Below are positions 1 through 64,000 of a stretch of 64,000 nt of DNA, one piece after another. Under the pieces are notes generated by a model, which was not told where the DNA came from, searched no databases, and saw only the letters and a program-made list of their open reading frames with translations. The translations under genes were made by a program, and so were the position numbers. How positions within the stretch are numbered: the stretch's first letter is position 1; each line of letters opens with the position of its first letter. Source of the DNA: an uncultured Alphaproteobacteria bacterium (lineage in GTDB: Bacteria; Pseudomonadota; Alphaproteobacteria; Rhizobiales; Xanthobacteraceae); NCBI GenBank assembly GCA_963765855.1, contig CAVXYQ010000003.1, positions 361,177 to 425,176 of the forward strand, written 5' to 3'.

Positions 1-2
1 CG

Positions 3-1163
3 CTGGCGCTGCGCCAGGGCCTCGGCGCCGACATTCCCGTGGTTGTCGCCGACCCGGCGCTGGCGACGCGGCCAAGCCGCAATTCGCGCGCCACCGCCAT
101 CGTCGCGGCCTGTCGCCGGCTGTTCGATGCCCTCGGGGTATGGCAGGAGGTCGCCACCCGGGCGCAGCCGATCCTCGACATGGTCGTCACCAATTCCAGG
201 CTGGAAGACGCCACCCGTCCGGTGTTCCTGACTTTCGCCGGCCAGGTCGAGCCGGGCGAGCCGTTCGCCCATATGATCGAAAACCGCTATCTGATCGATG
301 CGCTGGTTGCGCGGGCGGAAGCCGGCGGCATCGGCCTCAGCGCCGCCTCGGTGACGGATTTCGCCGCGCGCTCCGATGGCGTCGATGTGACGCTGAGCGA
401 CGGCCGCGTCATCGCGGCGAGCGTGCTGGTGGCGGCCGATGGCGCGCGCTCGAAATTGCGCGAGCGTGCCGGCATTGCCACCCATGGCTGGGATTACGAT
501 CAGTCCGCCATCGTGGTCACGGTCGGCCATCAGCGCGATCATCACGGCCGCGCCGAGGAACATTTCCTGCCCGCCGGCCCGTTCGCGATCCTGCCGCTGA
601 CCGGCCTGCGCTCGTCGCTGGTGTGGACCGAGAAGCGCGCCGAGGCCGCGCGCATCGCCGCACTCGGCGCCGACCAATTTCACCGCGAACTCGAACAGCG
701 CTTTGGACTGCATCTCGGCGAGATCACCGCGCTGGACCAGCCGCGCAGCTTTCCGCTCGGCTATTTCGTCGCCCGCTCGTTCATCGGCGAGCGACTGGCG
801 CTGGTCGGCGACGCCGCGCATGTGATTCACCCGATCGCTGGCCAGGGCCTCAACATGGGGCTCAAGGACGTCGCGGCCCTGGCCGAGGTGATCGTCGATG
901 CGGCGCGGCTCGGCATCGACCTCGGCCAGGCCGACGTGCTCGATCGCTACCAGCGCTGGCGGCGGTTCGACACCATGGCGATGGGGCTCGCCACCAATTC
1001 GCTCAACCTGCTGTTCTCGAACCGGTCGACGCTGCTGCGCACGGTGCGCGATATCGGGCTCGGCCTGGTCGACCGGGCGCCGCCGCTGAAGAGCCTGTTC
1101 ATCCGCCAGGCGGCCGGGCTTGCCGGCGAGATGCCGCGGCTGCTGCGCGGCGAAGCGCTGTAG
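3..1163 (+). CDS. ubiH: FAD-dependent ubiquinone biosynthesis hydroxylase (UbiH/UbiF/VisC family), 5' partial
   Basis: Frame is open from the window edge. Motifs VAADGARSKLR, GDAAHVIHPIAGQGLNMG; conserved neighbourhood with Trm112/LON-N/ybbN. Confidence 0.88.
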   Translation: MALRQGLGADIPVVVADPALATRPSRNSRATAIVAACRRLFDALGVWQEVATRAQPILDMVVTNSRLEDATRPVFLTFAGQVEPGEPFAHMIENRYLIDALVARAEAGGIGLSAASVTDFAARSDGVDVTLSDGRVIAASVLVAADGARSKLRERAGIATHGWDYDQSAIVVTVGHQRDHHGRAEEHFLPAGPFAILPLTGLRSSLVWTEKRAEAARIAALGADQFHRELEQRFGLHLGEITALDQPRSFPLGYFVARSFIGERLALVGDAAHVIHPIAGQGLNMGLKDVAALAEVIVDAARLGIDLGQADVLDRYQRWRRFDTMAMGLATNSLNLLFSNRSTLLRTVRDIGLGLVDRAPPLKSLFIRQAAGLAGEMPRLLRGEAL

Positions 1164-1204
1164 CGGCCGCTTTTTTCACCCGGCTTGCGCGTCGCGCAAA
1201 GGAT

Positions 1205-2146
1205 TCAACGGGCGCCGGCCAGGATGAAAGCCGCGACCGCATCGACCATCGCAGGGTCGAGCGGCCGATCCGACTGGCTGTAGGCCTGCAGATCGTCGGC
1301 GTCGTCGGAGACATCGACCAGGACATGATTCATGTCGGGAAGCCAAAGCGTCTTTGCGACCTGTGACGCGGCGGAGAGCGCGGCGAAATCGACCCGCGCC
1401 ACCTGGCGGTCGCGGCCGCCGCCGACGATCAGGGTCGGCTGTTCGATCAGTTTCAGGGGATCGACCGGGTCTTCGGTGAAAGCCGAGGCGATGCCCGGCT
1501 GCATCGAGGGTGGAATCGCCAGCCCCTGCGGCGGCGGATCGACGATCTGTCCAGCCATGATCGCGTCGATCGCCTTGACGATCGGCTGCAATATGTCGGG
1601 AGGGATCTGCTTCTTTTCGAGCTGGGCCTTCAGCAGGTCACCCTGCCGGCGCGCGGCGGTGACCAACAGCACCAGGCGGTCGATCGGAACCTGCCGCGCC
1701 GTCAGAATCGCGACCAGGCCGCCCTCGCTGTGCCCGACCAGGTCTACCTTGGAGAATTTCCCGCTGCTGCGCAGGTAATTCACCAGCGCCGTCGCATCGC
1801 CGACGTAATCCCTGAAGCGGAAATCCTCCGGCCGTCCGAATTCCGGCTTCCATCCGCCGGCGCCGCGCTTGTCGTAGCGCAGCGTCGCGATGTTGCGCGC
1901 CACCAGCTGCTCGGAGAGTTTCTTCAAGGTCGCGGGCTTGGCCTGCGGACCATTGCCGTCATGGTCGGTCGATCCCGATCCGGCGATCAGCAGCGCCACC
2001 GGCGGCCGTTCGACACCGGCCGGCACCGTCAGCACGGCGTCGATGGCGCCGACGCGAATCATGGTTTCATCGGCGCGGGCGCTCGCGGTCGTGGCGGAAG
2101 CGAGGGCGAGCACGGCGAGCGCACGCAGGATCGCGGCAATACCCAT
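1205..2146 (-). CDS. Secreted alpha/beta hydrolase
   Basis: N-terminal signal peptide, GSGSTDHDGN oxyanion region, YDKRG, nucleophile elbow GHSEG, C-terminal MNHVL His. Confidence 0.82.
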   Translation of the reverse strand: MGIAAILRALAVLALASATTASARADETMIRVGAIDAVLTVPAGVERPPVALLIAGSGSTDHDGNGPQAKPATLKKLSEQLVARNIATLRYDKRGAGGWKPEFGRPEDFRFRDYVGDATALVNYLRSSGKFSKVDLVGHSEGGLVAILTARQVPIDRLVLLVTAARRQGDLLKAQLEKKQIPPDILQPIVKAIDAIMAGQIVDPPPQGLAIPPSMQPGIASAFTEDPVDPLKLIEQPTLIVGGGRDRQVARVDFAALSAASQVAKTLWLPDMNHVLVDVSDDADDLQAYSQSDRPLDPAMVDAVAAFILAGAR

Positions 2147-2149
2147 CGG

Positions 2150-2347
2150 TCAGTCGATCTTCCGGGCTTCTTCCGGCAGCATGATCGGGATGCCGTCGCG
2201 GATCGGATAAGCGAGTTTCGCCGACCGCGAAATCAGCTCCTGTCGCGCCGAATCGAATTCCAGCGGTCCCTTGGTCATCGGACAGACCAGGATTTCCAGA
2301 AGTTTTGGATCGACGGTGCCTTCAATGCGTTCGGACGGGATTGTCAT
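2150..2347 (-). CDS. Trm112 family protein (65 aa)
   Basis: [17 protein letters not shown]...[17 protein letters not shown] is the Trm112p/YcaR signature; ATG at 2347. Confidence 0.9.
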
Positions 2348-2490
2348 GCTTGGTCTCCGGCTGGGTCCTGCGACGCTGTAGCATATTCGATGCAAAGCTG
2401 TCGCCGGGCGGTCGTCATGGGGTGTCGATCCGCGAGCTGTTGGTCGAGCAGAACGGGATCGGCCAGCCGGCGCGCGACCGCGATTCGCCG

Positions 2491-3165
2491 TCACTGCAGC
2501 GGCGGGTCGCCGCTGGTGCGCTTTTTGGCGAGATCCATTTCGGTGACCGCGATCAGGATCTCGGCGCGGGTCTTGAGATCGGGCGCCTCGAGCATCGCCT
2601 GTTTCTCGGGCGGGCCATAGGGCGACATCATCGCCAGCGCATTGACCAGCGCCTCGTTGGGCGCGCTCTCGACGCCCTCCCAGTCGACCTTGAGATTATT
2701 GGCCTTGAGAAAATCGGTCAGCACCGCGAGCAGCGCCTCGCGATCGACCGCCTCCTCGCCCTTGCGCGCCGTGAAATCGTCGACATAGGGGAAATAGTCC
2801 ACCCTGCATTGCCGGTAGGGTGTCAGCACGACTACTTCCTCGATCACCTTGAAGCGCGCGATGCCGGTGAGCTCGAGGATATAGCGGCCGTCGCCGGCCT
2901 CGGCGAGCTGGGTGATGCGCCCGACGCAACCGACCCGAAACAGCTCCGGCCTCGCCGCGTCATGCGAATGCGAAACGTCCGGCTGGATCATCCCGATCAG
3001 CCGATGGCCGTCGCGCAGCGCATCGTCCACCATCGCCAGATAGCGCGGCTCGAAAATGTTGAGCGGCATCTGGCCGCGCGGCAGCAGCAGCGCGCCGGGC
3101 AGCGGAAACACCGGAATCACCTCGGGAAGGTCGGCGGGCCCGCGATAATCGGCGTTGATCGGCAT
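2491..3165 (-). CDS. LON peptidase substrate-binding (N-terminal) domain protein
   Basis: [44 protein letters not shown]. Confidence 0.9.
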
Positions 3166-3299
3166 TGCTGGTCCCGGTGTTGGCCTCAGGCGCATCCGGC
3201 GGTGCGCCTGCGAGCGTAGATCAATCCACGCGTGAGCCCGATGGCCACGCAAAACCGGCGCCGATGGTCGCCGAATCCGAACGCCGCGAGAACAAAACG

Positions 3300-4223
3300 C
3301 TACGAAAACAAGATGGTCGACAGCCGCTTGCGGCCATCGACGGTGGCTTCATCGGTCGGTCCCCACGCCTCGAAGAACTGCACCAGCTGCTTGCGCGCGC
3401 CGTCCTCGTTCCATTTGCGGTCGCGTTTGACGATCTCGAGCAGCTGATGGGTGGCCTCGCTGCGCTTGCCGCTGGCATTGAGCGCGGTCGCCAGATCGAA
3501 TCGGGCCTGATGATCGAGCGGGTTTGCGGCGACTTTCTGTTCCAGCTCGGTCACCGGGCCGAGCGCCTTGGCCTGTTCGGCGAGATCGATCGAGGCCTGC
3601 ACCGCCTTGACCGCCGGGTCGCTGCGCTTTGATTCGGGCACCAGGGCCAGGGTTTGCCGGGCCTGCTCGATGGCGCCGGTCGTCATGTAGCATTTCGCGA
3701 GCCCGGCCAGCGCGGCGATATTGGTGGCGTCCGCCGCCAATACCTCGGCATAGATCGAAGCCGCGGTGGCGGGATCGCCCTCGGTCAGCACCGCTTCGGC
3801 CTCGGCCAGGATTTCGGCGATATTGGGCTCGCCCGCCCCCGGCATGCCGGCGGTCAGCTTGTCGATGAAGGCCGTGACCTGGCTTTCCGGCACCGCGCCC
3901 ATGAAGCCGTCGGCGGGCTGGCCGTTGACGAAGGCGATCACCGCCGGAATCGACTGGATCCCCATCTGGCCGGGAATCGCCGGATGCTCGTCGATGTTCA
4001 TCTTGACCAGCCTGACCTTGCCCTTGGCGGCGCGCACCGCCTTTTCGAGGATCGGCGTGAGCTGGCGGCAGGGGCCGCACCACGGCGCCCAGAAGTCGAT
4101 CAGCACCGGCTGGCGCTTCGATTCCTCGATGACGTCCTTCACGAAGCTCTGGGTGGTCGTTTCCTTGATCAGATCGGCAGCCGCCTGCGGCGCCGCTCCG
4201 CTACCCTGCTCAATTATCGTCAC
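3300..4223 (-). CDS. ybbN: Thioredoxin-TPR chaperedoxin (YbbN/CnoX family)
   Basis: DFWAPWCGPC thioredoxin site plus TPR C-terminus ending GRKRLSTILFS; GTG start at 4223. Confidence 0.9.
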   Translation of the reverse strand: MTIIEQGSGAAPQAAADLIKETTTQSFVKDVIEESKRQPVLIDFWAPWCGPCRQLTPILEKAVRAAKGKVRLVKMNIDEHPAIPGQMGIQSIPAVIAFVNGQPADGFMGAVPESQVTAFIDKLTAGMPGAGEPNIAEILAEAEAVLTEGDPATAASIYAEVLAADATNIAALAGLAKCYMTTGAIEQARQTLALVPESKRSDPAVKAVQASIDLAEQAKALGPVTELEQKVAANPLDHQARFDLATALNASGKRSEATHQLLEIVKRDRKWNEDGARKQLVQFFEAWGPTDEATVDGRKRLSTILFS

Positions 4224-4498
4224 GGTATCCTCGCCTGATGTCTTGCCGGATTGAGGCTGTTCTAGCACGGCCCGAGCCCTTAATTGGCGCTTGAAGGCCC
4301 AATTTGCAATCGGTGGAACCCGGTCGGGCCGGATTTGGGCCGATTTTGCCCGGGCGCCCGGGGCCAACCCTCGGGGCGCCCCGGGGTGGCCCCGCCCGGC
4401 TCTGCCGGTCTGACCGCCGCCCGGCTGTTGCATTCGAGGGCGGCATTTGGCATAGCTCTGCCCGTTGCCGGCGCGCGGTTGCCGTCGGTCGCTCGGAT

Positions 4499-4573
<75 letters not shown>

Positions 4574-4599
4574 AGATTTTTCGATTGGCAGATTTTGAC

Positions 4600-4632
4600 A
4601 AAGGCCCGCTGACACAGCGGGCCTTTTGTTTT
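4600..4632 (+). terminator. Intrinsic terminator after tRNA-Gly
   Basis: AAAGGCCCGCTG-ACA-CAGCGGGCCTTT hairpin followed by TGTTTT. Confidence 0.78.
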
Positions 4633-5040
4633 GCGCTAAGCCGCGGCTGCGACGCCCTCGAGCCGCGGCGGAACTGTCGGCCATGCATCAGCGCTCGGTT
4701 GCGATAAGTGCATGATGCACGCGGGCGCCGGAGCGCAATCTGTCGCGACGTTTCGGCGAGGACCTTTGGCTCGCGCTGAAATTCGACGAGTAGCGGCGTC
4801 GGCAAATACTGCATTGCAGCGCCGTGGCGCGGAAAATCATCTCCAGCGCGAGCTGTCGGAAGAAATTCCTTCTCATTTTATTTTCGCATGGCCGCGCAAT
4901 GCGGCCCCCCTTCTCTCCTGCCGCGGATGTGATAGCCTTTTGCGGTCTGATCCATCTCACCAGACCAAAAGTTCGTTCTCTCGAAACGTTCAAAATAAAT
5001 AACAGACGCGGCCGCACTGGCTGCACAGGGGAGTCATTCG

Positions 5041-6300
5041 ATGAAATCGGCCTTCAATCGATCCGTTCTTGCGCTTGCAGCCGTGCTGGTTGTCGCGGGC
5101 GCGGGCCAGGTCAGCGCCCAGCAAAAGCCGCTCAAGAGCTACCAGTCCGGCAACAAGGAATTCTGGACCCATCCGCCGGACGACTGGTTCCTCGGCGACG
5201 AGACCGAGGCCCAGAAGGGCCTGGCACCGCCGTCGGGTCCGCCGACCGGCGCTTCTGACGCCGAACTGGCTTCGACGATCAAGAAAATCAAGCTGCCGCC
5301 GGGCTTCAAGATCGACGTCTACGCATCGGGCGTGCTGGCCGCGCGGCAGATGGCCTGGGGTGACAAGGGCACCCTGTTCGTCGGCTCGTTCGGCCTCGGC
5401 AACGTCTATGCCATCACCGACAAGGACGGCAAGAAGGAGGTCAAGACCGTTCTCAAGGGCCTCAACATGCCGACCGGCATCGCCTTCAAGGATGGCGCGC
5501 TCTACGTCATCGCAGTCAACCAGCTGCTCAGGTATGACAACGCCGAAGCCAATCTCGACAAGCTCGGCGACGGCAAGGTGGTCTATGACGACATGCCGTC
5601 CTACGCCGCCCACGGCTGGAAGTACCTGGTCGCCGACAAGGATGGCTGGTTCTACATTCCGTTCGGACCTCCCTTCAACATCGGGATTCCTCCGACCAGC
5701 GTGTCGCAGATCCGCCGCGTCGATCCCAAGACCGGCAATGCCGAAATCGTCGCCCTCGGCGTCCGCAACAGCGTCGGCGGCGATGTCGATCCGCGCAGCG
5801 GCAGATACTGGTTCACCGAAAACGCCCGCGACTGGTTGAGCGACGACCTGCCGAGCGACAAGCTGAACATGATCACCAAAATCGGTGATAATTTCGGCTA
5901 TCCGCACTGCCACCAGGGCGACCTGCCGGATCCGAAGTTCGCGATGGGTCACAAATGTTCGGAATTCGTGCCGCCGGTTCTCAATCTCGGCGCGCATGTG
6001 GCTCCGCTCGGCATGAAGTTCTATACCGGCAATCAGTTCCCCGCCGACTATAAGGACAACATCCTGATCGCCGAACATGGCTCCTGGAACCGGCATAAAT
6101 ACCAGGGCGGCCGGATCGTGCGCGTGATCGTCGGCCCCGACGGCAAGAACCCGAAGCAGGAAGTGTTCGCTTCCGGCTGGATCGAAGGCGACCAGGGCTA
6201 TCTCGGCCGTCCCGACGACATCATCCTCGACAAGGACGGTTCGATCCTCGTCGCCGACGACTGGGCCGGTGCGATCTACCGCATCAGCTACAAGAAGTAA
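5041..6300 (+). CDS. PQQ-dependent sugar/L-sorbosone dehydrogenase family (beta-propeller)
   Basis: Signal peptide; GVRNSVG, WFTENARD, AHVAPLGMKFY, AEHGSWNR, GRPDD...DGSILVADD. Confidence 0.85.
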   Translation: MKSAFNRSVLALAAVLVVAGAGQVSAQQKPLKSYQSGNKEFWTHPPDDWFLGDETEAQKGLAPPSGPPTGASDAELASTIKKIKLPPGFKIDVYASGVLAARQMAWGDKGTLFVGSFGLGNVYAITDKDGKKEVKTVLKGLNMPTGIAFKDGALYVIAVNQLLRYDNAEANLDKLGDGKVVYDDMPSYAAHGWKYLVADKDGWFYIPFGPPFNIGIPPTSVSQIRRVDPKTGNAEIVALGVRNSVGGDVDPRSGRYWFTENARDWLSDDLPSDKLNMITKIGDNFGYPHCHQGDLPDPKFAMGHKCSEFVPPVLNLGAHVAPLGMKFYTGNQFPADYKDNILIAEHGSWNRHKYQGGRIVRVIVGPDGKNPKQEVFASGWIEGDQGYLGRPDDIILDKDGSILVADDWAGAIYRISYKK

Positions 6301-6522
6301 CGACCGACTGATCAGAGGCTGCGGCTGCCCGGCAACGGGTGGCCGCAGCTTTTTGCTGCGGCGTTCGGAACCGGATCGATGCGGGCAATGCCGTTCGCTC
6401 GGCAGCGAACCCGCCAAAATCAAAACTTCTTGTAAATAATGGATGGCTTCAAGCGCAGACAGGCTCACCTCGTCTGCGCGAAGCGGATTATCATGCCGGC
6501 AATGACAGCAACAGGAGCGGTG

Positions 6523-7104
6523 ATGCGGAGTGCGTTGATCGGGATATTGTCGGCCGCCATCGCCGGCGCATCGCTGGCGCAGGCCGCCGACCTCGCCGCA
6601 GGCAAGCAAAAGGCCGAACTATGCGCCGGCTGCCACGGCGAGAACGGCATCTCGCAGACCGAGAACATTCCTTCGCTGGCGGGCGAGCCCGACCAGTTCA
6701 TTCAGTGGCAGCTGGTTTTCTTCCGCAGCGGGGCGCGCAAGAACGCGCTGATGCAGCCGATCGTCGAGCAGATCAACAATGAGGATATCCGCAATCTCGG
6801 CGCCTATTTCGCGTCGCTGACCCCGCCCAAGGCTTCGACGCCGGACGACAATCCGGATCTTTCCAGCAAGGGTGCGCAGGCTGCCGCGGGACGGCGCTGC
6901 GCCTCGTGCCACACCGATACGTTTGCCGGCACCAAGGCCGTCGCCCGCATCGCCGGGCAGCGCGAGGAGTATCTGGTCAAGGCGCTGCACGACTACAAGT
7001 CGGGGGTCCGATCCGGCGGCGCCGGTGCCGCGATGTCGGATGTCGCCTACCCCCTGAGCGACGAGGAGATCACCGCGCTCGCGCACTATCTTTCGCATCT
7101 TTGA
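6523..7104 (+). CDS. Di-heme cytochrome c4/c553 family
   Basis: AGGAG RBS; signal peptide; two CxxCH motifs (CAGCH, CASCH); PSLAG and ARIAGQ; Met ligands. Confidence 0.88.
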   Translation: MRSALIGILSAAIAGASLAQAADLAAGKQKAELCAGCHGENGISQTENIPSLAGEPDQFIQWQLVFFRSGARKNALMQPIVEQINNEDIRNLGAYFASLTPPKASTPDDNPDLSSKGAQAAAGRRCASCHTDTFAGTKAVARIAGQREEYLVKALHDYKSGVRSGGAGAAMSDVAYPLSDEEITALAHYLSHL

Positions 7105-7304
7105 GGGCGCGATCCGGCAAAGGCGGCCCGCCAGGCGAGCTACATGCGGCGCTTGATCGCCCGGCGGATCGCCACGCCGGCCTCGACGGCTGACCTGCCG
7201 CCCGAGGTCTTGGCTCGGGCAGCGGCTGTTGCTGTTCCGGTCAACAGCCGCGGGAACCTAAAGGCCATTGCCGGGTTCGCAAGACATCCAGCCCCGAGGA
7301 TCGC

Positions 7305-7826
7305 ATGATCACTCCCAACCGAAGAACGCTTCTCGCCGCCGCCGCCGCGATGGGCGCAAGCGCTGCGGCGGCCAAGGATGCAAGCCAGCCTATTGTCGGC
7401 GACAAGGGGGCCTCGATCCTGGGCCCGCGCAACGAGCCACGCGCGCTTCAGAATCCGGACCTGCTGCGCCCTCCGGCCACCGACCATGGCTCGATGCCCA
7501 ATTTGCGGTTCTCCTTCGCGGACGCGCATGTCAAGCTGCGCCAGGGCGGATGGTCGCGCGAGGTTACGCAACGCGAGCTTGCGGTCTCCACCAGCATGGC
7601 CGGCGTCAACATGCGCCTGACGTCCGGCGGCGTGCGGGAAATGCACTGGCACAAGCAGGCCGAATGGTCGTTCATGCTGGCGGGCCGCGCCCGGATCACC
7701 GCGGTCGACAATGACGGCCACAACTTCATCGCCGACGTCGGTCCTGGCGATCTCTGGTATTTTCCCGCCGGAATTCCGCACGCGATTCAGGGGCTGCCGG
7801 CAGAGGGCTATCCGCGCAAAGGTTGA
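7305..7826 (+). pseudogene. oxdC: Truncated Tat-exported oxalate decarboxylase (bicupin); only the first cupin domain is present
   Basis: RRTLL Tat motif; [52 protein letters not shown]; stops a few codons after the first cupin instead of continuing to about 380-400 aa. Confidence 0.75.
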
Positions 7827-7834
7827 ATCAACGA

Positions 7835-7859
7835 GGAACGATCGGCGGCTTGCGCCATT
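7835..7859 (+). promoter_or_regulatory. Putative sigma-EcfG (general stress) promoter of the PfpI gene
   Basis: GGAAC-N16-CATT, 34 nt upstream of ATG 7894. Confidence 0.5.
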
Positions 7860-7893
7860 GCCGGGGCGGGGGCGTCAGTCCTGGAGAAGACCC

Positions 7894-8454
7894 ATGCAGC
7901 TCGATAACAAGAAGATAGCAATCCTCGCCACCAACGGCTTCGAACAGGCCGAACTCGAGGTTCCACGCGACAAACTGAAAGCGGCGGGAGCTTTGGTCCA
8001 CGTCGTTTCGATCGAAGCCGGTGAAATCAAGGGATGGGACAAGAAGGATTGGGGACGATCGGTCAAGGTCGACAGGACCTTGAGCGACGTTTCAGCCGAC
8101 GACTATGACGCGGTGGTGCTGCCGGGCGGCCAGATCAACCCCGACCTGCTGCGGGTGGAACCCAAGGCGCTCTCCTTCATCAAGGACATCTTCAACCAGA
8201 AGAAGGTCGTCGCCGCGGTTTGTCATGCGCCCTGGCTGCTGATCGAAACCGGCATCGCCAAAGGCCGGAAGATGACCTCCTACAAGTCGATCAAGACCGA
8301 CGTCGCCAACGCCGGCGCCAAGTGGGAGGATTCCGAAGTCGTGGTCGACAACGGGGTCATCACGTCCCGCAACCCGGGCGACCTCGAAGCCTTCAGTGCC
8401 AAGATCATCGAAGAGGTCGCCGAAGGCAGACACAGCAGGCGCAGCGCCGCCTGA
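7894..8454 (+). CDS. PfpI/DJ-1 family type 1 glutamine amidotransferase-domain protein (YhbO-like)
   Basis: GFEQAELEVP, YDAVVLPGGQINPD, AVCHAPW, ITSRNPGDL. Confidence 0.92.
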   Translation: MQLDNKKIAILATNGFEQAELEVPRDKLKAAGALVHVVSIEAGEIKGWDKKDWGRSVKVDRTLSDVSADDYDAVVLPGGQINPDLLRVEPKALSFIKDIFNQKKVVAAVCHAPWLLIETGIAKGRKMTSYKSIKTDVANAGAKWEDSEVVVDNGVITSRNPGDLEAFSAKIIEEVAEGRHSRRSAA

Positions 8455-8519
8455 GATCCCCTGGCTTTTCAGGAGGCTTTGTCGGATGGGCGCCGCATCA
8501 CCGCGGTGCCCTCCGCGGC

Positions 8520-9974
8520 CTACCGTTCGCTGGAAAGCGGGCTGGCGATATCTTCCAGCGATTTTCCCTCGGCGTCGATCCCGAGCTTCCATTCCGTCCC
8601 ACCCGCGACCAGCAGCAGCAGGGCGGACAGCGCGTAGCCGGCGCTGACCCGCCAGCTCGACCCGGATCCGATCAGCCAGCCGAACAGCAGCGGCGAAAGA
8701 CTGCCGCCGATCGCGGTTCCCAGCGCGTAAAAGCAGGCGATCGCCAGGGCGCGCGTTTCCAGCGGGAATATCTCGCTGGCGGTGAGATAGGCCGAGCTCG
8801 CCGCCGCCGAGGCGAAAAAGAAGATCATCAGCCAGGCGGCGGTCTGGGTGACTTCGCTGAGCAATCCCGCGCCGAACAACAACGCGGTGAATGCCAGAAG
8901 CGCGCCGCTGATGGCGAACGTGCCTGCGATCATCTTGCGGCGGCCGACGGTATCGAACAGCGTGCCGAGAAGCAGCGGGCCGCAAAAATTGCCGAGCGCC
9001 AGCGGCAGCAGATAGAAGCCGATATTCTGTTCCGGCACATGATAAAAATGCGACAGAATGAGCCCGTAGCTGAAAAACACCGAATTGTAGAGGAATGCCT
9101 GCGCCACCATCAGCGTCAGCGCCAACACGCTTCGGCCGCGGTTCTTTCCCAGCATCGACCCGAAGATCATGCCGAGCCCGAACGATTTTCGGGGGTGAAC
9201 GGTGAGACTGCCGTTCGCCGCCGTGAGCCTTTGACCGGTGGAAGCCTCGACATTCCGTTCTATTTCGCGGACCGTCTGCTCGGCCTCTGCGGCCCTGCAA
9301 TGGGTCACCAGCCATCTCGGGCTTTCCGGAACGAAGCGCCGCAGCAGCAGAATCGAAAGTCCGAGCACGCCGCCGATGCCGAAGCCCAGCCGCCAGCCGA
9401 CGTCGACCGCGAACAGGCTTTGATCGAGCAAAAGCGGCGTCACCGCGGCCCCGGCCGCCGCCCCGACCCAGAAACTGCCGTTGACGATGAGATCGATGCG
9501 GCCACGATATTTTGCCGGGATGAGTTCGTCGATGGCCGAATTGACGGCGGCGTATTCGCCTCCGATGCCCATGCCGGTCAGCATCCGAAAACAGGCAAAG
9601 CTCAGGAAATCCCAGGCCAGCGCGCTCAACAGCACGCCGGCGAGATAAACGATCAGGGTGGCGTAGAACACCAGGCGGCGGCCGAAACGGTCGGTTACCC
9701 AACCCGAAAAAAGCGCGCCTGCCACCGCTCCGATGACATAGCACGAGGCCACCGCCCCCAGATTTGCAGCCGACAGATGCAGCGTCTGGGCGCTCTGCAG
9801 CGCGGGCCCGAGCGCGCCGACAATGGTGACTTCGAGTCCATCGAGGATCCAGGTGACGCCGAGGCCGACAACGATCAGCAGGTGAAACCGGCTCCATGGC
9901 AGGCGGTCAAGCCGGGCTGGAATATCGGTTTTGACCGGCGCGCCGCGCGGCGACGATGGTTGTGCGACAGCCAT
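8520..9974 (-). CDS. MFS transporter (sugar porter-like)
   Basis: About 12 hydrophobic segments; DRFGRR motif A; GIGGEYAAVNSAIDEL; SEIFPLETR. Confidence 0.9.
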   Translation of the reverse strand: MAVAQPSSPRGAPVKTDIPARLDRLPWSRFHLLIVVGLGVTWILDGLEVTIVGALGPALQSAQTLHLSAANLGAVASCYVIGAVAGALFSGWVTDRFGRRLVFYATLIVYLAGVLLSALAWDFLSFACFRMLTGMGIGGEYAAVNSAIDELIPAKYRGRIDLIVNGSFWVGAAAGAAVTPLLLDQSLFAVDVGWRLGFGIGGVLGLSILLLRRFVPESPRWLVTHCRAAEAEQTVREIERNVEASTGQRLTAANGSLTVHPRKSFGLGMIFGSMLGKNRGRSVLALTLMVAQAFLYNSVFFSYGLILSHFYHVPEQNIGFYLLPLALGNFCGPLLLGTLFDTVGRRKMIAGTFAISGALLAFTALLFGAGLLSEVTQTAAWLMIFFFASAAASSAYLTASEIFPLETRALAIACFYALGTAIGGSLSPLLFGWLIGSGSSWRVSAGYALSALLLLVAGGTEWKLGIDAEGKSLEDIASPLSSER

Positions 9975-10001
9975 GCGGCAAGCGAGCTCCCTGCTGCAGC
10001 T

Positions 10002-10026
10002 AACCTGCGCATGATGGAGAGGTTCC
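10002..10026 (-). promoter_or_regulatory. Putative sigma-EcfG promoter of the MFS gene
   Basis: Minus-strand GGAAC-N16-GGTT upstream of ATG 9974. Confidence 0.55.
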
Positions 10027-10073
10027 CGGACTTGCGTCCGGCTTTCGATAAGGGGCAGCCAGCGAGAACGGCC

Positions 10074-10098
10074 GGAACAAACTTCGGAATCGTCCGTT
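10074..10098 (+). promoter_or_regulatory. Putative sigma-EcfG promoter of the PRC-barrel gene
   Basis: Perfect GGAAC-N16-CGTT consensus. Confidence 0.72.
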
Positions 10099-10127
10099 TT
10101 TCCGATTCACAACATCGGAGACGACCA

Positions 10128-10493
10128 ATGGCGACGGAAGAGAGAGAGACAGGCAACCTGATCGGAAGCGACAAGGTTGAAGGCACCGCGGTCTATGGCG
10201 CCGACAGTCAGAAGATCGGTTCCATCGAACGAGTCATGATCGACAAGATAAGCGGCAAAGTGTCTTACGCGGTTCTCAGCTTCGGCGGATTCCTTGGGAT
10301 CGGCGACGACCATTATCCGCTTCCCTGGCAGTCCCTGAAATACGACACCAGCCTCGGCGGCTACATCACCGGCATCACGCTCAAACAGCTCGAGGGCGCT
10401 CCCAGATACGGCAACGACAATGCCTGGAACTGGTCCGACGCCTCCAGGACGCGGTCCGTGAATGACTATTACGGCATTCCCTTCGTGGCCTGA
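10128..10493 (+). CDS. PRC-barrel domain protein
   Basis: LIGSDKVEGTAVY...KIGSIERVMIDKISGKVSYAVLSFGGFLGIG; GGAG RBS. Confidence 0.92.
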   Translation: MATEERETGNLIGSDKVEGTAVYGADSQKIGSIERVMIDKISGKVSYAVLSFGGFLGIGDDHYPLPWQSLKYDTSLGGYITGITLKQLEGAPRYGNDNAWNWSDASRTRSVNDYYGIPFVA

Positions 10494-10656
10494 ATGCTTT
10501 GCTTCGGAATCGATGTCCCCCTGCGGTCTGGCATTCTCAAGGCCGCGGCCGTCGGGGGACGACCGATGCTGCAGGGGACGGACCCTGGCCGTCCGATTTT
10601 GCGCCGCCGGAACTGGCTCCAGGGATCGATGAGTACCAGTCCGAGGGTAGCCTGCC

Positions 10657-10884
10657 GTGGGGACGGATAAAGGCGTGACGACGGACGGAGCCAATCCATT
10701 TGCAGCATTCGATCTCGTCAAGGCCATCGCATTGCGCTGGACTCTGCGCGATATCAGCGCAAACCGTCTCAAGCTGAGCCCTGTCTCTGCCGCGGACCTG
10801 AACCTGCTGATCGAACTGGGCCTGGTCGAAATACGAAACGATACCCCGGTTCTCACGCCGGCAGGGATGGCGGTCCTGGATTGA
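10657..10884 (+). CDS. Small hypothetical protein (75 aa)
   Basis: Natural-looking composition, GTG start with upstream purines; resembles small Bradyrhizobiaceae hypotheticals (recalled). Confidence 0.6.
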   Translation: MGTDKGVTTDGANPFAAFDLVKAIALRWTLRDISANRLKLSPVSAADLNLLIELGLVEIRNDTPVLTPAGMAVLD

Positions 10885-10928
10885 CGGTGGCGGACTGTCG
10901 CGGGCAACCGCTGGTCGCCGCGTCGGGG

Positions 10929-11129
10929 CTACCGGAACCGGTCGTTCAGAAAGCACAATCCGTCGTAGGTCAGGCGAGCCTCGCTGGTCTTGCCATCCGC
11001 GACCTCGGCCTCGAGGAAATTCTCGAGGTCGGGCAGCGCCCTATTGAATTTCTCCTCGACACCCATCATGGCGCATGTCTGTTTTATGCGCTCGATCGGC
11101 TTTTCAAGGATGTCGATTTCGTCAGCCAT
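10929..11129 (-). CDS. Small acidic hypothetical protein (66 aa)
   Basis: MADEIDILEKPIERIK...; GGAAC-N16-TGTT lies just upstream (11138-11162, minus strand). Confidence 0.6.
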   Translation of the reverse strand: MADEIDILEKPIERIKQTCAMMGVEEKFNRALPDLENFLEAEVADGKTSEARLTYDGLCFLNDRFR

Positions 11130-11492
11130 TTCCCAAAAACAGCCACGCCAAACTTTCGTTCCATCGCGATCCGCCTGCTCCGGGCGCGCGCCATAGGCCG
11201 CCTGTCGCCAAACTCCGGTTCCCGCCTGGCCTTGCGGTATGACATTGCCGGTTCGACGGCTGCAGTTCATCTGCCGCCCTTCACCGGATCGCGCAGATCG
11301 GTGAGAATGGTCCGCCACAACGGGAATCCGACGGCGCGATTTGTTCCAGCCATTCAAAATAATATTCCCCGCCGAGAGAGTCGGCGACCGGACAGTTTGA
11401 TGGTTATTTTTTGGCTACAATATTTCGCGGGATGGCTATGGAGCATGCACAGCCGTCCTGACGAATGGTGTGCAGAAGATGAGGCCGACACC

Positions 11493-11720
11493 ATGCCCTT
11501 GTCCCTGACCGATGTCCTGCTTTCGCCCGTCGAGCGACCGCGTTGCGCCAGATGTCGAACCGCCATGAATCTGACGAGCATCACGCCTCGCCCCGATCAC
11601 TGCGAGAAGCGGATCTTCGAGTGTCCGAAATGCAGATTCATCGAAACGCGGCTCGCCACCGACCCGCTCCAATCAAAAGAGATCAAACGTTTAGCTCACA
11701 ATGTCCGACCGCCCGCTTGA
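11493..11720 (+). CDS. Small zinc-ribbon protein (75 aa)
   Basis: CARC...FECPKC (two CxxC). Confidence 0.65.
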   Translation: MPLSLTDVLLSPVERPRCARCRTAMNLTSITPRPDHCEKRIFECPKCRFIETRLATDPLQSKEIKRLAHNVRPPA

Positions 11721-11829
11721 CCTCGACCTCGTCCGGATCGGGATGGGAATCGGGATGGCCTGTGTCATCGCCGCGGTGGTGACGGTCGGAGCATTTTTCG
11801 TTATCCGGATTTTAGCCGAGGCTGGCTGA
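11701..11829 (+). CDS. Putative 42-aa single-pass membrane protein (absent from the ORF track)
   Basis: MSDRPLDLDLVRIGMGIGMACVIAAVVTVGAFFVIRILAEAG*; its TGA overlaps the next ATG (TGATG). Confidence 0.4.
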   Translation: MSDRPLDLDLVRIGMGIGMACVIAAVVTVGAFFVIRILAEAG

Positions 11830-12107
11830 TGATATCTGCGGTTTTCACCATCGACGTCGGCGGAAAGCCGACCCTGAGCTTCGAGGCCAGGAACTTGCGC
11901 GAATCCTGGCAGCTGTGTCACGAGGAGTGGTTGCGCGATGACATCGCGCGGCTCAAATCCGGCGGCATTCCGCTATGGGACGGCAAGGCGCACCTGAAGA
12001 GCAGGTATGCCACCGAAGCCGAAAGGTCGGTTTTTCTCGAAGCCGCGGGCGAACCCTCGCCCGACGATATGGTGTTGGCCTATCTGGTCGAGATCGACGC
12101 TGATTAA
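11829..12107 (+). CDS. Hypothetical protein (92 aa)
   Basis: Plausible composition; coupled to the upstream small ORF. Confidence 0.62.
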   Translation: MISAVFTIDVGGKPTLSFEARNLRESWQLCHEEWLRDDIARLKSGGIPLWDGKAHLKSRYATEAERSVFLEAAGEPSPDDMVLAYLVEIDAD

Positions 12108-12325
12108 GCTCCCAAAAACCCTTTTTGGCCGGGAAACGCCGCATCTCCAGGAAGCGGGCGAGGGAAGCTCGATCTCGGCGGTGAGATCGGCGGCAATCCG
12201 ATAGCCGCCGCCGGTCAACGGCTGGTCCAGGATATCCGCGAGCTCGGAGGCGGCCTTTCTTCGGCACGAAATCGAATCAGCGTGGCGCCGTCAGCTCGGG
12301 CAACCGCGCGCCAGCGGCGTCCGGC

Positions 12326-13252
12326 TCAAGGGGCGGCGCGCTGCTTCTCATAGGCCTTGAGATGGGTATAGGCCGTACGCAGCCTTGGAACCGGCACCTT
12401 GCCGGCATCGCCGCGCCGGACCAGATCGCCGATCACGTGATCGGCCTCGACCGCTGCGCCGGCCTTGATGTCGCGGAACATCGACGCCGTCATCGGCGAG
12501 CCTTCCGCGGTCAGCATCCCGTGCGTGCGTTCCAGGAACGGCGCGCGCGGCGCGTGGCCTTCGGCAGCGGCCACCGCGCTGCATTCGTCGAGCATGCCGA
12601 GAATGAAGTCCTTGCCGCCCGGGGCCGCCAGGATATTGCCGACCGATGTGCGCATCAGGCAGGTGGAGGCCGCGAGCGAGGCCAGGAACACCCATTTCTC
12701 CCACATCTCCTGCACAATATGTTCACTCGCCACCGAGCCGAACCTGCCGCTTGCCATGGTCTCCGCGATGGCGCGAACCCGGTCCGTCATGCGGCCGTCG
12801 CGTTCGCCGAAATTGAGCGACTGCATCGGCGCGAGGTGGACCACCTCGCGGGCTTCATTGAGCGTCACCGCGATCGCGCAGAGGCCGCCGAGCACCCGCT
12901 CGGCGCCGAATTGCCTGTCGAGCTCGTCCAGATGCAGCATGCCGTTGAGCAGCGGGATGATCGCGGTCTGCGGTCCCACCGCCGGCGCAAACGATTTGAT
13001 CGCGTCGGCAAGATCGAACGCCTTGCAGCTCAACAGCACGACGTCGAACGTTTCGCCGAGAGTGTCGGCCTGCACCGTCGGCGGGTTCTTCAGTGTGACG
13101 TCGCCATTGGGGCTTTTGATCACCAGCCCCGCGCCGGCCAGTTCGGCTGCGCGCCGCGGGCGGACCAGAAAGGTCACATCGCGGCCGGCCTGGAGCATCC
13201 TGCCGCCGAAATATCCGCCGATCGCACCGGCGCCGACCACGAGCATGCGCAT
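12326..13252 (-). CDS. panE: 2-dehydropantoate 2-reductase
   Basis: GAGAIGG Rossmann motif, LLNG, MWEKW, ASMFRDI...EADHVIG. Confidence 0.92.
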   Translation of the reverse strand: MRMLVVGAGAIGGYFGGRMLQAGRDVTFLVRPRRAAELAGAGLVIKSPNGDVTLKNPPTVQADTLGETFDVVLLSCKAFDLADAIKSFAPAVGPQTAIIPLLNGMLHLDELDRQFGAERVLGGLCAIAVTLNEAREVVHLAPMQSLNFGERDGRMTDRVRAIAETMASGRFGSVASEHIVQEMWEKWVFLASLAASTCLMRTSVGNILAAPGGKDFILGMLDECSAVAAAEGHAPRAPFLERTHGMLTAEGSPMTASMFRDIKAGAAVEADHVIGDLVRRGDAGKVPVPRLRTAYTHLKAYEKQRAAP

Positions 13253-13284
13253 TGCTGGATTCCTTGTTGTTTGGTTTGGGAAGT

Positions 13285-13379
13285 GGCGAATGGCGAATGG
13301 CGAATAACGAATAGTGAGTAGTGAAAGTAAGCTGGGAAGCGGGGAAATTTCCTCTATTCGCTATTCGCTATTCGCCACC
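13285..13379. repeat. Inverted arrays of heptamer repeats (GGCGAAT / CTATTCG)
   Basis: GGCGAAT x3 plus degenerate copies at 13285-13326 face CTATTCG x3 at 13354-13374. Confidence 0.8.
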
Positions 13380-13972
13380 ATCTCCTCTACCTCGCGCAGC
13401 TGCTCCTTGCCGAAAAACATTTCGTTACCGACAAAGAAGGTAGGCGAGCCGAACGCGCCGCGCTCGACCGCCATTTGCGTGTTCTCGATCAGCCTCGCCT
13501 TGACCTCGGGCTGCTGGGCGCGAGCCAACAACCTGGCCGCGTCGAGGCCGGAGGCCGTCAAGGCCTCGGTCGCCACTTCGGGATCGTCCATTTTCTTCGG
13601 CTCGACCCACATGTGATGAAATGCGGCGTCGATATAGCGCTCGAACACGCCCTCGAGCTGGGCGGCAACGGCGGCGCGCATCAGGTTGAGGGTGTTGACC
13701 GGGAAGAACGGGTTCCAGTGATAGGGCCTGACCCCGAATCGCGTGACAAACCGCTCGGTCTCCAGCGCCAGAAACGCGGGCTTGTTCTTGACGCCGGCGA
13801 GGGTTTCGGCCGGAGACCGGTTATTGGTGGCCTTGAAGATGCCGCCGAGCAGCACCGGAATATATTCGAACTTGACGCCGGTGCGTCGTTCGATGGCCGG
13901 GATCGCCTCGTGACTGAGGAACGCATTGGGGCTGCCGAAATCGAACATGAATTGCGGGCTGGTCCGGGTCAA
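13361..13972 (-). CDS. 2-hydroxychromene-2-carboxylate isomerase / DsbA-like (GST-kappa) family
   Basis: FDFGSPNAFL, GAFGSPTFFVGNEMFFG; TTG start. Confidence 0.88.
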   Translation of the reverse strand: MTRTSPQFMFDFGSPNAFLSHEAIPAIERRTGVKFEYIPVLLGGIFKATNNRSPAETLAGVKNKPAFLALETERFVTRFGVRPYHWNPFFPVNTLNLMRAAVAAQLEGVFERYIDAAFHHMWVEPKKMDDPEVATEALTASGLDAARLLARAQQPEVKARLIENTQMAVERGAFGSPTFFVGNEMFFGKEQLREVEEMVANSE

Positions 13973-14187
13973 TGCCGCCTCCTGATGCCATGGGCCGGCG
14001 CATTGTGGCGCAGCGCGGCCGGCGCGTCCACCGTTCTATGATGACCGTAATATTGTGAATTGAAGGTGACGGAATTGTCGGGGTGCCGAACTGGCGATGC
14101 CAAAGACATCGCGCAGCATCATGTCTGCGCGGAAGCCAATCAAAGCCTGCGCGGCGCGGCGTCGGCGACGACGGTGGCGGCCCGCCA

Positions 14188-14802
14188 TCACGCCGTGAAT
14201 TCGACCCGATCGCCGAAGGCGAGCCTGACGACGTGGGTGCGGATGTCGGCCGGCCATCCAGCGACCAGGCCGGCAAACCGCCGCCGGTCGTCGGCGAACA
14301 GGGCTCGTGAGGCTTCCTCGAAGCCCGGCAGGTTGCCGGCCATGGTCGACATGAAATGATAGGCCGCGTCCCTGGCGGCGCGGCTGCGGTCGCGATCCGC
14401 GCCGGCGCGGCGCGCCTCTTCCACCAGCTTGCGCAGCGCCACCGATGCGCCGCCGGGCTGGCTGCCGAGCCATTCCCAGTGCCGCGGCAAAAGCGTCACC
14501 TCGCGGGCCACGACCCCAAGCCTGGGCCGCCCGCGTCCGCGCGCCTCCGGCGCGGCGGGTCCGGCTGCCGGGCTCGCCGAATCGGGATCGGGCTGCGGCA
14601 GCCGCGCCGCGACGTCCTGCGCGGTGCCGCGCAGATCGACATCGACGGCGTGGCCGGTCGAATCGTCGAATATCAGGATGGGCTCGGCGGCGCCGCTTCT
14701 GGACGCCTTGAGCACGGCCATCGCAACCTCGGCCAGCGGGCCAGAAGCCAGCCATCGCTTGCCGGCAAAAGCAGTGAATGAGGGGTGATTGGCCTTGACC
14801 AT
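14188..14802 (-). CDS. DUF2239 family protein
   Basis: FTAFAG, IFDDSTG...DLRG, RGRPRLGVVAREVTLLPRHWEWL, GGASVALRKLVEEAR. Confidence 0.82.
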   Translation of the reverse strand: MVKANHPSFTAFAGKRWLASGPLAEVAMAVLKASRSGAAEPILIFDDSTGHAVDVDLRGTAQDVAARLPQPDPDSASPAAGPAAPEARGRGRPRLGVVAREVTLLPRHWEWLGSQPGGASVALRKLVEEARRAGADRDRSRAARDAAYHFMSTMAGNLPGFEEASRALFADDRRRFAGLVAGWPADIRTHVVRLAFGDRVEFTA

Positions 14803-14833
14803 CCGATAACCCGATCCCGATTGCCCGCCAAAT

Positions 14834-14872
14834 TTACCCGGATAAATTAGAGTGTCAATATCGTCCGGGTAA
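14834..14872. promoter_or_regulatory. Inverted repeat, candidate operator between divergent DUF2239 and GST genes
   Basis: TTACCCGGA-N21-TCCGGGTAA with an AT-rich spacer. Confidence 0.5.
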
Positions 14873-14977
14873 TAAGCGGACGGTCCTCCCGCCGCGATCG
14901 CTCGGCGCGCAGGCCGGCCAATCGCCAAGTCTGTCGTCCGCTGCTACGAGATGAGCCGGTCAACCCCGGGGATTGCC

Positions 14978-15643
14978 ATGCTCACGGTCCACCATCTCAA
15001 CAATTCCCGCTCCCAGCGCGTGCTCTGGCTGCTGGAGGAACTTGGAATTGCTTACGAGATCATCCGCTATCAGCGGCAGCCGGACATGCGTGCGCCGGCC
15101 AGCCTGCGGGCGATTCATCCGCTCGGAAAATCGCCCGTCATCACCGACGGCGGCAACACCATCGCGGAATCCGGCGCGATCATCGAATACATCATCGACC
15201 GTTATGGCGAGGGCCGCCTGATACCGCCGCCGCGCACGCCGGAGCGGCTGCGCTATGTCTATTGGCTGCACTATGCGGAAGGCTCGGCGATGCCGCCGCT
15301 GCTGCTGAAATTGCTGTTCGGGCTGATGCCGAAGCGCGCCCCGGCGCTGCTGCGTCCCTTGGTGCGCAAGGTCTGCAATCAGGCGCTGACCACGCTGGTC
15401 AATCCGCAGCTCAAGCAGCACATGGCGTTCTGGGAGGACGAACTCGGCAACAGCGAGTGGTTTGCCGGCGGTGAATTTACCGCCGCCGACATCCAGATGA
15501 GTTTTCCGCTGGAAGCGGCCGCGGCGCGCGCCGGGCTCGACCAGGGTCACCCCAAGGCGATGGCGTTCCTGGACCGCATTCACGCCCGCCCGGCCTACGC
15601 CCGCGCGCTGGAAAAGGGCGGGCCTTATACGGTGGGACGCTAG
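14978..15643 (+). CDS. Glutathione S-transferase
   Basis: HHLNNSRSQRVLWLLEELG, HPLGKSPVI, ESGAIIEY, FTAADIQMSF. Confidence 0.93.
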   Translation: MLTVHHLNNSRSQRVLWLLEELGIAYEIIRYQRQPDMRAPASLRAIHPLGKSPVITDGGNTIAESGAIIEYIIDRYGEGRLIPPPRTPERLRYVYWLHYAEGSAMPPLLLKLLFGLMPKRAPALLRPLVRKVCNQALTTLVNPQLKQHMAFWEDELGNSEWFAGGEFTAADIQMSFPLEAAAARAGLDQGHPKAMAFLDRIHARPAYARALEKGGPYTVGR

Positions 15644-15661
15644 CCTGGCGCGCCATGACGG

Positions 15662-17059
15662 TCACCGCCGCGTCGCGGCGATCACCTCGCTGACCAGCCG
15701 TCCGAGGCCCCTGATGTCGCCGGTGGGATCGACGGAGTCGCCGAGCCGGACGATAACCAGGTCCTGCGAGGGCAGCACGACGATGCGCTGCCCGAGATCG
15801 CCGGAGGCAAAAAACGCGTCACGGGGAATTCCGATCCTGACCCGCCCCCTGGCATATTCGTGTTCGCTGCGATTGGTCCAGAAGCCGGCGCCGTAGTCGG
15901 AATCGAGCGTGGCGCGGGCCGAGAAATCCACCCATCCATCCGGCAGGATGCGGCGATCGCCGATCATGCCGTCATGCAGATAGAGCAAGCCGAACCGCGC
16001 CCAGTCCCTGGCGCTTGCCAGCATGTAGGTCGATCCCTGCAGCGTGCCGGCGCCATCGAATTCCAGCGTGACGGTGCGCATTCCCAGCGGACCGAACAGC
16101 TCCTGCCAGGCAAATGCCAGCGTCTGTTCGGGGCCGCCGACGCTGTCGCGGACGATCCGCGCCAACAGCTGGGTGGTGGGACTGCTGTAGGCCCAGCGCG
16201 TTCCCGGCGGCGCGGTGACGGCGGCCTTTGCGGCGAATCCGGCCATGTCGTCGTGCAGGTAAATCATCTGGCTGGCAGCATCGAAGCCGGAATTGGTTTC
16301 ATCGAGCGCCAGACCCGAGGTCATGCGCAGGAGATGCTCGATGGCGATCGCGCCGCGCGGGTCGTCCGCCGTGCGCCATTCCGGAACCGGCGCGGGCTGC
16401 GATAGGGAAAGGCGGCCCTGGCGGGCGAGAATCCCGACCAGGGCGTTGACCACGGACTTGGTCATGGAAAAACCGAGGAGCGGCGTATCGACCCCGATGC
16501 CGTCGGCATAGCGCTCGGCAATCACGCTGCCATGATGCACCGCCACGACTGCCTTGGTCCTGCGGAACGGCGGTGCGGCGGGCTCCTCGAAGGCATGATC
16601 GAGCGCGGCCTTCAATCCGGCGTCGGCGGGCTCGACCACGGCGGCGTCGGCAATCCCGGCCAGCAGCGGAGCAGCTTTCGGCGCCTTCAGCGCGGCGATG
16701 TCGCCCGTGAGCAGGTAGGGCTGCCTGGCGCCATGCAGCAGGACGCAGCCCAGCCCGTCATGAAACTCCGCGCGGCTGCCGAACCATCCGGCCAGCGACG
16801 CATCGACGGTTCGGTCACTGCGGTCGACAGTGTACCGGAGCAGCGATTTGAACCGCCGAATACCGGCACGGTCGGTGGTTTCCGCAAACACCCGTTGCGG
16901 GTCGAGCCCGGAGACGAAGGTCTTGGAACAGATATTGTGGGCCACATATCCGGTGACGACGCCCATCACACGTTCGGGGCGGAAAATCATCACCGCCACC
17001 AGCACCGCGGCCGCGACCAATCCTCCGGCTAAGGGTTTTCGCAATCGCACCGATGTCAC
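15662..17059 (-). CDS. Serine hydrolase, beta-lactamase class C-like family
   Basis: SMTKS (SxxK), LLRMTSGL, YSS, ARFGLLYL, ASG; N-terminal membrane anchor. Confidence 0.88.
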   Translation of the reverse strand: MTSVRLRKPLAGGLVAAAVLVAVMIFRPERVMGVVTGYVAHNICSKTFVSGLDPQRVFAETTDRAGIRRFKSLLRYTVDRSDRTVDASLAGWFGSRAEFHDGLGCVLLHGARQPYLLTGDIAALKAPKAAPLLAGIADAAVVEPADAGLKAALDHAFEEPAAPPFRRTKAVVAVHHGSVIAERYADGIGVDTPLLGFSMTKSVVNALVGILARQGRLSLSQPAPVPEWRTADDPRGAIAIEHLLRMTSGLALDETNSGFDAASQMIYLHDDMAGFAAKAAVTAPPGTRWAYSSPTTQLLARIVRDSVGGPEQTLAFAWQELFGPLGMRTVTLEFDGAGTLQGSTYMLASARDWARFGLLYLHDGMIGDRRILPDGWVDFSARATLDSDYGAGFWTNRSEHEYARGRVRIGIPRDAFFASGDLGQRIVVLPSQDLVIVRLGDSVDPTGDIRGLGRLVSEVIAATRR

Positions 17060-17083
17060 CCCGCGCTTATACCAGGCGTGTCG

Positions 17084-17980
17084 CTAGCCCCGCTTGCCGG
17101 CATCGCCGACCGAGGGCAGCGCCGTCACCGTGACACCCGGCGGCGGCAAATCGTCGTCGGGCACGAAGAAATCCGACATCAGGGCAACCGACGGATCGAC
17201 CCGGTAGCGCTCGAAATCGCGCACCCCGCTGGCATAGAGCAGCTTGTCGTCGATGCAGAACTGTCCGGTGAATTCGCGCGACGGTTTCGTAAAAATCACA
17301 TAGGCCGCGTCGCCCAGTATCTCCGGGGTGCGGCTGGCGCGCATCATGGCGTCGCCGCCCAGCAGGTTGCCGACCGCGGCGGTGGCAATGGTGGTGCGCG
17401 GCCACAGCGCGTTGACCGCAACGCCCGCGGCCTTCAGTTCGGCCGAAAGACCCAGCACGCACATGCTCATGCCGAACTTCGCCATGGTGTAGGCGGTGGA
17501 ATGCGCGAACCATTTCGGCTTCATGTCGAGTGGCGGCGACAGCATCAGGATGTGCGGATTGGCGGCCTTCTTCAGCTGCGGGATGCAGTATTTCGAGACC
17601 ATGAAGGTGCCGCGGGTATTGATGCCCATCATCAGGTCGAACCGCTTCATGTCGGTGGCTTGCGAATCGGTCAGGCTGATGGCGCTGGCATTGTTGACGC
17701 AGATATCGATGCCGCCGAATTCGGCGACGGTCTGGTCCACCGCCGCCATCACCTGGGCCTCGTCGCGGATATCGCAGAGGATCGGCAGCGCCCGGCCGCC
17801 GGCGGCGCGGACCTCGTCGGCGGCGGTGTAGATGGTGCCCTTGAGTTTCGGGTGCGGCTCCGCGGTCTTGGCGGCGATCGCGATATTGGCGCCGTCACGC
17901 GCGGCGCGCAACGCGATCGCGAGCCCGATGCCGCGGCTGCCGCCGGACAGGAACATGGTCTTGCCCTTGAGGGACGTCAT
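17084..17980 (-). CDS. SDR family NAD(P)-dependent oxidoreductase (HSDL2-like)
   Basis: SGGSRGIG, NNASAI, YTMAK, VNALWPRT. Confidence 0.9.
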   Translation of the reverse strand: MTSLKGKTMFLSGGSRGIGLAIALRAARDGANIAIAAKTAEPHPKLKGTIYTAADEVRAAGGRALPILCDIRDEAQVMAAVDQTVAEFGGIDICVNNASAISLTDSQATDMKRFDLMMGINTRGTFMVSKYCIPQLKKAANPHILMLSPPLDMKPKWFAHSTAYTMAKFGMSMCVLGLSAELKAAGVAVNALWPRTTIATAAVGNLLGGDAMMRASRTPEILGDAAYVIFTKPSREFTGQFCIDDKLLYASGVRDFERYRVDPSVALMSDFFVPDDDLPPPGVTVTALPSVGDAGKRG

Positions 17981-18034
17981 CGGGTGGAGCTCCTGTTGGT
18001 TTGTCCGATTCATCTCGGTTGCGCGCCCGCTCCG

Positions 18035-19336
18035 CTACGCATCGGCGTGCAGGATCCTGCCGCGGGTTTCCGGCAGGGCGAACGCCGCCAGGAAGAACAA
18101 GCCGTAGGCCAGCACCGCGAACACCGCGATGGCGTTGCCGAGCGAGGTTTCGGTGGACAATGCGCCGACCAGGAACGGAAACAGCGCCCCGATGCCGCGG
18201 CCGAAATTATAGCAGAAGCCCTGGCCCGACCCGCGCAGCCGGGTCGGATAGAGCTCGGTGAGGAAGGCGCCGATCCCCGAGAAATACGCCGAGGCGAAAA
18301 AGCCGAGCGGGAAGCCCAGCACCCACATCACTTCGTTGGTCAGCGGCAATTGCGTATAGGCGATGATGATGGCGATGGCGCCGAGCGAGAAATACAGGAA
18401 CAGCTTGCGGCGCCCGATCTTGTCGGCGAGCCATGCCCCGACCAGATAGCCGACGAACGAACCGATGATCAGCGCCGCCAGATAGCCGGTGGAACTGACG
18501 ATCGACAGCTTGCGCTCGGTGGTCAGAAACCGCGGCACCCAGAAGGTGATCGCGTAATAGCCGCCCTGACAACCGGTCACCGCCAGCGAGGCCAGGATGG
18601 TGGTCTTGAGAATCGGCCGGGCAAAAATCTCGCCGATTCCCGGCCGTTCGCCGCTGGCATTCTGCCTGGCGAGCGTCGCGGCGGCAATCGCCGGCTCCTC
18701 GACATAGCGCCGCAGAAAGAACACCAGCAGCGCCGGCACCGCGCCGACCGCGAACATCCAGCGCCACGCCAGTTCCGGCGGCAGCCAGGAAAACAGCACG
18801 GCCTGCGACAGCACCGCAAGGCCCCAGCCGACCGCCCAGCCGGACTGCACCGAGCCGACCGCGCGACCGCGATATTGCGCGCGGATCGATTCGCCCATCA
18901 GCACCGCGCCGGCGGCCCATTCGCCGCCGAAGCCGAGGCCCAGCAGCGCGCGGGCGATCAACAACTGGTCGAAATTCTGCACGAAGGCGCAAAGCAGCGA
19001 GAACACCGAGAACCACAGGATGGTCAGCTGCAGGGTTTTGACGCGGCCGATGCGGTCGGCGAGATAACCGCCGAGCCAGCCGCCGACCGCCGAAGCCAGC
19101 AAGGTCACGGTGCCGGCGAGGCCGGCGGTGCCGGGATCGACCTTCCACAGCGCGATGATGGTGCCGATCACCAGCGGATAGATCATGAAGTCCATGCCGT
19201 CGAGCGCCCAGCCGGACGCGCAGGCCCAGAATGTCCGCCGCTCCGGCAGGTTCATGTCGCGATAGAAGGCCAGAAGGCTGGAATCCTCGATCGGCGCGAC
19301 CTCGATCGGCGCCGACGGTTCGACTAGGCTGCTCAT
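18035..19336 (-). CDS. MFS transporter (sialate/aromatic acid-H+ symporter-like)
   Basis: GWALDGMD, LADRIGR, GFGGEW, ELYPTRLRG. Confidence 0.9.
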   Translation of the reverse strand: MSSLVEPSAPIEVAPIEDSSLLAFYRDMNLPERRTFWACASGWALDGMDFMIYPLVIGTIIALWKVDPGTAGLAGTVTLLASAVGGWLGGYLADRIGRVKTLQLTILWFSVFSLLCAFVQNFDQLLIARALLGLGFGGEWAAGAVLMGESIRAQYRGRAVGSVQSGWAVGWGLAVLSQAVLFSWLPPELAWRWMFAVGAVPALLVFFLRRYVEEPAIAAATLARQNASGERPGIGEIFARPILKTTILASLAVTGCQGGYYAITFWVPRFLTTERKLSIVSSTGYLAALIIGSFVGYLVGAWLADKIGRRKLFLYFSLGAIAIIIAYTQLPLTNEVMWVLGFPLGFFASAYFSGIGAFLTELYPTRLRGSGQGFCYNFGRGIGALFPFLVGALSTETSLGNAIAVFAVLAYGLFFLAAFALPETRGRILHADA

Positions 19337-19459
19337 GACGGTTAGTCCCCCCGGTAGATTTCTGACCGGCCCGTGCCTGCTCCCCGCCGCCGGCTTGCAC
19401 GGGGTTTTGGCAAATCCTACGCCGATCCCTGATGCTGTCATCAGGCAAAGCCGCGTCGT

Positions 19460-21241
19460 CTATTCGCCGGCGGCTTCGGCTCCACGGGTACGCGGATCGG
19501 GGGCGCCCTGCAATCCATTCCCGGTCACCGCGATTGAATTGGCCGAGGTCTGGCCGAGCTGCTCGATCACGCGATCGCCCCTGGCGCGCAGCGCCGCCAG
19601 CGTCTCGCCGGAAAAGCCGCGCTCGACCCGGACCTCGTCCGGCAGCCATTGATTGTGCAGCCGCGGCGCCGCCACCGCCGTCGCGACATCCATCCGATAG
19701 TCGATCACGTTGACGATCACCTGGAGCACCGCCGAGATGATGCGGCTGCCGCCCGGCGAGCCGGTCACCAGCACCGGTTGATTGTCCTTCAGCACGATGG
19801 TCGGCGTCATCGACGACAGCGGCCGTTTGCCGGGACCGGGCAGGTTAGGCTCGAAGCCGACCAGGCCGAAGGCGTTGGCCGCGCCGGGCGCGGCGGTGAA
19901 ATCGTCGAGTTCGTTGTTGAGCAGCACGCCGGTGCCGGCCGCGACCATGCCGACGCCGTAGGGAAAATTCAGCGTGTAGGTGTTGCTGACCGCGTTGCCG
20001 GAACCATCGACCACCGAAAAATGCGTGGTGTTGCTGCCTTCGCGCGGCGGCGGCCGCGGCGAGAACACCTCGGCTGCCGGGGTGGCGCGATCGGGATCGA
20101 TGCTGGCGCGCTGCCTCGCCGCATAGTCCTTGGCGATCAGGGTGGCAATCGGGGCGTTGACGAAGGCCGGATCGCCGAGATAGTGCGCGCGATCGGCATA
20201 GGCGCGCTTCATCGCTTCGATCATCAGATGCAGCGAGGCCGCCGAGCCCTGCTTCAGCCCGGGCATCGCAAAGCCTTCCAGGATGTTGAGCATCTCCAGC
20301 AGGACCACGCCGCCGGACGAGGGCAGCGGCATCGAGACGACGTCATAGCCGCGATAGCTGCCGCGCACCGGCTCGCGGATCGCGGGCGCATAGGATTTGA
20401 GATCGTCCAGCGTCATGATGCCGCCGGCATCGTCGATCGCCTTCACCAGCCTTGCCGCGGTCGGTCCCTGGTAAAATCCGCGCGGTCCCTGTTCGGCGAT
20501 CGCCTGCAGCGTGGCCGCCAGGTCGGTCTGCACCAGGCGGTCGCCTTCGCGCAGCGAGCTGCCATCGGCGCGGGAAAAAATCGCCGCCGAAGCCGGCCAG
20601 CGCGCCAGCCGGTCATGCGCGTCCGGCAGCGTGTCGGCCATGTCGTCGGCCAGCACGATGCCGTCACGCGCGAGATCGATCGCCGGCCGCATCAGGTCCG
20701 CCAGCGTGAACCTGCCCGAGCCATATTGCGCCAGTGCCAGCGCCAGGCCCGCCGGCGTGCCGGGCACGCCGATGCCGAGCGCGGAATCGCGCGACCGCGC
20801 ATTGTCCGGTTTGCCGTCGGGGCCCAGGAATATCCCCGGCGTGGTCGAAGCCGGCGCGGTCTCGCGATAATCGATCGCGACGTCCTGATGGCGCTCTGCC
20901 AGATGGATGATCATGAAACCGCCGCCGCCGATATTTCCCGCGCGCGGATAGGTCACCGCCATCGCGAAGCCGGTGGCGACCGCGGCATCCACCGCATTGC
21001 CTCCGCGCTTGAGCACGTCGGCGCCGATCCGGGCCGCGATCTTTTCCTGCGCCACCACCATGCCGTGATCGGCTGCGACGGCATGAATCGCGCCGGGTGC
21101 CGGCGGCGTGTAGACGCCGCGGCCCGGCTCCTGGGCCGCGGCGGGCAGCCAGCAGGCGCTCACCAGCAGGATTGCGGCAAACAGGGGGCGCCGTCGCGCT
21201 GCAGGAAAATTCATCGGGATTCCGCCGTGGGTTGGAGCCAA
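19460..21241 (-). CDS. ggt: Gamma-glutamyltransferase
   Basis: GGNAVDAAVA, GNIGGGGF, DYRETAP, catalytic NTTHFSVVD, RPLSSMTP, GSPGGSRI. Confidence 0.96.
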   Translation of the reverse strand: MAPTHGGIPMNFPAARRRPLFAAILLVSACWLPAAAQEPGRGVYTPPAPGAIHAVAADHGMVVAQEKIAARIGADVLKRGGNAVDAAVATGFAMAVTYPRAGNIGGGGFMIIHLAERHQDVAIDYRETAPASTTPGIFLGPDGKPDNARSRDSALGIGVPGTPAGLALALAQYGSGRFTLADLMRPAIDLARDGIVLADDMADTLPDAHDRLARWPASAAIFSRADGSSLREGDRLVQTDLAATLQAIAEQGPRGFYQGPTAARLVKAIDDAGGIMTLDDLKSYAPAIREPVRGSYRGYDVVSMPLPSSGGVVLLEMLNILEGFAMPGLKQGSAASLHLMIEAMKRAYADRAHYLGDPAFVNAPIATLIAKDYAARQRASIDPDRATPAAEVFSPRPPPREGSNTTHFSVVDGSGNAVSNTYTLNFPYGVGMVAAGTGVLLNNELDDFTAAPGAANAFGLVGFEPNLPGPGKRPLSSMTPTIVLKDNQPVLVTGSPGGSRIISAVLQVIVNVIDYRMDVATAVAAPRLHNQWLPDEVRVERGFSGETLAALRARGDRVIEQLGQTSANSIAVTGNGLQGAPDPRTRGAEAAGE

Positions 21242-21346
21242 TCAAGGTCGCGAAAACGTCACGCGCCTTCGCCTTTTCCGATGCTATAGGGTTTTGCGGC
21301 GTGGCAGGCAAAACGCCTCCGCGTGATGGGTCGGGGCATTCTGGGC

Positions 21347-22729
21347 ATGGCGATAACGGCTTCGGGCGCGCGCATGGCGGATGTGCAGCATTATCCGCCA
21401 CGCTCCGCGGTCGTCAGCTGGATCATGTTCGACTGGGCGGCGCAGCCTTATTTCACCCTGATCACGACCTTCGTGTTCGCGCCCTATTTCGCCACCCATG
21501 TGGCTTCCGATCCCGCCAGCGGTCAATCGCTGTGGGGATTCGCCACTGCGGCGGCGGGGCTGTTGATCGCGCTGCTGTCGCCGGTGCTGGGCGCCATCGC
21601 CGATGCCAGCGGCCGCCGCAAGCCGTGGATCGCGGCGTTCGGCGCGCTGCTGGTGATCGGCTCCTGCCTGATGTGGTTCGGCAGGCCCGGCGACAGCAGC
21701 GTGATTGTGCCGCTGCTGCTGGCTTACGGCATCGCCACCGTCGGCGTCGAATTCGCCACCGTGTTCAACAATGCGATGATGCCGACCCTGGTGCCGCCGG
21801 ACCGCATCGGGCGGCTGTCCGGCACCGGCTGGGCCACCGGCTATGTCGGCGGCATCCTGAGCCTGATCCTGGTGCTTGGCTTTCTCGCCGCCAATCCAGA
21901 CACCGGACGCACGCTGTTCGGCTACCGGCCGCTGTTCGGCCTCGATCCCGTGATGCATCAGGGCGACCGCCTCACCGGCCCCCTGACCGGCATCTGGTTC
22001 GTCATCTTCGTGCTGCCGATGTTCCTGCTGACGCCGGATTATCCGGCCAAACGAAAATGGCGCGAGGCGCTGCGCCAGGGCTTGCGCGAATTGAAGCAGA
22101 CGCTCGGCGAATTGCCGAAGCGGAAATCGATGGCGGCGTTTCTGCTCGCCAACATGATCTACACCGACGGGCTGGTGTCGCTGTTCGCGTTCGGCGGCAT
22201 CTACGCCGCCGGCACGTTCGGCTGGCAGACCATCCAGATCGGCAGCTTCGGCATCCTGCTGGCGATCGCCGGCACCTTCGGCGCCTGGCTCGGCGGCCGG
22301 CTCGACGATACGCTCGGACCCAGGCGCGTGATTGCCGGCAGCATGACGATCCTGCTGGTTGCGATCATCGCCATTCTGCTGGTCGACAAGGATCGGGTCC
22401 TGTTCGTCAGGGTGGCGGCGCCGGTGCCGGGCGGCGCGCTGTTCGCGAGCGCGGCCGAGCGCGCCTATCTGGTGCTGGGGTGCCTGATCGGCGCGGCCGG
22501 CGGCCCGCTGCAGGCGGCGTCGCGCACGCTGCTGATCCGGATGGCGCCGAAGGACCGCATCGCGCAATATTTCGGACTGTTCGCGCTGACCGGCAAGGTC
22601 ACCTCGTTCGTCGGGCCGCTGCTGATCGGCCTGATCACGGCGCTGACCGAAAGCCAGAAGGCCGGCATGGCGGTGCTGGTGGCGTTCTTCGTGGCCGGAC
22701 TGGTATTGCTGGCACGGGTGAAGGATTAG
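21347..22729 (+). CDS. MFS transporter (UMF1/Atg22-like)
   Basis: WIMFDWAAQPYFT, GAIAD..GRRK, multiple TM helices. Confidence 0.88.
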   Translation: MAITASGARMADVQHYPPRSAVVSWIMFDWAAQPYFTLITTFVFAPYFATHVASDPASGQSLWGFATAAAGLLIALLSPVLGAIADASGRRKPWIAAFGALLVIGSCLMWFGRPGDSSVIVPLLLAYGIATVGVEFATVFNNAMMPTLVPPDRIGRLSGTGWATGYVGGILSLILVLGFLAANPDTGRTLFGYRPLFGLDPVMHQGDRLTGPLTGIWFVIFVLPMFLLTPDYPAKRKWREALRQGLRELKQTLGELPKRKSMAAFLLANMIYTDGLVSLFAFGGIYAAGTFGWQTIQIGSFGILLAIAGTFGAWLGGRLDDTLGPRRVIAGSMTILLVAIIAILLVDKDRVLFVRVAAPVPGGALFASAAERAYLVLGCLIGAAGGPLQAASRTLLIRMAPKDRIAQYFGLFALTGKVTSFVGPLLIGLITALTESQKAGMAVLVAFFVAGLVLLARVKD

Positions 22730-22741
22730 TCCAGCCCGGCC

Positions 22742-22796
22742 CGTGTCCCGGATGCGGTGCCGGGTCCTTCCCGCTGCTCCGCAGAGCCGGGGCACG
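22742..22796. repeat. Intergenic palindromic repeat (CGTGTCCCGGA family), copy 1
   Basis: CGTGTCCCGGATGCGGTGC...GCAGAGCCGGGGCACG; related copies at 29185 and 30398. Confidence 0.6.
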
Positions 22797-22879
22797 ATGC
22801 GGGTGCCGCGGCGACTTAAGGCAAACATGCGTTCGGCGTCATAACCTTCGGACGGATGCCGGGCCATGACGGTGCGTCG

Positions 22880-24472
22880 TCAGTGCCTGAAGTGCCGCAC
22901 GCCGGTCAACACCATGGCGATGCCGGCGTCGTCGGCGGCCTTGATCACTTCGTCGTCGCGGATCGATCCGCCGGGCTGGATCACCGCGGTGGCGCCGGCT
23001 TCGATCGCGACCAGAAGGCCGTCGGCGAACGGAAAGAACGCATCGGAGGCCACCACCGAACCCATGGTCATCGGCTGCGCCAGCCTGGCATCGGAGGCCG
23101 CGTCCTGCGCCTTGCGCGCGGCGATACGCGCCGAATCCACCCGGCTCATCTGGCCGGCGCCGATCCCGACGGTGGCAAGATCCCTGGCATAGACGATGGT
23201 ATTGGACTTGACGTGCTTGGCAACGCGGAACGCGAATTTGAGATCGCGCATCTCGGCGTCGGTGGGCGCGCGCTTGGTCGCGACCATCAGCTTCATGTCG
23301 TCGACCACGGCGTTGTCGCGGCTTTGCACGAGGAGTCCGCCGGCCACGGTTTTCGCGGTCAGGCCCGGGCTGCGGGGGTCGGGCAGGCTGCCCGCCAGCA
23401 ACAGCCGCAGATTTTTCTTGGCGGCGACGATGGCGATGGCCTCGTCGGTGGCATCGGGCGCGATGATCACCTCGGTGAAGATCTCGGTGATGGCGCGCGC
23501 GGCCTCCGCATCCAGTATCCGGTTGAGCGCGACGATGCCGCCGAAGGCGGAGGTGGAATCGCAGGCCAGCGCCCGGCGATAGGCGCCGACCAGATCGGCG
23601 CCCTCGGCGACGCCGCAGGGATTGGCGTGCTTGACGATGACGCAGGCCGCGGTGCGCTTGGAATCGAATTCGGCGAGGCATTCATAGGCCGCGTCGGTGT
23701 CGTTGATGTTGTTGTAGGACAGTTCCTTGCCCTGCAGCTGTCGCGTGGAGGCAACGCCCGGACGCCGATCGGGCGTGCGATAGAACGCGGCATGCTGGTG
23801 CGGGTTCTCGCCATAGCGCAGCGCCTGGATCAGCCGTCCGCCGAAGGCGCGGAAATCCGGCGCCGTGGTGTCGAGCTCGGCCGCGAACCAGTTCGAGATC
23901 GCCGCGTCATAGGCCGCGGTGCGGGCATAGGCCTTGGCCGCCAGCCGGCGGCGCAACGCCAGCGTGGTCGCGCCCTTGTTGGCGGCCAGTTCGTCGAGCA
24001 CGGCCTGATAATCCTGCGCTTCGACCACGACCGCGACATCGTCGTGATTCTTCGCCGCGGCGCGGATCATCGCGGGACCGCCGATGTCGATGTTCTCGAC
24101 GCATTCGGCGAAATCGGCGCCCTTCTCTACCGTCGCCTCGAACGGATAGAGATTGACCACCAAGAGATCGATCGGCGCGATGCCGTGTTGTTTCATGGCG
24201 GCCGCATGCTCGGCGTTGTCACGGATCGCGAGCAGCCCGCCATGCACCTTGGGGTGCAGGGTCTTGACCCGGCCGTCCATCATTTCCGGAAAACCAGTGA
24301 GTTCCGAGACGTCGGACACCTTCAATCCGGCGGCGGCGAGCGTCTTGGCGGTGCCGCCGGTGGAGACCAGGTGGATGCCGTGCCCGGCCAGCGCGCGGGC
24401 AAATTCGATCAGGCCGGATTTGTCCGATACGGACAACAATGCGCGGGTCACGCGGCGCGGATGGTCGGTCAT
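22880..24472 (-). CDS. purH: Bifunctional AICAR transformylase/IMP cyclohydrolase
   Basis: [55 protein letters not shown]. Confidence 0.98.
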
Positions 24473-24502
24473 GGGCAAGATCCTCAGTTAAAAGGGTGCT
24501 TT

Positions 24503-24578
24503 TTGCCCAGGCGCGCGGCAGAAACGCCCGCGCTTCCCGATGGTGCTCCATCCAAGGTCGCCAGTCGCGCGGGTGACC
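24503..24578 (-). ncRNA. ZMP/ZTP (pfl) riboswitch
   Basis: Minus strand CCCGCGCGACTGGCGA...GGATGG..CCATCGGGAAGCGCGGG...GCCGCGCGCCTGGGCA directly upstream of purH. Confidence 0.9.
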
Positions 24579-24648
24579 GACAGCTAGCAGCTTTCGGCGC
24601 CCCTCACAACGGCCGGCTGCGGCTGCCCCCCATCTTGTGCGACGCTTT

Positions 24649-26404
24649 CTACAGCGGCAATTCCGGCTCGCGGCGCGCATTGCGCCGCGCCGTGGTCGCC
24701 GAGGCCGTGGTGGTGGAACGCACGAAGCTCCAGCGGATGCTGGAAACCTGGCGGGAATCCTGCCGGATCACGATCTGGGCGGTGCGGCGGGCGCCGTCAT
24801 TTCCGGCCAGGAACACGCTGTCCTCCAGCTCGACCTTGTCGTCGAGCGCCTCGAAGGTCCAGACGTCGCGGTTGGGCAGCACCAGCATCACGCCGCGGGC
24901 GTCGCTGAGACGGCTAGCCTTGACCGAGGGGTGCAGATGAAACCGCAGCGCATAGTCGGTCTCCGAGCCCTTGATCCGCGCGCCGGGCGCCGCCGACAGG
25001 GTGTCTTCGCCGTCGAGCCGCGATCCGTCATGCGCGGCCATCAGCACCCGGCGATGCACCACGCCGAAGCGCGGCAGATAGCCGTCATGCGAGGTGGTCA
25101 AAAGCTCGCCATTGCCGACCGACTCGCGGTAGCTACTCCACATTGCTCGGGCCGCTGACCACGGGCGCGCCCTGCAGCAGCCGCTTCATCGCCGACAGCT
25201 CGACGAACTGGCACGACGAGGTCTCGTGATAGGTCAGGGTCGAATGCGCCGGCGTGCCGCGCGCAAAGCTGCGCCAGTTGTCGCGGCCGGTGGTCGGCAT
25301 GCCGCAATTGATCACGATCCGGCTCGGCCCGGACGACAATTCGAACGAAAGACAGCCGGCATGGGCGTCGTGGCTGACATTGGCCGGCGGCGGCGGGCCG
25401 GTGTCCATGATCACCGTCATGGCGCCGGCATCGAGCCGCTGGTAGCCGGTGTGCGGCATGTTGGCCATCGGCGCGCCGCGGGTGTCGTCATAGGCGAGCA
25501 GGGTCGCCAGCAGGTCGGACGGCGCGCTGCTCATGCCGTTGAACAGCGCAAAGCTGCCGTCGCCGTGGCGGAAGAAGCGCAGCATCGGCATCATGCGGTC
25601 GATCGCGTTCAACAGCGCCGGCGGCGGCGCGATGTTGCGCGCGGCAAAGGTCTGCCGCAGCGGCAACAGGTCGATCAACAGCTCGATCAGCGCGCCCGGA
25701 TTGCGCGAGATGTGACCGCCATCGGGCAGGATCTGGCGCTGCAATTCGTCGGACAATCTGCGGGTGGCGGTGCGGATGTGGCGCGCCTGGTTGGCCAGGC
25801 ACAGCGAGGCGTAGCACAGCGCGATCAGCACCTGCAGGCGCGGCACGCCGTCGGGAATGTCGAGCATGGTGTAGCGCAGATAGCGGATCTCGCGGGTCAG
25901 ACCGCGCAGATAACGCCGATAGAATTTGCCGTCGGTGTCGCCGAGCACCAGCGGCGCCTGCGACAACAGCGAGATGACGCGGCGCGCCAGCACGTCGGCG
26001 CGGCGGCCGACGGTGCGCTTCTGCGCCTGATTCGACAGCCAGTCGTCGACCAGCGAGCGGGCGTTGGCGCGGGTCAGCGCGGTATCGGCCGCGCGCAGAT
26101 GCCGCAGCCAGCCGAAACCGAGCAGCGCCACTTCCCAGTCTTCCGACGGCGGCTCCAGATCGAAGATCGAGCGGCCGTGGCAGGTCACGATCTTGCCGGC
26201 GAACACGAAGCGGCCGGCATAGATTTCGGCGGCGCGGGTGGCGTCGGCGGTGCGCAGGTCGTGCGGGGCGATGATCAGCCGGTCGGTGCGGCCCGGCCAC
26301 AGCCGCGACAGCGCCACCGAGCCGCCGCTGGCGCGCGACATCATGTTCCGCGCGAAGCGGCCCATGATCAGTGTCGAAATGCGTCTGCGCTGAGCGACCG
26401 ACAC
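24649..26404 (-). CDS. Heparinase II/III family protein, split by a +1 frameshift at 25135
   Basis: LGFGWLRHL, LRFFRHGDG..FNG, HAGCLSFELS, HSTL, SHDGY. Removing one base joins GPSNVE to SYRESVG. Confidence 0.85.
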
Positions 26405-26519
26405 GCCTTGCCTTGATTGGGAGGATCCTGCTGCGAATCCTTTTAATCCGGAAACGCCGTCAAGACACCATCTTGAAACCCCGCGAATCAATGGGGCGGA
26501 GCGAAAATGCGGTGCAAAA

Positions 26520-27872
26520 TCAGGATTTAACCAGCCGCGCGGCGTAAAACCCGTCGAGCCCGGCGAGCCGGGGGTCGGCGTGAGGCAGATGGCAGGGCAG
26601 GGTGCGCAGGTCGCCGTCCGCGGTCACGATCTCGCCGAGGCCGGCGACCTCGGCCGGGTCGATCGGCACCCGCCGCACGCCGGATTCGGCGGCGAGCAGG
26701 GCCGCGACGGCCTGCTCGCCTTCTTCCGGCTCCAGCGAGCAGGTGCAATAGACCAGCGTGCCGCCCGGCCTGAGCAGCGCCACCGCTCTTTGCAGCAGCC
26801 GCTTCTGCAGCGCGGTCAGGGCGCCGATATCGGCCTCCTGCCGCAGCCAGGCGACGTCGGGGTGGCGCCGGATGGTGCCGGTCGAGGAACAGGGGGCATC
26901 GACCAGGATGCCGTCGAAGCCGCCGCCGGCTTCGCCGCCCGGCCATTCGGCGGCGTCGGCCACCACCGTCCCGGCCTGCAGCGCCAGCCGCGCCAGATTG
27001 TCGCGCAGCCGGGTCATGCGGCCCGGCGAGCGGTCGACCGCGGTGACCTGCGCGCCGGCCTGCACCAGTTGCGCGGTCTTGCCGCCGGGCGCGGCGCAGA
27101 GATCGGCGATGGTCTTGCCGGCGACGTCGCCGAACAGCCGCGCCGGCAGCGCGGCGGCGGCGTCCTGCACCCACCATTGGCCTTCGGCGAAGCCCGGCAG
27201 CATGGTCACCGAGCCCTGCAGCAGCGTGCGCACCGAGCCGGTCGGCAGGATTTCGCCGTGCAGCCGCGTCGCCCACTGCGCCGCATCGGACTTCACGGTG
27301 ATATCGAGCGACGGTTCGTGGCCGAGCGCGACGGCGATGTCGTGCGCCGTCGCCTCGCCGTAATGGGCGATCCAGCGCGCCAACAGCCAGGGCGGGACGT
27401 CCAGCGTCTGCGACTTGATCTCGTCGATCAGCGGCTGGCCCTCGCGCGCGCAGCGGCGCAGCACCGCATTGACCAGCCCGGCATATTTCGCGGCCCGCCG
27501 GTCGGATTGCACCAGCCGCACCGAGAGGTCGACCGCGGCATGGTCGGGGACCTCCATCCACAGAATCTGCGCGGCGCCGATCAGCAGCGCGCTCTGCGCG
27601 CGCGGCGCGTCGGTCGGGATGCCGCGATCGAGCAGCCGCGACAGCACATGGCCGAGCGTGCCGAGCCGGCGCAGAATCGTCGCCACCAGGCGCCGCATCA
27701 GGGCGCGGTCGCGGTCCGACAATGTCTTCAGCCCGGGATGGGCGGCGCCGCCGTCGAGCTGCTCGTCGAGCGTCCGGTGCTTGTGCAGCACGCCGTCAAG
27801 AATATCGGCTGCGATCCGCCGCGCCGCGAGACCAGGCACTTCGGACGGCAGAGCGAATCGTTGAGGAGGCAT
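26520..27872 (-). CDS. rsmB: RsmB/NOP (Sun/Fmu) RNA m5C methyltransferase
   Basis: NusB-like N-terminus, VQDAAA, DLCAAPGGKT, DAPCSSTG, YCTCSL. Confidence 0.92.
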   Translation of the reverse strand: MPPQRFALPSEVPGLAARRIAADILDGVLHKHRTLDEQLDGGAAHPGLKTLSDRDRALMRRLVATILRRLGTLGHVLSRLLDRGIPTDAPRAQSALLIGAAQILWMEVPDHAAVDLSVRLVQSDRRAAKYAGLVNAVLRRCAREGQPLIDEIKSQTLDVPPWLLARWIAHYGEATAHDIAVALGHEPSLDITVKSDAAQWATRLHGEILPTGSVRTLLQGSVTMLPGFAEGQWWVQDAAAALPARLFGDVAGKTIADLCAAPGGKTAQLVQAGAQVTAVDRSPGRMTRLRDNLARLALQAGTVVADAAEWPGGEAGGGFDGILVDAPCSSTGTIRRHPDVAWLRQEADIGALTALQKRLLQRAVALLRPGGTLVYCTCSLEPEEGEQAVAALLAAESGVRRVPIDPAEVAGLGEIVTADGDLRTLPCHLPHADPRLAGLDGFYAARLVKS

Positions 27873-28051
27873 GGAGCGGGAACATCTCGGGAAAAGCGAT
27901 GGCGGTGCGGCGGTTTAGGCGCCTGCCAGCGGATGGAAAAACACCTCTGGCATGCGAATATGCCAAATATAAGAATCGCCTTGATGATTTCACGATTGGG
28001 GTGTGATTTTGCGGTCGGAGCGGGCGACCGCCGCGACAGGAAGCTGCTGAG

Positions 28052-28276
28052 ATGACCGACGATTCCACCGATTCCTCGACCGCGGCCGCCGCATCGGCCC
28101 CGGAACGCAAGACGCTGCCGCCGGCGGCACAGCGCGCGCTGGCCGAGGCCGAGGCGCGAAGGCGTGCAGCCGCGGTCAATGCCCGGCCGGCGGCCAAGGA
28201 ATTCCAAGGCCCGAAGGGCCCGGAACCGACCCGTTTCGGGGATTGGGAGAACAAGGGCATCGCCTCGGATTTTTGA
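28052..28276 (+). CDS. DUF1674 domain protein (SDHAF4-like)
   Basis: GPKGPEPTRFGDWENKGIASDF C-terminus. Confidence 0.9.
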   Translation: MTDDSTDSSTAAAASAPERKTLPPAAQRALAEAEARRRAAAVNARPAAKEFQGPKGPEPTRFGDWENKGIASDF

Positions 28277-28302
28277 AGGGGCGCTGGTGGCTACCAGCTC
28301 CG

Positions 28303-28345
28303 CGTCATTCCGGGCCTGCGCCAGGGGACGCATCCCGCAATGACA
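28303..28345. repeat. GTCATTCCGGG...AATGAC palindromic repeat
   Basis: CGTCATTCCGGGC...GCAATGAC; typical rhizobial intergenic REP-like unit (recalled). Confidence 0.5.
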
Positions 28346-28354
28346 AGCGCAAAC

Positions 28355-28381
28355 AAAAGCCGCGCTCGCGGCGCGGCTTTT
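28355..28381. terminator. Bidirectional intrinsic terminator
   Basis: AAAAGCCGCGC-TCGCG-GCGCGGCTTTT between convergent genes. Confidence 0.82.
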
Positions 28382-28406
28382 CGGATCGCAAATGCGACGG
28401 ATCGGT

Positions 28407-28919
28407 TCAGCGCGCGACCACCACCGTGGTGCCGACCGAGACGCGCTGATAGAGGTCGGTAATGTCGTCGTTCAGCATCCGGATGCATCCATAGGAGACG
28501 AAGCCGCCGACCGATCCCGGCATGTTGGTGCCGTGGATGGCGTATTCGCCGCCCGCCAGGGTCATCGCCGCGACGCCCATCGGATTGTGCGGCGAGCCGC
28601 CGGGAATCACGTCCGGCATCGACGGCTTGTCGTGCTTGACCTCGGCCGGCGGCGACCAGGCCGGATTGCGGTACTTGCCGTCGATCCGGGTGACGCCGGC
28701 CCATTGCTTGCCGGATTTGCCGACGCCGACCGGATAGCGGACGGCGTGGCCGGGGTCGAGCACCAGATAGAGCCGGCGCTCGTTGGTCTTCACGACAATG
28801 GTGCCCGGCGAATAGTCGCCCCGGAATCCGACCATGTCGGGCCGCGCCTCGGCCACCGACGACATCAACATCCCAGCCCCGAAGGTGGCGGCCAGCGCCA
28901 CCGCAATCTTCAACGACAT
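28407..28919 (-). CDS. L,D-transpeptidase (YkuD family)
   Basis: Signal peptide; RYPVGVG, NPMG, YAIHGT, SYGCIRM. Confidence 0.92.
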   Translation of the reverse strand: MSLKIAVALAATFGAGMLMSSVAEARPDMVGFRGDYSPGTIVVKTNERRLYLVLDPGHAVRYPVGVGKSGKQWAGVTRIDGKYRNPAWSPPAEVKHDKPSMPDVIPGGSPHNPMGVAAMTLAGGEYAIHGTNMPGSVGGFVSYGCIRMLNDDITDLYQRVSVGTTVVVAR

Positions 28920-29184
28920 CACATTCTCCACATTCGTTCGGTGTCCGCTTTGCGGGCGCCTGAATTCCGCGCCAGCCCGGCAAATCGCCGGGCCTTGCCC
29001 ACGCATTTTTAACCGCGTGCATTAACCAGGTGGTTTCCACGCCGGGCTCCAGGCCCGCTCACTGCGCGAAACAAAGGAAATGTTGCAAACAAAGTAAATG
29101 ACTTGAAAACAACACCCGGCAGGAAACGTGCGCCGCGGCCGACTTGTCCCTGACGATTGCGTGAGCGGGCAGGCTTTGAGAATT

Positions 29185-29326
29185 CGTGTCCCGGACGCGG
29201 TGCCGCGCTATCGGCGCGGCTCCGCTGAGCCGGGACCAAGACGACATACCGTCCGTGCAACAAGGGCCCCGGATCTGCAGCGGACCGCGCCGCCAGGGCG
29301 GCGTGCTGCGCTTGGTCCGGGGAACG
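29185..29326. repeat. Intergenic palindromic repeat (CGTGTCCCGGA family), full two-lobed copy
   Basis: CGTGTCCCGGACGCGGTGC..GAGCCGGGAC..GGCCCCGGATCTGCAGCG..GCTGCGC..GTCCGGGGAACG. Confidence 0.65.
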
Positions 29327-29425
29327 GGACTGCCGCATGGGCCGCGGCAGCGCGGATAATTGCGTGAGCGGCGCGGCGGCCTATATCCATCGCGGGCGTG
29401 CGGATCCCCGCGGCGGAGATTTCTG

Positions 29426-30376
29426 ATGGGCGTCATGGTCGATGGCATCTGGCGCCAGGAAGACGGCTTTCCGGCCGACACCGCCGGGCATTTCACCCGC
29501 CCGGCCTCGCCGCTGCGCAACTGGGTCACAACGGATGGTTCGCCGGGGCCGAGCGGCCGCGGCGGTTTTGCCGCCGAGCCCGGCCGCTATCATCTCTACG
29601 TGTCGCTGGCCTGCCCGTGGGCGCACCGCACCCTGATCTTCCGCGCCCTGAAGGGCCTGGAAGATGCCATCGGCCTGTCGGTGGTGCATTGGTTCATGGG
29701 CGCCGACGGCTGGACTTTCGCGCCGGGTCCGGGGGTCATCGCCGACCCGATCCACCATGCGCAGCTGCTGCACCAGGTCTACGCCGCCGGCGATCCGTCC
29801 TATACCGGGCGCGTCACCGTCCCGGTGCTGTGGGATCGCAAGACCGCGCAGATCGTCAACAACGAATCCTCCGAGATCATCCGGATGCTGAACTCGGCCT
29901 TCGACCGCGTCGGCGCCTTGCCCGGCGATTTCTATCCGGCCGACCTGCGCCACGACATCGATGCGCTCAATGCGCGGATCTACGAGACCGTCAACAACGG
30001 CGTCTACCGCGCCGGATTTGCGCGCAGCCAGTCAGCCTATGACGAAGCCGTCACCGCCCTGTTCGCGTCGCTCGACTGGCTCGAGGAGATGCTGTCCGGC
30101 CGGCGCTGGTTGCTGGGCGAACGGCTGACCGAAGCCGACTGGCGGCTGTTCACCACCCTGGTCCGGTTCGACACCGTCTATGTCGGGCACTTCAAATGCA
30201 ACATCCGGCGCATCGCCGACTACCGGCATCTGTCACGCTACCTGAAGGAGCTCTACCGGCGGCCGTTGATCAAGGAGACCGTGAACCTGTTTCACATCAA
30301 GCATCATTATTACGAAAGCCATCGTCACCTGAACCCCAGCGGCATCGTGCCGGCCGGCCCGCTGCTGGATTTGTGA
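29426..30376 (+). CDS. yqjG: Glutathionyl-hydroquinone reductase (YqjG/ECM4 GST family)
   Basis: RYHLYVSLACPWAHRTLI, GRVTVPVLWD, NNESSEI, VNNGVYR, HIKHHYY. Confidence 0.93.
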   Translation: MGVMVDGIWRQEDGFPADTAGHFTRPASPLRNWVTTDGSPGPSGRGGFAAEPGRYHLYVSLACPWAHRTLIFRALKGLEDAIGLSVVHWFMGADGWTFAPGPGVIADPIHHAQLLHQVYAAGDPSYTGRVTVPVLWDRKTAQIVNNESSEIIRMLNSAFDRVGALPGDFYPADLRHDIDALNARIYETVNNGVYRAGFARSQSAYDEAVTALFASLDWLEEMLSGRRWLLGERLTEADWRLFTTLVRFDTVYVGHFKCNIRRIADYRHLSRYLKELYRRPLIKETVNLFHIKHHYYESHRHLNPSGIVPAGPLLDL

Positions 30377-30397
30377 GGCGTGTCTCGCCTCTGCCAT

Positions 30398-30459
30398 GGA
30401 CCCCGGATCAGAAGCGCATCACGCCGCCAGCGCGGCGCGCTGCGCTTCGTCCGGGGGAC
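30398..30459. repeat. Intergenic palindromic repeat, half copy
   Basis: GGACCCCGGATCAG.AGCGCA..GCTGCGC..GTCCGGGG matches the right lobe of the 29185 copy. Confidence 0.6.
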
Positions 30460-30476
30460 GGGGCTGGATTTGGGGG

Positions 30477-32429
<1,953 letters not shown>

Positions 32430-32772
32430 CTCTCAACCCTCCACCATGCGGCCAGTGAACGCGAGCACTGCAAGCCGTCTTCGTTGTTGCCATGAGTATG
32501 CGTCGGCCCGCCGGGCGCCGACAAGCCAGCAAATAGGAGCGATCCGGCGGGCCGCCGCCTTGCGCGGGATCAAGCCGCCGGCGAAATCAGCCAGCGGCGC
32601 GGCCGGGGGCGGTCCTCGGCCATCACGTTCGCGTTTTTCCGGCGCTGAATCCTGGCCAGGAGCAGCCGTCCGGCGATTGGACGGTAACCAGAAACCACAT
32701 CTTCCGGACGGCGGGCTGGCGCTGGAAGTGATTACGCCCTAAATGGCCCCCTCGAAGGCGGACGGCGAGGCC

Positions 32773-32798
32773 GGAACCAAACCTCGATTGCCCGCATT
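32773..32798 (+). promoter_or_regulatory. Putative sigma-EcfG promoter of topoisomerase IB
   Basis: GGAAC-N17-CATT, 45 nt upstream of ATG 32844. Confidence 0.5.
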
Positions 32799-32843
32799 GC
32801 CAAGACGAAACCCGGTGAGTTCAGAGGCAGGACGTCCAACACC

Positions 32844-33941
32844 ATGATGGATCAGCAGAATTTCGAGGCTGCGCGGCCCGAAGCCGCCGATCCCACGGTT
32901 GTCGGCTCCGGATCCCATAGCGTCGAGAGCCTGGCCCGTGGGCTCGGCCTGAAGCTCGGCGACCAGAACGAGCTGACCATCCGCCGCATCAAGCGCGGCA
33001 AGAGCTATTCCTTCGTGCGCGCCAACGGCACCGCGATCCGCCATAGCGGCACCCTCAAGCGCCTGCATTCGATGGCGGTGCCGCCGGCCTATGCCGAGGT
33101 CCGCTACGCCCCCGATCCCACCTCGCACCTGCAGGCGGTCGGCCGCGATGCCGCGGGCCGGCTGCAATACCGCTATCATTCGGATTGGGAAAAGGTCCGC
33201 GAGCACCGCAAGGCGCACCGGCTGGCGCGGCTGGTGGCGGCGCTGCCGAAGATCCGCCGCCACGTCTCGCTGCACCTGTCCGGCGACGCCCCGACCCGCG
33301 AATTCGCGCTGTCGGCGGTGATCGAACTGATCGCGCGCACCGCGATCCGGCCGGGCAACAAATCCTATGCCCGCCTCAACGGCACCCGCGGCGCCACCAC
33401 GCTGCTGAAATCCAATGTGGTGCTGGAAGACGACTGCGTGGTGCTGACCTTCAAGGCCAAGGGCGGCAAGGCGGTGCGCAAGGAATGCGACGCCGCCAAG
33501 CTGGTGCGCGCCATCGGCATCCTGCGCGGCGTGCCGGGCAAGCGGATGTTCCAGTACCGCGACAATTCCGGCAATGTGCGCGGCGTCTCCACAACTTCGG
33601 TCAACGCGTTCCTGCGCGAGATCGCCGGCATCAAGATCTCGCTGAAGGATTTTCGCACCCTGATGGCGTCCGCCGTGGTGCTGGAATCGCTGTCGCGGAT
33701 TTCGCCGGCGGCCAGCGCCCGCGGCCGCCGCAAGCAGGTGCTGGACGCGGTCCGCGCCGCCGCCGACGAACTGTCCAACACGCCGGCGATCTGCCGCAAG
33801 AGCTACGTTCACGATACCATCGTCACCGCGTTCGAGGACGGCATCCTGGAGCGCTTTGCCGCCACCATGAAGGGCTACCGTTCGCAGTCGAAACGCGAAC
33901 AGCTCTTGGCGCAAGTGGTTGCGACCGCCGCGGCGGCTTAA
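32844..33941 (+). CDS. DNA topoisomerase IB (bacterial/poxvirus type)
   Basis: HLQAVGRDAAGRLQYRYH, IRPGN, FKAKGG, KDFRT, catalytic Tyr in CRKSYVH. Confidence 0.94.
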   Translation: MMDQQNFEAARPEAADPTVVGSGSHSVESLARGLGLKLGDQNELTIRRIKRGKSYSFVRANGTAIRHSGTLKRLHSMAVPPAYAEVRYAPDPTSHLQAVGRDAAGRLQYRYHSDWEKVREHRKAHRLARLVAALPKIRRHVSLHLSGDAPTREFALSAVIELIARTAIRPGNKSYARLNGTRGATTLLKSNVVLEDDCVVLTFKAKGGKAVRKECDAAKLVRAIGILRGVPGKRMFQYRDNSGNVRGVSTTSVNAFLREIAGIKISLKDFRTLMASAVVLESLSRISPAASARGRRKQVLDAVRAAADELSNTPAICRKSYVHDTIVTAFEDGILERFAATMKGYRSQSKREQLLAQVVATAAAA

Positions 33942-33946
33942 GACTT

Positions 33947-33976
33947 CTTCCTTCTCCCACAAGGGGAGAAGGGAAG
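33947..33976. repeat. CCTTCTCCC-ACAAG-GGGAGAAGG palindrome (REP-like, may act as terminator)
   Basis: Hairpin between convergent topIB and EVE genes; same family as the 35431-35602 ends. Confidence 0.65.
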
Positions 33977-33982
33977 TGAGCG

Positions 33983-34396
33983 TTAAACCCCGGCCATCTT
34001 GCAGACGATCTTCCATTCCTCCGCCGTCACCGGCTGCACCGACAGCCTTGAATATTTCACCAGCGCCATCTCGCCGAGGCGCTTGTCGGCCTTGATGGCG
34101 GCCATGGTCACCGGCTTCGGCAACGGTTTCTCGGCCTTGATGTCGACGCAGACGAACTTGCCGGTCTTGTCGCTCGGATCCGGATAGGCCTCCTTGATGA
34201 CCTCGGCGATGCCGACGATCTCCTTGCCCTCGTTGGAATGATAGAAGAAGGCGCGGTCGCCCTTCTTCATCTTCACCAGATTCTGCCGCGCGGTGAAATT
34301 GCGCACGCCGGTCCAGGCCTCGCCCTTGGCGCCTTTTGCCACCTGCTGGTCCCACGACCAGGTCGAAGGTTCCGATTTCACCAGCCAGTAGGCCAT
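33983..34396 (-). CDS. EVE domain protein
   Basis: YWLVKSEP, WTGVRNFTARQNL, FFYHS, RLSVQPVT. Confidence 0.94.
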   Translation of the reverse strand: MAYWLVKSEPSTWSWDQQVAKGAKGEAWTGVRNFTARQNLVKMKKGDRAFFYHSNEGKEIVGIAEVIKEAYPDPSDKTGKFVCVDIKAEKPLPKPVTMAAIKADKRLGEMALVKYSRLSVQPVTAEEWKIVCKMAGV

Positions 34397-34398
34397 GG

Positions 34399-35379
34399 TC
34401 ATTGCTCCGCCTTGAAGGGTCGCGTCAGCAGGCTTTCGATCGCCGCATCGATGGTGACGGCCCCGCTCAGGATCGCCGCGACCGCTTGTGATACCGGCAT
34501 ATCGACCTGTTGCGAAGCCGCCAGTTCCATCAATACCGGGGCGGTGAATTCGCCCTCGGCGAGTTTTCCGGGCGGCGCCGGCTCGCCGCGCCCCAGCGCC
34601 ACGCCGAGCGCGAAATTGCGTGATTGCGGGCTGGAGCAGGTCAGGATCAGGTCGCCGAGCCCCGACAGTCCCGTCATGGTCTCGGGATCCGCGCCCAGGG
34701 CGCGCCCAAGCCGGACCAGTTCGCTGAAGCCGCGCGTGGTCAGCGCGGCCTGTGCCGAGGCGCCGAGTTTTTTTCCGACCACGATGCCGGCGGCGATCGC
34801 CAGCACGTTCTTCGCCGCCCCGCCGATCTCGACGCCGCGGACATCGCAGCTGTGATAGGGCCTGAAGGTCGCCGAGCCGAGCGCATGCACCAGCGCCGCC
34901 GCCAACGCTTCATCGCGCGCCGCCAGCGTCACCGCGGTCGGCAGGCCGCGCGCCACGTCGTCGGCAAAGCTTGGCCCGGACAGGATCGCCGGGATCGCAG
35001 CCGGCGCGGCTTCCGTGATCACCTCGGTCATGAAGCGGTGGCTGCCGCGCTCGATGCCCTTGGCGCAGGCGATCACCGGCGTGGCGCCGGCCAGATGCGG
35101 CATCAGCGCGGCGACAGCCTGGCGCAAATTCTGCGCCGGCGTCGCGACCAGGATGACGTCGGCGCCGGCGGCCAGCGCGATATCGCCGGTCAGCCTGACA
35201 TTTGCATCCAGCGACACGCCGGGCAGTTTCGGATTTTGGCGGCTTGCCGCGATCCGCGCCGCATTGTCCGGGCTGCGCGCAAACAGCACGACCTCGCGTC
35301 CGGCCCGCGCCGCGACACTGGCCAGCGCTGTCCCCCAGGCGCCGGCGCCGATCACCGCGACCGAGTTGAAGGACGGCAT
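34399..35379 (-). CDS. gpsA: NAD(P)H-dependent glycerol-3-phosphate dehydrogenase
   Basis: [44 protein letters not shown]. Confidence 0.96.
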
Positions 35380-35430
35380 CCTGGGCTATCCCTGTAATGG
35401 CCGGGTGGCCGAGTCCGCGGCCGCGGCTTT

Positions 35431-35602
35431 CCCCCACCCCAACCATCCCGCGCAAGCGGGAGAGGGGGTCCTCAGTGCTTGCCGTCCTGTCGTTGCCGAA
35501 CTCTTGCGCAAAGAGGTAACCCGGATTTCTGTTCCGGGCGCCGCCCATCCCCCAACGAGGCGCGCTGCCTCTCCCGCTTGCGGGGCAGGGTTGGGGTGGG
35601 GG
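35431..35602. repeat. MITE-like 172-bp element with about 35-bp terminal inverted repeats
   Basis: Left CCCCCACCCCAACCATCCCGCGCAAGCGGGAGAGG; right end reverse-complements to CCCCCACCCCAACCCTGCCCCGCAAGCGGGAGAGG. Confidence 0.8.
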
Positions 35603-35648
35603 CGCTTGGTGCGGCGCGCGCGGCGCAATTGCATCTCCATCGGCGTCC

Positions 35649-36734
35649 CTAAAATCCGGCGCGGGTGTTGGCGAAGCCTTCGGGGGCGCGGGCGGTTTCG
35701 TCGAGCAGCCAGCGCGCGCGGGGCGCGGCGTCCATGTCGTCGACCAGGCCGAGCGCCAGCCGCTCGGCCCCGGCCCAGGCGATCATGGCGCCGTTGTCGG
35801 TGCACAACGCCGGCGGCGGGATGATCAGCGTGGTCTGGGCTTTCGCCGCGACATCCTGCAGTGCGCCGCGGATCGCCTGGTTGGCGGCGACGCCGCCGGC
35901 GGCGACCAGCGCGCGCGGCGGGCCGAACCGTTCGTGAAACAATCGGAGCCCGACGCCGAGCCGGTCGGCGGTGGATTCCAGCACCGCGGCCTGGAAGCCG
36001 GCGCAGAGGTCGCTGATGTCCTGCGGCTGCAACGCGCCGAGCCGGCTCGCCTCGTTGCGCACCGCGGTCTTCAGTCCCGACAGCGAGAAATTGGCGTCGG
36101 CGCGCCCCAGCATCGGCCGCGGCAGCGCAAAGCGCCTGGCGTCGCCGCCGCGCGCGGCACGCTCGACCTCCGGCCCGCCCGGATAGGGCAGCCCGAGCAT
36201 TTTCGCCACCTTGTCGAAGGCTTCTCCCATGGCGTCGTCGACGGTGGTGCCGAGCCGGACATACTGGCCGACGCCGACCACGGCGACGATCTGGGTGTGG
36301 CCGCCGGAGGCCAGGAACAGGCAATAGGGAAATGCCAGCGCGCAGCACAGCCGCGGCGTCAGCGCGTGGGCCTCCAGATGGTTGACCGCGATCAGCGGCG
36401 TGTCGTGCACCATCGCGATCGCCTTGGCCGTGGTCAGGCCGACGATGACGCCGCCGATCAGACCGGGCCCGGCGGCGGCGGCGACTGCCGAAAGCTGCGC
36501 AAAGCCGAGCCCGGCCTCCCGCATCGCGCCGGCGACGATGCCGTCGAGCACATCGACATGGGCGCGCGCGGCAATCTCCGGCACCACGCCGCCGAACCTG
36601 GCGTGTTCCTCGGTCTGCGAGCGTACGATATTGGACAGGATCCGGCCCGAGCCGTCGGCCTGGCGCTCGACCACGGCGGCGGCGGTTTCATCGCAGGTGG
36701 TTTCGATCCCGAGAACCAGTACAGGTTGCCGCAT
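35649..36734 (-). CDS. tsaD: tRNA N6-adenosine threonylcarbamoyltransferase
   Basis: [42 protein letters not shown]. Confidence 0.97.
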
Positions 36735-36875
36735 CCGCGTCTCGTTACCCAATGGGAGCCCTTGCGCTGTCGGCCGAAGCAGCGTTTCGGTATTTCGGGT
36801 AGCATTGCGGGGTTGCAGAGTGCAATCGCCGTTGCGATTGCCGTCCCGAGTCGAAAGTCCGAAGAGTTTTCGAGC

Positions 36876-37622
36876 ATGGCCGTTCTTGTCACCCGACCGC
36901 AGCCCGACGACGAGGCCACCGCGGCCGCCCTGCGCGGCAGGGGGTTCGAGGCGCTGCTGGCGCCGATGCTGCGGTTCGAGCCGGTGGCGTTCCACGACGA
37001 CACCGATGCAAGCTACGGCGCGGTCATCGTCACCAGCGCCAATGCACTGCGCGGCATCGCGCCGCATCTGGCCGGCAGTCGGCTGCTGCAATTGCCGCTG
37101 TTCGCGGTCGGAGAGCATACCGCGGCGGCGGCGCGCCGCGCCGGCTTCGCCAGGGTGATCCCGGCCGGGGGCGATGCCGCGGCCTTGCGCGAACTGGTGC
37201 TCGCCAGCGTGCGGAACAAGGAGCTGAAGAAGGCCAGCACGCTGTTGTATCTGGCCGGCGCGGATCTGGCGCGCGACCTGGCCGGCGAGCTCGGCGAACG
37301 CGGTTTCAGCGTCGTCACCCACACCACCTACCGGATGAACCCGGTGAGCGGCCTGCCGCGCGAGGTTTCCGAGGCCTTCGCAGCCAACCGGATCGAGGCG
37401 GTGCTGCATTATTCGCGGCGCAGCGCGCGGGCCTTCCTGGAGGCGGCGCGGGCGGCCGGCGTCGAAATCTCGGCGCTTTCGATCCCGCAAATCTGCATTT
37501 CCGACGGCGTCGCCGCGGTGGTCCGCGACGCCGGGGCCTCACAGGTCGCGGCCGCGCGCAGCCCGGATGAAAATGCCGTGTTCGAGCTGCTGGACCGTGC
37601 GTTGCGCCCGGGATCGCGCTAA
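36876..37622 (+). CDS. hemD: Uroporphyrinogen-III synthase
   Basis: [31 protein letters not shown]. Confidence 0.92.
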
Positions 37623-37676
37623 AGGACGGTCCGAATCTGGTAGCGTCAGCCCTGCAGCAACCAAGGAACCGTCGCG

Positions 37677-38828
37677 ATGGCCGATGACAGTCCCGAACCC
37701 GCGCCGCCGCCGGATTCCGGCCGCGCCAGGCGCGAAGGCCCCACCATCGATCTCGAAGCCACCGAGGTGTCCGGCGGGACGCAAAATGCCGGCTCCGGCG
37801 CGGAACCCGGGCCATCCCCCAAAAAAACCTCGGCCGGCGCGATGGCGGCGTGGATCGTGGCCATGGTGTCGGGTGGCGTCAGCGCCGCCGCGGTGATCGC
37901 GCTGAGCTGGTATCTCGGCTGGCCGGCCGAGACGAGTGTGACGGCGCCGCCGCCGCAGGCCAGTTCCGCCGGGGTCGACGCGCTGGCATCCCGGGTCGCT
38001 GAACTCGAGGCCAAGGAAGCGAGCAAGCAAACCGCCAGTCCGGCCGCCGTACCCGATCCGGCGCTATCTTCCCGCCTCGATGCGCTGGAGCAATCGGTCG
38101 GCGCGTTGCGCGGTGAAGTGACACAGGCGCGGGAAAACTCCGAAAAGCTCGCCGCCGAGGTCACCGCGCTGAAAGCGGCGCCGCCGCCGGCGGCGGCAGT
38201 CCCGGATCTTTCCGCGATCAATGACCGCCTGGCCCAGCTCGAGCGCACCGACCGCGCCCAGACCGCCGAAATCGCGCAGGACAATGCAAAACCGGTCGAC
38301 GACGTCGCGCTGCGCCGGATCGTGGCCGCCGCCTTGCTCGACGTGCTGGTCCGCATCGGCGACCCCTATCCGGCGGCGCTGGCGGCGGCAAAGGCGCTGG
38401 CGCCGGACCCGCAAGTCCTGAAGCCGCTCGATGAATTCGCTGCTACGGGCGTGCCGACCCCCGCCGGCTTGAGCCGCGAGCTGCTGACGCTGGTGCCAAA
38501 ACTGCAGCCGCCGGCCCCGGACAATGCCGCCACCGCGGCTTCCGGCGGCGTGATCGACCGGCTGGAAGCCGGCGCGGCGCGGCTGGTCCGCATCGAGCGG
38601 ACCGACGCCGCCGGCACCGATCGCGGCGCCGTGGTGGCCCGGATCACGGCCGCGGCGCTGCGCAACGATTCCAACGAGGCGCGGCGCGAACTCAACACGC
38701 TGTCGCCCGCCGATCGCGCCGCGGCGCAGGCCTGGATCGACAAGGCCGATGCGCGCGACGCCGCGCTGGCCGCATCCCGTCAATTCGCGGCCGAGGCCAT
38801 GGCCGCGCTCGCCAAACCGGCGCCATAG
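37677..38828 (+). CDS. COG4223 family (mitofilin-like) membrane protein
   Basis: PTIDLEATEV N-terminus, single TM, coiled coil; position between hemD and hemY. Confidence 0.78.
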   Translation: MADDSPEPAPPPDSGRARREGPTIDLEATEVSGGTQNAGSGAEPGPSPKKTSAGAMAAWIVAMVSGGVSAAAVIALSWYLGWPAETSVTAPPPQASSAGVDALASRVAELEAKEASKQTASPAAVPDPALSSRLDALEQSVGALRGEVTQARENSEKLAAEVTALKAAPPPAAAVPDLSAINDRLAQLERTDRAQTAEIAQDNAKPVDDVALRRIVAAALLDVLVRIGDPYPAALAAAKALAPDPQVLKPLDEFAATGVPTPAGLSRELLTLVPKLQPPAPDNAATAASGGVIDRLEAGAARLVRIERTDAAGTDRGAVVARITAAALRNDSNEARRELNTLSPADRAAAQAWIDKADARDAALAASRQFAAEAMAALAKPAP

Positions 38829-38835
38829 GATTCCA

Positions 38836-40530
38836 ATGTTCCGGATCGTGCTGTTTCTGGTGTTGATTGCGCTCGCGGCCGCGGGCGCGGCCTGGGTTGC
38901 CGATCAGAGCGGCGAGGTCGTGCTGTCCTGGAGCGGCTGGCGGATCGAGACCACGCTGCCGGTCTTCGCGCTGGCGCTCGGCATAGCCATCGTCGCCGCG
39001 GTGGTGGCCTGGACGATCCTGCGCGCGTTGTGGCGGACGCCGGAAAAGATCCGGCGCCGCCGCCATGAACGCCGTCACGCCCGCGGCCGTCACGCCATCA
39101 CCCAGGGCCTGCTTGCGATCGGCCACGGCGATGCCACGGCGGCCCGCGGCCATGCCGAGGTGGCGCGCCGCCATGCCGCGCAGGATCCGCTGGCGCTGTT
39201 GCTGCATGCGCAATCCGCGCAGCTCGACGGCGACCGCGCCGGCGCGCGCGCCGCGTTCCACGCCATGACCGAGCGCGACGACACCCGGCTTCTGGGCCTG
39301 CGCGGATTGTTCATCGAGGCCCAGCGCGCCGACGATCCCGCCGCCGCCGTCAGCATCGCCGAACAGGCGCTGCAGCTGGCGCCGGCATCGACCTGGGCGT
39401 CGCAGGCCGTGCTTGGATTCCGCTGCGCCAGGGGCGACTGGAGCGGGGCGCTGGCCATCCTCGACAACAATCTCGCCTCCGGGCTGATCGACAAGGCGGT
39501 TTGGCGCAGGCAGCGCGGCGTGCTGCTGACGGCGCGGGCACTGGAGCTCGAAAAGATCGACCGCGACCGCTCGCGCGACAGCGTGATGGAAGCGATCAAG
39601 CTGGCGCCGACCCTGGTGCCCGCGGCGGTGCTGGCCAGCAAATACCAGAGCGAGGCGCATCAGGTGCGCCGCTCGATGCGGATCGTGGAAGCCGCCTGGC
39701 TGGCGCATCCGCATCCCGATCTCGCCGACGCCTATGCCCATGTGAAGCTCGGCGATTCCGCGCGGCAGCGGCTGGTGCGGGTGGAGACCCTGGCGGCCAA
39801 GGCGCCCGGCCATATCGAGGGGGCGCTGGCGGTGGCGCGCGCCGCCATCGACGCGTCGGAATTTTCCCGCGCCCGCGAGGCGCTGGCGCCATTCATAGCA
39901 GCGCCGACCCAGCGGGTGGCGCTGCTGATGGCGGACATCGAGCGCACCGAGCATGGCGACAGCGGAAGGGCGCGGGCCTGGACCCTGCGCGCGGTGCGGG
40001 CGCTGCCCGACCCGGTATGGACCGCGGACGGCTATGTTTCCGCGGTCTGGCGGCCGGTGTCGCCGGTGTCGGGCCGACTTGACGCCTTCCAGTGGCAGAT
40101 GCCGCTGGCGGCGCTGCCCTCCCAGGGCAACACCACCATCGAAGCCTCCCCGTTCGAGCAGGCGATGCTGGCGCCGCGCCGCCCCGAACCGCCGGCCCCG
40201 CCGCCCGGCGACGCAGGCAACGAGCCTGGCCGCCCGCCGGCGCAGGACAATGCTCCCGCGGCCAACGCCGCCGCAGCGCCGCCCGCCGAAACCGCCGCCA
40301 CTCCGGCAGCGGCCCCGTTCCGCGCCCGCCAGGATCTCCCCAGGGACACCGTCAGGGAGGCCGGCCGCAGCGCCGCGCCGGCCATTCCCCCGGTGATTCC
40401 GATCGTCCGGGCGCCCGACGATCCCGGCATCGACGACGAGGCCTTGGGCGACGAATTCACCGAGCCGGCCAGCCCGGTTCCGGCCCAGGCCGGCGGCTGG
40501 CGCGGCTTTCTGTCCCGCTGGGGCAACTGA
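38836..40530 (+). CDS. hemY: Heme biosynthesis HemY family protein
   Basis: Two N-terminal TMs, TPR-like core, PDPVWTADG...W.PVSPVSGRLDAF.W. Confidence 0.88.
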   Translation: MFRIVLFLVLIALAAAGAAWVADQSGEVVLSWSGWRIETTLPVFALALGIAIVAAVVAWTILRALWRTPEKIRRRRHERRHARGRHAITQGLLAIGHGDATAARGHAEVARRHAAQDPLALLLHAQSAQLDGDRAGARAAFHAMTERDDTRLLGLRGLFIEAQRADDPAAAVSIAEQALQLAPASTWASQAVLGFRCARGDWSGALAILDNNLASGLIDKAVWRRQRGVLLTARALELEKIDRDRSRDSVMEAIKLAPTLVPAAVLASKYQSEAHQVRRSMRIVEAAWLAHPHPDLADAYAHVKLGDSARQRLVRVETLAAKAPGHIEGALAVARAAIDASEFSRAREALAPFIAAPTQRVALLMADIERTEHGDSGRARAWTLRAVRALPDPVWTADGYVSAVWRPVSPVSGRLDAFQWQMPLAALPSQGNTTIEASPFEQAMLAPRRPEPPAPPPGDAGNEPGRPPAQDNAPAANAAAAPPAETAATPAAAPFRARQDLPRDTVREAGRSAAPAIPPVIPIVRAPDDPGIDDEALGDEFTEPASPVPAQAGGWRGFLSRWGN

Positions 40531-40754
40531 CGCGCGCCGCCCGCCAATTTTTCCGATTTTGCGTTGTGTTTCAACGAGTCGCCCCTGCGTTGGCAGCGAC
40601 GACTCGCCGAGAGCTTGTGCGAGGCCACGGGCGCATCAACGCGCGGCAAATTCGGCGATGGGCGACAGCCCCGTTTTTCTTGCCAAGCAGGGCGCTGCCC
40701 GATATCAGGGGCAGGCGTTTTCAGGCCTGCTTTTCTGAACGCGCCGCATGGTCC

Positions 40755-40830
40755 GCCGCAATAGCTCAGTTGGTAGAGCACGTCATTCGTAATGACGGGG
40801 TCACAGGTTCGAGTCCTGTTTGCGGCACCA
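40755..40830 (+). tRNA. tRNA-Thr(CGT)
   Basis: GCCGCAA/TTGCGGC acceptor stem, anticodon stem CGTCA-TTCGTAA-TGACG, GGTTCGAGTCC, encoded CCA. Confidence 0.97.
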
Positions 40831-40901
40831 GCATTTTCAAATACTTAGGTCAAATCCTATTTTGTTGAAATACGGTTAGGTACGCTATAGGTACGTTCCA
40901 C

Positions 40902-41087
40902 CTAATGCTCAGTGCTGTCGTGGCGCACAGGAAAGCCGACGTTGCGCGCCCACGCCATCAAGCACGCGTTACAGACGGTCTCGTTTAGTGGTATTTCGTC
41001 GAGATGGGCGCGAAAGGCTGGGCGCTCGCTGGGCCAGATGCGTGAGCAAAGCGCACATTGATCTTCGCTTACATAGTCCTCCGACAT
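40902..41087 (-). CDS. Small Cys-rich hypothetical protein (61 aa)
   Basis: CALC...CNAC; GAGG upstream. Confidence 0.42.
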   Translation of the reverse strand: MSEDYVSEDQCALCSRIWPSERPAFRAHLDEIPLNETVCNACLMAWARNVGFPVRHDSTEH

Positions 41088-41116
41088 TGCGGCCTCGATT
41101 AATGTAGCGGTTGATT

Positions 41117-41794
41117 ATGAACGCGATTTGGAAACACTTCGTTGCACCTCATTGGCCGGAGTTGCCTAGCAACCTCCGCAAAGGCCTGTTCCGTTTGTAC
41201 ATCGCCCTGTCGCTGCCGTGGGTGGTGTGGTTCGGATATCAGGTGGCTTACTACGCAAATCAGCCGAGCTATTGGGCGAGCACGCGACAAAATTTACCGA
41301 GGTCTATCCTACTTTTATTATTTGTCCCCGTAGGCCTCCCGATCCTTTTGAAAATAGTTCTCTGGGTCGTGCAAGGGTTCGCTCGCTCGCCGAACCGACC
41401 CATTGCAAAGACATCCATCCGAACGGACTTAGATCAGCTTAGATTGAAGGTGGCAGAGGATTTATCGCGTCGGCCTGACTTCGTCGCTAATAAATATTTG
41501 AGGACTGGGTGGCTGTATGGCAAGCATATAAACAACTGGCCCCGCCTCGATGATGCCAAGCTTAGCGCCGATCAAAAGGCCAAGCTCCCAGCGTCATACT
41601 ACCAAGAAGGTGGGATCGATCCGGCGGAGCTGGGACGGTGTTTTGGGTATGGGACCGGGGACGGAATGATTGAGAGGCTAGTTCAACTTCAGGATCAAAT
41701 TCGAGTGTGCGGAAGCATAGAGAATCTTGTCGACGGCCTTGTAGATAAAGAAATCATCAAGCGCTTGAACGGAAATACGAAACGAACCAGCTAG
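41117..41794 (+). CDS. Two-TM membrane cargo protein with soluble C-terminal domain
   Basis: KGLFRLYIALSLPWVVWFG and ILLLLFVPVGLPILLKIVLWVVQGF TMs; AT-richer codon use; opposite strand to the element core. Confidence 0.75.
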   Translation: MNAIWKHFVAPHWPELPSNLRKGLFRLYIALSLPWVVWFGYQVAYYANQPSYWASTRQNLPRSILLLLFVPVGLPILLKIVLWVVQGFARSPNRPIAKTSIRTDLDQLRLKVAEDLSRRPDFVANKYLRTGWLYGKHINNWPRLDDAKLSADQKAKLPASYYQEGGIDPAELGRCFGYGTGDGMIERLVQLQDQIRVCGSIENLVDGLVDKEIIKRLNGNTKRTS

Positions 41795-41908
41795 CCAAAT
41801 TCCGGAATTTTCCACTTCGTGCCGGAGGGGTCACTGCCCAAGCCAAGCGCGCGAATTTTGGGGCCGGGGGTGAGGTCGGCCCCACCCCTCCGGTGAGATC
41901 GCCCCGGC

Positions 41909-42457
41909 CTATTGCAGCGCGCGCCAGATGGTGGCTTCACCGCACTCGTACTCGCGGGCAAGTTCGGCCATGGTCTCCCCGGCGGCGTAGCGCGTGGCGA
42001 TGGTGCGGCGCTGGCTGGGGTCAAGGGCGGAAGGTCGGCCGAACTTAGTGCCCTTGCGCTTGGCGCGGGCAATGCCTTCCTCGCAGCGCTTGCGGATCAG
42101 GCCCCGTTCGAACTCGGCAATGCCGCCCATGATGGTGAGCATCAGCCGGCCAATGTCGGTGGTGGTGTCGCACCATGCTTCGCCCAGCGAGGTGAAGCCG
42201 CACCCAGCAGAGGCGAGGTCGCCTAGGATGTTGTGCAGGTCGCGCGACGATCGGGCGAGGCGATCTAGCTTGGTGACGACTATGGTGTCGCCCGGGAGCA
42301 GCGCACGCTTGAGCTTGTCGAACTCCTTGCGGCCCGTTGTCGATTTGCCGGACGCCTTCTCGCTGAATATCCGCTCGCACCCCGCCCCTTTCAGGGCTTC
42401 AATCTGTCCGGTGTAGTCCTGGCTCTTAGAGCTTACCCGCGCGTAGCCGTACCGCAT
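41909..42457 (-). CDS. Serine recombinase (resolvase/invertase) with C-terminal HTH
   Basis: YGYARVSS catalytic Ser, FSEKASG, VTKLDRLARS, AEFER, GRPS, HTH. Confidence 0.96.
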   Translation of the reverse strand: MRYGYARVSSKSQDYTGQIEALKGAGCERIFSEKASGKSTTGRKEFDKLKRALLPGDTIVVTKLDRLARSSRDLHNILGDLASAGCGFTSLGEAWCDTTTDIGRLMLTIMGGIAEFERGLIRKRCEEGIARAKRKGTKFGRPSALDPSQRRTIATRYAAGETMAELAREYECGEATIWRALQ

Positions 42458-42473
42458 TGAAAGGCTCCTTTTT

Positions 42474-42553
42474 GAAAGTAAGACTTTCGGAATATTAATT
42501 CATCGACAGAACAAGGTCAATCCGTTTCTTTCAAAACCTCAACATTTCGGAAT
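42474..42553. promoter_or_regulatory. Candidate res subsites upstream of the resolvase
   Basis: GAAAGT-AAG-ACTTTC palindrome and TTTCGGAAT repeated at 42485 and 42545. Confidence 0.4.
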
Positions 42554-42867
42554 GGTAGCGCGCGGGCGGAGCGAGAGCGCGCGGCTTCAAGGTTGCCCGC
42601 GAAGCCATCCTGCTTACGGCCATAGCTGTGATCGGCAACTGCCAACTTCGGATACAGGAACGGCAACAGCGCAATTGCTGCCCGCATCTGCTTCCCGGTG
42701 ATTGATGGGTCACCACGCACCGCACGCATTAGGACTTCCTTCGCGTCGGCTTCGAGCAACGCAGGCGATGCCTCCGCTTCCATCACCTCAACCGCAGGCC
42801 GATCCAACAGAGGCCTAAACCTAAACCGATGCCCCGGATCAGGGTCATCATCACCAACATTCGACAT
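42517..42867 (-). CDS. Hypothetical protein, tentative terminase-small-subunit-like
   Basis: MRAAIALLPFLYPKLAV resembles helical motifs of small phage packaging proteins (recalled); located downstream of rep/ori. Confidence 0.5.
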   Translation of the reverse strand: MSNVGDDDPDPGHRFRFRPLLDRPAVEVMEAEASPALLEADAKEVLMRAVRGDPSITGKQMRAAIALLPFLYPKLAVADHSYGRKQDGFAGNLEAARSRSARALPFRNVEVLKETD

Positions 42868-42872
42868 ATCTC

Positions 42873-43010
42873 GTTCCACCTTTTCCATTTACTTCCATCT
42901 GTTCCAGCTTTTCCATCAAAATAATAACTCTTCTCCTATGATTACCTATCACCGGAGGGTTGTTGGCCAGTGCCACTCAAAAGGTGGAATTCGGTGGAAA
43001 AGGTGGAACA
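42873..43010. other. Candidate replication origin: opposed iteron arrays around an AT-rich core
   Basis: TTCCA at 42874, 42883, 42893, 42902, 42911; AT-rich 42916-42950; GGTGGAA at 42983, 42993, 43002. Confidence 0.62.
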
Positions 43011-43016
43011 TCATGG

Positions 43017-44646
43017 TCAGTCCTCATCTTTCTTTTTCGGTTTGACCCGAATGCCGAGCCATACGCGTGGGCTAGAGCCGGTCTGTCGCCAGCCGGTGAC
43101 GTGACCGAAGCCATCGACACCCTTGAGCCGCTCGCCGAATTTCTTATCGCTCACGCTGCGGAGGACATCTTGGCGATCATTCCGAGCGCTCCAGCTTTCG
43201 AACAGCGTATAGGCTTTCGACTTCACCACCATTCCCGAGTGATCGACCTCGAAGGTTTCCAACACGAACGCGGTGAAGGGGTCACTCGCGGCGAGTAGGT
43301 CTAGCTCAAGCACCCGGCTGGCGCTGGGCTGGATGAAGCGGCCATTGCGGCAAAGATCGCCATATGCGCGAACACAGCGGACCGCGATGCCCGATAGCTC
43401 GGCTCGGAGCTTCGCCCGCAAGTCTGGGTCCTCACGGCCGTAGAAACTCACCGGGAAGTGCAGCTTGATGAACCGCGACGGAAGCACACCGCCCGGATCG
43501 TTGAGGTTGGGGACCTCATTGCTGATTAGCGTGAGCTTGATCCGAAGTTGGCCCTGCCACGGTCCCAGATACTTCCGGCCGATCGTGATGGTGTCCTCGC
43601 CGATGATATTCAGCAATAGCTCGGCGCTGGCGTGACTAATCCCGCCCGGATCATAGCTCTTGCCGAACGCGCGGCCCTTCGGCAATCGAACGTCCGGGAA
43701 CACGCCCACTCGCTTGCCGATCAATGATTGCTGGGAATTCTCGCCCCAATTCCAATTGGCGAAGCTAAGCCCGGCATAGCTTGCACCACCCACAAGATGC
43801 TCCATGACGTGAGCGATGGTGCCCTTGCCGCTACGCTTCTCACCGATGAACATCGCCCCTTTCTGGAAGCGAGTTTCATCGGTCATGCAACACCCCATCC
43901 ATTGTTCGACGAAATCGACACTCTCGACATCGCCCTTGAAAACGTCGAACAAGAATGCTTCCCACGTTGGGCATTCGGCGTCTGGGTCCCAATCAAACCC
44001 TAGCGCATTGTGGACCCAAAGGTCTGGCGTCAGCGGCCGAACTTCTTCGGTCAACATGTTCACCAATGCCATTCTGAAACACCACCCAATCCTTTGCGCT
44101 CTTGCGGGCTTCTAGCCAGATGGGCGGCTGGCATTCGAGCCCCAACGCCAGTTGGCTCTTGAGCGCATCAATCGTTTCGTTCACATGGCGCGGCGTCGGC
44201 TGAAACCGGATCAACTGTTCTCCCGACCGCTTTCGGGAGCCATCGAGGAAGCGGTAAACCTGTTGGCGCATCACTTCATGCGGGACCGCTTCATATACCC
44301 GGCCGCTCCAGCGATAGAATTGATCCTGCCAGAACCATAGTGTGCCCCGGCCATCAAGCATTGCGGTGGAGTGAATAAACTCGCTCGCGTTATCGTAAGG
44401 TGCGCCGGGATTAAGCACAGGGCTTGTGTCGATCGGCCGCGCCTTCGGTTCGGGCTTGGGCTCGGGGGGCGGCACCATAGGCTTAGGCGCTAGCTTGGCC
44501 TCCGCCTCCGCGCGTGCCTCGTTCCCGTAGCGCTTCCCCAGCCGATCCAGCGCTAGCTTCTGTTCCTCCAGCCCGGCTTCGCCAATCGCGTGCACAACCC
44601 GTTCAACATCCAACACCCACAATTTCGCCGTTGCGGTCTCATTCAT
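43017..44646 (-). CDS. P4/D5-family SF3 helicase (phage/plasmid primase C-terminal type), +1 frameshift near 44067
   Basis: D5_N-like WFWQDQFYRWSG...VFQNG.VN...LGFDWDPDAECPTWEAFL; Walker A GEKRSGKGT; LISNEVP; SRFIKLHF. Two ORFs join on removing one base. Confidence 0.87.
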
Positions 44647-45007
44647 CGTCGAAGGCTCCCCAGTGACCGAACCCAAACGGGTCAAGCTGGCGACGGTGCT
44701 CCCGATCGGCCCTGCGAAATTGCTGGTCCATTTCCCAATGCCGCTGAGCCGCAGCGATATCAATCCGAACTTCGCCCGGCCGCAGCGGCGGCAACACGGG
44801 TTCGGGCCGCCGCACCGCGATGTGGGTTCCGCCACGCCGCTGCGCGTTACGATCGGCGGGCGACACAATCACGTCGGCATCGCGGACCACTTCATTGTCG
44901 CGGACGACCACCTTGGGCTTTGGCGGCTTCGGCGGAGGTGGCTTCGGATCAGGACCCAAGATAGAATCCAATAGCGCCTCGACTTCGGCTTTGCGCTCTG
45001 GGGTCAT
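44639..45007 (-). CDS. Hypothetical protein (122 aa, Pro-rich)
   Basis: Stop overlaps the helicase start; start overlaps the upstream stop (ATGA). Confidence 0.7.
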   Translation of the reverse strand: MTPERKAEVEALLDSILGPDPKPPPPKPPKPKVVVRDNEVVRDADVIVSPADRNAQRRGGTHIAVRRPEPVLPPLRPGEVRIDIAAAQRHWEMDQQFRRADREHRRQLDPFGFGHWGAFDDE

Positions 45008-45363
45008 CGCTGCCTCCCCAGCTTGCGTTCAAGTTCCGCGCGGTCCTGTGCGGCCTGTGCGTCTAGCTGGGCTTCGACGTAGCGGTTCTTGCCGGACACC
45101 ATCGGCTGCCGGATCAACCCAGCCGTTCTGTGAGCGCGGCCCGACCTGGGCCGCCGAAGAGGACGCATTGGCCTGCGGAATGATGCCGCTGCGTTCGCGG
45201 GTGCGGCGGTTATCGCGGACGATCGATTGCATCAGGTCGTCGGGCACGGCGCGCCGCGCATCGCGCGTCCACGCTTGCCGTGGCGCGTCAACGCGCCGCT
45301 CAGCGGGCGGAGCGAAGCCATCGGAACCAGGGGCCGTTTCAATTCTTCATCATTCTTCGACAT
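45004..45363 (-). CDS. Hypothetical protein (about 119 aa) with two apparent single-base indels
   Basis: Reconstructed MSKNDEE-IETAPGSDGFAPP..AVPDDLMQSIVRDN..GWVDP-QPMVSGKNRYVEAQLDAQAAQDRAELERKLGRQR*; TGA overlaps the next ATG. Confidence 0.55.
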
Positions 45364-45683
45364 GATTAGTTTCCTTTCCACGGCCAACCCTCGGGCTGGT
45401 GATCGGTGAAGCCGAAGGGGTTGCGATTGTGATCCGGCCTTGTGAACGGTTCGACCAGCGCCCGGGCACCTTTCCTGCGGCAGAGCGATCGCGTTGCCGA
45501 GGGGTTCCTGTTTCATGGTGCCCTTCGCAAGGCCGATGCCATCCTGGTTCGCATGACCACGGCGTTGCCAACGCGGGACACGGCGCCCGGGTTGATTTTG
45601 TTGGCGCGTGGTGATCCGGTGTTCACTGGAGGCCGAACATTTTTATTCGAGGTGATTCCGCCGCCTGATTTAGCTTTTGTCAT
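45364..45683 (-). CDS. Gly/Lys-rich hypothetical protein, frameshifted; 3' end uncertain
   Basis: GGAG RBS then MTKAKSGGGITSNKNVRPPVNTGSPRANKINPGAVSRVGNAV, continuing in another frame as GHANQDGIGLAKGTMKQEPLGNAIAL...PGAGRTVHKAGSQSQ. Confidence 0.5.
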
Positions 45684-45922
45684 TGGATCGATCTCCTTTC
45701 ACTGTGGTTGGTAGTTGATTGGATTTTCATAAGCTGGATGGTCGCTTGCGCGCGAAAGCGGCGATCTGGGCAATGCGCGCTAACGCAAGCCAGCGTCGCT
45801 TCGATAATCGGCTCTGCGCCGGGGCAGTCGTATGCTTCAAGCGGTGCATCTTGATAAAATCGCCATTTGTCACCGCAGATGCACTCGGGCCAAAGCCCGC
45901 AACGGTCGGGTTCACGCTTCAT
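45680..45922 (-). CDS. Cys-rich hypothetical protein (80 aa)
   Basis: CGLWPECIC...CVSAHCPD; overlaps neighbours at both ends. Confidence 0.55.
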   Translation of the reverse strand: MKREPDRCGLWPECICGDKWRFYQDAPLEAYDCPGAEPIIEATLACVSAHCPDRRFRAQATIQLMKIQSTTNHSERRSIQ

Positions 45923-46283
45923 CGGTTTGCTCCCCCGCTTCGGGCTCAGGCCACTCGTTGTTAGCCGTGAGAAGATTGGGCAAGTCATCCACCCGAATGC
46001 CAAGGGGCGGTTCGGGGCCAGTGGGATCAGCCGCCCATGCGGGACCGACTAGCATCGATTGATCCAGCGGCGGGGCGGCGTGAGTGACTGCACCGAACCG
46101 CCCCCCGGCAGCATCGGCATCGGTGGCCGCCTTGGCGTTTGCCATCTCAAAGTAAGTCGTCGGCTCTGGCGCTTCCCGCAGCCGCTGCTCATTGCGGAGC
46201 ACCGCTCGCTTTTCGTCCATCGTGGCGTCGTTGTCGAAGGCGCGGCTAGCGTAGTCACTATGCTGCGTTCCGGTATCGGTCAT
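45912..46283 (-). CDS. Hypothetical protein (123 aa)
   Basis: GGAG RBS; acidic; WAADPTGPEPPLG motif. Confidence 0.7.
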   Translation of the reverse strand: MTDTGTQHSDYASRAFDNDATMDEKRAVLRNEQRLREAPEPTTYFEMANAKAATDADAAGGRFGAVTHAAPPLDQSMLVGPAWAADPTGPEPPLGIRVDDLPNLLTANNEWPEPEAGEQTDEA

Positions 46284-46298
46284 CTCGATTTCTCCTTG

Positions 46299-46523
46299 CT
46301 ATTTGAGGTTTGGAAAAAGTGCTTTAGCCGCGTTGATCGGTGCGGGTGCGGAGTTCGCGTTGGCCCGTTGAGCGAGCCCGTGAACCACTTCAATCACTGC
46401 GGGGTCATCGCCGAGGCCAGACGAATTCATCCGGGCTTTGAAATCGGCGACGATCTTTGGATCAAGCGATGCGTAAGCGCGGCCAACGGTTGCTAGGATT
46501 TCTTTGGCGCGGGGATGTTTCAT
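46299..46523 (-). CDS. 74-aa protein resembling the C-terminal end of podophage scaffolding proteins
   Basis: GGAG RBS; MNSSGLGDDPAVIEVV...AAKALFPNLK. The similarity is recalled, not searched. Confidence 0.6.
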   Translation of the reverse strand: MKHPRAKEILATVGRAYASLDPKIVADFKARMNSSGLGDDPAVIEVVHGLAQRANANSAPAPINAAKALFPNLK

Positions 46524-46540
46524 GGGGCGAGTCTCCTTTG

Positions 46541-46954
46541 CTATTGCGGTACCGACCACGTTCCGTCGGTGGGATTTGATCGAAGGGTGACAGTGGCGAA
46601 ATTGGTGGCGATTGAAATTGAGGGCACGCCGCTGATTGTCTCGCCCGGCTGTGCGTTGATAGTGATCGGGTTGGCTTGGGCATGCCCGCCTTCGTCAACG
46701 ATGGTTACGGGTACGATGGCGAGGGACGGCGGTACCCCGAGCACGCCCTTGGCCCGGGGCAGCGTCAGCACCACAGCGCCAGCAGCGACGTTGACCTTGA
46801 CCATCGCAACGCCGAACGGAAGCGCTAGGGCCATCGCTGCGGTTATGGAGAGCGACCCGCCAGCCACGTCCACCCACCCGATCGAAGGACCGAGATTGAC
46901 CCTTGTTGATTGGAGCGAGACGCCAGAGCGGTCCCAATCAATCGACGCTGGCAT
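46541..46954 (-). CDS. Beta-rich 137-aa protein, virion fibre/decoration-like
   Basis: VVLTLPRA..VTIVDEGGHAQANPITINAQPGETISG..SISIATNFATVTLRS; Val/Ile/Thr/Gly-rich alternating pattern. Confidence 0.68.
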   Translation of the reverse strand: MPASIDWDRSGVSLQSTRVNLGPSIGWVDVAGGSLSITAAMALALPFGVAMVKVNVAAGAVVLTLPRAKGVLGVPPSLAIVPVTIVDEGGHAQANPITINAQPGETISGVPSISIATNFATVTLRSNPTDGTWSVPQ

Positions 46955-47100
46955 TGTCGCTCTGCTCTGTTTGGCGATATCGCCTCACGGCTTCGCGCCG
47001 TTCGTTCGCGAACCAGGCATCCGAGCAAGTCCGGCAGCAAAAGCGCTGCTTCTCCTCACGCGGCAGCGAACGGTTCGCCGCATTGATTGCAATTCTTCAT
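46938..47100 (-). CDS. 53-aa zinc-finger protein, one apparent extra base (absent from the ORF track)
   Basis: AAGAGG RBS; MKNCNQCGEPFA-PREEKQRFCCRTCSDAWFANERREAV...*; the region is 163 nt, i.e. 162+1. Confidence 0.55.
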
Positions 47101-47200
47101 CGTGACACACCTCTTTTCATTCTGATCTAAGTCTTGAGTCACTGCTGGCAGAAGTAAACGCTCATGGCTTTCTTCGCGCGGCCTTCAATGCGTGGTGCCG

Positions 47201-47240
47201 AAAAGAAAAGGGCGCTGAAGCGGAATGCCCCAGCGCCCTT
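47201..47240 (-). terminator. Intrinsic terminator after the alpA-DUF3102 unit
   Basis: Minus strand AAGGGCGCTG..CAGCGCCCTT followed by TTCTTTT. Confidence 0.75.
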
Positions 47241-47262
47241 AATCGTCGAGTGTTGGTTGATG

Positions 47263-47695
47263 TTAGTTCGCGATCTTGCGCGGCTTCCCGTTTCTTCCGT
47301 TTATCGCCAAGAAACTTCAGCGCCTGCGCCTGAGAAAACGCAGAGCTCTTCGTTTTGCCGGAAAGGAAAGGAGCTAGAGCAGGTTCGTGCTTGGCAAGGT
47401 GCATGTAGTTTTGTGCGGTCCTGAGAGATAGGCCGCACTCCACCGGGACATAGTCTTGCCAGAGCACGTCCTTGTGGCTTTTCTTGAGATCAGCCTTCAG
47501 CGCGATTAGCTCTTTACCAGCCGCGATTGCTGCGCGGAGGCTATCGGTAAGAGCTTCCAAGCACTCTTGGTGCGCCCGACGAATGTTGGCGACCCGGTTC
47601 TCGACGGTCGATATCACAACGAGTTCGCCTTTTGATGTAGGGGCTGCGGCCTCCGACGCACCAATCGATAGGAGGCGCTTAACAAGCTCGCTCAT
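47263..47695 (-). CDS. DUF3102-like protein (as read it runs to 47162; probable true stop 47263)
   Basis: AIAAGKELIALK...WQDYV...GLSLRTAQNYMHLAK pattern; ATGA overlap with alpA. Removing one G gives a KRKKRKPRKIAN* stop just before the terminator. Confidence 0.68.
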
Positions 47696-47928
47696 TGCTC
47701 CGCCCTCCCGGCGATCATTGCCTGCAAAGCCGCCTCGCATTCACTGCGAAGCCATCGCGAGGTGTTAGGGCCGACCTTGATTGGGGCCGGGTAGCGTTTA
47801 GCGGCAATGCCGCGATAGATGGTTGAGGGGTCGAGGCCGCCGAAGAGACGGCAGACTTCCTTAAGGTCGAGTAGGTCAGTATTGTGTGAGGCCGCACGCG
47901 GCTCCTCACACTGCGGTTGCAGTGCCAT
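47692..47928 (-). CDS. alpA: AlpA family excisionase/transcriptional regulator (78 aa)
   Basis: [44 protein letters not shown]; GGAG RBS. Confidence 0.9.
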
Positions 47929-48023
47929 CGGATCACTCCGTTGTTTGAGAAGCTGGCGGGCAGACCCTACCCTTTTCGGGATCGCTGGGCCTATCGGGGC
48001 GTCACCCCACCTTGTCAGTCCCC

Positions 48024-48025
48024 AC
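48024..48025. other. Abrupt junction between Bradyrhizobiaceae-like and Acidobacteria-like DNA
   Basis: The DUF1553 motif [13 protein letters not shown] (normally followed by ELLDWLA) stops at 48025 and abuts the alpA upstream region. Composition and indel density change here. Confidence 0.85.
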
Positions 48026-50262
48026 GGATGCGAGGCGGCTCGCCTTGCGCCCCAAAATCTTCGGCCGTCTTGACGATGCCCGTGCCAAACAATTCCTGCC
48101 AGAAGCGATTGACCGTGACCCGTGCCGTGAACGGGTTCGATGGGATCGACAATCCATTTCGCTAAACCCAGGCGATTCCGCGGCAGTGACTGCGCCATCG
48201 GCGGCAGCACTGCAGGCACTCCTGGATGCACCTCGTCGCGCATCTGATCGTACTGCCCTCGGTACAACACATGCGCCACCGGCTGCGTGTCAGTCCGTTC
48301 CTGCATCACAAACGTCACCGCACCCCGTCGCGCGATTTCGTCGCGCTCCGCATCCACCTGGTGCAACCGCGCCACCATCTTGCGGGCCCCGGGGTCTGCC
48401 AGATAGGTATACAGCTTCGCTCGCCCCCGCGCCGACCTTTCCGCTGCGTACAGCAGTTCCGCCTGTACTTCGTCGGCGTGGAAATTGAACATCTTGAATC
48501 CCGCAATCTGGGCGCCGGAAATTTCACCTTCGCGGGCGCCGCAATCGGATCCGCTAGAGGATTATTGTCGAGGCCGTCACCATACGTCGGAACAAAAGCC
48601 CGTTCACATACAGCGCTAGTCCTTTCCGGCTGCGGCTGCCGTCATAGGTGAACTGCAAGTGGCACCAAGTGTCTGCTTTCAACTCGTAGTCTGCCGCCGG
48701 CCGCGCCGTGAGGTATTTTCCGTTCGCTTCGAGAGTCAGTTCAGGAGCGCGACCACTCACACCTAACTGAGCCCCCATTAACGCTCAATGTCCAACCATG
48801 GCGCTTTCCGTCTTTGGGCGACTCTTTTTGACTCGCAATCGCAAATCCGCCCTTATCCTTTGGCACATAAACCCAAGCCTCAATCGTGAACGGTTTATCG
48901 ACTTCCGCCGGAACGCTAGGCAATTCCAGGGACGCGTCCTTCTCAAAATGCAAAGCTTTACTGAAGAGGGCTGGCCCATCCACCAGTGTTACGCCTTTTG
49001 GCATTCGACATCCATCTTCGACTCCGCCGTCACCGATTGAGCCGAGTAAACCTCAAACTTCCCGTCGCGCCGACGTTCGCCTGCTTCTCTCTTGGCAATC
49101 GCCGCACGTAGATTGGCTCGTTCCACACTCAAATCAGTCCAACGCTTCCAATCTTCTTGCCTCGGCACCACACGGTCGGCGGTGTGTCCGGAATGTTGCC
49201 ATCCAACGCCAATTGCGTTGTGTTGCGGAAGAACGCAGTCAGCGAATAGTATTCTTTCTGCGCAATCGGATCGAACTTGTGGTTGTGGCACGTCGCACAA
49301 CCCACCGTAAGCCCCAGCCAGACGATCCCAGTCGTGTCCGCGCGGTCTTTTGCGTACATTGCCTCCACTTCCGCGGAATCGAGCCGCCTTCGTTTGTGGT
49401 CACATTGCAGCGATGAAACCGGAGGCAATTTTCTGATTCAAGCGTCGCATTTGGCAGCAAATCGCCAGCCAATTGCTCAATAGTAAATTGGTCGAACGGC
49501 ATGTTGTTGTTGAACGCCCGAATGACCCACTCGCGATACGGCCACATTTCGCGGTAGTTATCGATATGTAGTCCTTGGCTATCGGCATAGCGCGCCGCAT
49601 CCAGCCAATAACGCGCCCGATGTTCGCCATAATGCGGCGAGGCCAACAAACGGTCGACTACTTTCTCATACGCTTTCGGCGATTGTCGTTGACGAACGCC
49701 TCCACTTCCTCCGGCGTTGGAGGTAGACCAGTCAAATCGAGCGTTACGCGTCCGAATGAGCGTCCGGCGATCGGGCTTCCGCATTCGGTTTGAGACCTTC
49801 AGCTTCCATCCGCGCCAACAGGAAGTGGTCAATCGGCGTCCGGACCCAGGCCGCGTCTTTCACGGCAGGCGGATTCTGCTTCACAGGCGGGATAAAAGAC
49901 CAATGCTCTTTCCACTGTGCTCCCTCTTCAATCCATTTACGAAGCGTATCCTTCTGTTCCGCCGTTAATGTCTTATGCGCCATGGCCGGCGGCATGCGAA
50001 AGAGGCGTCTTCCGAAAAAATCCGTTTGATAAGCAGACTCTCGTCAGGCTTGCCTGGAACAATCGGCGCGCCATTCTTGCGAGCCGCTAATGCCCCGTCT
50101 TTTATATCTAATTCGTAGATCGGCCATGCGGGTGCCTTTGTCGGGCCCATGGCAGAGAAAGCAGTTATCGGACAGGATTGGGCGAACTTGGCGCTGGAAA
50201 TCAACGCCGAGAGCCGCTGGGGCCGGGAGACATGCTGAACAGGCAAGATAAGCTCGGCGCAA
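48025..50262 (-). CDS. Planctomycete-type cytochrome c / DUF1549 / LamG / DUF1553 protein, many frameshifts, 3' truncated
   Basis: [86 protein letters not shown]. Confidence 0.86.
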
Positions 50263-50380
50263 TTTAATCGGCTCCTTGGGCAGAAATCAATTTCTTCTGA
50301 GTCTCAAAGTATCAGAACCGAAACCAGGAGAAAAATCCGGCCAAAACGCCACAAAAAAAGTTGACTTGTGCGTCGACTGC

Positions 50381-51051
50381 CTAATTTTTCTTTAAAGAGG
50401 AGGTACCGACCCCGCTAAAAGACCTTACGGACTGGTAGACGACGGCTGCAAGATGGCATCGGTGGCCAAACCCAGGCCAGTCAGGGCCGAGCCGGTCAGC
50501 ATAAAGGTAAGCCAGCCGGCGTTTGTGGTTGTTGTTATCGACGCTGGCGCCAGACGGCAAGGTGCTAAGGCCGTTTGGAAGGACAGACGCCGTTCCCGCG
50601 CTAATTCGGGTGAACAAACCGCCTTTTCGTCAAAAACGTTGAGCGAGCCCGACAGGCCGCAATTTCAACGCGCCCTCATTGATTCTCACAATGGCTTGAG
50701 AAGACGGCTTACCCTGACGTATATCGTACCCGTCAGCATGAACAGAGTAGCCCGTAAGGTTATCAACCTTGGTCGCTCCCTGGTTCAGCGTAAAATGGTC
50801 TCGAAAGATAGTACCAGCGGAGTCAACTCCCAGTACGAGAGCCGCCCCGCTCATCAGATACACTTTACTAGAGGCCTTATCGGTCCGTATGCGCGAACCA
50901 TCGAACAAATTGGCGTTGCCTTCAACTTCGGAACTGTTAAGCATAAATGTTCCGACGGCCGATGCTACGCCGATAGCCGGTGACGCAGCAATCACGTATG
51001 AAATCGTAACTGCCGCAACCACGAGGAGCTTGGGAATTTATTTAGCGTCAT
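50381..51051 (-). CDS. Secreted beta-rich hypothetical protein, frameshifted
   Basis: Signal-like start then SPAIGVASAVGTF..EGNANLFDG; continues across frames. Confidence 0.5.
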
Positions 51052-51140
51052 TATCGGAATCGCTAGGTAGTCGGCCTTTCAGGGTTACAACTTTCCGATT
51101 ATATCGAAATCGATTATGATGATCAAACAGAAGAATTGCG

Positions 51141-52545
51141 ATGAACTATTACGAGGAACTCGGAATAAGATCTGATGCGGACGAAGAGGAAATCCGCAAG
51201 GCGCATCGACGGCTGGTAAAACTCATGCATCCCGACCAACATCGGGACGCGGGTTTGAAGCAGCTTGCCGAAACACAGATGCGCCGCTTGAACTCCATCG
51301 TCGCAACCTTGCTCGACCCTGAAGAGCGGCGCGAGTACGATGAACAACTGCGCGGTGGCGAACCGTCGAACCGGCGCCGCACCAGAGTACATGGCGTTCG
51401 GTGCCGTGGTGGATTGCGAGCACTTTAGGGGCAATTGTACTGACGGTCGGTACTGTTTAGTTTTTTGCAGATCGCATGGGCTCGACGCGCACCCCCCCAA
51501 GAAACCCACCGCCGGACGTCGCAAATATCGCGCCGAACTACACCACAAGCACCGTGACAGTACCGGTACCGGTGCCAGCACAGACACCCTCGGTGAAACC
51601 ACCGGATGAAGTCACCACAGTTCCGGTGCCAACGCCTCAGCAAGTGCCGAATACGACGAAGTCTGAAGAAAAGAAACCAGAACCGGCAAAGCCTGAACCG
51701 CCGAAACCGGAGCCACCAAAGCCTGCACCAGTGGTTAAGACTCCAGAACTGGCCAAGGCAACCAAACCGCCGGAACCAGTGATCAGACCGTTACCACCGC
51801 CGGTTGTTAAGGAAACCGTTAAGAAGCTAGCTGTGGCACCGGCAGAAGCCGCCGGTCATAGCAACGCCAAGGCAGACGTCTGCGCAGCTAAAGCCGCCCG
51901 TGGCCACACATCAGCCACCTCCGTATAAAGCACCGGTGACCACTCCACCGTCGCCGCCTACTACGGTTGCCGTTGCCCCCAGAGAGGAGAAAGGTCCGAT
52001 CGTCTCGACACCTCCCCCGACACCTCCCGTGCCAACCCAGCCTAAGGAACCCGTAGTCATAGCGACCGCAAACCCACCCGCGACCGCTGTTGGATCGTCG
52101 CCCGCTAGGGAGACGTCCCCGCCGGATATTCCCAAAGCTACTTCTACGCCCACACCCGCTGTGGCAACGAATTACCGCAATAACCACGATCCGTTAGAAG
52201 GAGAATGGGTGTACGCGCCCACAGAGCCCGAAAAAACGGAAACCTGGATTCTTTCCGCCGCAGTTCATCCAGCTCAAGCTGGTGAAGGACCCGAACGGGA
52301 TGCATGGAGAATACAGCGCCCATTATCTAGTGGACAAGCCGGTATCGCCAGACGTGAATTTCGTAGTCAAAGCGACCGACCCAACGGCCATGAAATACAT
52401 TTGGACTGCCCCCAATGGGGCACATGGCTGGTTGATGATCGTTGATCTGGAAACGGATATGATGCGGCTTGAATGGAAGGATACCGGCAAGCACAACGGC
52501 CAGCAGCTTACATCAGGACAAGCGACTTTGGTTCGGAAAAACTAG
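51141..52545 (+). CDS. J-domain (DnaJ-like) protein with Pro-rich linker and C-terminal beta domain, frameshifted
   Basis: MNYYEELGI..EIRKAHRRLVKLMHPD..RREYD; PKPEPPKP linker; ends LTSGQATLVRKN*. Confidence 0.72.
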
Positions 52546-52567
52546 CTCGTTTCCTTTTAGACAAATC

Positions 52568-52608
52568 AAAAAGAGGGCGCGTCGAGACCAGACGCACCCT
52601 CTTTTTTT
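52568..52608. terminator. Bidirectional intrinsic terminator
   Basis: AAAAAGAGGGCGCGTC..GACGCACCCTCTTTTTTT between convergent genes. Confidence 0.8.
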
Positions 52609-52653
52609 GCGCTCAGCGAAGCTACTTTGGGACTAGCGAACCGTCGCCGACGT

Positions 52654-53112
52654 CTATTTAATCGCAACGTTGTGCGCGGTAGCGGCGGCGAAGATCCCTG
52701 CCTCGGCGAAATTGCTCGCAGCGAAGGCGAGGTGCCAATCGCGGTGTTTACGGAATAAAATCTGCGGCACCAAGACGCCCGAGGCTATCCCGGCTTTGAT
52801 GGCAACGCCTTTGGCGCCAAAGGTTCCATCTGCGGAAGCCAGAAGGCTGTTGCTTTCCCGCTTATGCCACGAACTGTAGGCATCCGCGGCTGTTCCTGCC
52901 GTCATCGCGGCGATACTGGCGATCCAAATCCGACGCATATGCTGTTCGTGCGGCGTTTCGACAACATTAGCAATTGTCACTTTTGAACTCGGCGCAGGGC
53001 TCGTGAACATACTCTGAGCGTGAATTGCACTGGCTGAACAGAGGAGCGCAACGGCGAGGCCAACTAGCCTAGAAGCTTTCATAATCATTCTCCGGATCGC
53101 AACAGCGATCAC
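52654..53112 (-). CDS. Hypothetical secreted/membrane protein
   Basis: Signal peptide; TAADAYSSW..ESNSLL..FGAKGVAIKAG amphipathic helices. Confidence 0.62.
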   Translation of the reverse strand: MIAVAIRRMIMKASRLVGLAVALLCSASAIHAQSMFTSPAPSSKVTIANVVETPHEQHMRRIWIASIAAMTAGTAADAYSSWHKRESNSLLASADGTFGAKGVAIKAGIASGVLVPQILFRKHRDWHLAFAASNFAEAGIFAAATAHNVAIK

Positions 53113-53161
53113 AGGAATAATCGGCGGAATTGGCCTGCTTCTTTAGAAAAGAGTCAGTCGA

Positions 53162-54200
53162 TTAGCGTTTGTCGCTTATGAAGGCAGGTGAAGTCTTGGG
53201 GGAAGCCAATTCGGCTTGAGCCAGCAGAACATCCGCATCGACCATCATGTGGACAAGCTGCTGGAACGAAGTCTTGGGCTTCCAGCCGAATGTTTCGGGC
53301 TTTAGAGGGATCGCCAAGAAGGTAATCGACTTCGGTGGGGCGGAAATATTGGGGGTCGATTTCAACATACTGTTCCCAATCGAATTGCAGATATTGAAGG
53401 CAATATTTAGGAATTCGCGGACGGAATAGGCTTCGCCCGTGGCGACGACGAAATCGCCGGGTTCTTGCTGCTGCAGCATCATCCACATGGCTTCAACGTA
53501 ATCGCCGGCGAAACCCCAGTCGCGGCGCGCATCGAGATTACCCAGATAAAGCTTCTTCTGTAGGCCAGCTTTGATGCGGCCGAGGGCGCGTGTGATCTTG
53601 CGGGTGACGAAGGTTTCGCCCCGGCGCGGGGATTCGTGATTAAAGAGTATCCCGTTACAAATAAACAGGTTATAAGCTTCGCGATAATTGAAGGCCCACC
53701 AATGGGCGGCGACTTTGGCGACCGCGTATGGGCTGCGCGGGATAAAAGGGCGTCGCTTCGCTCTGCGGGGGCTTGGCGGCACCGAACATTTCGGAAGAAC
53801 CGGCTTGATAGAACCGGACCTGGCGAGTGGAATGGGCCATGTAATCGCGGATGGAATCGAGGAGACGGAGGGTGCCGACAGCGACGGAATCGGCAGTATA
53901 TTCGGGGTTTTCGAAAGACACCTTGACGTGGGACTGGGCGCCGAGATTGTAGACTTCATCGGGCTCGGCAATTTCGAGGATGCGGCGGAGGCCAGTGGCG
54001 TCGGTGAGATCGCCGTAGTGGAGGTTGAGGCGGCGGCCGGCGAGATGGGGGTCCTGATAGATGTGGTCGATGCGGGCGGTATTGAAGCTCGACGAACGGC
54101 GAATAATGCCGTGAACCGTATAGTCCTTGGCCAACAGAAATTCGGCCAAATACGAGCCGTCTTGTCCGGTAACTCCAGTGATAAGGGCGGATTTTTTCAT
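53162..54200 (-). CDS. gmd: GDP-mannose 4,6-dehydratase, frameshifted
   Basis: [71 protein letters not shown]. Confidence 0.96.
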
Positions 54201-54288
54201 AGTTTTGAGGCCTTCAGCCACGGATTAACGCGATATATCAAGATTAACAAACGCGGCACGTTGGCAGCTGATTAGGTATCGTACAGAT

Positions 54289-54603
54289 ATGCGGATCACG
54301 GTCTCACACAATAAATCGAAAGAGCAGATCGTTAAGGCTGTCGACCGTTCTTTTGACGACCTTTTCAAGGGTTCGCCCTTGATACCTATCCAGGTCGCAA
54401 ATGAAAAGCGCGAATGGCAGGGGAGCACTCTGGTCTTTTCCTTCAACGCCACGATGGGCCTGTTGAGCGCGCCGATCAAGGGCACAGTGGCCGTGAGCGA
54501 TCACGATGTGACGATTGACGCCGACTTGGGCTTGCTTGAAAAGCTGTTAGGCGGTGGGATGACAAAAACACTTGAAACCCGCGTGAAGGGTCTTCTCACC
54601 TAA
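54289..54603 (+). CDS. Polyhydroxyalkanoic acid system family protein
   Basis: ITVSHNKSKEQ..WQGSTLVFS..IKGTVAV..VTIDADL pattern. Confidence 0.68.
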   Translation: MRITVSHNKSKEQIVKAVDRSFDDLFKGSPLIPIQVANEKREWQGSTLVFSFNATMGLLSAPIKGTVAVSDHDVTIDADLGLLEKLLGGGMTKTLETRVKGLLT

Positions 54604-54635
54604 AGCGTGCCTTAGGAGTTGCCGATATTCCGTTA

Positions 54636-58827
<4,192 letters not shown>

Positions 58828-58828
58828 A

Positions 58829-59863
58829 TCAAGCGCGCCCGAGCAGCTTTTTCAAATAGCCGAGACTCGCATCCAGCGCCTCGCGCTCTCGCCTTGGGCT
58901 CATCTCCTTTTTCCCATGGCTCCTCTTGATAAGGCTTCCCGCGCTCCGCGATTTCCAGAAATCTCTCAAATTCCCATGCGGGAGTTTTGCGGAAGCAATC
59001 CCAGAATTTCGCTTCTTTAAAAGGCAATGTTCGTGGACCAAAATGATCGATTCTAAAGAAAGGCGCGGCCCTGGACAAAGCTCGATATATTTCTTCACAT
59101 AGCTTCGATGTCTACATTGCCCCGCCCCATCTCTACCCAAGTCACCGACGCACCTTGCGGAACGTCCACACCGCGCTATCGCTTAATGGCTGGTCAAGAC
59201 ATAAGGATGCAAACTTCTAAGGTCAGGTGCGGATCTTCGATGGTCCACAAAGGATTGCCAGAATCCAGACAAACTCCAACAAAGTCTCTGCCGACCGTTT
59301 CAATCAACATTTTCAGCTCCCGGGCCTGCATGTCACCCGCGTGGTTCTCGATTGCAATCTTAATGTTCTTGTCGATTGCTTTCGACCGAACATTCTTCAA
59401 AACCTTAGCGGTATCGTCAATGCGAGCTTCAATGGGACCAGGTTTAATACGGTCTTCGCCACTGCCCAAGACGCAGCGCACAATCTTAGAACCCACGATA
59501 TCGGCCGAATCGATCATCCGCCCTAATTGCTCTTCCGCAGTACCTTCTTTCGGTCTCGAACATTCTGGAAGTGGGGCAGATCGATCTCATGCCGATCTCT
59601 ATTTCGAGCCCAAGTTCGCTGGCTTGGGCGCGCACTTTGCGCAAATGATCGGGTTCCAAGGTTACCGATAAAGCGGATCTCGGAAAAATGCACGACCTGC
59701 ACTTTGCGGGCGGCGCAGTAATCGAGAGCCTCAAGGGGCGTCCATTTTGAGCCCGCAGGCTAAATAGATCGATGCCTATTTTCGCGTTTTCGTATTTATG
59801 AATATCGCCATAGCAGCCTGCCGGTATAGCTGCTCCTATTGCCAGGAATTCGCGTCTCTTCAT
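58829..59863 (-). CDS. Sugar phosphate isomerase/epimerase (AP endonuclease 2 TIM barrel), Tat-like signal, frameshifted
   Basis: MKRREFL signal; KIAIENHAGD, GVCLDSGN, MGRGNVDI. Confidence 0.8.
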
Positions 59864-59943
59864 CTCGTCAGCATCGTATCAGGGTGATTAGATCGCTCGC
59901 CTCTGTCGGAAGGTCTCTTATAAATTGAATCTCTGGGGGAAAC

Positions 59944-60303
59944 ATGGCGACAGAGACACATACTGGCAGACTAAATTTCGGATGACTGTCAAGTTGCGAT
60001 GGACGACGGCACGGTTCTTGGCCGTGTTCGAAAGTCCGACATCCTTGCGCCACGGCTGTTGCGCAGCTATCGCGAAATGGGGAGAAACACAGCCGGTGAC
60101 AGTAACTGGGACGTCGGGCACGGTTGATAATGCTCCGGTGCTTGTTCGTGACCAGCATTCAATGGGCAGTGAGCCTGCGGATTAGTCCACGGCCAGTGCG
60201 TGCCGCTGGCGCCTGCACCTACACCGAGTGCTCGACGCCCGCAGCGGCACCGCCGCCGCCACAACAAAGTAAGAAGTCGGCGAGGAGCCGTTCGAAAAAG
60301 TGA
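59944..60303 (+). CDS. Possible small hypothetical protein, frameshifted
   Basis: GGGGA RBS and ATG 59944; fragments in several frames; TGA overlaps the GTG at 60300. Confidence 0.3.
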
Positions 60304-62719
60304 GACAGTCATTGCGAATCCCAGTCGTTTTACTGCTTGTGCAACAATCGTTTCGGAGTCAGGCGCAAACGCCCACACCGGTGGAGGAGCCACCCGCTCA
60401 GGCACAAAAGCTTTTGCAATATGCGGCACAACTGGAAGAAGATGCCAAGCGCGCGCGATCGGCGGGCCAGCAACATGCGCTCGCCGGCCACCAAGATATG
60501 TCTGCCGAGCAGCTGATCAATCAGCGGACGAGCACCCACAACGGCATCTACGTCGATCAGCCGAAGGTATATGACGATTCGCTGCTCCAGCAAATGCTGG
60601 CGTCGGCACAAAGCCACTTGGCGGCGCTGCAAGGCTTCGATCAAGGGAGCTTGACCAGAGCCATCGGAGGGGTGACGGGAGCGAATCAGCAGATTGCAAG
60701 TTTTGGTATTTCGGGAGGCATGCAGCCACCAGTTCAGCAAACGTCTTTTGGGGCAATATACGTCGCCTTTTCCGGCGCCAAGCGCGGCAGCACCGGGACC
60801 ACCACAACTCTGCCCAGCTCGCTGCACCTTCGGCGTCCGACATTCTGGATGAGCAAGTGCAGCTCACGTCCGAGATCGCAAACTTGCGGCTGCTGCTCGA
60901 AGGCTCGCTGTCCGATCAGATCATGGTCGGGCCGATGAAACGTTCGCCAAGCCGCGCGTGACGCTGGGCTTTCCTCGTGATCATTTCGCCAGAGAAGCGC
61001 TATAAGAATGCGGTGGCGATTGTGGAAGTACTGGTGGAAACGAAAAGCCAGAACGACGCCAGCCGGAATGGAGAACCGCCTTCGATCACGGCTCTGCTGC
61101 CGCAGGAGAAAACTTATAACGTAGCGGCGATCTCGGACAGAAGCGCGTCCTCGGCGCCGGCTTCGCCACGGCGATGGCCGGTGCGGCTGCGCAGCTTCTT
61201 TGGGGCCACAAACAGTACTTCATCGTGAAAGATCAAGACACGCTGGCTGATGCAATTCGAACCACGGATCCGGAACTGCGCTGATCGCTGCCAGATCGCA
61301 AGCCGATCGACAAGCAGCGGTTACGCGCCTTCGCCTGGCAGTTTCGTCCCGTGCTGGGACGTCAATTATGTGCAGGCCGGTGTCGCGGCAAGTATTCGTG
61401 CAACTGGCGTTTCCCGGGCCGCGGTCGCTCGGCGTGAAATCGTTCGGTACCGTGCGCATCCGAACTTACTGGCGCAAAATCGACCGCAAAACCGGTGTGC
61501 TGCGACGGGATCGTGCGGGGTTCGCTGGCACGAGGCGACAACGGCGAGCCCGATCTTGAACTACGACATGCACCAGAAATGGGGCGCCGTGGCTAGCTTC
61601 AATCCCACTGACTATGGAAGACCTAGGCGGTCGGGCAAGATGCTGATCAAACTCGAAGGGCGTTTGCTGCCCGGCACCTATTTGCGTGTAGGGTTCGAAC
61701 ATCATTCAACCCGGCGCAGGCGTGTGCCGTCCGATTCAAAACCACGCGCTTCTGTGGCTAACATTGCCGACCTTGCCACGCTCGAGACGTTCATCATCTC
61801 GCGCGACGGAACAGAAATATCCGCTCAAGAATCAAGCCGGGTGCGATAAACAATTCAGGGTGGATCAGGCGCACGTAAGAGTCACGCCAGCTTGACGATG
61901 CCACGGTCGCTGCTTGAGAGTGCCCATCACCAACTTCATTGCATCGCAAGACATCCCTCCGGTGTTGCTAATCGGCGGAAAAGTTTATCGGTTACTCCGA
62001 CGCGCCCATCGATCGCAAATGCAATCCCGCCGCCGGAACTTGCGTGCTTTCGGTCGCACTGCCCAAGGCGCTGTTGATCGTCGAGTCCCACTGATCTCGG
62101 TAAAGGCGCTGATGCTCGACGAAGATGGTCTGCAAACTCCGCTCGGCGGCCAACCGCACGTTCACGCTATTCCCGCAGAGCCATGTGCCCGAACAAGCTG
62201 GTCCTCCTCGGTCACGATCAAACCACCGCAACCTATCTGGTGTACGGCCATGACCTCAACCAAACGAAAATCATCTGGCCTGCGCGCAATGCCGATCCCG
62301 CCTGCCCACCCAACCAGCTGTGCCTGCAGCCCATCAGCACCGACGCCAGACGATGGATCGTTGAAGCTCGCTGAAGGTGCCCCTCGATATGGTCAAAGAG
62401 CCGGAACGGTCTCGTCATTCGCAAAGGCCGAGCCTGCAGTGACCATGCCTGCGGTGCCTGCTCTGCCGTATCCGGCACACCCTCGTCCGCAGCGCCGCGA
62501 CCGAAGAAAGTACCGGTCCCAAGTTCAAAGAGCGAATCGTGGTGGGCGCGGATGAGGGTACCATCGTAGGCCAAAAGCTCGATCGGTCATTACTGCCGTT
62601 ACGTTTGCGGTAAACCGCTCACCATCGCCAGCCGAGACGCCACGGCTCTTAAAATCAGCGGTTTAGCCGCGACCGGTGCTTCGGCGGTCGCGAAGACCCA
62701 GGACATTGTCACTTTTTAA
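60300..62719 (+). CDS. Large secreted hypothetical protein, many frameshifts; end approximate
   Basis: Signal-like start; IYVDQPKVYDDSLLQQML, PPSITALLPQEKTYNVAAI, LIKLEGRLLPGTY fragments in shifting frames. Confidence 0.5.
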
Positions 62720-62887
62720 CGCGGCTGGTAACCAGCAAGATCCCATTAGAAGTAGTCTCCGGCAGGGTAGAGATGTAATCCAATAAGTATCAGCGCGTGT
62801 TAACATGACAAAGTGCCTGGAACTTGCGGCAAATAAAGGCCCATGTTGTCAACAGGCCTTGATCGGGTCGCAAGTTTGCGGCTGCGC

Positions 62888-63551
62888 GTGCTTCAAATTC
62901 TTCCATCTATTTTCGCCGCTGATCTCTCACGTCTGGGTGAAGAAGTTCGCCGTGTAGAAGCTGCCGGCATCCAAATGCTCCACGTGGATATCATGGACGG
63001 GCACTTTGTTCCAAATTTTACGTTTGGTACGCCGATTACTGAATCCTTAAAGCGTTCTACTAACGTCAAACTTGATCATCATCTTATGATCGAAGATCCG
63101 GACACCTACGCGCCTGTCTTCATTAAAGCTGGGGCGGATTGCGTGAGCGTTCACTATGAAGCTTGCCGCAATCTGGACCGGACGTTGCATATGATTCAGG
63201 AGCATGGCGCAAAAGCGGGGGTCGTGGTGAATCCGGCCACTCCGATAGGATTGCTGGAAAACGTGCTGGACATAGTCGATTACGTGCTGGTGATGAGCGT
63301 GAACCCGGGGTACGGCGGACAGAAACTGATTCCGAATACATTAAATAAGGTCCGCGAACTTGGCGCGCATGCGCGCTGAGCGGAACCTGGGGTTTGCCAT
63401 CGAAATCGATGGCGGGGTAGGACCAGAGAATATTGCGCAAATAGCCAGAGCGGGCGTAGATTGGGCAGTGGTGGGGACTTCGGTCTTTCACGCACCCGAT
63501 CCGGCGCAGGCGATTCGCGATATGCTCAAAACCGCCGAAGAGGCGTCGTAG
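62888..63551 (+). CDS. rpe: Ribulose-phosphate 3-epimerase, +1 frameshift near 63362
   Basis: ILPSIFAAD, LHVDIMDGHFVPNFTFG, DHHLM, LVMSVNPGYGGQ, IEIDGGV, VVGTSVF. Confidence 0.96.
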
Positions 63552-63569
63552 TAAAGGTATAGCTCTCAT

Positions 63570-64000
63570 ATGCTTTCATCTATTTCCATGCCGAATCGCG
63601 CAACGCTCGCGGTTTTCGCCATCGCGCTCTCTTCACCTCTTGTATTCACAAGAAGTACGAAACGCCCATTGCCAAGAACACCCAGCAGCCCGACAAAATC
63701 CTGTTTGATTCCGCTATGCACGATATTGAACACGGCCGCTACGAAGTAGCCCGTATTTCGCTGCAAACGCTGATGAATACTTACGAATCGAGCGAGTATC
63801 TGGCCAAGGCCAAACTGGCGATTGCCGATAGCTGGTTCCGCGAAGGCGGCTCTAACGGCTCGGCCAAGCCGAAGCCGAGTACAAAGATTCCAGCTGTTCT
63901 ATCCGCAAATGGAAGAATCGGCCCAGGCGCAAAAGCGCATTTGCGACATCCACTACAAGCAGATGGATAAGAGCGACCGAGACATGATTCAGACACTGCG
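63570..64000 (+). CDS. bamD: Outer membrane assembly factor BamD (YfiO), frameshifted, 3' partial
   Basis: QQPDKILFD, GRYEVARISLQTLMNTY..SEYLAKAKLAIADSWFREGG, AEAEYKD; follows rpe, as I recall for Acidobacteria. Confidence 0.8.

Follow-up and report, generated by a model that had tools for sequence, protein, structure and literature searches.

In this work we have analysed a stretch of 64,000 nucleotides (the window), in which positions 40831-48024 very probably hold a truncated member of a family of integrative replicons that target tRNA genes. The family comprises small, integrative and self-replicating islands in Bradyrhizobium and related Nitrobacteraceae/Xanthobacteraceae. The host of the window belongs to the Bradyrhizobium family, as the original prediction had it. 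Judged from sequence, the family is best read as a PICI-like phage satellite, to which we give about an even chance, and the copy in the window is probably inactive or dead. No account of the family as a satellite was found in the literature, in agreement with its original designation as undescribed.

Complete relatives occur in four Bradyrhizobium species. In these a P4-type integrase gene immediately precedes alpA, and perfect 47-50 bp direct repeats of a tRNA 3' half form the boundaries; an integrase and a tRNA 3'-end repeat had been predicted for complete copies. Among them are L001 of B. diazoefficiens (tRNA-Thr, 16,254 bp), L004 (tRNA-Lys, 16,303 bp), L005 (tRNA-His, 16,091 bp) and L048 (tRNA-Thr, 15,664 bp). 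Intact members thus measure 15.7-16.3 kb, a clustering which comes from four complete copies only and is broken by L052, apparently 8.3 kb long, whose contig is circle-like in an ambiguous way. The family layout runs from int and alpA through a DUF3102-like gene, a terminator, some eight small ORFs and an SF3 helicase to an iteron origin, beyond which lie the genes for a TerS-motif protein and a resolvase and then defence cargo. Identity between members is 70-84% in the core, and their cargo halves are mostly unrelated. Capsid, portal, TerL, tail-module, lysis and conjugation genes were found in none of the nine annotated relatives, as judged from Pfam tables including those of L001-L003 and L048-L052. 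The relatives therefore have the integrase and att sites on which the original prediction depended, and neither the morphogenesis genes of a prophage nor those of conjugation. Its statement that capsid, portal, large terminase and tail genes are missing is not strictly true of tail genes, since the window contains an ORF for a tailspike anchor domain, described below. One related element (L044) is listed in IMG/VR. Hints of induction, excision or packaging by a helper are indirect, namely an element-to-flank sequencing depth of only 98:89 in one isolate and the circle-like but ambiguous contig of L052.

In the window, the integration target is a tRNA-Thr(CGT) gene on the plus strand (40755-40830; found by ARAGORN, Rfam tRNA 73 bits). 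Immediately past it the GC content drops from 0.70-0.76 to 0.52-0.65, as noted originally, and it stays low past 48024 up to the window end. The 3' 48 nt of the tRNA gene (40783-40832) form the tRNA side of the att core and match, at 86-88% identity, the direct repeats on either side of the elements in B. diazoefficiens and B. embrapense. A second copy of the tRNA-Thr 3' end (attR) was not found anywhere in the window, nor was an integrase, and the element stops at 48024. What remains at this end is a part of the int-alpA intergenic region (47929-48024, minus strand), recognised by its match to L005: positions 47949-48019 align at 89% identity with L005 6683-6754, a segment 58-129 nt past the stop of the L005 int gene. 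From 48025 there follows a DUF1553-type gene severed mid-motif, and the DNA beyond the junction is indel-rich and unrelated to the element. The integrase expected just beyond 48024 is accordingly not there, and the 48024/48025 junction is most likely an assembly chimera.

All other features that had been listed are present, namely alpA, the DUF3102-like gene, the terminator, about eight small ORFs, the helicase, the iterons, the TerS-like ORF, the resolvase and a plus-strand ORF. The core genes do form a train on one strand, the minus strand, but it runs from 48024 towards the tRNA-Thr gene, so that alpA is the train gene most distant from the tRNA and not the first one after it. Four conserved genes are frameshifted in the window, the helicase (~44065), orfD (~45115), orfC (~45520) and a Zn-ribbon ORF (~47066). 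These frameshifts could be consensus errors instead of decay; exact-matching Illumina contigs cover some 900 nt of the element without any indel, a length too short to decide the origin of the frameshifts. The resolvase is inverted in this copy and almost all of the cargo is gone. Since integrase and attR are missing and four core genes are frameshifted, the window copy as it stands is unable to run the satellite cycle proposed below, and the locus does not qualify as the functional satellite that was originally envisaged.

The gene nearest to the junction encodes an AlpA-type excisionase/regulator of 78 aa (47692-47928, minus strand; phrog_66, 3.9e-6), which scores 19.2 bits with Pfam Phage_AlpA, under the cut-off of 21, and is 66-84% identical to the gene that directly follows int in the relatives. 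There, int and alpA are co-oriented, and in Gram-negative PICIs the two genes likewise lie in one direction. The DUF3102-like protein (177 aa; 47162-47695, minus strand) matches PHROG families of unknown function (6e-6) and has no Pfam match of its own in the window; homologues were found in six loci, some of them, including that of B. diazoefficiens, with a weak match to Pfam DUF3102. An intrinsic terminator on the same strand (47208-47240; a 14-bp stem with nine GC pairs, followed by a T-run) separates this pair of genes from the operon of small ORFs and replication genes. L052 has this hairpin at 93.5% identity, and it is also conserved in L004 and L005.

The replication module consists of a P4-family SF3 helicase with D5_N and DUF5906 domains (43017-44646, minus strand; Pfam, PHROG and NCBIfam TIGR01613, 8.3e-36) and a neighbouring iteron-type origin (42868-43010). 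Read through its +1 frameshift, the helicase shares 84-89% of its residues with uninterrupted homologues of 551-568 aa. No primase domain was recognisable in it by PHROG, Pfam or NCBIfam, and its PHROG matches start at profile position 232 or later (~340 of ~770 in the best ones). At the origin, repeats of the form GGAAAAGGTGGAAC stand in two to three copies per side, inverted around an AT-rich spacer. This form has 12 matches in the window, five of them within 42873-43009, against 3.8 in whole-window shuffles, and 12 were reached in none of 100 shuffles. The B. diazoefficiens origin has an equal position and layout with another iteron sequence; the layout is kept while the iteron sequence diverges.

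Next to the origin lies the gene for a 123-aa protein (42517-42888, minus strand), identified by its conservation in the family and carrying the C-terminal motif of terminase small subunits. The gene was found beside the origin in all eight family loci compared. Six of the eight members match phrog_641, 'terminase small subunit' (best 1.8e-6), at profile positions 92-132 of 162, and the protein encoded in the window falls short of this family. In a phage contig of 41.8 kb (L054), a 159-aa ORF with this motif immediately precedes TerL, portal and protease (hhalign E = 1e-5). As far as the motif goes, the TerS-like call is supported; the similarity is limited to 36-40 residues, no PDB sequence match was obtained, and the AF2 model, of poor quality (pLDDT 67), gave no fold match.

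Between terminator and helicase there are about eight small minus-strand ORFs, most of them overlapping or almost abutting. The first, a NinG-like Zn-ribbon ORF (46941-47100), was recovered by two-frame translation and tblastn with the L004 and L052 homologues. It is followed by a 137-aa ORF (46541-46954) which, according to its predicted fold, is a stand-alone phage tailspike/baseplate anchor domain of the T4 gp10/gp9 N-terminal type. Its AF2 model (pLDDT 86) matches in Foldseek the N-terminus of CBA120 TSP4 (1.6e-5), the Klebsiella phage KP1 baseplate, T4 gp10 and gp9, with 215 viral models at E <= 1e-3; matches to Pfam T4_gp9_10_N and to a PHROG baseplate family are weak. In longer homologues the anchor domain is followed by a pectate-lyase beta-helix. 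The operon had originally been proposed as a helper-manipulation module, a role that is conjectural. This ORF is the sole one which ties it to phage virions, and it varies within the family, being present in two members only, the window and, at the equivalent position, L052. Further along come a 74-aa ORF without a family match (46299-46523; called from ORF and codon-position GC analysis), a 123-aa ORF homologous by tblastn to the C-terminal 'YFEM...PAW' part of the relatives' orfA (45912-46283), and a Cys-rich 80-aa ORF conserved in six loci at ~64% identity (45680-45922). Two genes were found by tblastn matches in two frames: orfC (45415-45683; queries from L050 and L001), a Gly-rich 'GGGITxNKNV' protein whose family also occurs in the viral contig L044, and the conserved small gene orfD (45013-45280; query the product of L005 9260-9619). 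The last ORF (122 aa; 44639-45007) overlaps the helicase start; seven of the eight loci have it, with identities of 56-64%, and it gave no match in Pfam, PHROG or NCBIfam.

At the tRNA end, a small serine recombinase of the resolvase/invertase type (182 aa; 41909-42457, minus strand; Pfam Resolvase 7.5e-39 and HTH_7) has the same strand as the helicase in the window and the opposite one in seven relatives. A conserved non-coding segment of about 67 nt beside it (41795-41866) is 79-83% identical to L004 14798-14864, L005 14005-14075 and L052 7812-7880. The sole cargo ORF left in the window, on the plus strand (41111-41794), encodes a predicted membrane protein of 227 aa with no match in Pfam, NCBIfam or PADLOC; the cargo of the relatives consists of anti-phage defence genes.

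How could such an island pass from cell to cell? If the family is a phage satellite, a helper, in all likelihood a siphovirus of HK97 type with a TerS of the phrog_641 family, would trigger AlpA-dependent excision, the helicase would replicate the excised circle from the iterons, and the TerS-motif protein beside the origin would recruit or redirect the helper's large terminase, leading to packaging of the island in helper capsids. In the subgroup of the window and L052, the stand-alone anchor domain may dock on the helper baseplate. We favour the satellite reading because of the integrase and tRNA-half repeats, the lack of structural, lysis and conjugation genes, the P4-primase-family helicase, the conserved origin layout, the TerS motif, the gp10-type anchor, the relative in IMG/VR, the defence cargo and the co-oriented int and alpA genes; that members depend on a helper is something which we purely infer. 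No gene for capsid size or packaging interference was recognised, and islands with int, alpA, primase and defence cargo exist also outside established satellites, which counts against this reading. The fullest form of it would be a satellite lineage of soil Alphaproteobacteria which hijacks an HK97-type helper via a protein keeping only the TerS C-terminal motif, carries ~8 kb of swappable anti-phage cargo in a capsid-limited ~16 kb, and in some members re-tools the helper baseplate with the anchor domain. Taken jointly, these parts make a tentative picture, possible rather than probable.

Could the family instead be a defence-carrying, replication-competent island that excises and integrates without a dedicated transfer route, its TerS motif and gp10-like gene being leftovers of phage ancestry? 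Such an island would be inherited vertically or spread by chance only, through generalised transduction, transformation or GTA-like particles. The features directly demonstrated are int, att, replicon and defence cargo, the phage links are short or found in few members, and in peat metagenomes the presence of the element varies between strains (depth 7-20x for the host flank and 2-4x for the element). However, the TerS-motif gene is kept beside the origin in every locus compared and has ~1,300 small homologues, which argues for selection and not decay, and a core kept at four different tRNA targets and in several species implies efficient horizontal spread. We regard this explanation as rather unlikely. 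We give still less chance to an integrative mobilisable element, whose helicase/origin region or an unrecognised oriT would ride rhizobial conjugative plasmids or ICEs. Some mobilisable islands have an oriT only, and a small serine recombinase, such as the family conserves, is rather a feature of plasmids and transposons. Bradyrhizobia, moreover, are rich in ICEs and conjugative plasmids (PMC10127595). Yet relaxase, coupling protein and T4SS families are absent from the window and every annotated relative, the helicase has homologues in 511 phage records as against 50 plasmid records (none of which covers 80% of the query), and genes for a TerS motif and a tailspike anchor have no role in conjugation. 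A decayed prophage remnant might be suspected from the window copy, with its four frameshifts, missing integrase and tail-type domain gene, but it is highly improbable: among the relatives, intact elements bounded by perfect att repeats all show this one compact gene order, capsid, portal, TerL, tail-module and lysis genes occur in none of them, and so constant an architecture and size is not expected from random decay.

The relatives are islands of the kind described by Kaneko et al. (PMC3927601) at tRNA genes of B. japonicum and B. diazoefficiens, low in GC and bounded by a tRNA gene and its duplicated part. In that study they were treated as generic genomic islands, and no family, replicon or transfer mechanism was given. 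With P4-like satellites the family shares the integrase domains (Arm-DNA-bind_3, Phage_int_M, Phage_integrase), the tRNA target, AlpA and a helicase with the P4-family primase C-terminal domain (TIGR01613), and defence genes are cargo here as in P4 and PICI hotspots. Unlike P4 alpha, the family helicase has no N-terminal primase domain, and no homologues of psu, delta, sid or epsilon were found by Pfam and PHROG scans among the small ORFs of the window or L001.

The core components of PICIs and the SatelliteFinder model are given in PMC10085698. Like Gram-negative PICIs (e.g. EcCICFT073), the family has int followed by a co-oriented alpA (in the window only alpA remains), a replicase of primase/helicase type next to an iteron origin (its gene frameshifted in the window), a gene possibly related to the small terminase past the origin (in the family a motif of 36-40 residues), a size of ~8-16 kb without capsid, tail-module or lysis genes, and accessory or defence cargo at one end. 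In contrast to them, it has no recognisable genes for Rpp, Ppi or capsid morphogenesis (as in type A PICIs; none in Pfam, PHROG and NCBIfam scans of all ORFs), its TerS relative is a C-terminal motif only, in a protein of 110-123 aa, and it conserves a small serine recombinase and a DUF3102-like gene, integrates into tRNA 3' halves and lives in soil Alphaproteobacteria without a known helper phage. Gram-negative PICIs are also free of tail, holin, portal and connector genes; the Pfam tables of the relatives show none of these, but the window and L052 encode the stand-alone gp10-type anchor domain. The PICMIs of Vibrionaceae are defined by integration beside fis and have about six genes (PMC10803314). 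The family resembles them in its minimal core of int, alpA and a DUF5906-type primase/helicase and in having no capsid-remodelling genes, and L052 (apparently 8.3 kb) is of comparable compactness. Unlike PICMIs, however, the family targets the tRNA 3' half instead of fis and conserves about 15 genes, including those for the TerS-motif protein and the resolvase, together with the iteron origin.

Comparison with related loci shows that the element at 40831-48024 of the window belongs to a conserved family of tRNA-targeting integrative elements which have their own replicon and defence cargo and no virion or conjugation genes. The loci examined were those of B. diazoefficiens (L001-L003), B. liaoningense (L004), B. 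frederickii (L005) and B. embrapense (L048, L049), together with a JGI metagenome contig (L050), a Logan contig (L052) and alphaproteobacterial/Xanthobacteraceae MAGs (L006-L009). They have a common order of int, alpA, a DUF3102-like gene, small ORFs, the helicase, an ORF of 108-114 aa, a convergent resolvase and cargo, and their integrases (413-426 aa) carry the domains Arm-DNA-bind_3, Phage_int_M and Phage_integrase. The orientation agrees with that of the window: cargo next to the tRNA, int at the opposite end. Four loci are bounded by perfect direct repeats of the tRNA 3' half which start in the anticodon loop: L001 at tRNA-Thr(CGT) (repeat of 50 bp, unit of 16,254 bp), L004 at tRNA-Lys(TTT) (47 bp, 16,303 bp), L005 at tRNA-His(GTG) (50 bp, 16,091 bp) and L048 at tRNA-Thr(CGT) (47 bp, 15,664 bp). 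These copies bear out the original prediction that an integrase and a tRNA repeat would be found in complete members. Identity among L001, L004 and L005 is 70-84% over the first ~8.4 kb, and the cargo halves are largely unrelated. The cargo genes match known or candidate defence systems, namely HEC-06/GmrSD (5.5e-72), the PD-T4-6 kinase (5e-42), PDC-S15 (7e-32), a caspase-like protein and a type II methyltransferase. Just outside the outer repeat of the B. embrapense element (L048, 3565-5265) we observed a 227-aa resolvase and a 304-aa ORF, possibly left over from a second element that had used this tRNA-Thr as its site.

In the window, the GC content is 0.70-0.76 upstream of the tRNA-Thr(CGT) gene (40755-40830, plus strand, ARAGORN) and 0.52-0.65 from its 3' end onward, and it stays lowered beyond 48024 for the rest of the window. 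Codon-position GC and ORF analysis place the gene train on the minus strand, from ~48000 down toward the tRNA. The feature inventory proposed from the sequence was thus correct, and its reading direction and some details, including the extent of the low GC, had to be revised. On this strand alpA (47692-47928) matches phrog_66 (excisionase/regulator, 3.9e-6) and scores 19.2 bits against Pfam AlpA, which is below the cut-off. It overlaps, by ATGA, the DUF3102-like gene (47162-47695), whose PHROG matches are to families of unknown function only and whose homologues weakly match Pfam DUF3102. After a strong intrinsic terminator (47240-47208) come about eight small ORFs, overlapping for the most part, then a D5_N/DUF5906 helicase (43017-44646; NCBIfam 'phage/plasmid primase, P4 family' domain, 8.3e-36), a region of iteron repeats (42868-43010), the 123-aa TerS-like ORF (42517-42888) and a resolvase (41909-42457; 7.5e-39), with these genes all on the minus strand. 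The cargo between resolvase and tRNA amounts to ~1 kb with one ORF, the only one on the plus strand (41111-41794). Exact look-up of three window proteins returned no record. Nucleotide-level conservation of the terminator that separates the alpA/DUF3102-like pair from the downstream operon (93.5% in L052) suggests that the replication and packaging genes are controlled by read-through or by a separate promoter. The Bradyrhizobiaceae sRNA BjrC68 was considered for the same position and dropped, its Rfam match being weak (17.7 bits, E = 0.71) and relatives giving none at the gathering threshold. Among the small ORFs we also noted a Gly-rich protein family with the pattern 'GGGITxNKNV ... GPGxGRTVHxxGSQ' (window 45415-45683, L001 8879-9229, L044 7463-7846); it is conserved across the island family and in the IMG/VR contig L044, and matches no known family.

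Matches to the helicase start at profile position 232 or later (~340 of ~770 in the best) and cover the C-terminal halves of phage 'DNA primase' families only; the protein therefore has no recognisable primase domain, and a recognisable primase is absent from the Bradyrhizobium-type members. In the IMG/VR relative L044 an apparent separate Prim-Pol-type primase ORF, judged by eye, lies upstream of the helicase (4216-5292). Hundreds of homologues of ~550 aa match the read-through helicase, and nearly all come from soil or peat metagenomes and Bradyrhizobium. The origin repeats are copies of GGAAAAGGTGGAAC, with two to three on each side, inverted, flanking an AT-rich spacer. Matches of this type number 12 in the window against 3.8 expected, five of them inside 140 nt. 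In B. diazoefficiens the origin again follows the helicase stop, and the inverted-iteron/AT-rich layout is retained with different iteron sequences, as would be expected of a helicase and origin that co-evolve.

Where, then, is the integrase of the window copy? It had been predicted just beyond 48024; instead, the minus strand from 48025 carries the end of a DUF1553-type gene of unrelated DNA, which stops in mid-motif. Positions 47949-48019 share 89% identity with the L005 int-alpA intergenic region, starting 58 nt after the int stop of that locus, and a second copy of the tRNA 3' end (at least 12 nt) is absent from the whole window. Illumina-based contigs from three soil-metagenome runs match the window at 95-99% from 48034 onward and continue past the cut with 'SHPQLLDWLA', the expected continuation of the DUF1553-type gene. 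Relative to these contigs the window has ~16 one- or two-base indels in 1.7 kb, or ~1 indel per 100 nt. Frameshifts break the genes for PSCyt2/DUF1549 (49239-49832), GDP-mannose dehydratase, a histidine kinase and GH35/DUF5597 in the 48-64 kb part, and ORFs are long and intact in the 40 kb of host sequence left of the element. The segment 48025-64000 has ~55% GC, against an unusually high 72% in the host, to which it is unrelated. The host is placed in the Bradyrhizobium family by its acetyl-CoA synthetase (30477-32432), for which identity to the Tardiphaga, Bradyrhizobium and Rhodopseudomonas enzymes is 89-90%. DNA crossing 48024 occurs in no public run, the peat and soil runs holding either the element side or the other side. 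Our conclusion is that the error-rich sequence at 48025-64000 comes from a different organism and has been joined to the element. The join is most likely an assembly chimera whose partner DNA was probably of low coverage; a real rearrangement is less likely.

The element side is damaged as well. Compared with the relatives, four conserved genes are frameshifted, all on the minus strand: the helicase near 44065 (a g between FQNGI and VNMLTEE), the small conserved orfD near 45115, the Gly-rich orfC near 45520 and a NinG-like Zn-ribbon ORF near 47066. We lean towards real decay rather than consensus error, because none of the four sites lies in a long homopolymer run and ~900 nt of the element under exact-matching public contigs contain zero indels, this covered part including none of the four sites. 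The resolvase gene is inverted with respect to all seven relatives compared, and its flanks, a 67-nt conserved non-coding segment (41795-41866) and the TerS-motif gene (flank at 42578-42805), keep their orientation. The segment 41909-42457 could be a Hin-like invertible cassette; a search for inverted repeats flanking it found none. The window copy is a truncated, defective remnant and serves as a warning of a chimeric contig.

How might such elements travel? We hypothesize that AlpA would set off excision, that the helicase would copy the circle from the iterons and that the TerS-motif protein would steer the terminase of a helper. The family of the 123-aa ORF was found after the origin in all eight loci compared and has ~1,300 homologues, small and unannotated. 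Six of the eight members match phrog_641 'terminase small subunit' (best 1.8e-6), over profile positions 92-132 of 162 only. The same motif ('...VRAATAALPFLYPKK') occurs in a 159-aa ORF of L054, a 41.8-kb IMG/VR phage contig, directly upstream of TerL (ATPase and nuclease domains), an HK97-type portal (2e-100) and an S49 protease, and hhalign aligned the family with this ORF at 82% probability (E = 1e-5). The label 'TerS-like' is thus justified at the motif level, and judged from these matches the protein looks like a small terminase reduced to its C-terminal conserved segment. Its AF2 model is poor (pLDDT 67); Foldseek gave zero fold matches, as did the PDB-HMM search, and tblastn against phage genomes gave zero matches. 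The ORF at 46541-46954 yielded a confident AF2 model (pLDDT 86, pTM 0.75) similar to the N-terminal anchor domain of the CBA120 tailspike TSP4 (E = 1.6e-5, probability 1.0) and also to a Klebsiella phage baseplate protein, T4 gp10 and T4 gp9, with 215 viral models matched at E <= 1e-3. In its longer sequence homologues the anchor domain is followed by a pectate-lyase beta-helix, as in a tailspike. The nearest homologue (63% identity) stands at the equivalent position in L052; the gene is variable in the family, and the 16-kb members hold an unrelated ORF at that place. The orfB of relatives was considered as a gp10-like homologue and rejected as not homologous; it has no PDB match.

Hints of mobility are weak. 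In one isolate the depth of the element is 98 against 89 for its flanks, and Logan contigs of a B. liaoningense isolate contain the integrated form only. The Logan contig L052 (1-8292) is an 8.3-kb member bounded by int and DUF6953; its unit of 8,262 bp is about half that of the 16-kb members. The contig opens and closes with the same 30-nt sequence (k-1) around a single continuous 46-nt tRNA-Thr(TGT)-like att core, which fits an excised circle or a tandem copy and equally a simplified assembly graph of an integrated copy. Unit lengths of the complete copies are roughly alike (15,664-16,303 bp) despite the largely unrelated cargo halves. That the ~16.2-kb size reflects a packaging limit is kept as a hint only, since it rests on four complete copies, and L052 apparently measures 8.3 kb. 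In peat metagenomes (runs X1, X5 and X9; site 40830-40832) the depth is 7-20x for the host flank and 2-4x for the element, and the tRNA 3' end continues into at least five different sequences, which makes the site a strain-variable integration hotspot.

On these sequence comparisons, dependence on a helper phage of the PICI type has about an even chance of being correct. The original prediction held that capsid, portal, terminase, tail or conjugation genes in homologous loci would point to a decayed prophage or a conjugative element; the gene tables of the relatives contain no capsid, portal, large terminase, tail-module, lysis, relaxase or T4SS families. Decay from a prophage is also contradicted by the constant architecture and intact att repeats of the relatives, and we regard it as highly improbable. 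An element mobilised by conjugation is unlikely, given the absence of relaxase and T4SS genes and a helicase whose relatives comprise 511 phage records against 50 plasmid records. It may also be that the family is an island with no dedicated transfer route, a doubtful reading that we nevertheless take seriously. The observation itself is confirmed and its interpretation as a satellite partly supported; the family is probably a PICI-like satellite candidate.

If these elements are satellites, Bradyrhizobium, a crop symbiont, would have a defined vehicle for the transfer of defence systems between strains, the TerS fragment may be a new packaging trick, and the family would lend itself to experiment, since B. 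diazoefficiens, B. liaoningense (strain SZCCT0400), B. frederickii (CNPSo 3426) and B. embrapense are in culture and carry intact copies. If they are not, the family is still a well-delimited group of tRNA-targeting islands with their own replicon and aids the annotation of the long-noted 'small genomic islands' in Bradyrhizobium genomes. Genome papers on B. japonicum/B. diazoefficiens mention small low-GC tRNA islands as generic islands only (PMC3927601), and in the literature searched neither this family nor any satellite of Bradyrhizobium is described. With P4 the family shares the integrase type, tRNA target and helicase family, but psu, delta, sid and epsilon are all absent. PICMIs have the int, alpA and DUF5906 core in common with it; their defining trait is insertion next to fis, and they contain about six genes (PMC10803314). 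The core components of PICIs include capsid-morphogenesis and Rpp genes (PMC10085698). Although the island family has neither of these, its layout is nearest to that of the PICIs of Gram-negative bacteria: int and alpA share one orientation, the replicase is accompanied by its origin, and a TerS-related gene is present.

What the first reader, a model, noticed from the sequence alone, without database searches (positions are those of the whole stretch)
46299..46523. 74-aa mini-protein resembling only the capsid-binding tail of a podophage scaffolding protein (possible capsid-size redirector)
Seen: own GGAG RBS, and sequence ..FKARMNSSGLGDDPAVIEVVHGLAQRANANSAPAPINAAKALFPNLK. From memory this matches the C-terminal pattern of epsilon15/BPP-1-like scaffolds (L..TGLGNHP..+..F...G.....AA..LYG/P). 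Known: SaPI CpmB is a small scaffold mimic, and P4 Sid is an external scaffold; both shrink helper capsids. Inference: a functional analogue in an alphaproteobacterial satellite, which would also point to the helper type.
Basis: inference. Interest (0 to 1): 0.62.

Follow-up and report, generated by a model that had tools for sequence, protein, structure and literature searches.

The report
Satellite mini-protein copying phage scaffold tail
A roughly 9-kb phage-parasite-like island encodes a 74-residue protein that is a true copy of only the last domain of the head-assembly (scaffold-position) protein of epsilon15/BPP-1-type short-tailed phages, so it probably docks onto a helper phage's coat protein to hijack or block capsid assembly, though this is untested.

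Summary
The ORF is real: minus strand 46299-46523, GGAG ribosome-binding site, 74 aa. It is under strong purifying selection. In 10 distinct DNA versions, 22 of 24 variable sites are third codon positions and there is one amino-acid change.

A profile of the mini-protein finds 114 proteins (best E 3e-12 against 1.84 billion). Nearly all are 190-260 aa and match at their extreme C-terminus. These belong to phrog_458, the family of epsilon15 gp6 and BPP-1 Bbp18. Their gene lies between the portal and the GP7-type major capsid protein.

The reverse search, with a full-length profile, hits only this ORF in its own genome (E 2e-12). The mini-protein keeps a basic three-helix domain and the terminal A-x-A-L-[FY]-P-N-L hook. 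It lacks the acidic N-terminal two thirds and has a shorter tether than all 93 full-length relatives measured.

The host island has alpA, a P4-type primase and an inverted-repeat candidate origin, with an integrase in relatives, and the window holds no head genes. The adjacent 137-aa gene copies the N-terminal anchor of the same phages' tail fibres. Two sister islands without the mini-protein carry 64-66-aa ORFs ending in the same hook.

Function (CpmB/Rcm-like coat-protein docking) is inferred. No helper phage was found. That the phage family is a scaffold is also an inference.

The parts
46299..46523 (-). 74-aa mini-protein gene (stop codon included). It is homologous to the C-terminal domain of the phrog_458 / epsilon15 gp6 / BPP-1 Bbp18 head-assembly proteins: a basic three-helix domain, a short tether and the terminal hook AAKALFPNLK.
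46532..46539 (-). Ribosome-binding site AAAGGAGA (GGAG at 46533-46536), 9 nt upstream of the ATG.
   Evidence: read from the sequence
46541..46954 (-). 137-aa gene directly upstream. It is homologous to about 140-aa stand-alone proteins and to the N-terminal about 130 aa of tail-fibre proteins in the same podophage contigs, so it resembles a fibre anchor domain only.
45912..46283 (-). 123-aa acidic protein (pI 4.2) directly downstream, with its own AAGGAGA site. It is an orphan restricted to this island family and is also present in sister islands that lack the mini-protein.
47692..47928 (-). AlpA-like small DNA-binding protein at the head of the gene train. The start at 47928 is assumed. The frame runs on into foreign sequence beyond about 48025.
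47162..47740 (-). 192-aa protein. Its L002 counterpart has weak DUF3102 similarity. This module varies between islands.
43017..44868 (-). P4-family primase/helicase (D5_N, DUF5906, TIGR01613). It is split into two frames in the window but is a single 578-aa ORF in sister island L106. A related contig lacks one base at 44063.
42873..43009 (.). 31-nt inverted repeats 75 nt apart, downstream of the primase gene: a candidate replication origin.
   Evidence: lead from note e1-5205452
41909..42457 (-). Serine recombinase (resolvase) in the cargo end of the island; also present in sister islands.
40755..40830 (+). tRNA-Thr (CGT), marking the left border of the island. GC falls from about 0.70 to about 0.60 just after it.

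Best explanation
The 74-aa protein is a satellite-encoded mimic of the tail end of a phage head-assembly scaffold.

Shown:
- It is a domain-sized homologue of the C-terminal about 85 residues of the protein encoded between the portal and the GP7-type major capsid protein in epsilon15/BPP-1-like podophages.
- It keeps the basic three-helix domain and the nearly invariant terminal hook.
- It lacks the acidic N-terminal two thirds.
- It has a shorter tether between domain and hook than any full-length relative measured.
- It is carried by a roughly 9-kb island (integrase, alpA, P4-type primase) whose part in the window holds no capsid genes.

Inferred:
- During infection by a helper of this phage type, the mini-protein docks through the hook and basic domain onto the inner face of the helper's coat protein, in competition with the helper's own scaffold.
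- Because it lacks the scaffold's N-terminal part and has a shorter tether, it changes how capsomers join.
- The most likely outcome is small capsids that fit the satellite's genome but not the phage's, as CpmB and Rcm do in staphylococcal islands.
For: Homology:
- The profile search gave 114 hits, best 3.4e-12, nearly all at the C-terminus of 190-260-aa proteins over query residues 4-73.
- Those proteins belong to phrog_458 (E 1e-24 to 1e-38).
- They match epsilon15 gp6 and BPP-1 Bbp18.
- The reverse profile hits only this ORF in its own genome (E 2.2e-12).
- The alignment shares GRA..L.DPK.VADFK..M..(T/S)G.G(D/N)(D/N/H)PA.I and AA.AL(F/Y)PNL.

Scaffold role of the phage family:
- The gene order is portal - Bbp19-like - this protein - GP7 capsid protein - Bbp16.
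- The capsid protein matches its Pfam model from residue 22-23, so it has no delta domain.
- No Ser, His, Cys, Asp or Lys is invariant or nearly invariant in 26 full-length members.
- There is no Pfam or NCBIfam protease hit.
- The N-terminal part is acidic (pI 4.5) and the last 90 aa are basic (pI 9.1-9.7), like the mini-protein (pI 9.9).

Functional constraint:
- 22 of 24 variable sites are third codon positions.
- It is the most conserved gene of the island.
- It is retained in a divergent island with different neighbours.

Satellite context:
- Relatives carry an integrase and AlpA.
- The island has a P4-family primase and inverted repeats.
- The window has no portal, capsid-protein, Bbp16 or Bbp19 gene.
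- The adjacent gene copies the tail-fibre N-terminus of the same phages.
- Two sister islands lacking the mini-protein each have a 64-66-aa ORF at a syntenic place ending in the hook motif. That motif occurs 74 times in 697,000 residues of the phage contigs' ORFs, only at scaffold C-termini.

Other support:
- Tether length is 28 (32 in P0002) against 36-47 in 93 full-length relatives.
- The AlphaFold model (pLDDT 77.6) has three helices, a linker and a terminal helix followed by five residues.
- Precedents: CpmB (72 aa) shares a C-terminal motif with the 80alpha scaffold and competes for the coat protein (PMC5644958). Rcm alone redirects capsid size (PMC12409344).
Against: - No experiment or solved structure exists for any member of the phage family. 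All isolate records call it protease or hypothetical.
- No helper was found. The own genome has no full-length copy. Only 1 of 400 genomes sampled from the same family has one, and none of 14 from the same genus. This scaffold clade was not detected in 185,579 species genomes.
- The closest phage scaffold domain is only 45% identical.
- The mini-protein was not found in IMG/VR viral contigs, so there is no sign of packaging.
- Structure searches gave nothing significant.
- The direct profile link to epsilon15 gp6 is weak (hhalign E 4.8e-4, probability 32%).
- Dimerisation, which CpmB needs, cannot be assessed.
- The window's copy of the island lacks its integrase end and shows frame breaks in other genes.
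Confidence: 0.55

Rival explanations
1. Pure assembly poison. The mini-protein binds the helper's coat protein through the same hook. Because it lacks the rest of the scaffold, it simply blocks productive procapsid assembly. This would be dominant-negative interference or defence, with no small capsids and no benefit to satellite packaging.
For: - It has only the docking domain and no N-terminal oligomerising or portal-recruiting part.
- The neighbouring 137-aa gene is likewise only the anchor part of a tail fibre, which also looks like a decoy.
- No small terminase or other packaging gene was recognised in the island.
- The mini-protein is absent from viral contig collections.
Against: - The backbone (integrase, alpA, P4-type primase) is that of elements that are themselves packaged.
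- Known scaffold mimics (CpmB, Rcm) both interfere and resize.
- The systematically shortened tether suggests a geometric role rather than mere blocking.
Confidence: 0.2
2. The phage family is not a scaffold. It could be a head-maturation or portal-associated factor, as the 'protease' label would suggest. Its C-terminal domain would then bind some other partner, such as the portal, Bbp19 or DNA. The mini-protein would target that partner instead of the coat protein.
For: - All database names say protease or peptidase.
- There is no structural or experimental evidence for scaffold function in the papers searched.
Against: - There is no protease domain and no conserved catalytic residue.
- The 'endoprotease' label traces to similarity with a Salmonella LT2 'putative endoprotease'.
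- The gene position, the acidic low-complexity N-terminus, the basic C-terminus and the delta-less capsid protein fit a scaffold.
Confidence: 0.12
3. Mimic of the N-terminal oligomerisation domain of the MucR/Ros silencer. The island would use it to lift MucR silencing of foreign DNA, by analogy with truncated H-NS antagonists.
For: The only marginal hits in genomes of the same family were N-termini of MucR/Ros-type proteins (E 0.003-0.007 per genome). A pairwise BLASTP gave 37% identity over 52 aa, E 2e-7 for that single comparison.
Against: - No MucR protein is among the 114 database-wide hits, which are nearly all proteins of phage-scaffold length.
- Pfam ROS_MUCR does not match.
- The similarity does not cover the C-terminal hook.
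- The scaffold match is about nine orders of magnitude stronger after correction for database size.
Confidence: 0.03
4. Functionless remnant of a decayed prophage scaffold gene.
For: It is a truncated homologue, and the window's island copy shows frame breaks in other genes.
Against: - There is strong purifying selection and constant length in 11 contigs.
- It has its own ribosome-binding site.
- The gene order is not that of a phage, and no head genes lie nearby.
- The frame breaks elsewhere coincide with single-base differences from a related short-read contig, so they are probably assembly errors.
Confidence: 0.02

Closest known systems
SaPI1 CpmB with the phage 80alpha scaffolding protein gp46
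   Same: - It is a small helical protein (72 aa against 74 aa here) encoded by a capsid-less satellite.
- It shares the C-terminal coat-binding motif of the helper scaffold.
- The terminal architecture is a helix followed by a short hook.
- It competes with the scaffold for the coat protein (PMC5644958).
   Different: - There is no sequence similarity. A PDB sequence search at E<=10 did not return CpmB chains.
- CpmB shares only a short motif (RIIK) with its helper scaffold. This protein is homologous over its whole length to a roughly 85-residue scaffold domain.
- Host (Alphaproteobacteria-like), helper type (epsilon15/BPP-1-like podophage) and satellite backbone (P4-type primase) all differ.
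- CpmB's dimerisation domain and its partner CpmA have no recognisable counterpart.
- Function is untested here.
SaPIpT1028 Rcm
   Same: It is a single satellite protein that mimics a multi-helical helper scaffold, binds the major capsid protein, and is necessary and sufficient for size redirection and interference (PMC12409344). The present protein likewise copies a multi-helix scaffold domain rather than only a motif.
   Different: It is a staphylococcal siphophage system, and sequence similarity to Rcm was not tested. No binding or size data exist here.
epsilon15 gp6 / BPP-1 Bbp18 family (phrog_458, annotated 'protease')
   Same: It is the source of the domain. There is true homology over residues 4-73, with the same conserved motifs, the same terminal hook and the same basic charge.
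   Different: - The mini-protein lacks the N-terminal 110-180 residues: a low-complexity acidic region, the PEKY..F..PEG motif and central helices.
- It lacks the EG..V.G.GPS..GQ linker.
- It is encoded in an island, not between portal and capsid genes.
- It does not reach the phrog_458 model on its own.
P4 Sid and PLE TcaP (external size-determining scaffolds)
   Same: They are satellite proteins that remodel hijacked helper capsids (PMC7552001 and PMC10945586, listed).
   Different: They act from outside the shell and are not copies of the helper's internal scaffold. The PDB sequence search returned no such chain.

Membership tests
phrog_458 / epsilon15 gp6 / BPP-1 Bbp18 head-assembly protein, C-terminal domain | Significant profile similarity to family members, in both directions | tested here: met
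   Forward: 114 hits, best 3.4e-12, in 1.84 billion proteins. The hits belong to phrog_458. Reverse: the full-length profile hits this ORF at E 2.2e-12, profile positions 141-193.
phrog_458 / epsilon15 gp6 / BPP-1 Bbp18 head-assembly protein, C-terminal domain | Conserved C-terminal motifs: M-x-x-(T/S)-G-x-G-(D/N)-x-P and the terminal A-x-A-(L/M)-(Y/F)-P-N-L hook | tested here: met
   The mini-protein has MNSSGLGDDP and AAKALFPNLK. M32, G36, G38 and P71 are invariant in 50 sequences.
phrog_458 / epsilon15 gp6 / BPP-1 Bbp18 head-assembly protein (full-length member) | Full architecture: acidic low-complexity N-terminus, PEKY..F..PEG motif, central helices, 190-260 aa | tested here: not met
   It is 74 aa. 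The match starts at the domain boundary, and the upstream reading frame shows no real similarity. The PHROG model itself gives no hit at E<=0.1.
phrog_458 / epsilon15 gp6 / BPP-1 Bbp18 head-assembly protein (full-length member) | Gene lies between the portal and the GP7-type major capsid protein | tested here: not met
   The window has no portal, Bbp19, capsid-protein or Bbp16 gene. The neighbours are island genes.
Satellite internal scaffold mimic (CpmB / Rcm kind) | Encoded by a mobile element that has integration and replication genes but no capsid genes | tested here: met
   Relatives L002 and L107 carry an integrase and AlpA. The island has a P4-family primase. It has no head genes. The integrase end is missing from the window itself.
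Satellite internal scaffold mimic (CpmB / Rcm kind) | Shares the C-terminal coat-docking end of the helper's own scaffold | tested here: inconclusive
   It shares the end of a phage scaffold-position family. No specific helper is known, and docking of that end to the coat protein is inferred, not shown.
Satellite internal scaffold mimic (CpmB / Rcm kind) | Binds the helper major capsid protein and changes capsid size or blocks helper assembly | not testable with these tools
   This needs complex prediction or experiment. Only monomer prediction was available.
Satellite internal scaffold mimic (CpmB / Rcm kind) | Sequence homology to CpmB | tested here: not met
   The PDB sequence search at E<=10 returned only an unrelated lipoprotein carrier. 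Fold searches found no scaffold or CpmB chain.
P4-like / PICI-like phage satellite (the host element) | Integrase, AlpA-type regulator, primase-helicase replicon with adjacent origin, size about 8-15 kb, tRNA-linked site | tested here: met
   Size of about 9 kb was estimated from L107 plus the window.
P4-like / PICI-like phage satellite (the host element) | Induction by, and packaging in particles of, a helper phage | not testable with these tools
   No helper is identified. The mini-protein was not found in IMG/VR contigs.
MucR/Ros N-terminal domain | Match to the ROS_MUCR profile | tested here: not met
   There was no Pfam hit at E<=0.1. Only marginal per-genome hits were seen.

The most novel reading that the evidence does not exclude
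The island belongs to an undescribed family of soil and peat alphaproteobacterial satellites that parasitise uncultured epsilon15/BPP-1-like podophages. These satellites would use interchangeable, domain-sized copies of helper structural proteins:
- a scaffold-tail mimic, either the 74-77-aa three-helix-plus-hook form or a 64-66-aa hook-only form in sister islands, which sets a smaller capsid;
- a tail-fibre anchor domain, which acts at the tail.

It would be the first capsid-redirecting satellite system for podophage helpers outside the Staphylococcus, Enterobacterales and Vibrio models.
Probability: 0.3. Interest if true: 0.75.

Novelty: new variant of a known kind. Interest (0 to 1): 0.6.

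Why it matters
Capsid hijacking by scaffold mimicry is documented experimentally only for staphylococcal islands (CpmB, Rcm). The marine satellites of Alphaproteobacteria described so far appear to lack capsid-remodelling genes (PMC9618062).

This case offers a cleanly defined, testable candidate in a different bacterial class and against a different phage morphotype. The mimic is a whole homologous domain, and its one systematic difference from the helper-type scaffolds is a shorter tether. That is a simple structural variable that could explain how curvature, and so capsid size, is set.

It also re-labels a widespread phage family. The 'endoprotease' of epsilon15, BPP-1 and many Xanthomonas, Pseudomonas, Vibrio and Klebsiella podophages is probably the scaffolding protein, and its likely coat-docking end can now be located.

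Finally, it names the helper type for an island family whose helpers are so far seen only in metagenomes.

Tried and rejected
**Direct searches with the 74-aa protein alone**
- Pfam, PHROGs, NCBIfam and PDB sequence searches gave nothing.
- tblastn against 50,697 phage records gave only chance-level hits.

**Structure**
- The shallow AlphaFold model (pLDDT 58) and the deeper one (pLDDT 77.6) had no significant Foldseek match in BFVD or PDB.
- The best BFVD match is an unnamed 247-aa viral protein (E 0.43, probability 0.87, TM 0.59). Its length fits the family but the match is not significant.
- Profiles of the full-length family and of the C-terminal domain found no solved structure.

**Search for a helper**
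- The own genome has no phrog_458 hit and no full-length scaffold.
- Two scans of 185,579 species genomes found no other mini-protein and confirmed no member of this scaffold clade.

**Other 'mini' hits in the profile search**
- The four I looked up (P0004, P0038, P0041, P0107) are not satellite mini-proteins.
- P0041 is a miscalled start inside a full-length scaffold ORF. P0038 and P0107 lie in fragmented or frameshifted phage head modules. P0004 sits 72 nt from a contig end and is probably truncated.
- So true mini-proteins seen so far are only the P0001 cluster and P0002.

**MucR N-terminal mimicry**
- Considered and rejected as the main reading.

**Decayed prophage**
- Rejected.

**Literature**
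- No paper in the library calls epsilon15 gp6 or Bbp18 a scaffold or tests it.

**GcrA-type zinc finger**
- This idea for the small Cys-rich ORF upstream came from another scan note. There was no Pfam support.

**Sequencing runs**
- None is the source sample. They show related island variants in peat, bog, moss and soil metagenomes.

Full report
**1. The observation**

The ORF lies on the minus strand at 46299-46523 and encodes 74 aa: MKHPRAKEILATVGRAYASLDPKIVADFKARMNSSGLGDDPAVIEVVHGLAQRANANSAPAPINAAKALFPNLK. AAAGGAGA lies at 46532-46539, directly after the stop codon of the upstream gene and 9 nt before the ATG.

The gene is present, at the same length, on 9 metagenome contigs (protein P0001, one I24L difference). 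A 58%-identical 77-aa variant (P0002) lies on two further contigs. A tenth contig, L107, came from the metagenome scan.

- Across the window and the 9 contigs there are 10 distinct nucleotide sequences with 24 variable sites. Of these, 22 are third codon positions.
- The surrounding DNA is only 82-92% identical between these contigs.
- The proteins of the other island genes are 35-94% identical, against 98.6% for this one.

It is therefore an expressed-looking, strongly constrained gene and not a chance ORF.

**2. What it is homologous to**

Searches with the single sequence found nothing in Pfam, PHROGs, NCBIfam, PDB or isolate phage genomes.

A profile of the three mini-protein sequences, scored against 1.84 billion representative proteins, found 114 proteins at E<=1e-3.

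- Apart from P0001 itself, the best are 3.4e-12 to 1e-9.
- Nearly all are 190-260 aa long and match query residues 4-73 at their extreme C-terminus.
- All ten that I scanned belong to phrog_458 (E 1e-24 to 1e-38) and have no significant Pfam domain (only two sub-threshold hits).
- One of them (P0009) finds epsilon15 gp6, SPN1S, phiV10, Xanthomonas CP2, BPP-1 Bbp18 and related Pseudomonas, Vibrio and Klebsiella podophages by tblastn.
- In epsilon15 the gene lies between portal gp4/gp5 and capsid protein gp7.
- In metagenomic phage contigs the order is portal (PF12236) - Bbp19-like (PF25181) - this protein - GP7 capsid protein (PF20911) - Bbp16 cement protein (PF21190).

The reverse test also works. 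A profile of 26 full-length members, run on the window's own 7.1-Mb genome, hits only this ORF (E 2.2e-12, profile positions 141-193). Plain tblastn of two phage scaffolds against the window gives 2e-12 and 1e-9.

The alignment shows these features.

- The mini-protein starts three residues before the domain boundary (IGPKLQQIQADIGRAY in the phage protein, MKHPRAKEILATVGRAY in the mini-protein).
- It shares the motifs DPK.VADFK..M..(T/S)G.G(D/N)xPA.I.
- It lacks the EG..V.G.GPS..GQ linker.
- It ends with the family's hook (AA.ALYPNLP in the phage proteins, AAKALFPNLK here).

The direct profile comparison with that single sequence is weak, however (E 4.8e-4, probability 32%). The link is carried by the metagenomic members.

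**3. Is the phage family a scaffold?**

No record calls it that. The names are protease, endoprotease, peptidase or hypothetical. The epsilon15 note shows the label was copied from a Salmonella LT2 'putative endoprotease'. I found no paper that tests it and no solved structure.

The case for a scaffold is indirect but consistent.

- The gene sits at the canonical scaffold position.
- No protease domain is detected.
- No Ser, His, Cys, Asp or Lys is invariant or nearly invariant among 26 members.
- The N-terminus is low-complexity and acidic (pI about 4.5) and the last 90 aa are basic (pI 9.1-9.7).
- The capsid protein matches its Pfam model from residue 22-23, so it has no delta domain to act as a built-in scaffold.

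That scaffold C-termini dock on the coat protein is established for 80alpha (PMC5644958). From my own knowledge it also holds for P22 and phi29. For this family it is an inference.

**4. Structure**

With a 50-sequence alignment, AlphaFold gives pLDDT 77.6 (87-91 over residues 11-50). The model has helices at 6-18, 22-35 and 41-58, a less confident linker, a short helix at 63-69 and five terminal residues. That end resembles the 'helix and hook' described for the 80alpha scaffold and CpmB in form only.

Foldseek found no significant match in BFVD or PDB.

I measured the distance from the G.GDxP motif to the aromatic residue of the hook. It is 28 residues in the mini-protein and 32 in P0002. 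In 93 full-length relatives it is 36-47, with a median of 43. The mini-protein is basic (pI 9.87).

**5. Context**

The gene lies in an island that begins right after tRNA-Thr(CGT) at 40755-40830, where GC drops from about 0.70 to about 0.60. All core genes are on the minus strand. Running from right to left in window coordinates, they are:

- an AlpA-like protein;
- a 192-aa protein (weakly DUF3102-like in relatives);
- a small Cys-rich ORF;
- the 137-aa gene;
- the mini-protein;
- an acidic 123-aa orphan;
- several small genes;
- a P4-family primase/helicase (D5_N, DUF5906, TIGR01613);
- 31-nt inverted repeats 75 nt apart;
- a 123-aa gene;
- a serine recombinase;
- two cargo ORFs.

Relatives L002 and L107 show a tyrosine integrase upstream of alpA. 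In L107, chromosomal genes lie beyond it. Joined with the window, this gives an element of about 9 kb. That figure is my estimate.

The window holds no portal, capsid-protein, Bbp16 or Bbp19 gene. epsilon15 and BPP-1 have T=7 heads (PMC9698820). Isolate genomes of this type are 38-45 kb, and several of the related viral contigs are 48-52 kb. The island is therefore about a fifth of a helper genome.

**6. Further comparative evidence**

(a) The 137-aa gene just upstream is homologous, over its full length, to about 140-aa ORFs in the same phage contigs (L043, E 4e-13). It also matches the N-terminal about 130 aa of larger proteins there. Two of those carry tail-fibre PHROG domains (L058, 847 aa; L048, 430 aa). 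Two adjacent island genes are thus domain-sized copies of structural proteins of one phage type.

(b) Two sister islands (L105, L106) were found through the 137-aa protein. They share the 137-aa and 123-aa genes, the primase and the resolvase; L105 also shows the alpA and an integrase. Both lack the mini-protein. In L106 the 137-aa and 123-aa homologues are adjacent.

- Each has a 64-66-aa ORF at a syntenic place between two other shared genes.
- These ORFs end in ...PAQALYPNLPSAKETTR and ...LAAAIYPHLAKAE....
- The hook pattern occurs 74 times in 697,000 residues of six-frame ORFs of the phage contigs, always within 25 residues of the C-terminus of an ORF, consistent with the scaffold genes.
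- The two ORFs share nothing else with each other, so this point is suggestive rather than proven.

(c) The P0002 variant sits in a different neighbourhood, with the Cys-rich ORF upstream, no 137-aa gene and a different downstream gene. The mini-protein therefore behaves as a retained, movable module.

**7. Mechanism**

Shown: homology to the scaffold-position protein's C-terminal domain, strong constraint, a satellite-type carrier, a shortened tether and loss of the N-terminal part.

Inferred: the protein docks on the helper's coat protein in place of the helper scaffold and alters assembly.

- I rate docking to the coat protein at about 0.75.
- I rate size redirection as the outcome at about 0.55 overall.
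- Plain poisoning of assembly is the main rival (0.2).
- The possibility that the phage family acts on another partner stands at about 0.12.
- The MucR-mimic idea and the pseudogene idea are weak.

**8. Limits**

- No helper was found. The own genome has no full-length copy.
- Only 1 of 400 genomes sampled from the same family has one, and none of 14 from the same genus.
- This scaffold clade was not detected in 185,579 species genomes, although 304 IMG/VR contigs carry it.
- The closest phage domain is 45% identical.
- The mini-protein is not in IMG/VR contigs.
I could not search the rest of the genome for a GP7-type capsid gene.
- Other notes of this scan report similar candidate scaffold mimics in other genomes. 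They are unverified and I did not use them as evidence. They do suggest the theme is recurrent.

**9. Verdict**

This is a new variant of a known kind, the satellite internal scaffold mimic.

Noticed in passing
window 46541-46954 (-): The 137-aa gene next to the mini-protein is a stand-alone copy of the N-terminal (virion-proximal) part of tail-fibre proteins of the same epsilon15/BPP-1-like phage contigs. It matches a 141-aa ORF in L043 over its full length (E 4e-13) and the first 130 aa of the 430-aa and 847-aa fibre proteins in L048 and L058. The island may also act on the helper's tail.
   Followed up: partly
L106 2646-2840 and L105 12358-12558: Two sister islands that lack the mini-protein each carry a 64-66-aa ORF at a syntenic place whose C-terminus holds the scaffold hook motif (PAQALYPNLPS; AAAIYPHLA). 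In the phage contigs the motif occurs only at scaffold C-termini. This may be a second, hook-only form of scaffold mimic.
   Followed up: partly
window about 47930-64000: Beyond the alpA gene the sequence changes character: GC is 0.53-0.59 against 0.65-0.72 in the core. It holds Planctomycete/Acidobacteria-type genes (PSCyt1, PSCyt2/DUF1549). Many genes are broken over several frames, including GDP-mannose dehydratase at 53162-54221 and a histidine kinase at 56019-56872. The island's integrase end is missing. The window lies about 5 kb from the end of its contig. This looks like a chimeric or error-rich contig end.
   Followed up: partly
window 44063, 44649-44657, 45106-45466, 47066: A related island contig from a public run lacks single bases at exactly the places where the window shows frame breaks: the split primase, the 118-aa and 106-aa genes, and the Cys-rich ORF. 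In sister island L106 the primase is one 578-aa ORF. The window's frame breaks are therefore probably assembly indel errors. None lies in 46299-46523.
   Followed up: partly
phage records (epsilon15 5224-5940, BPP-1 bbp18 and many others): The phrog_458 family is annotated 'protease/endoprotease/peptidase' throughout GenBank and PHROGs. It has no protease domain and no conserved catalytic residue, and it sits at the scaffold position upstream of a delta-less capsid protein. The annotation is probably a propagated error.
   Followed up: partly
window 45912-46283 (-): The 123-aa protein downstream of the mini-protein is very acidic (pI 4.2) and is an orphan of this island family. It is kept next to the 137-aa gene even in islands without the mini-protein. 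Its role is unknown.
   Followed up: partly
L002 about 865-905: Just upstream of the integrase in relative L002 there is the reverse complement of the 3' part of a tRNA (T-arm, acceptor stem, CCA) that differs from tRNA-Thr(CGT). Relatives of the island therefore appear to use a different tRNA site, with the integrase next to the partial repeat.
   Followed up: no
L106 10168-11503; L105 3645-4508: The sister islands carry different cargo: an MmeI-type restriction-modification enzyme in L106 and an ArdC-like antirestriction protein in L105.
   Followed up: no
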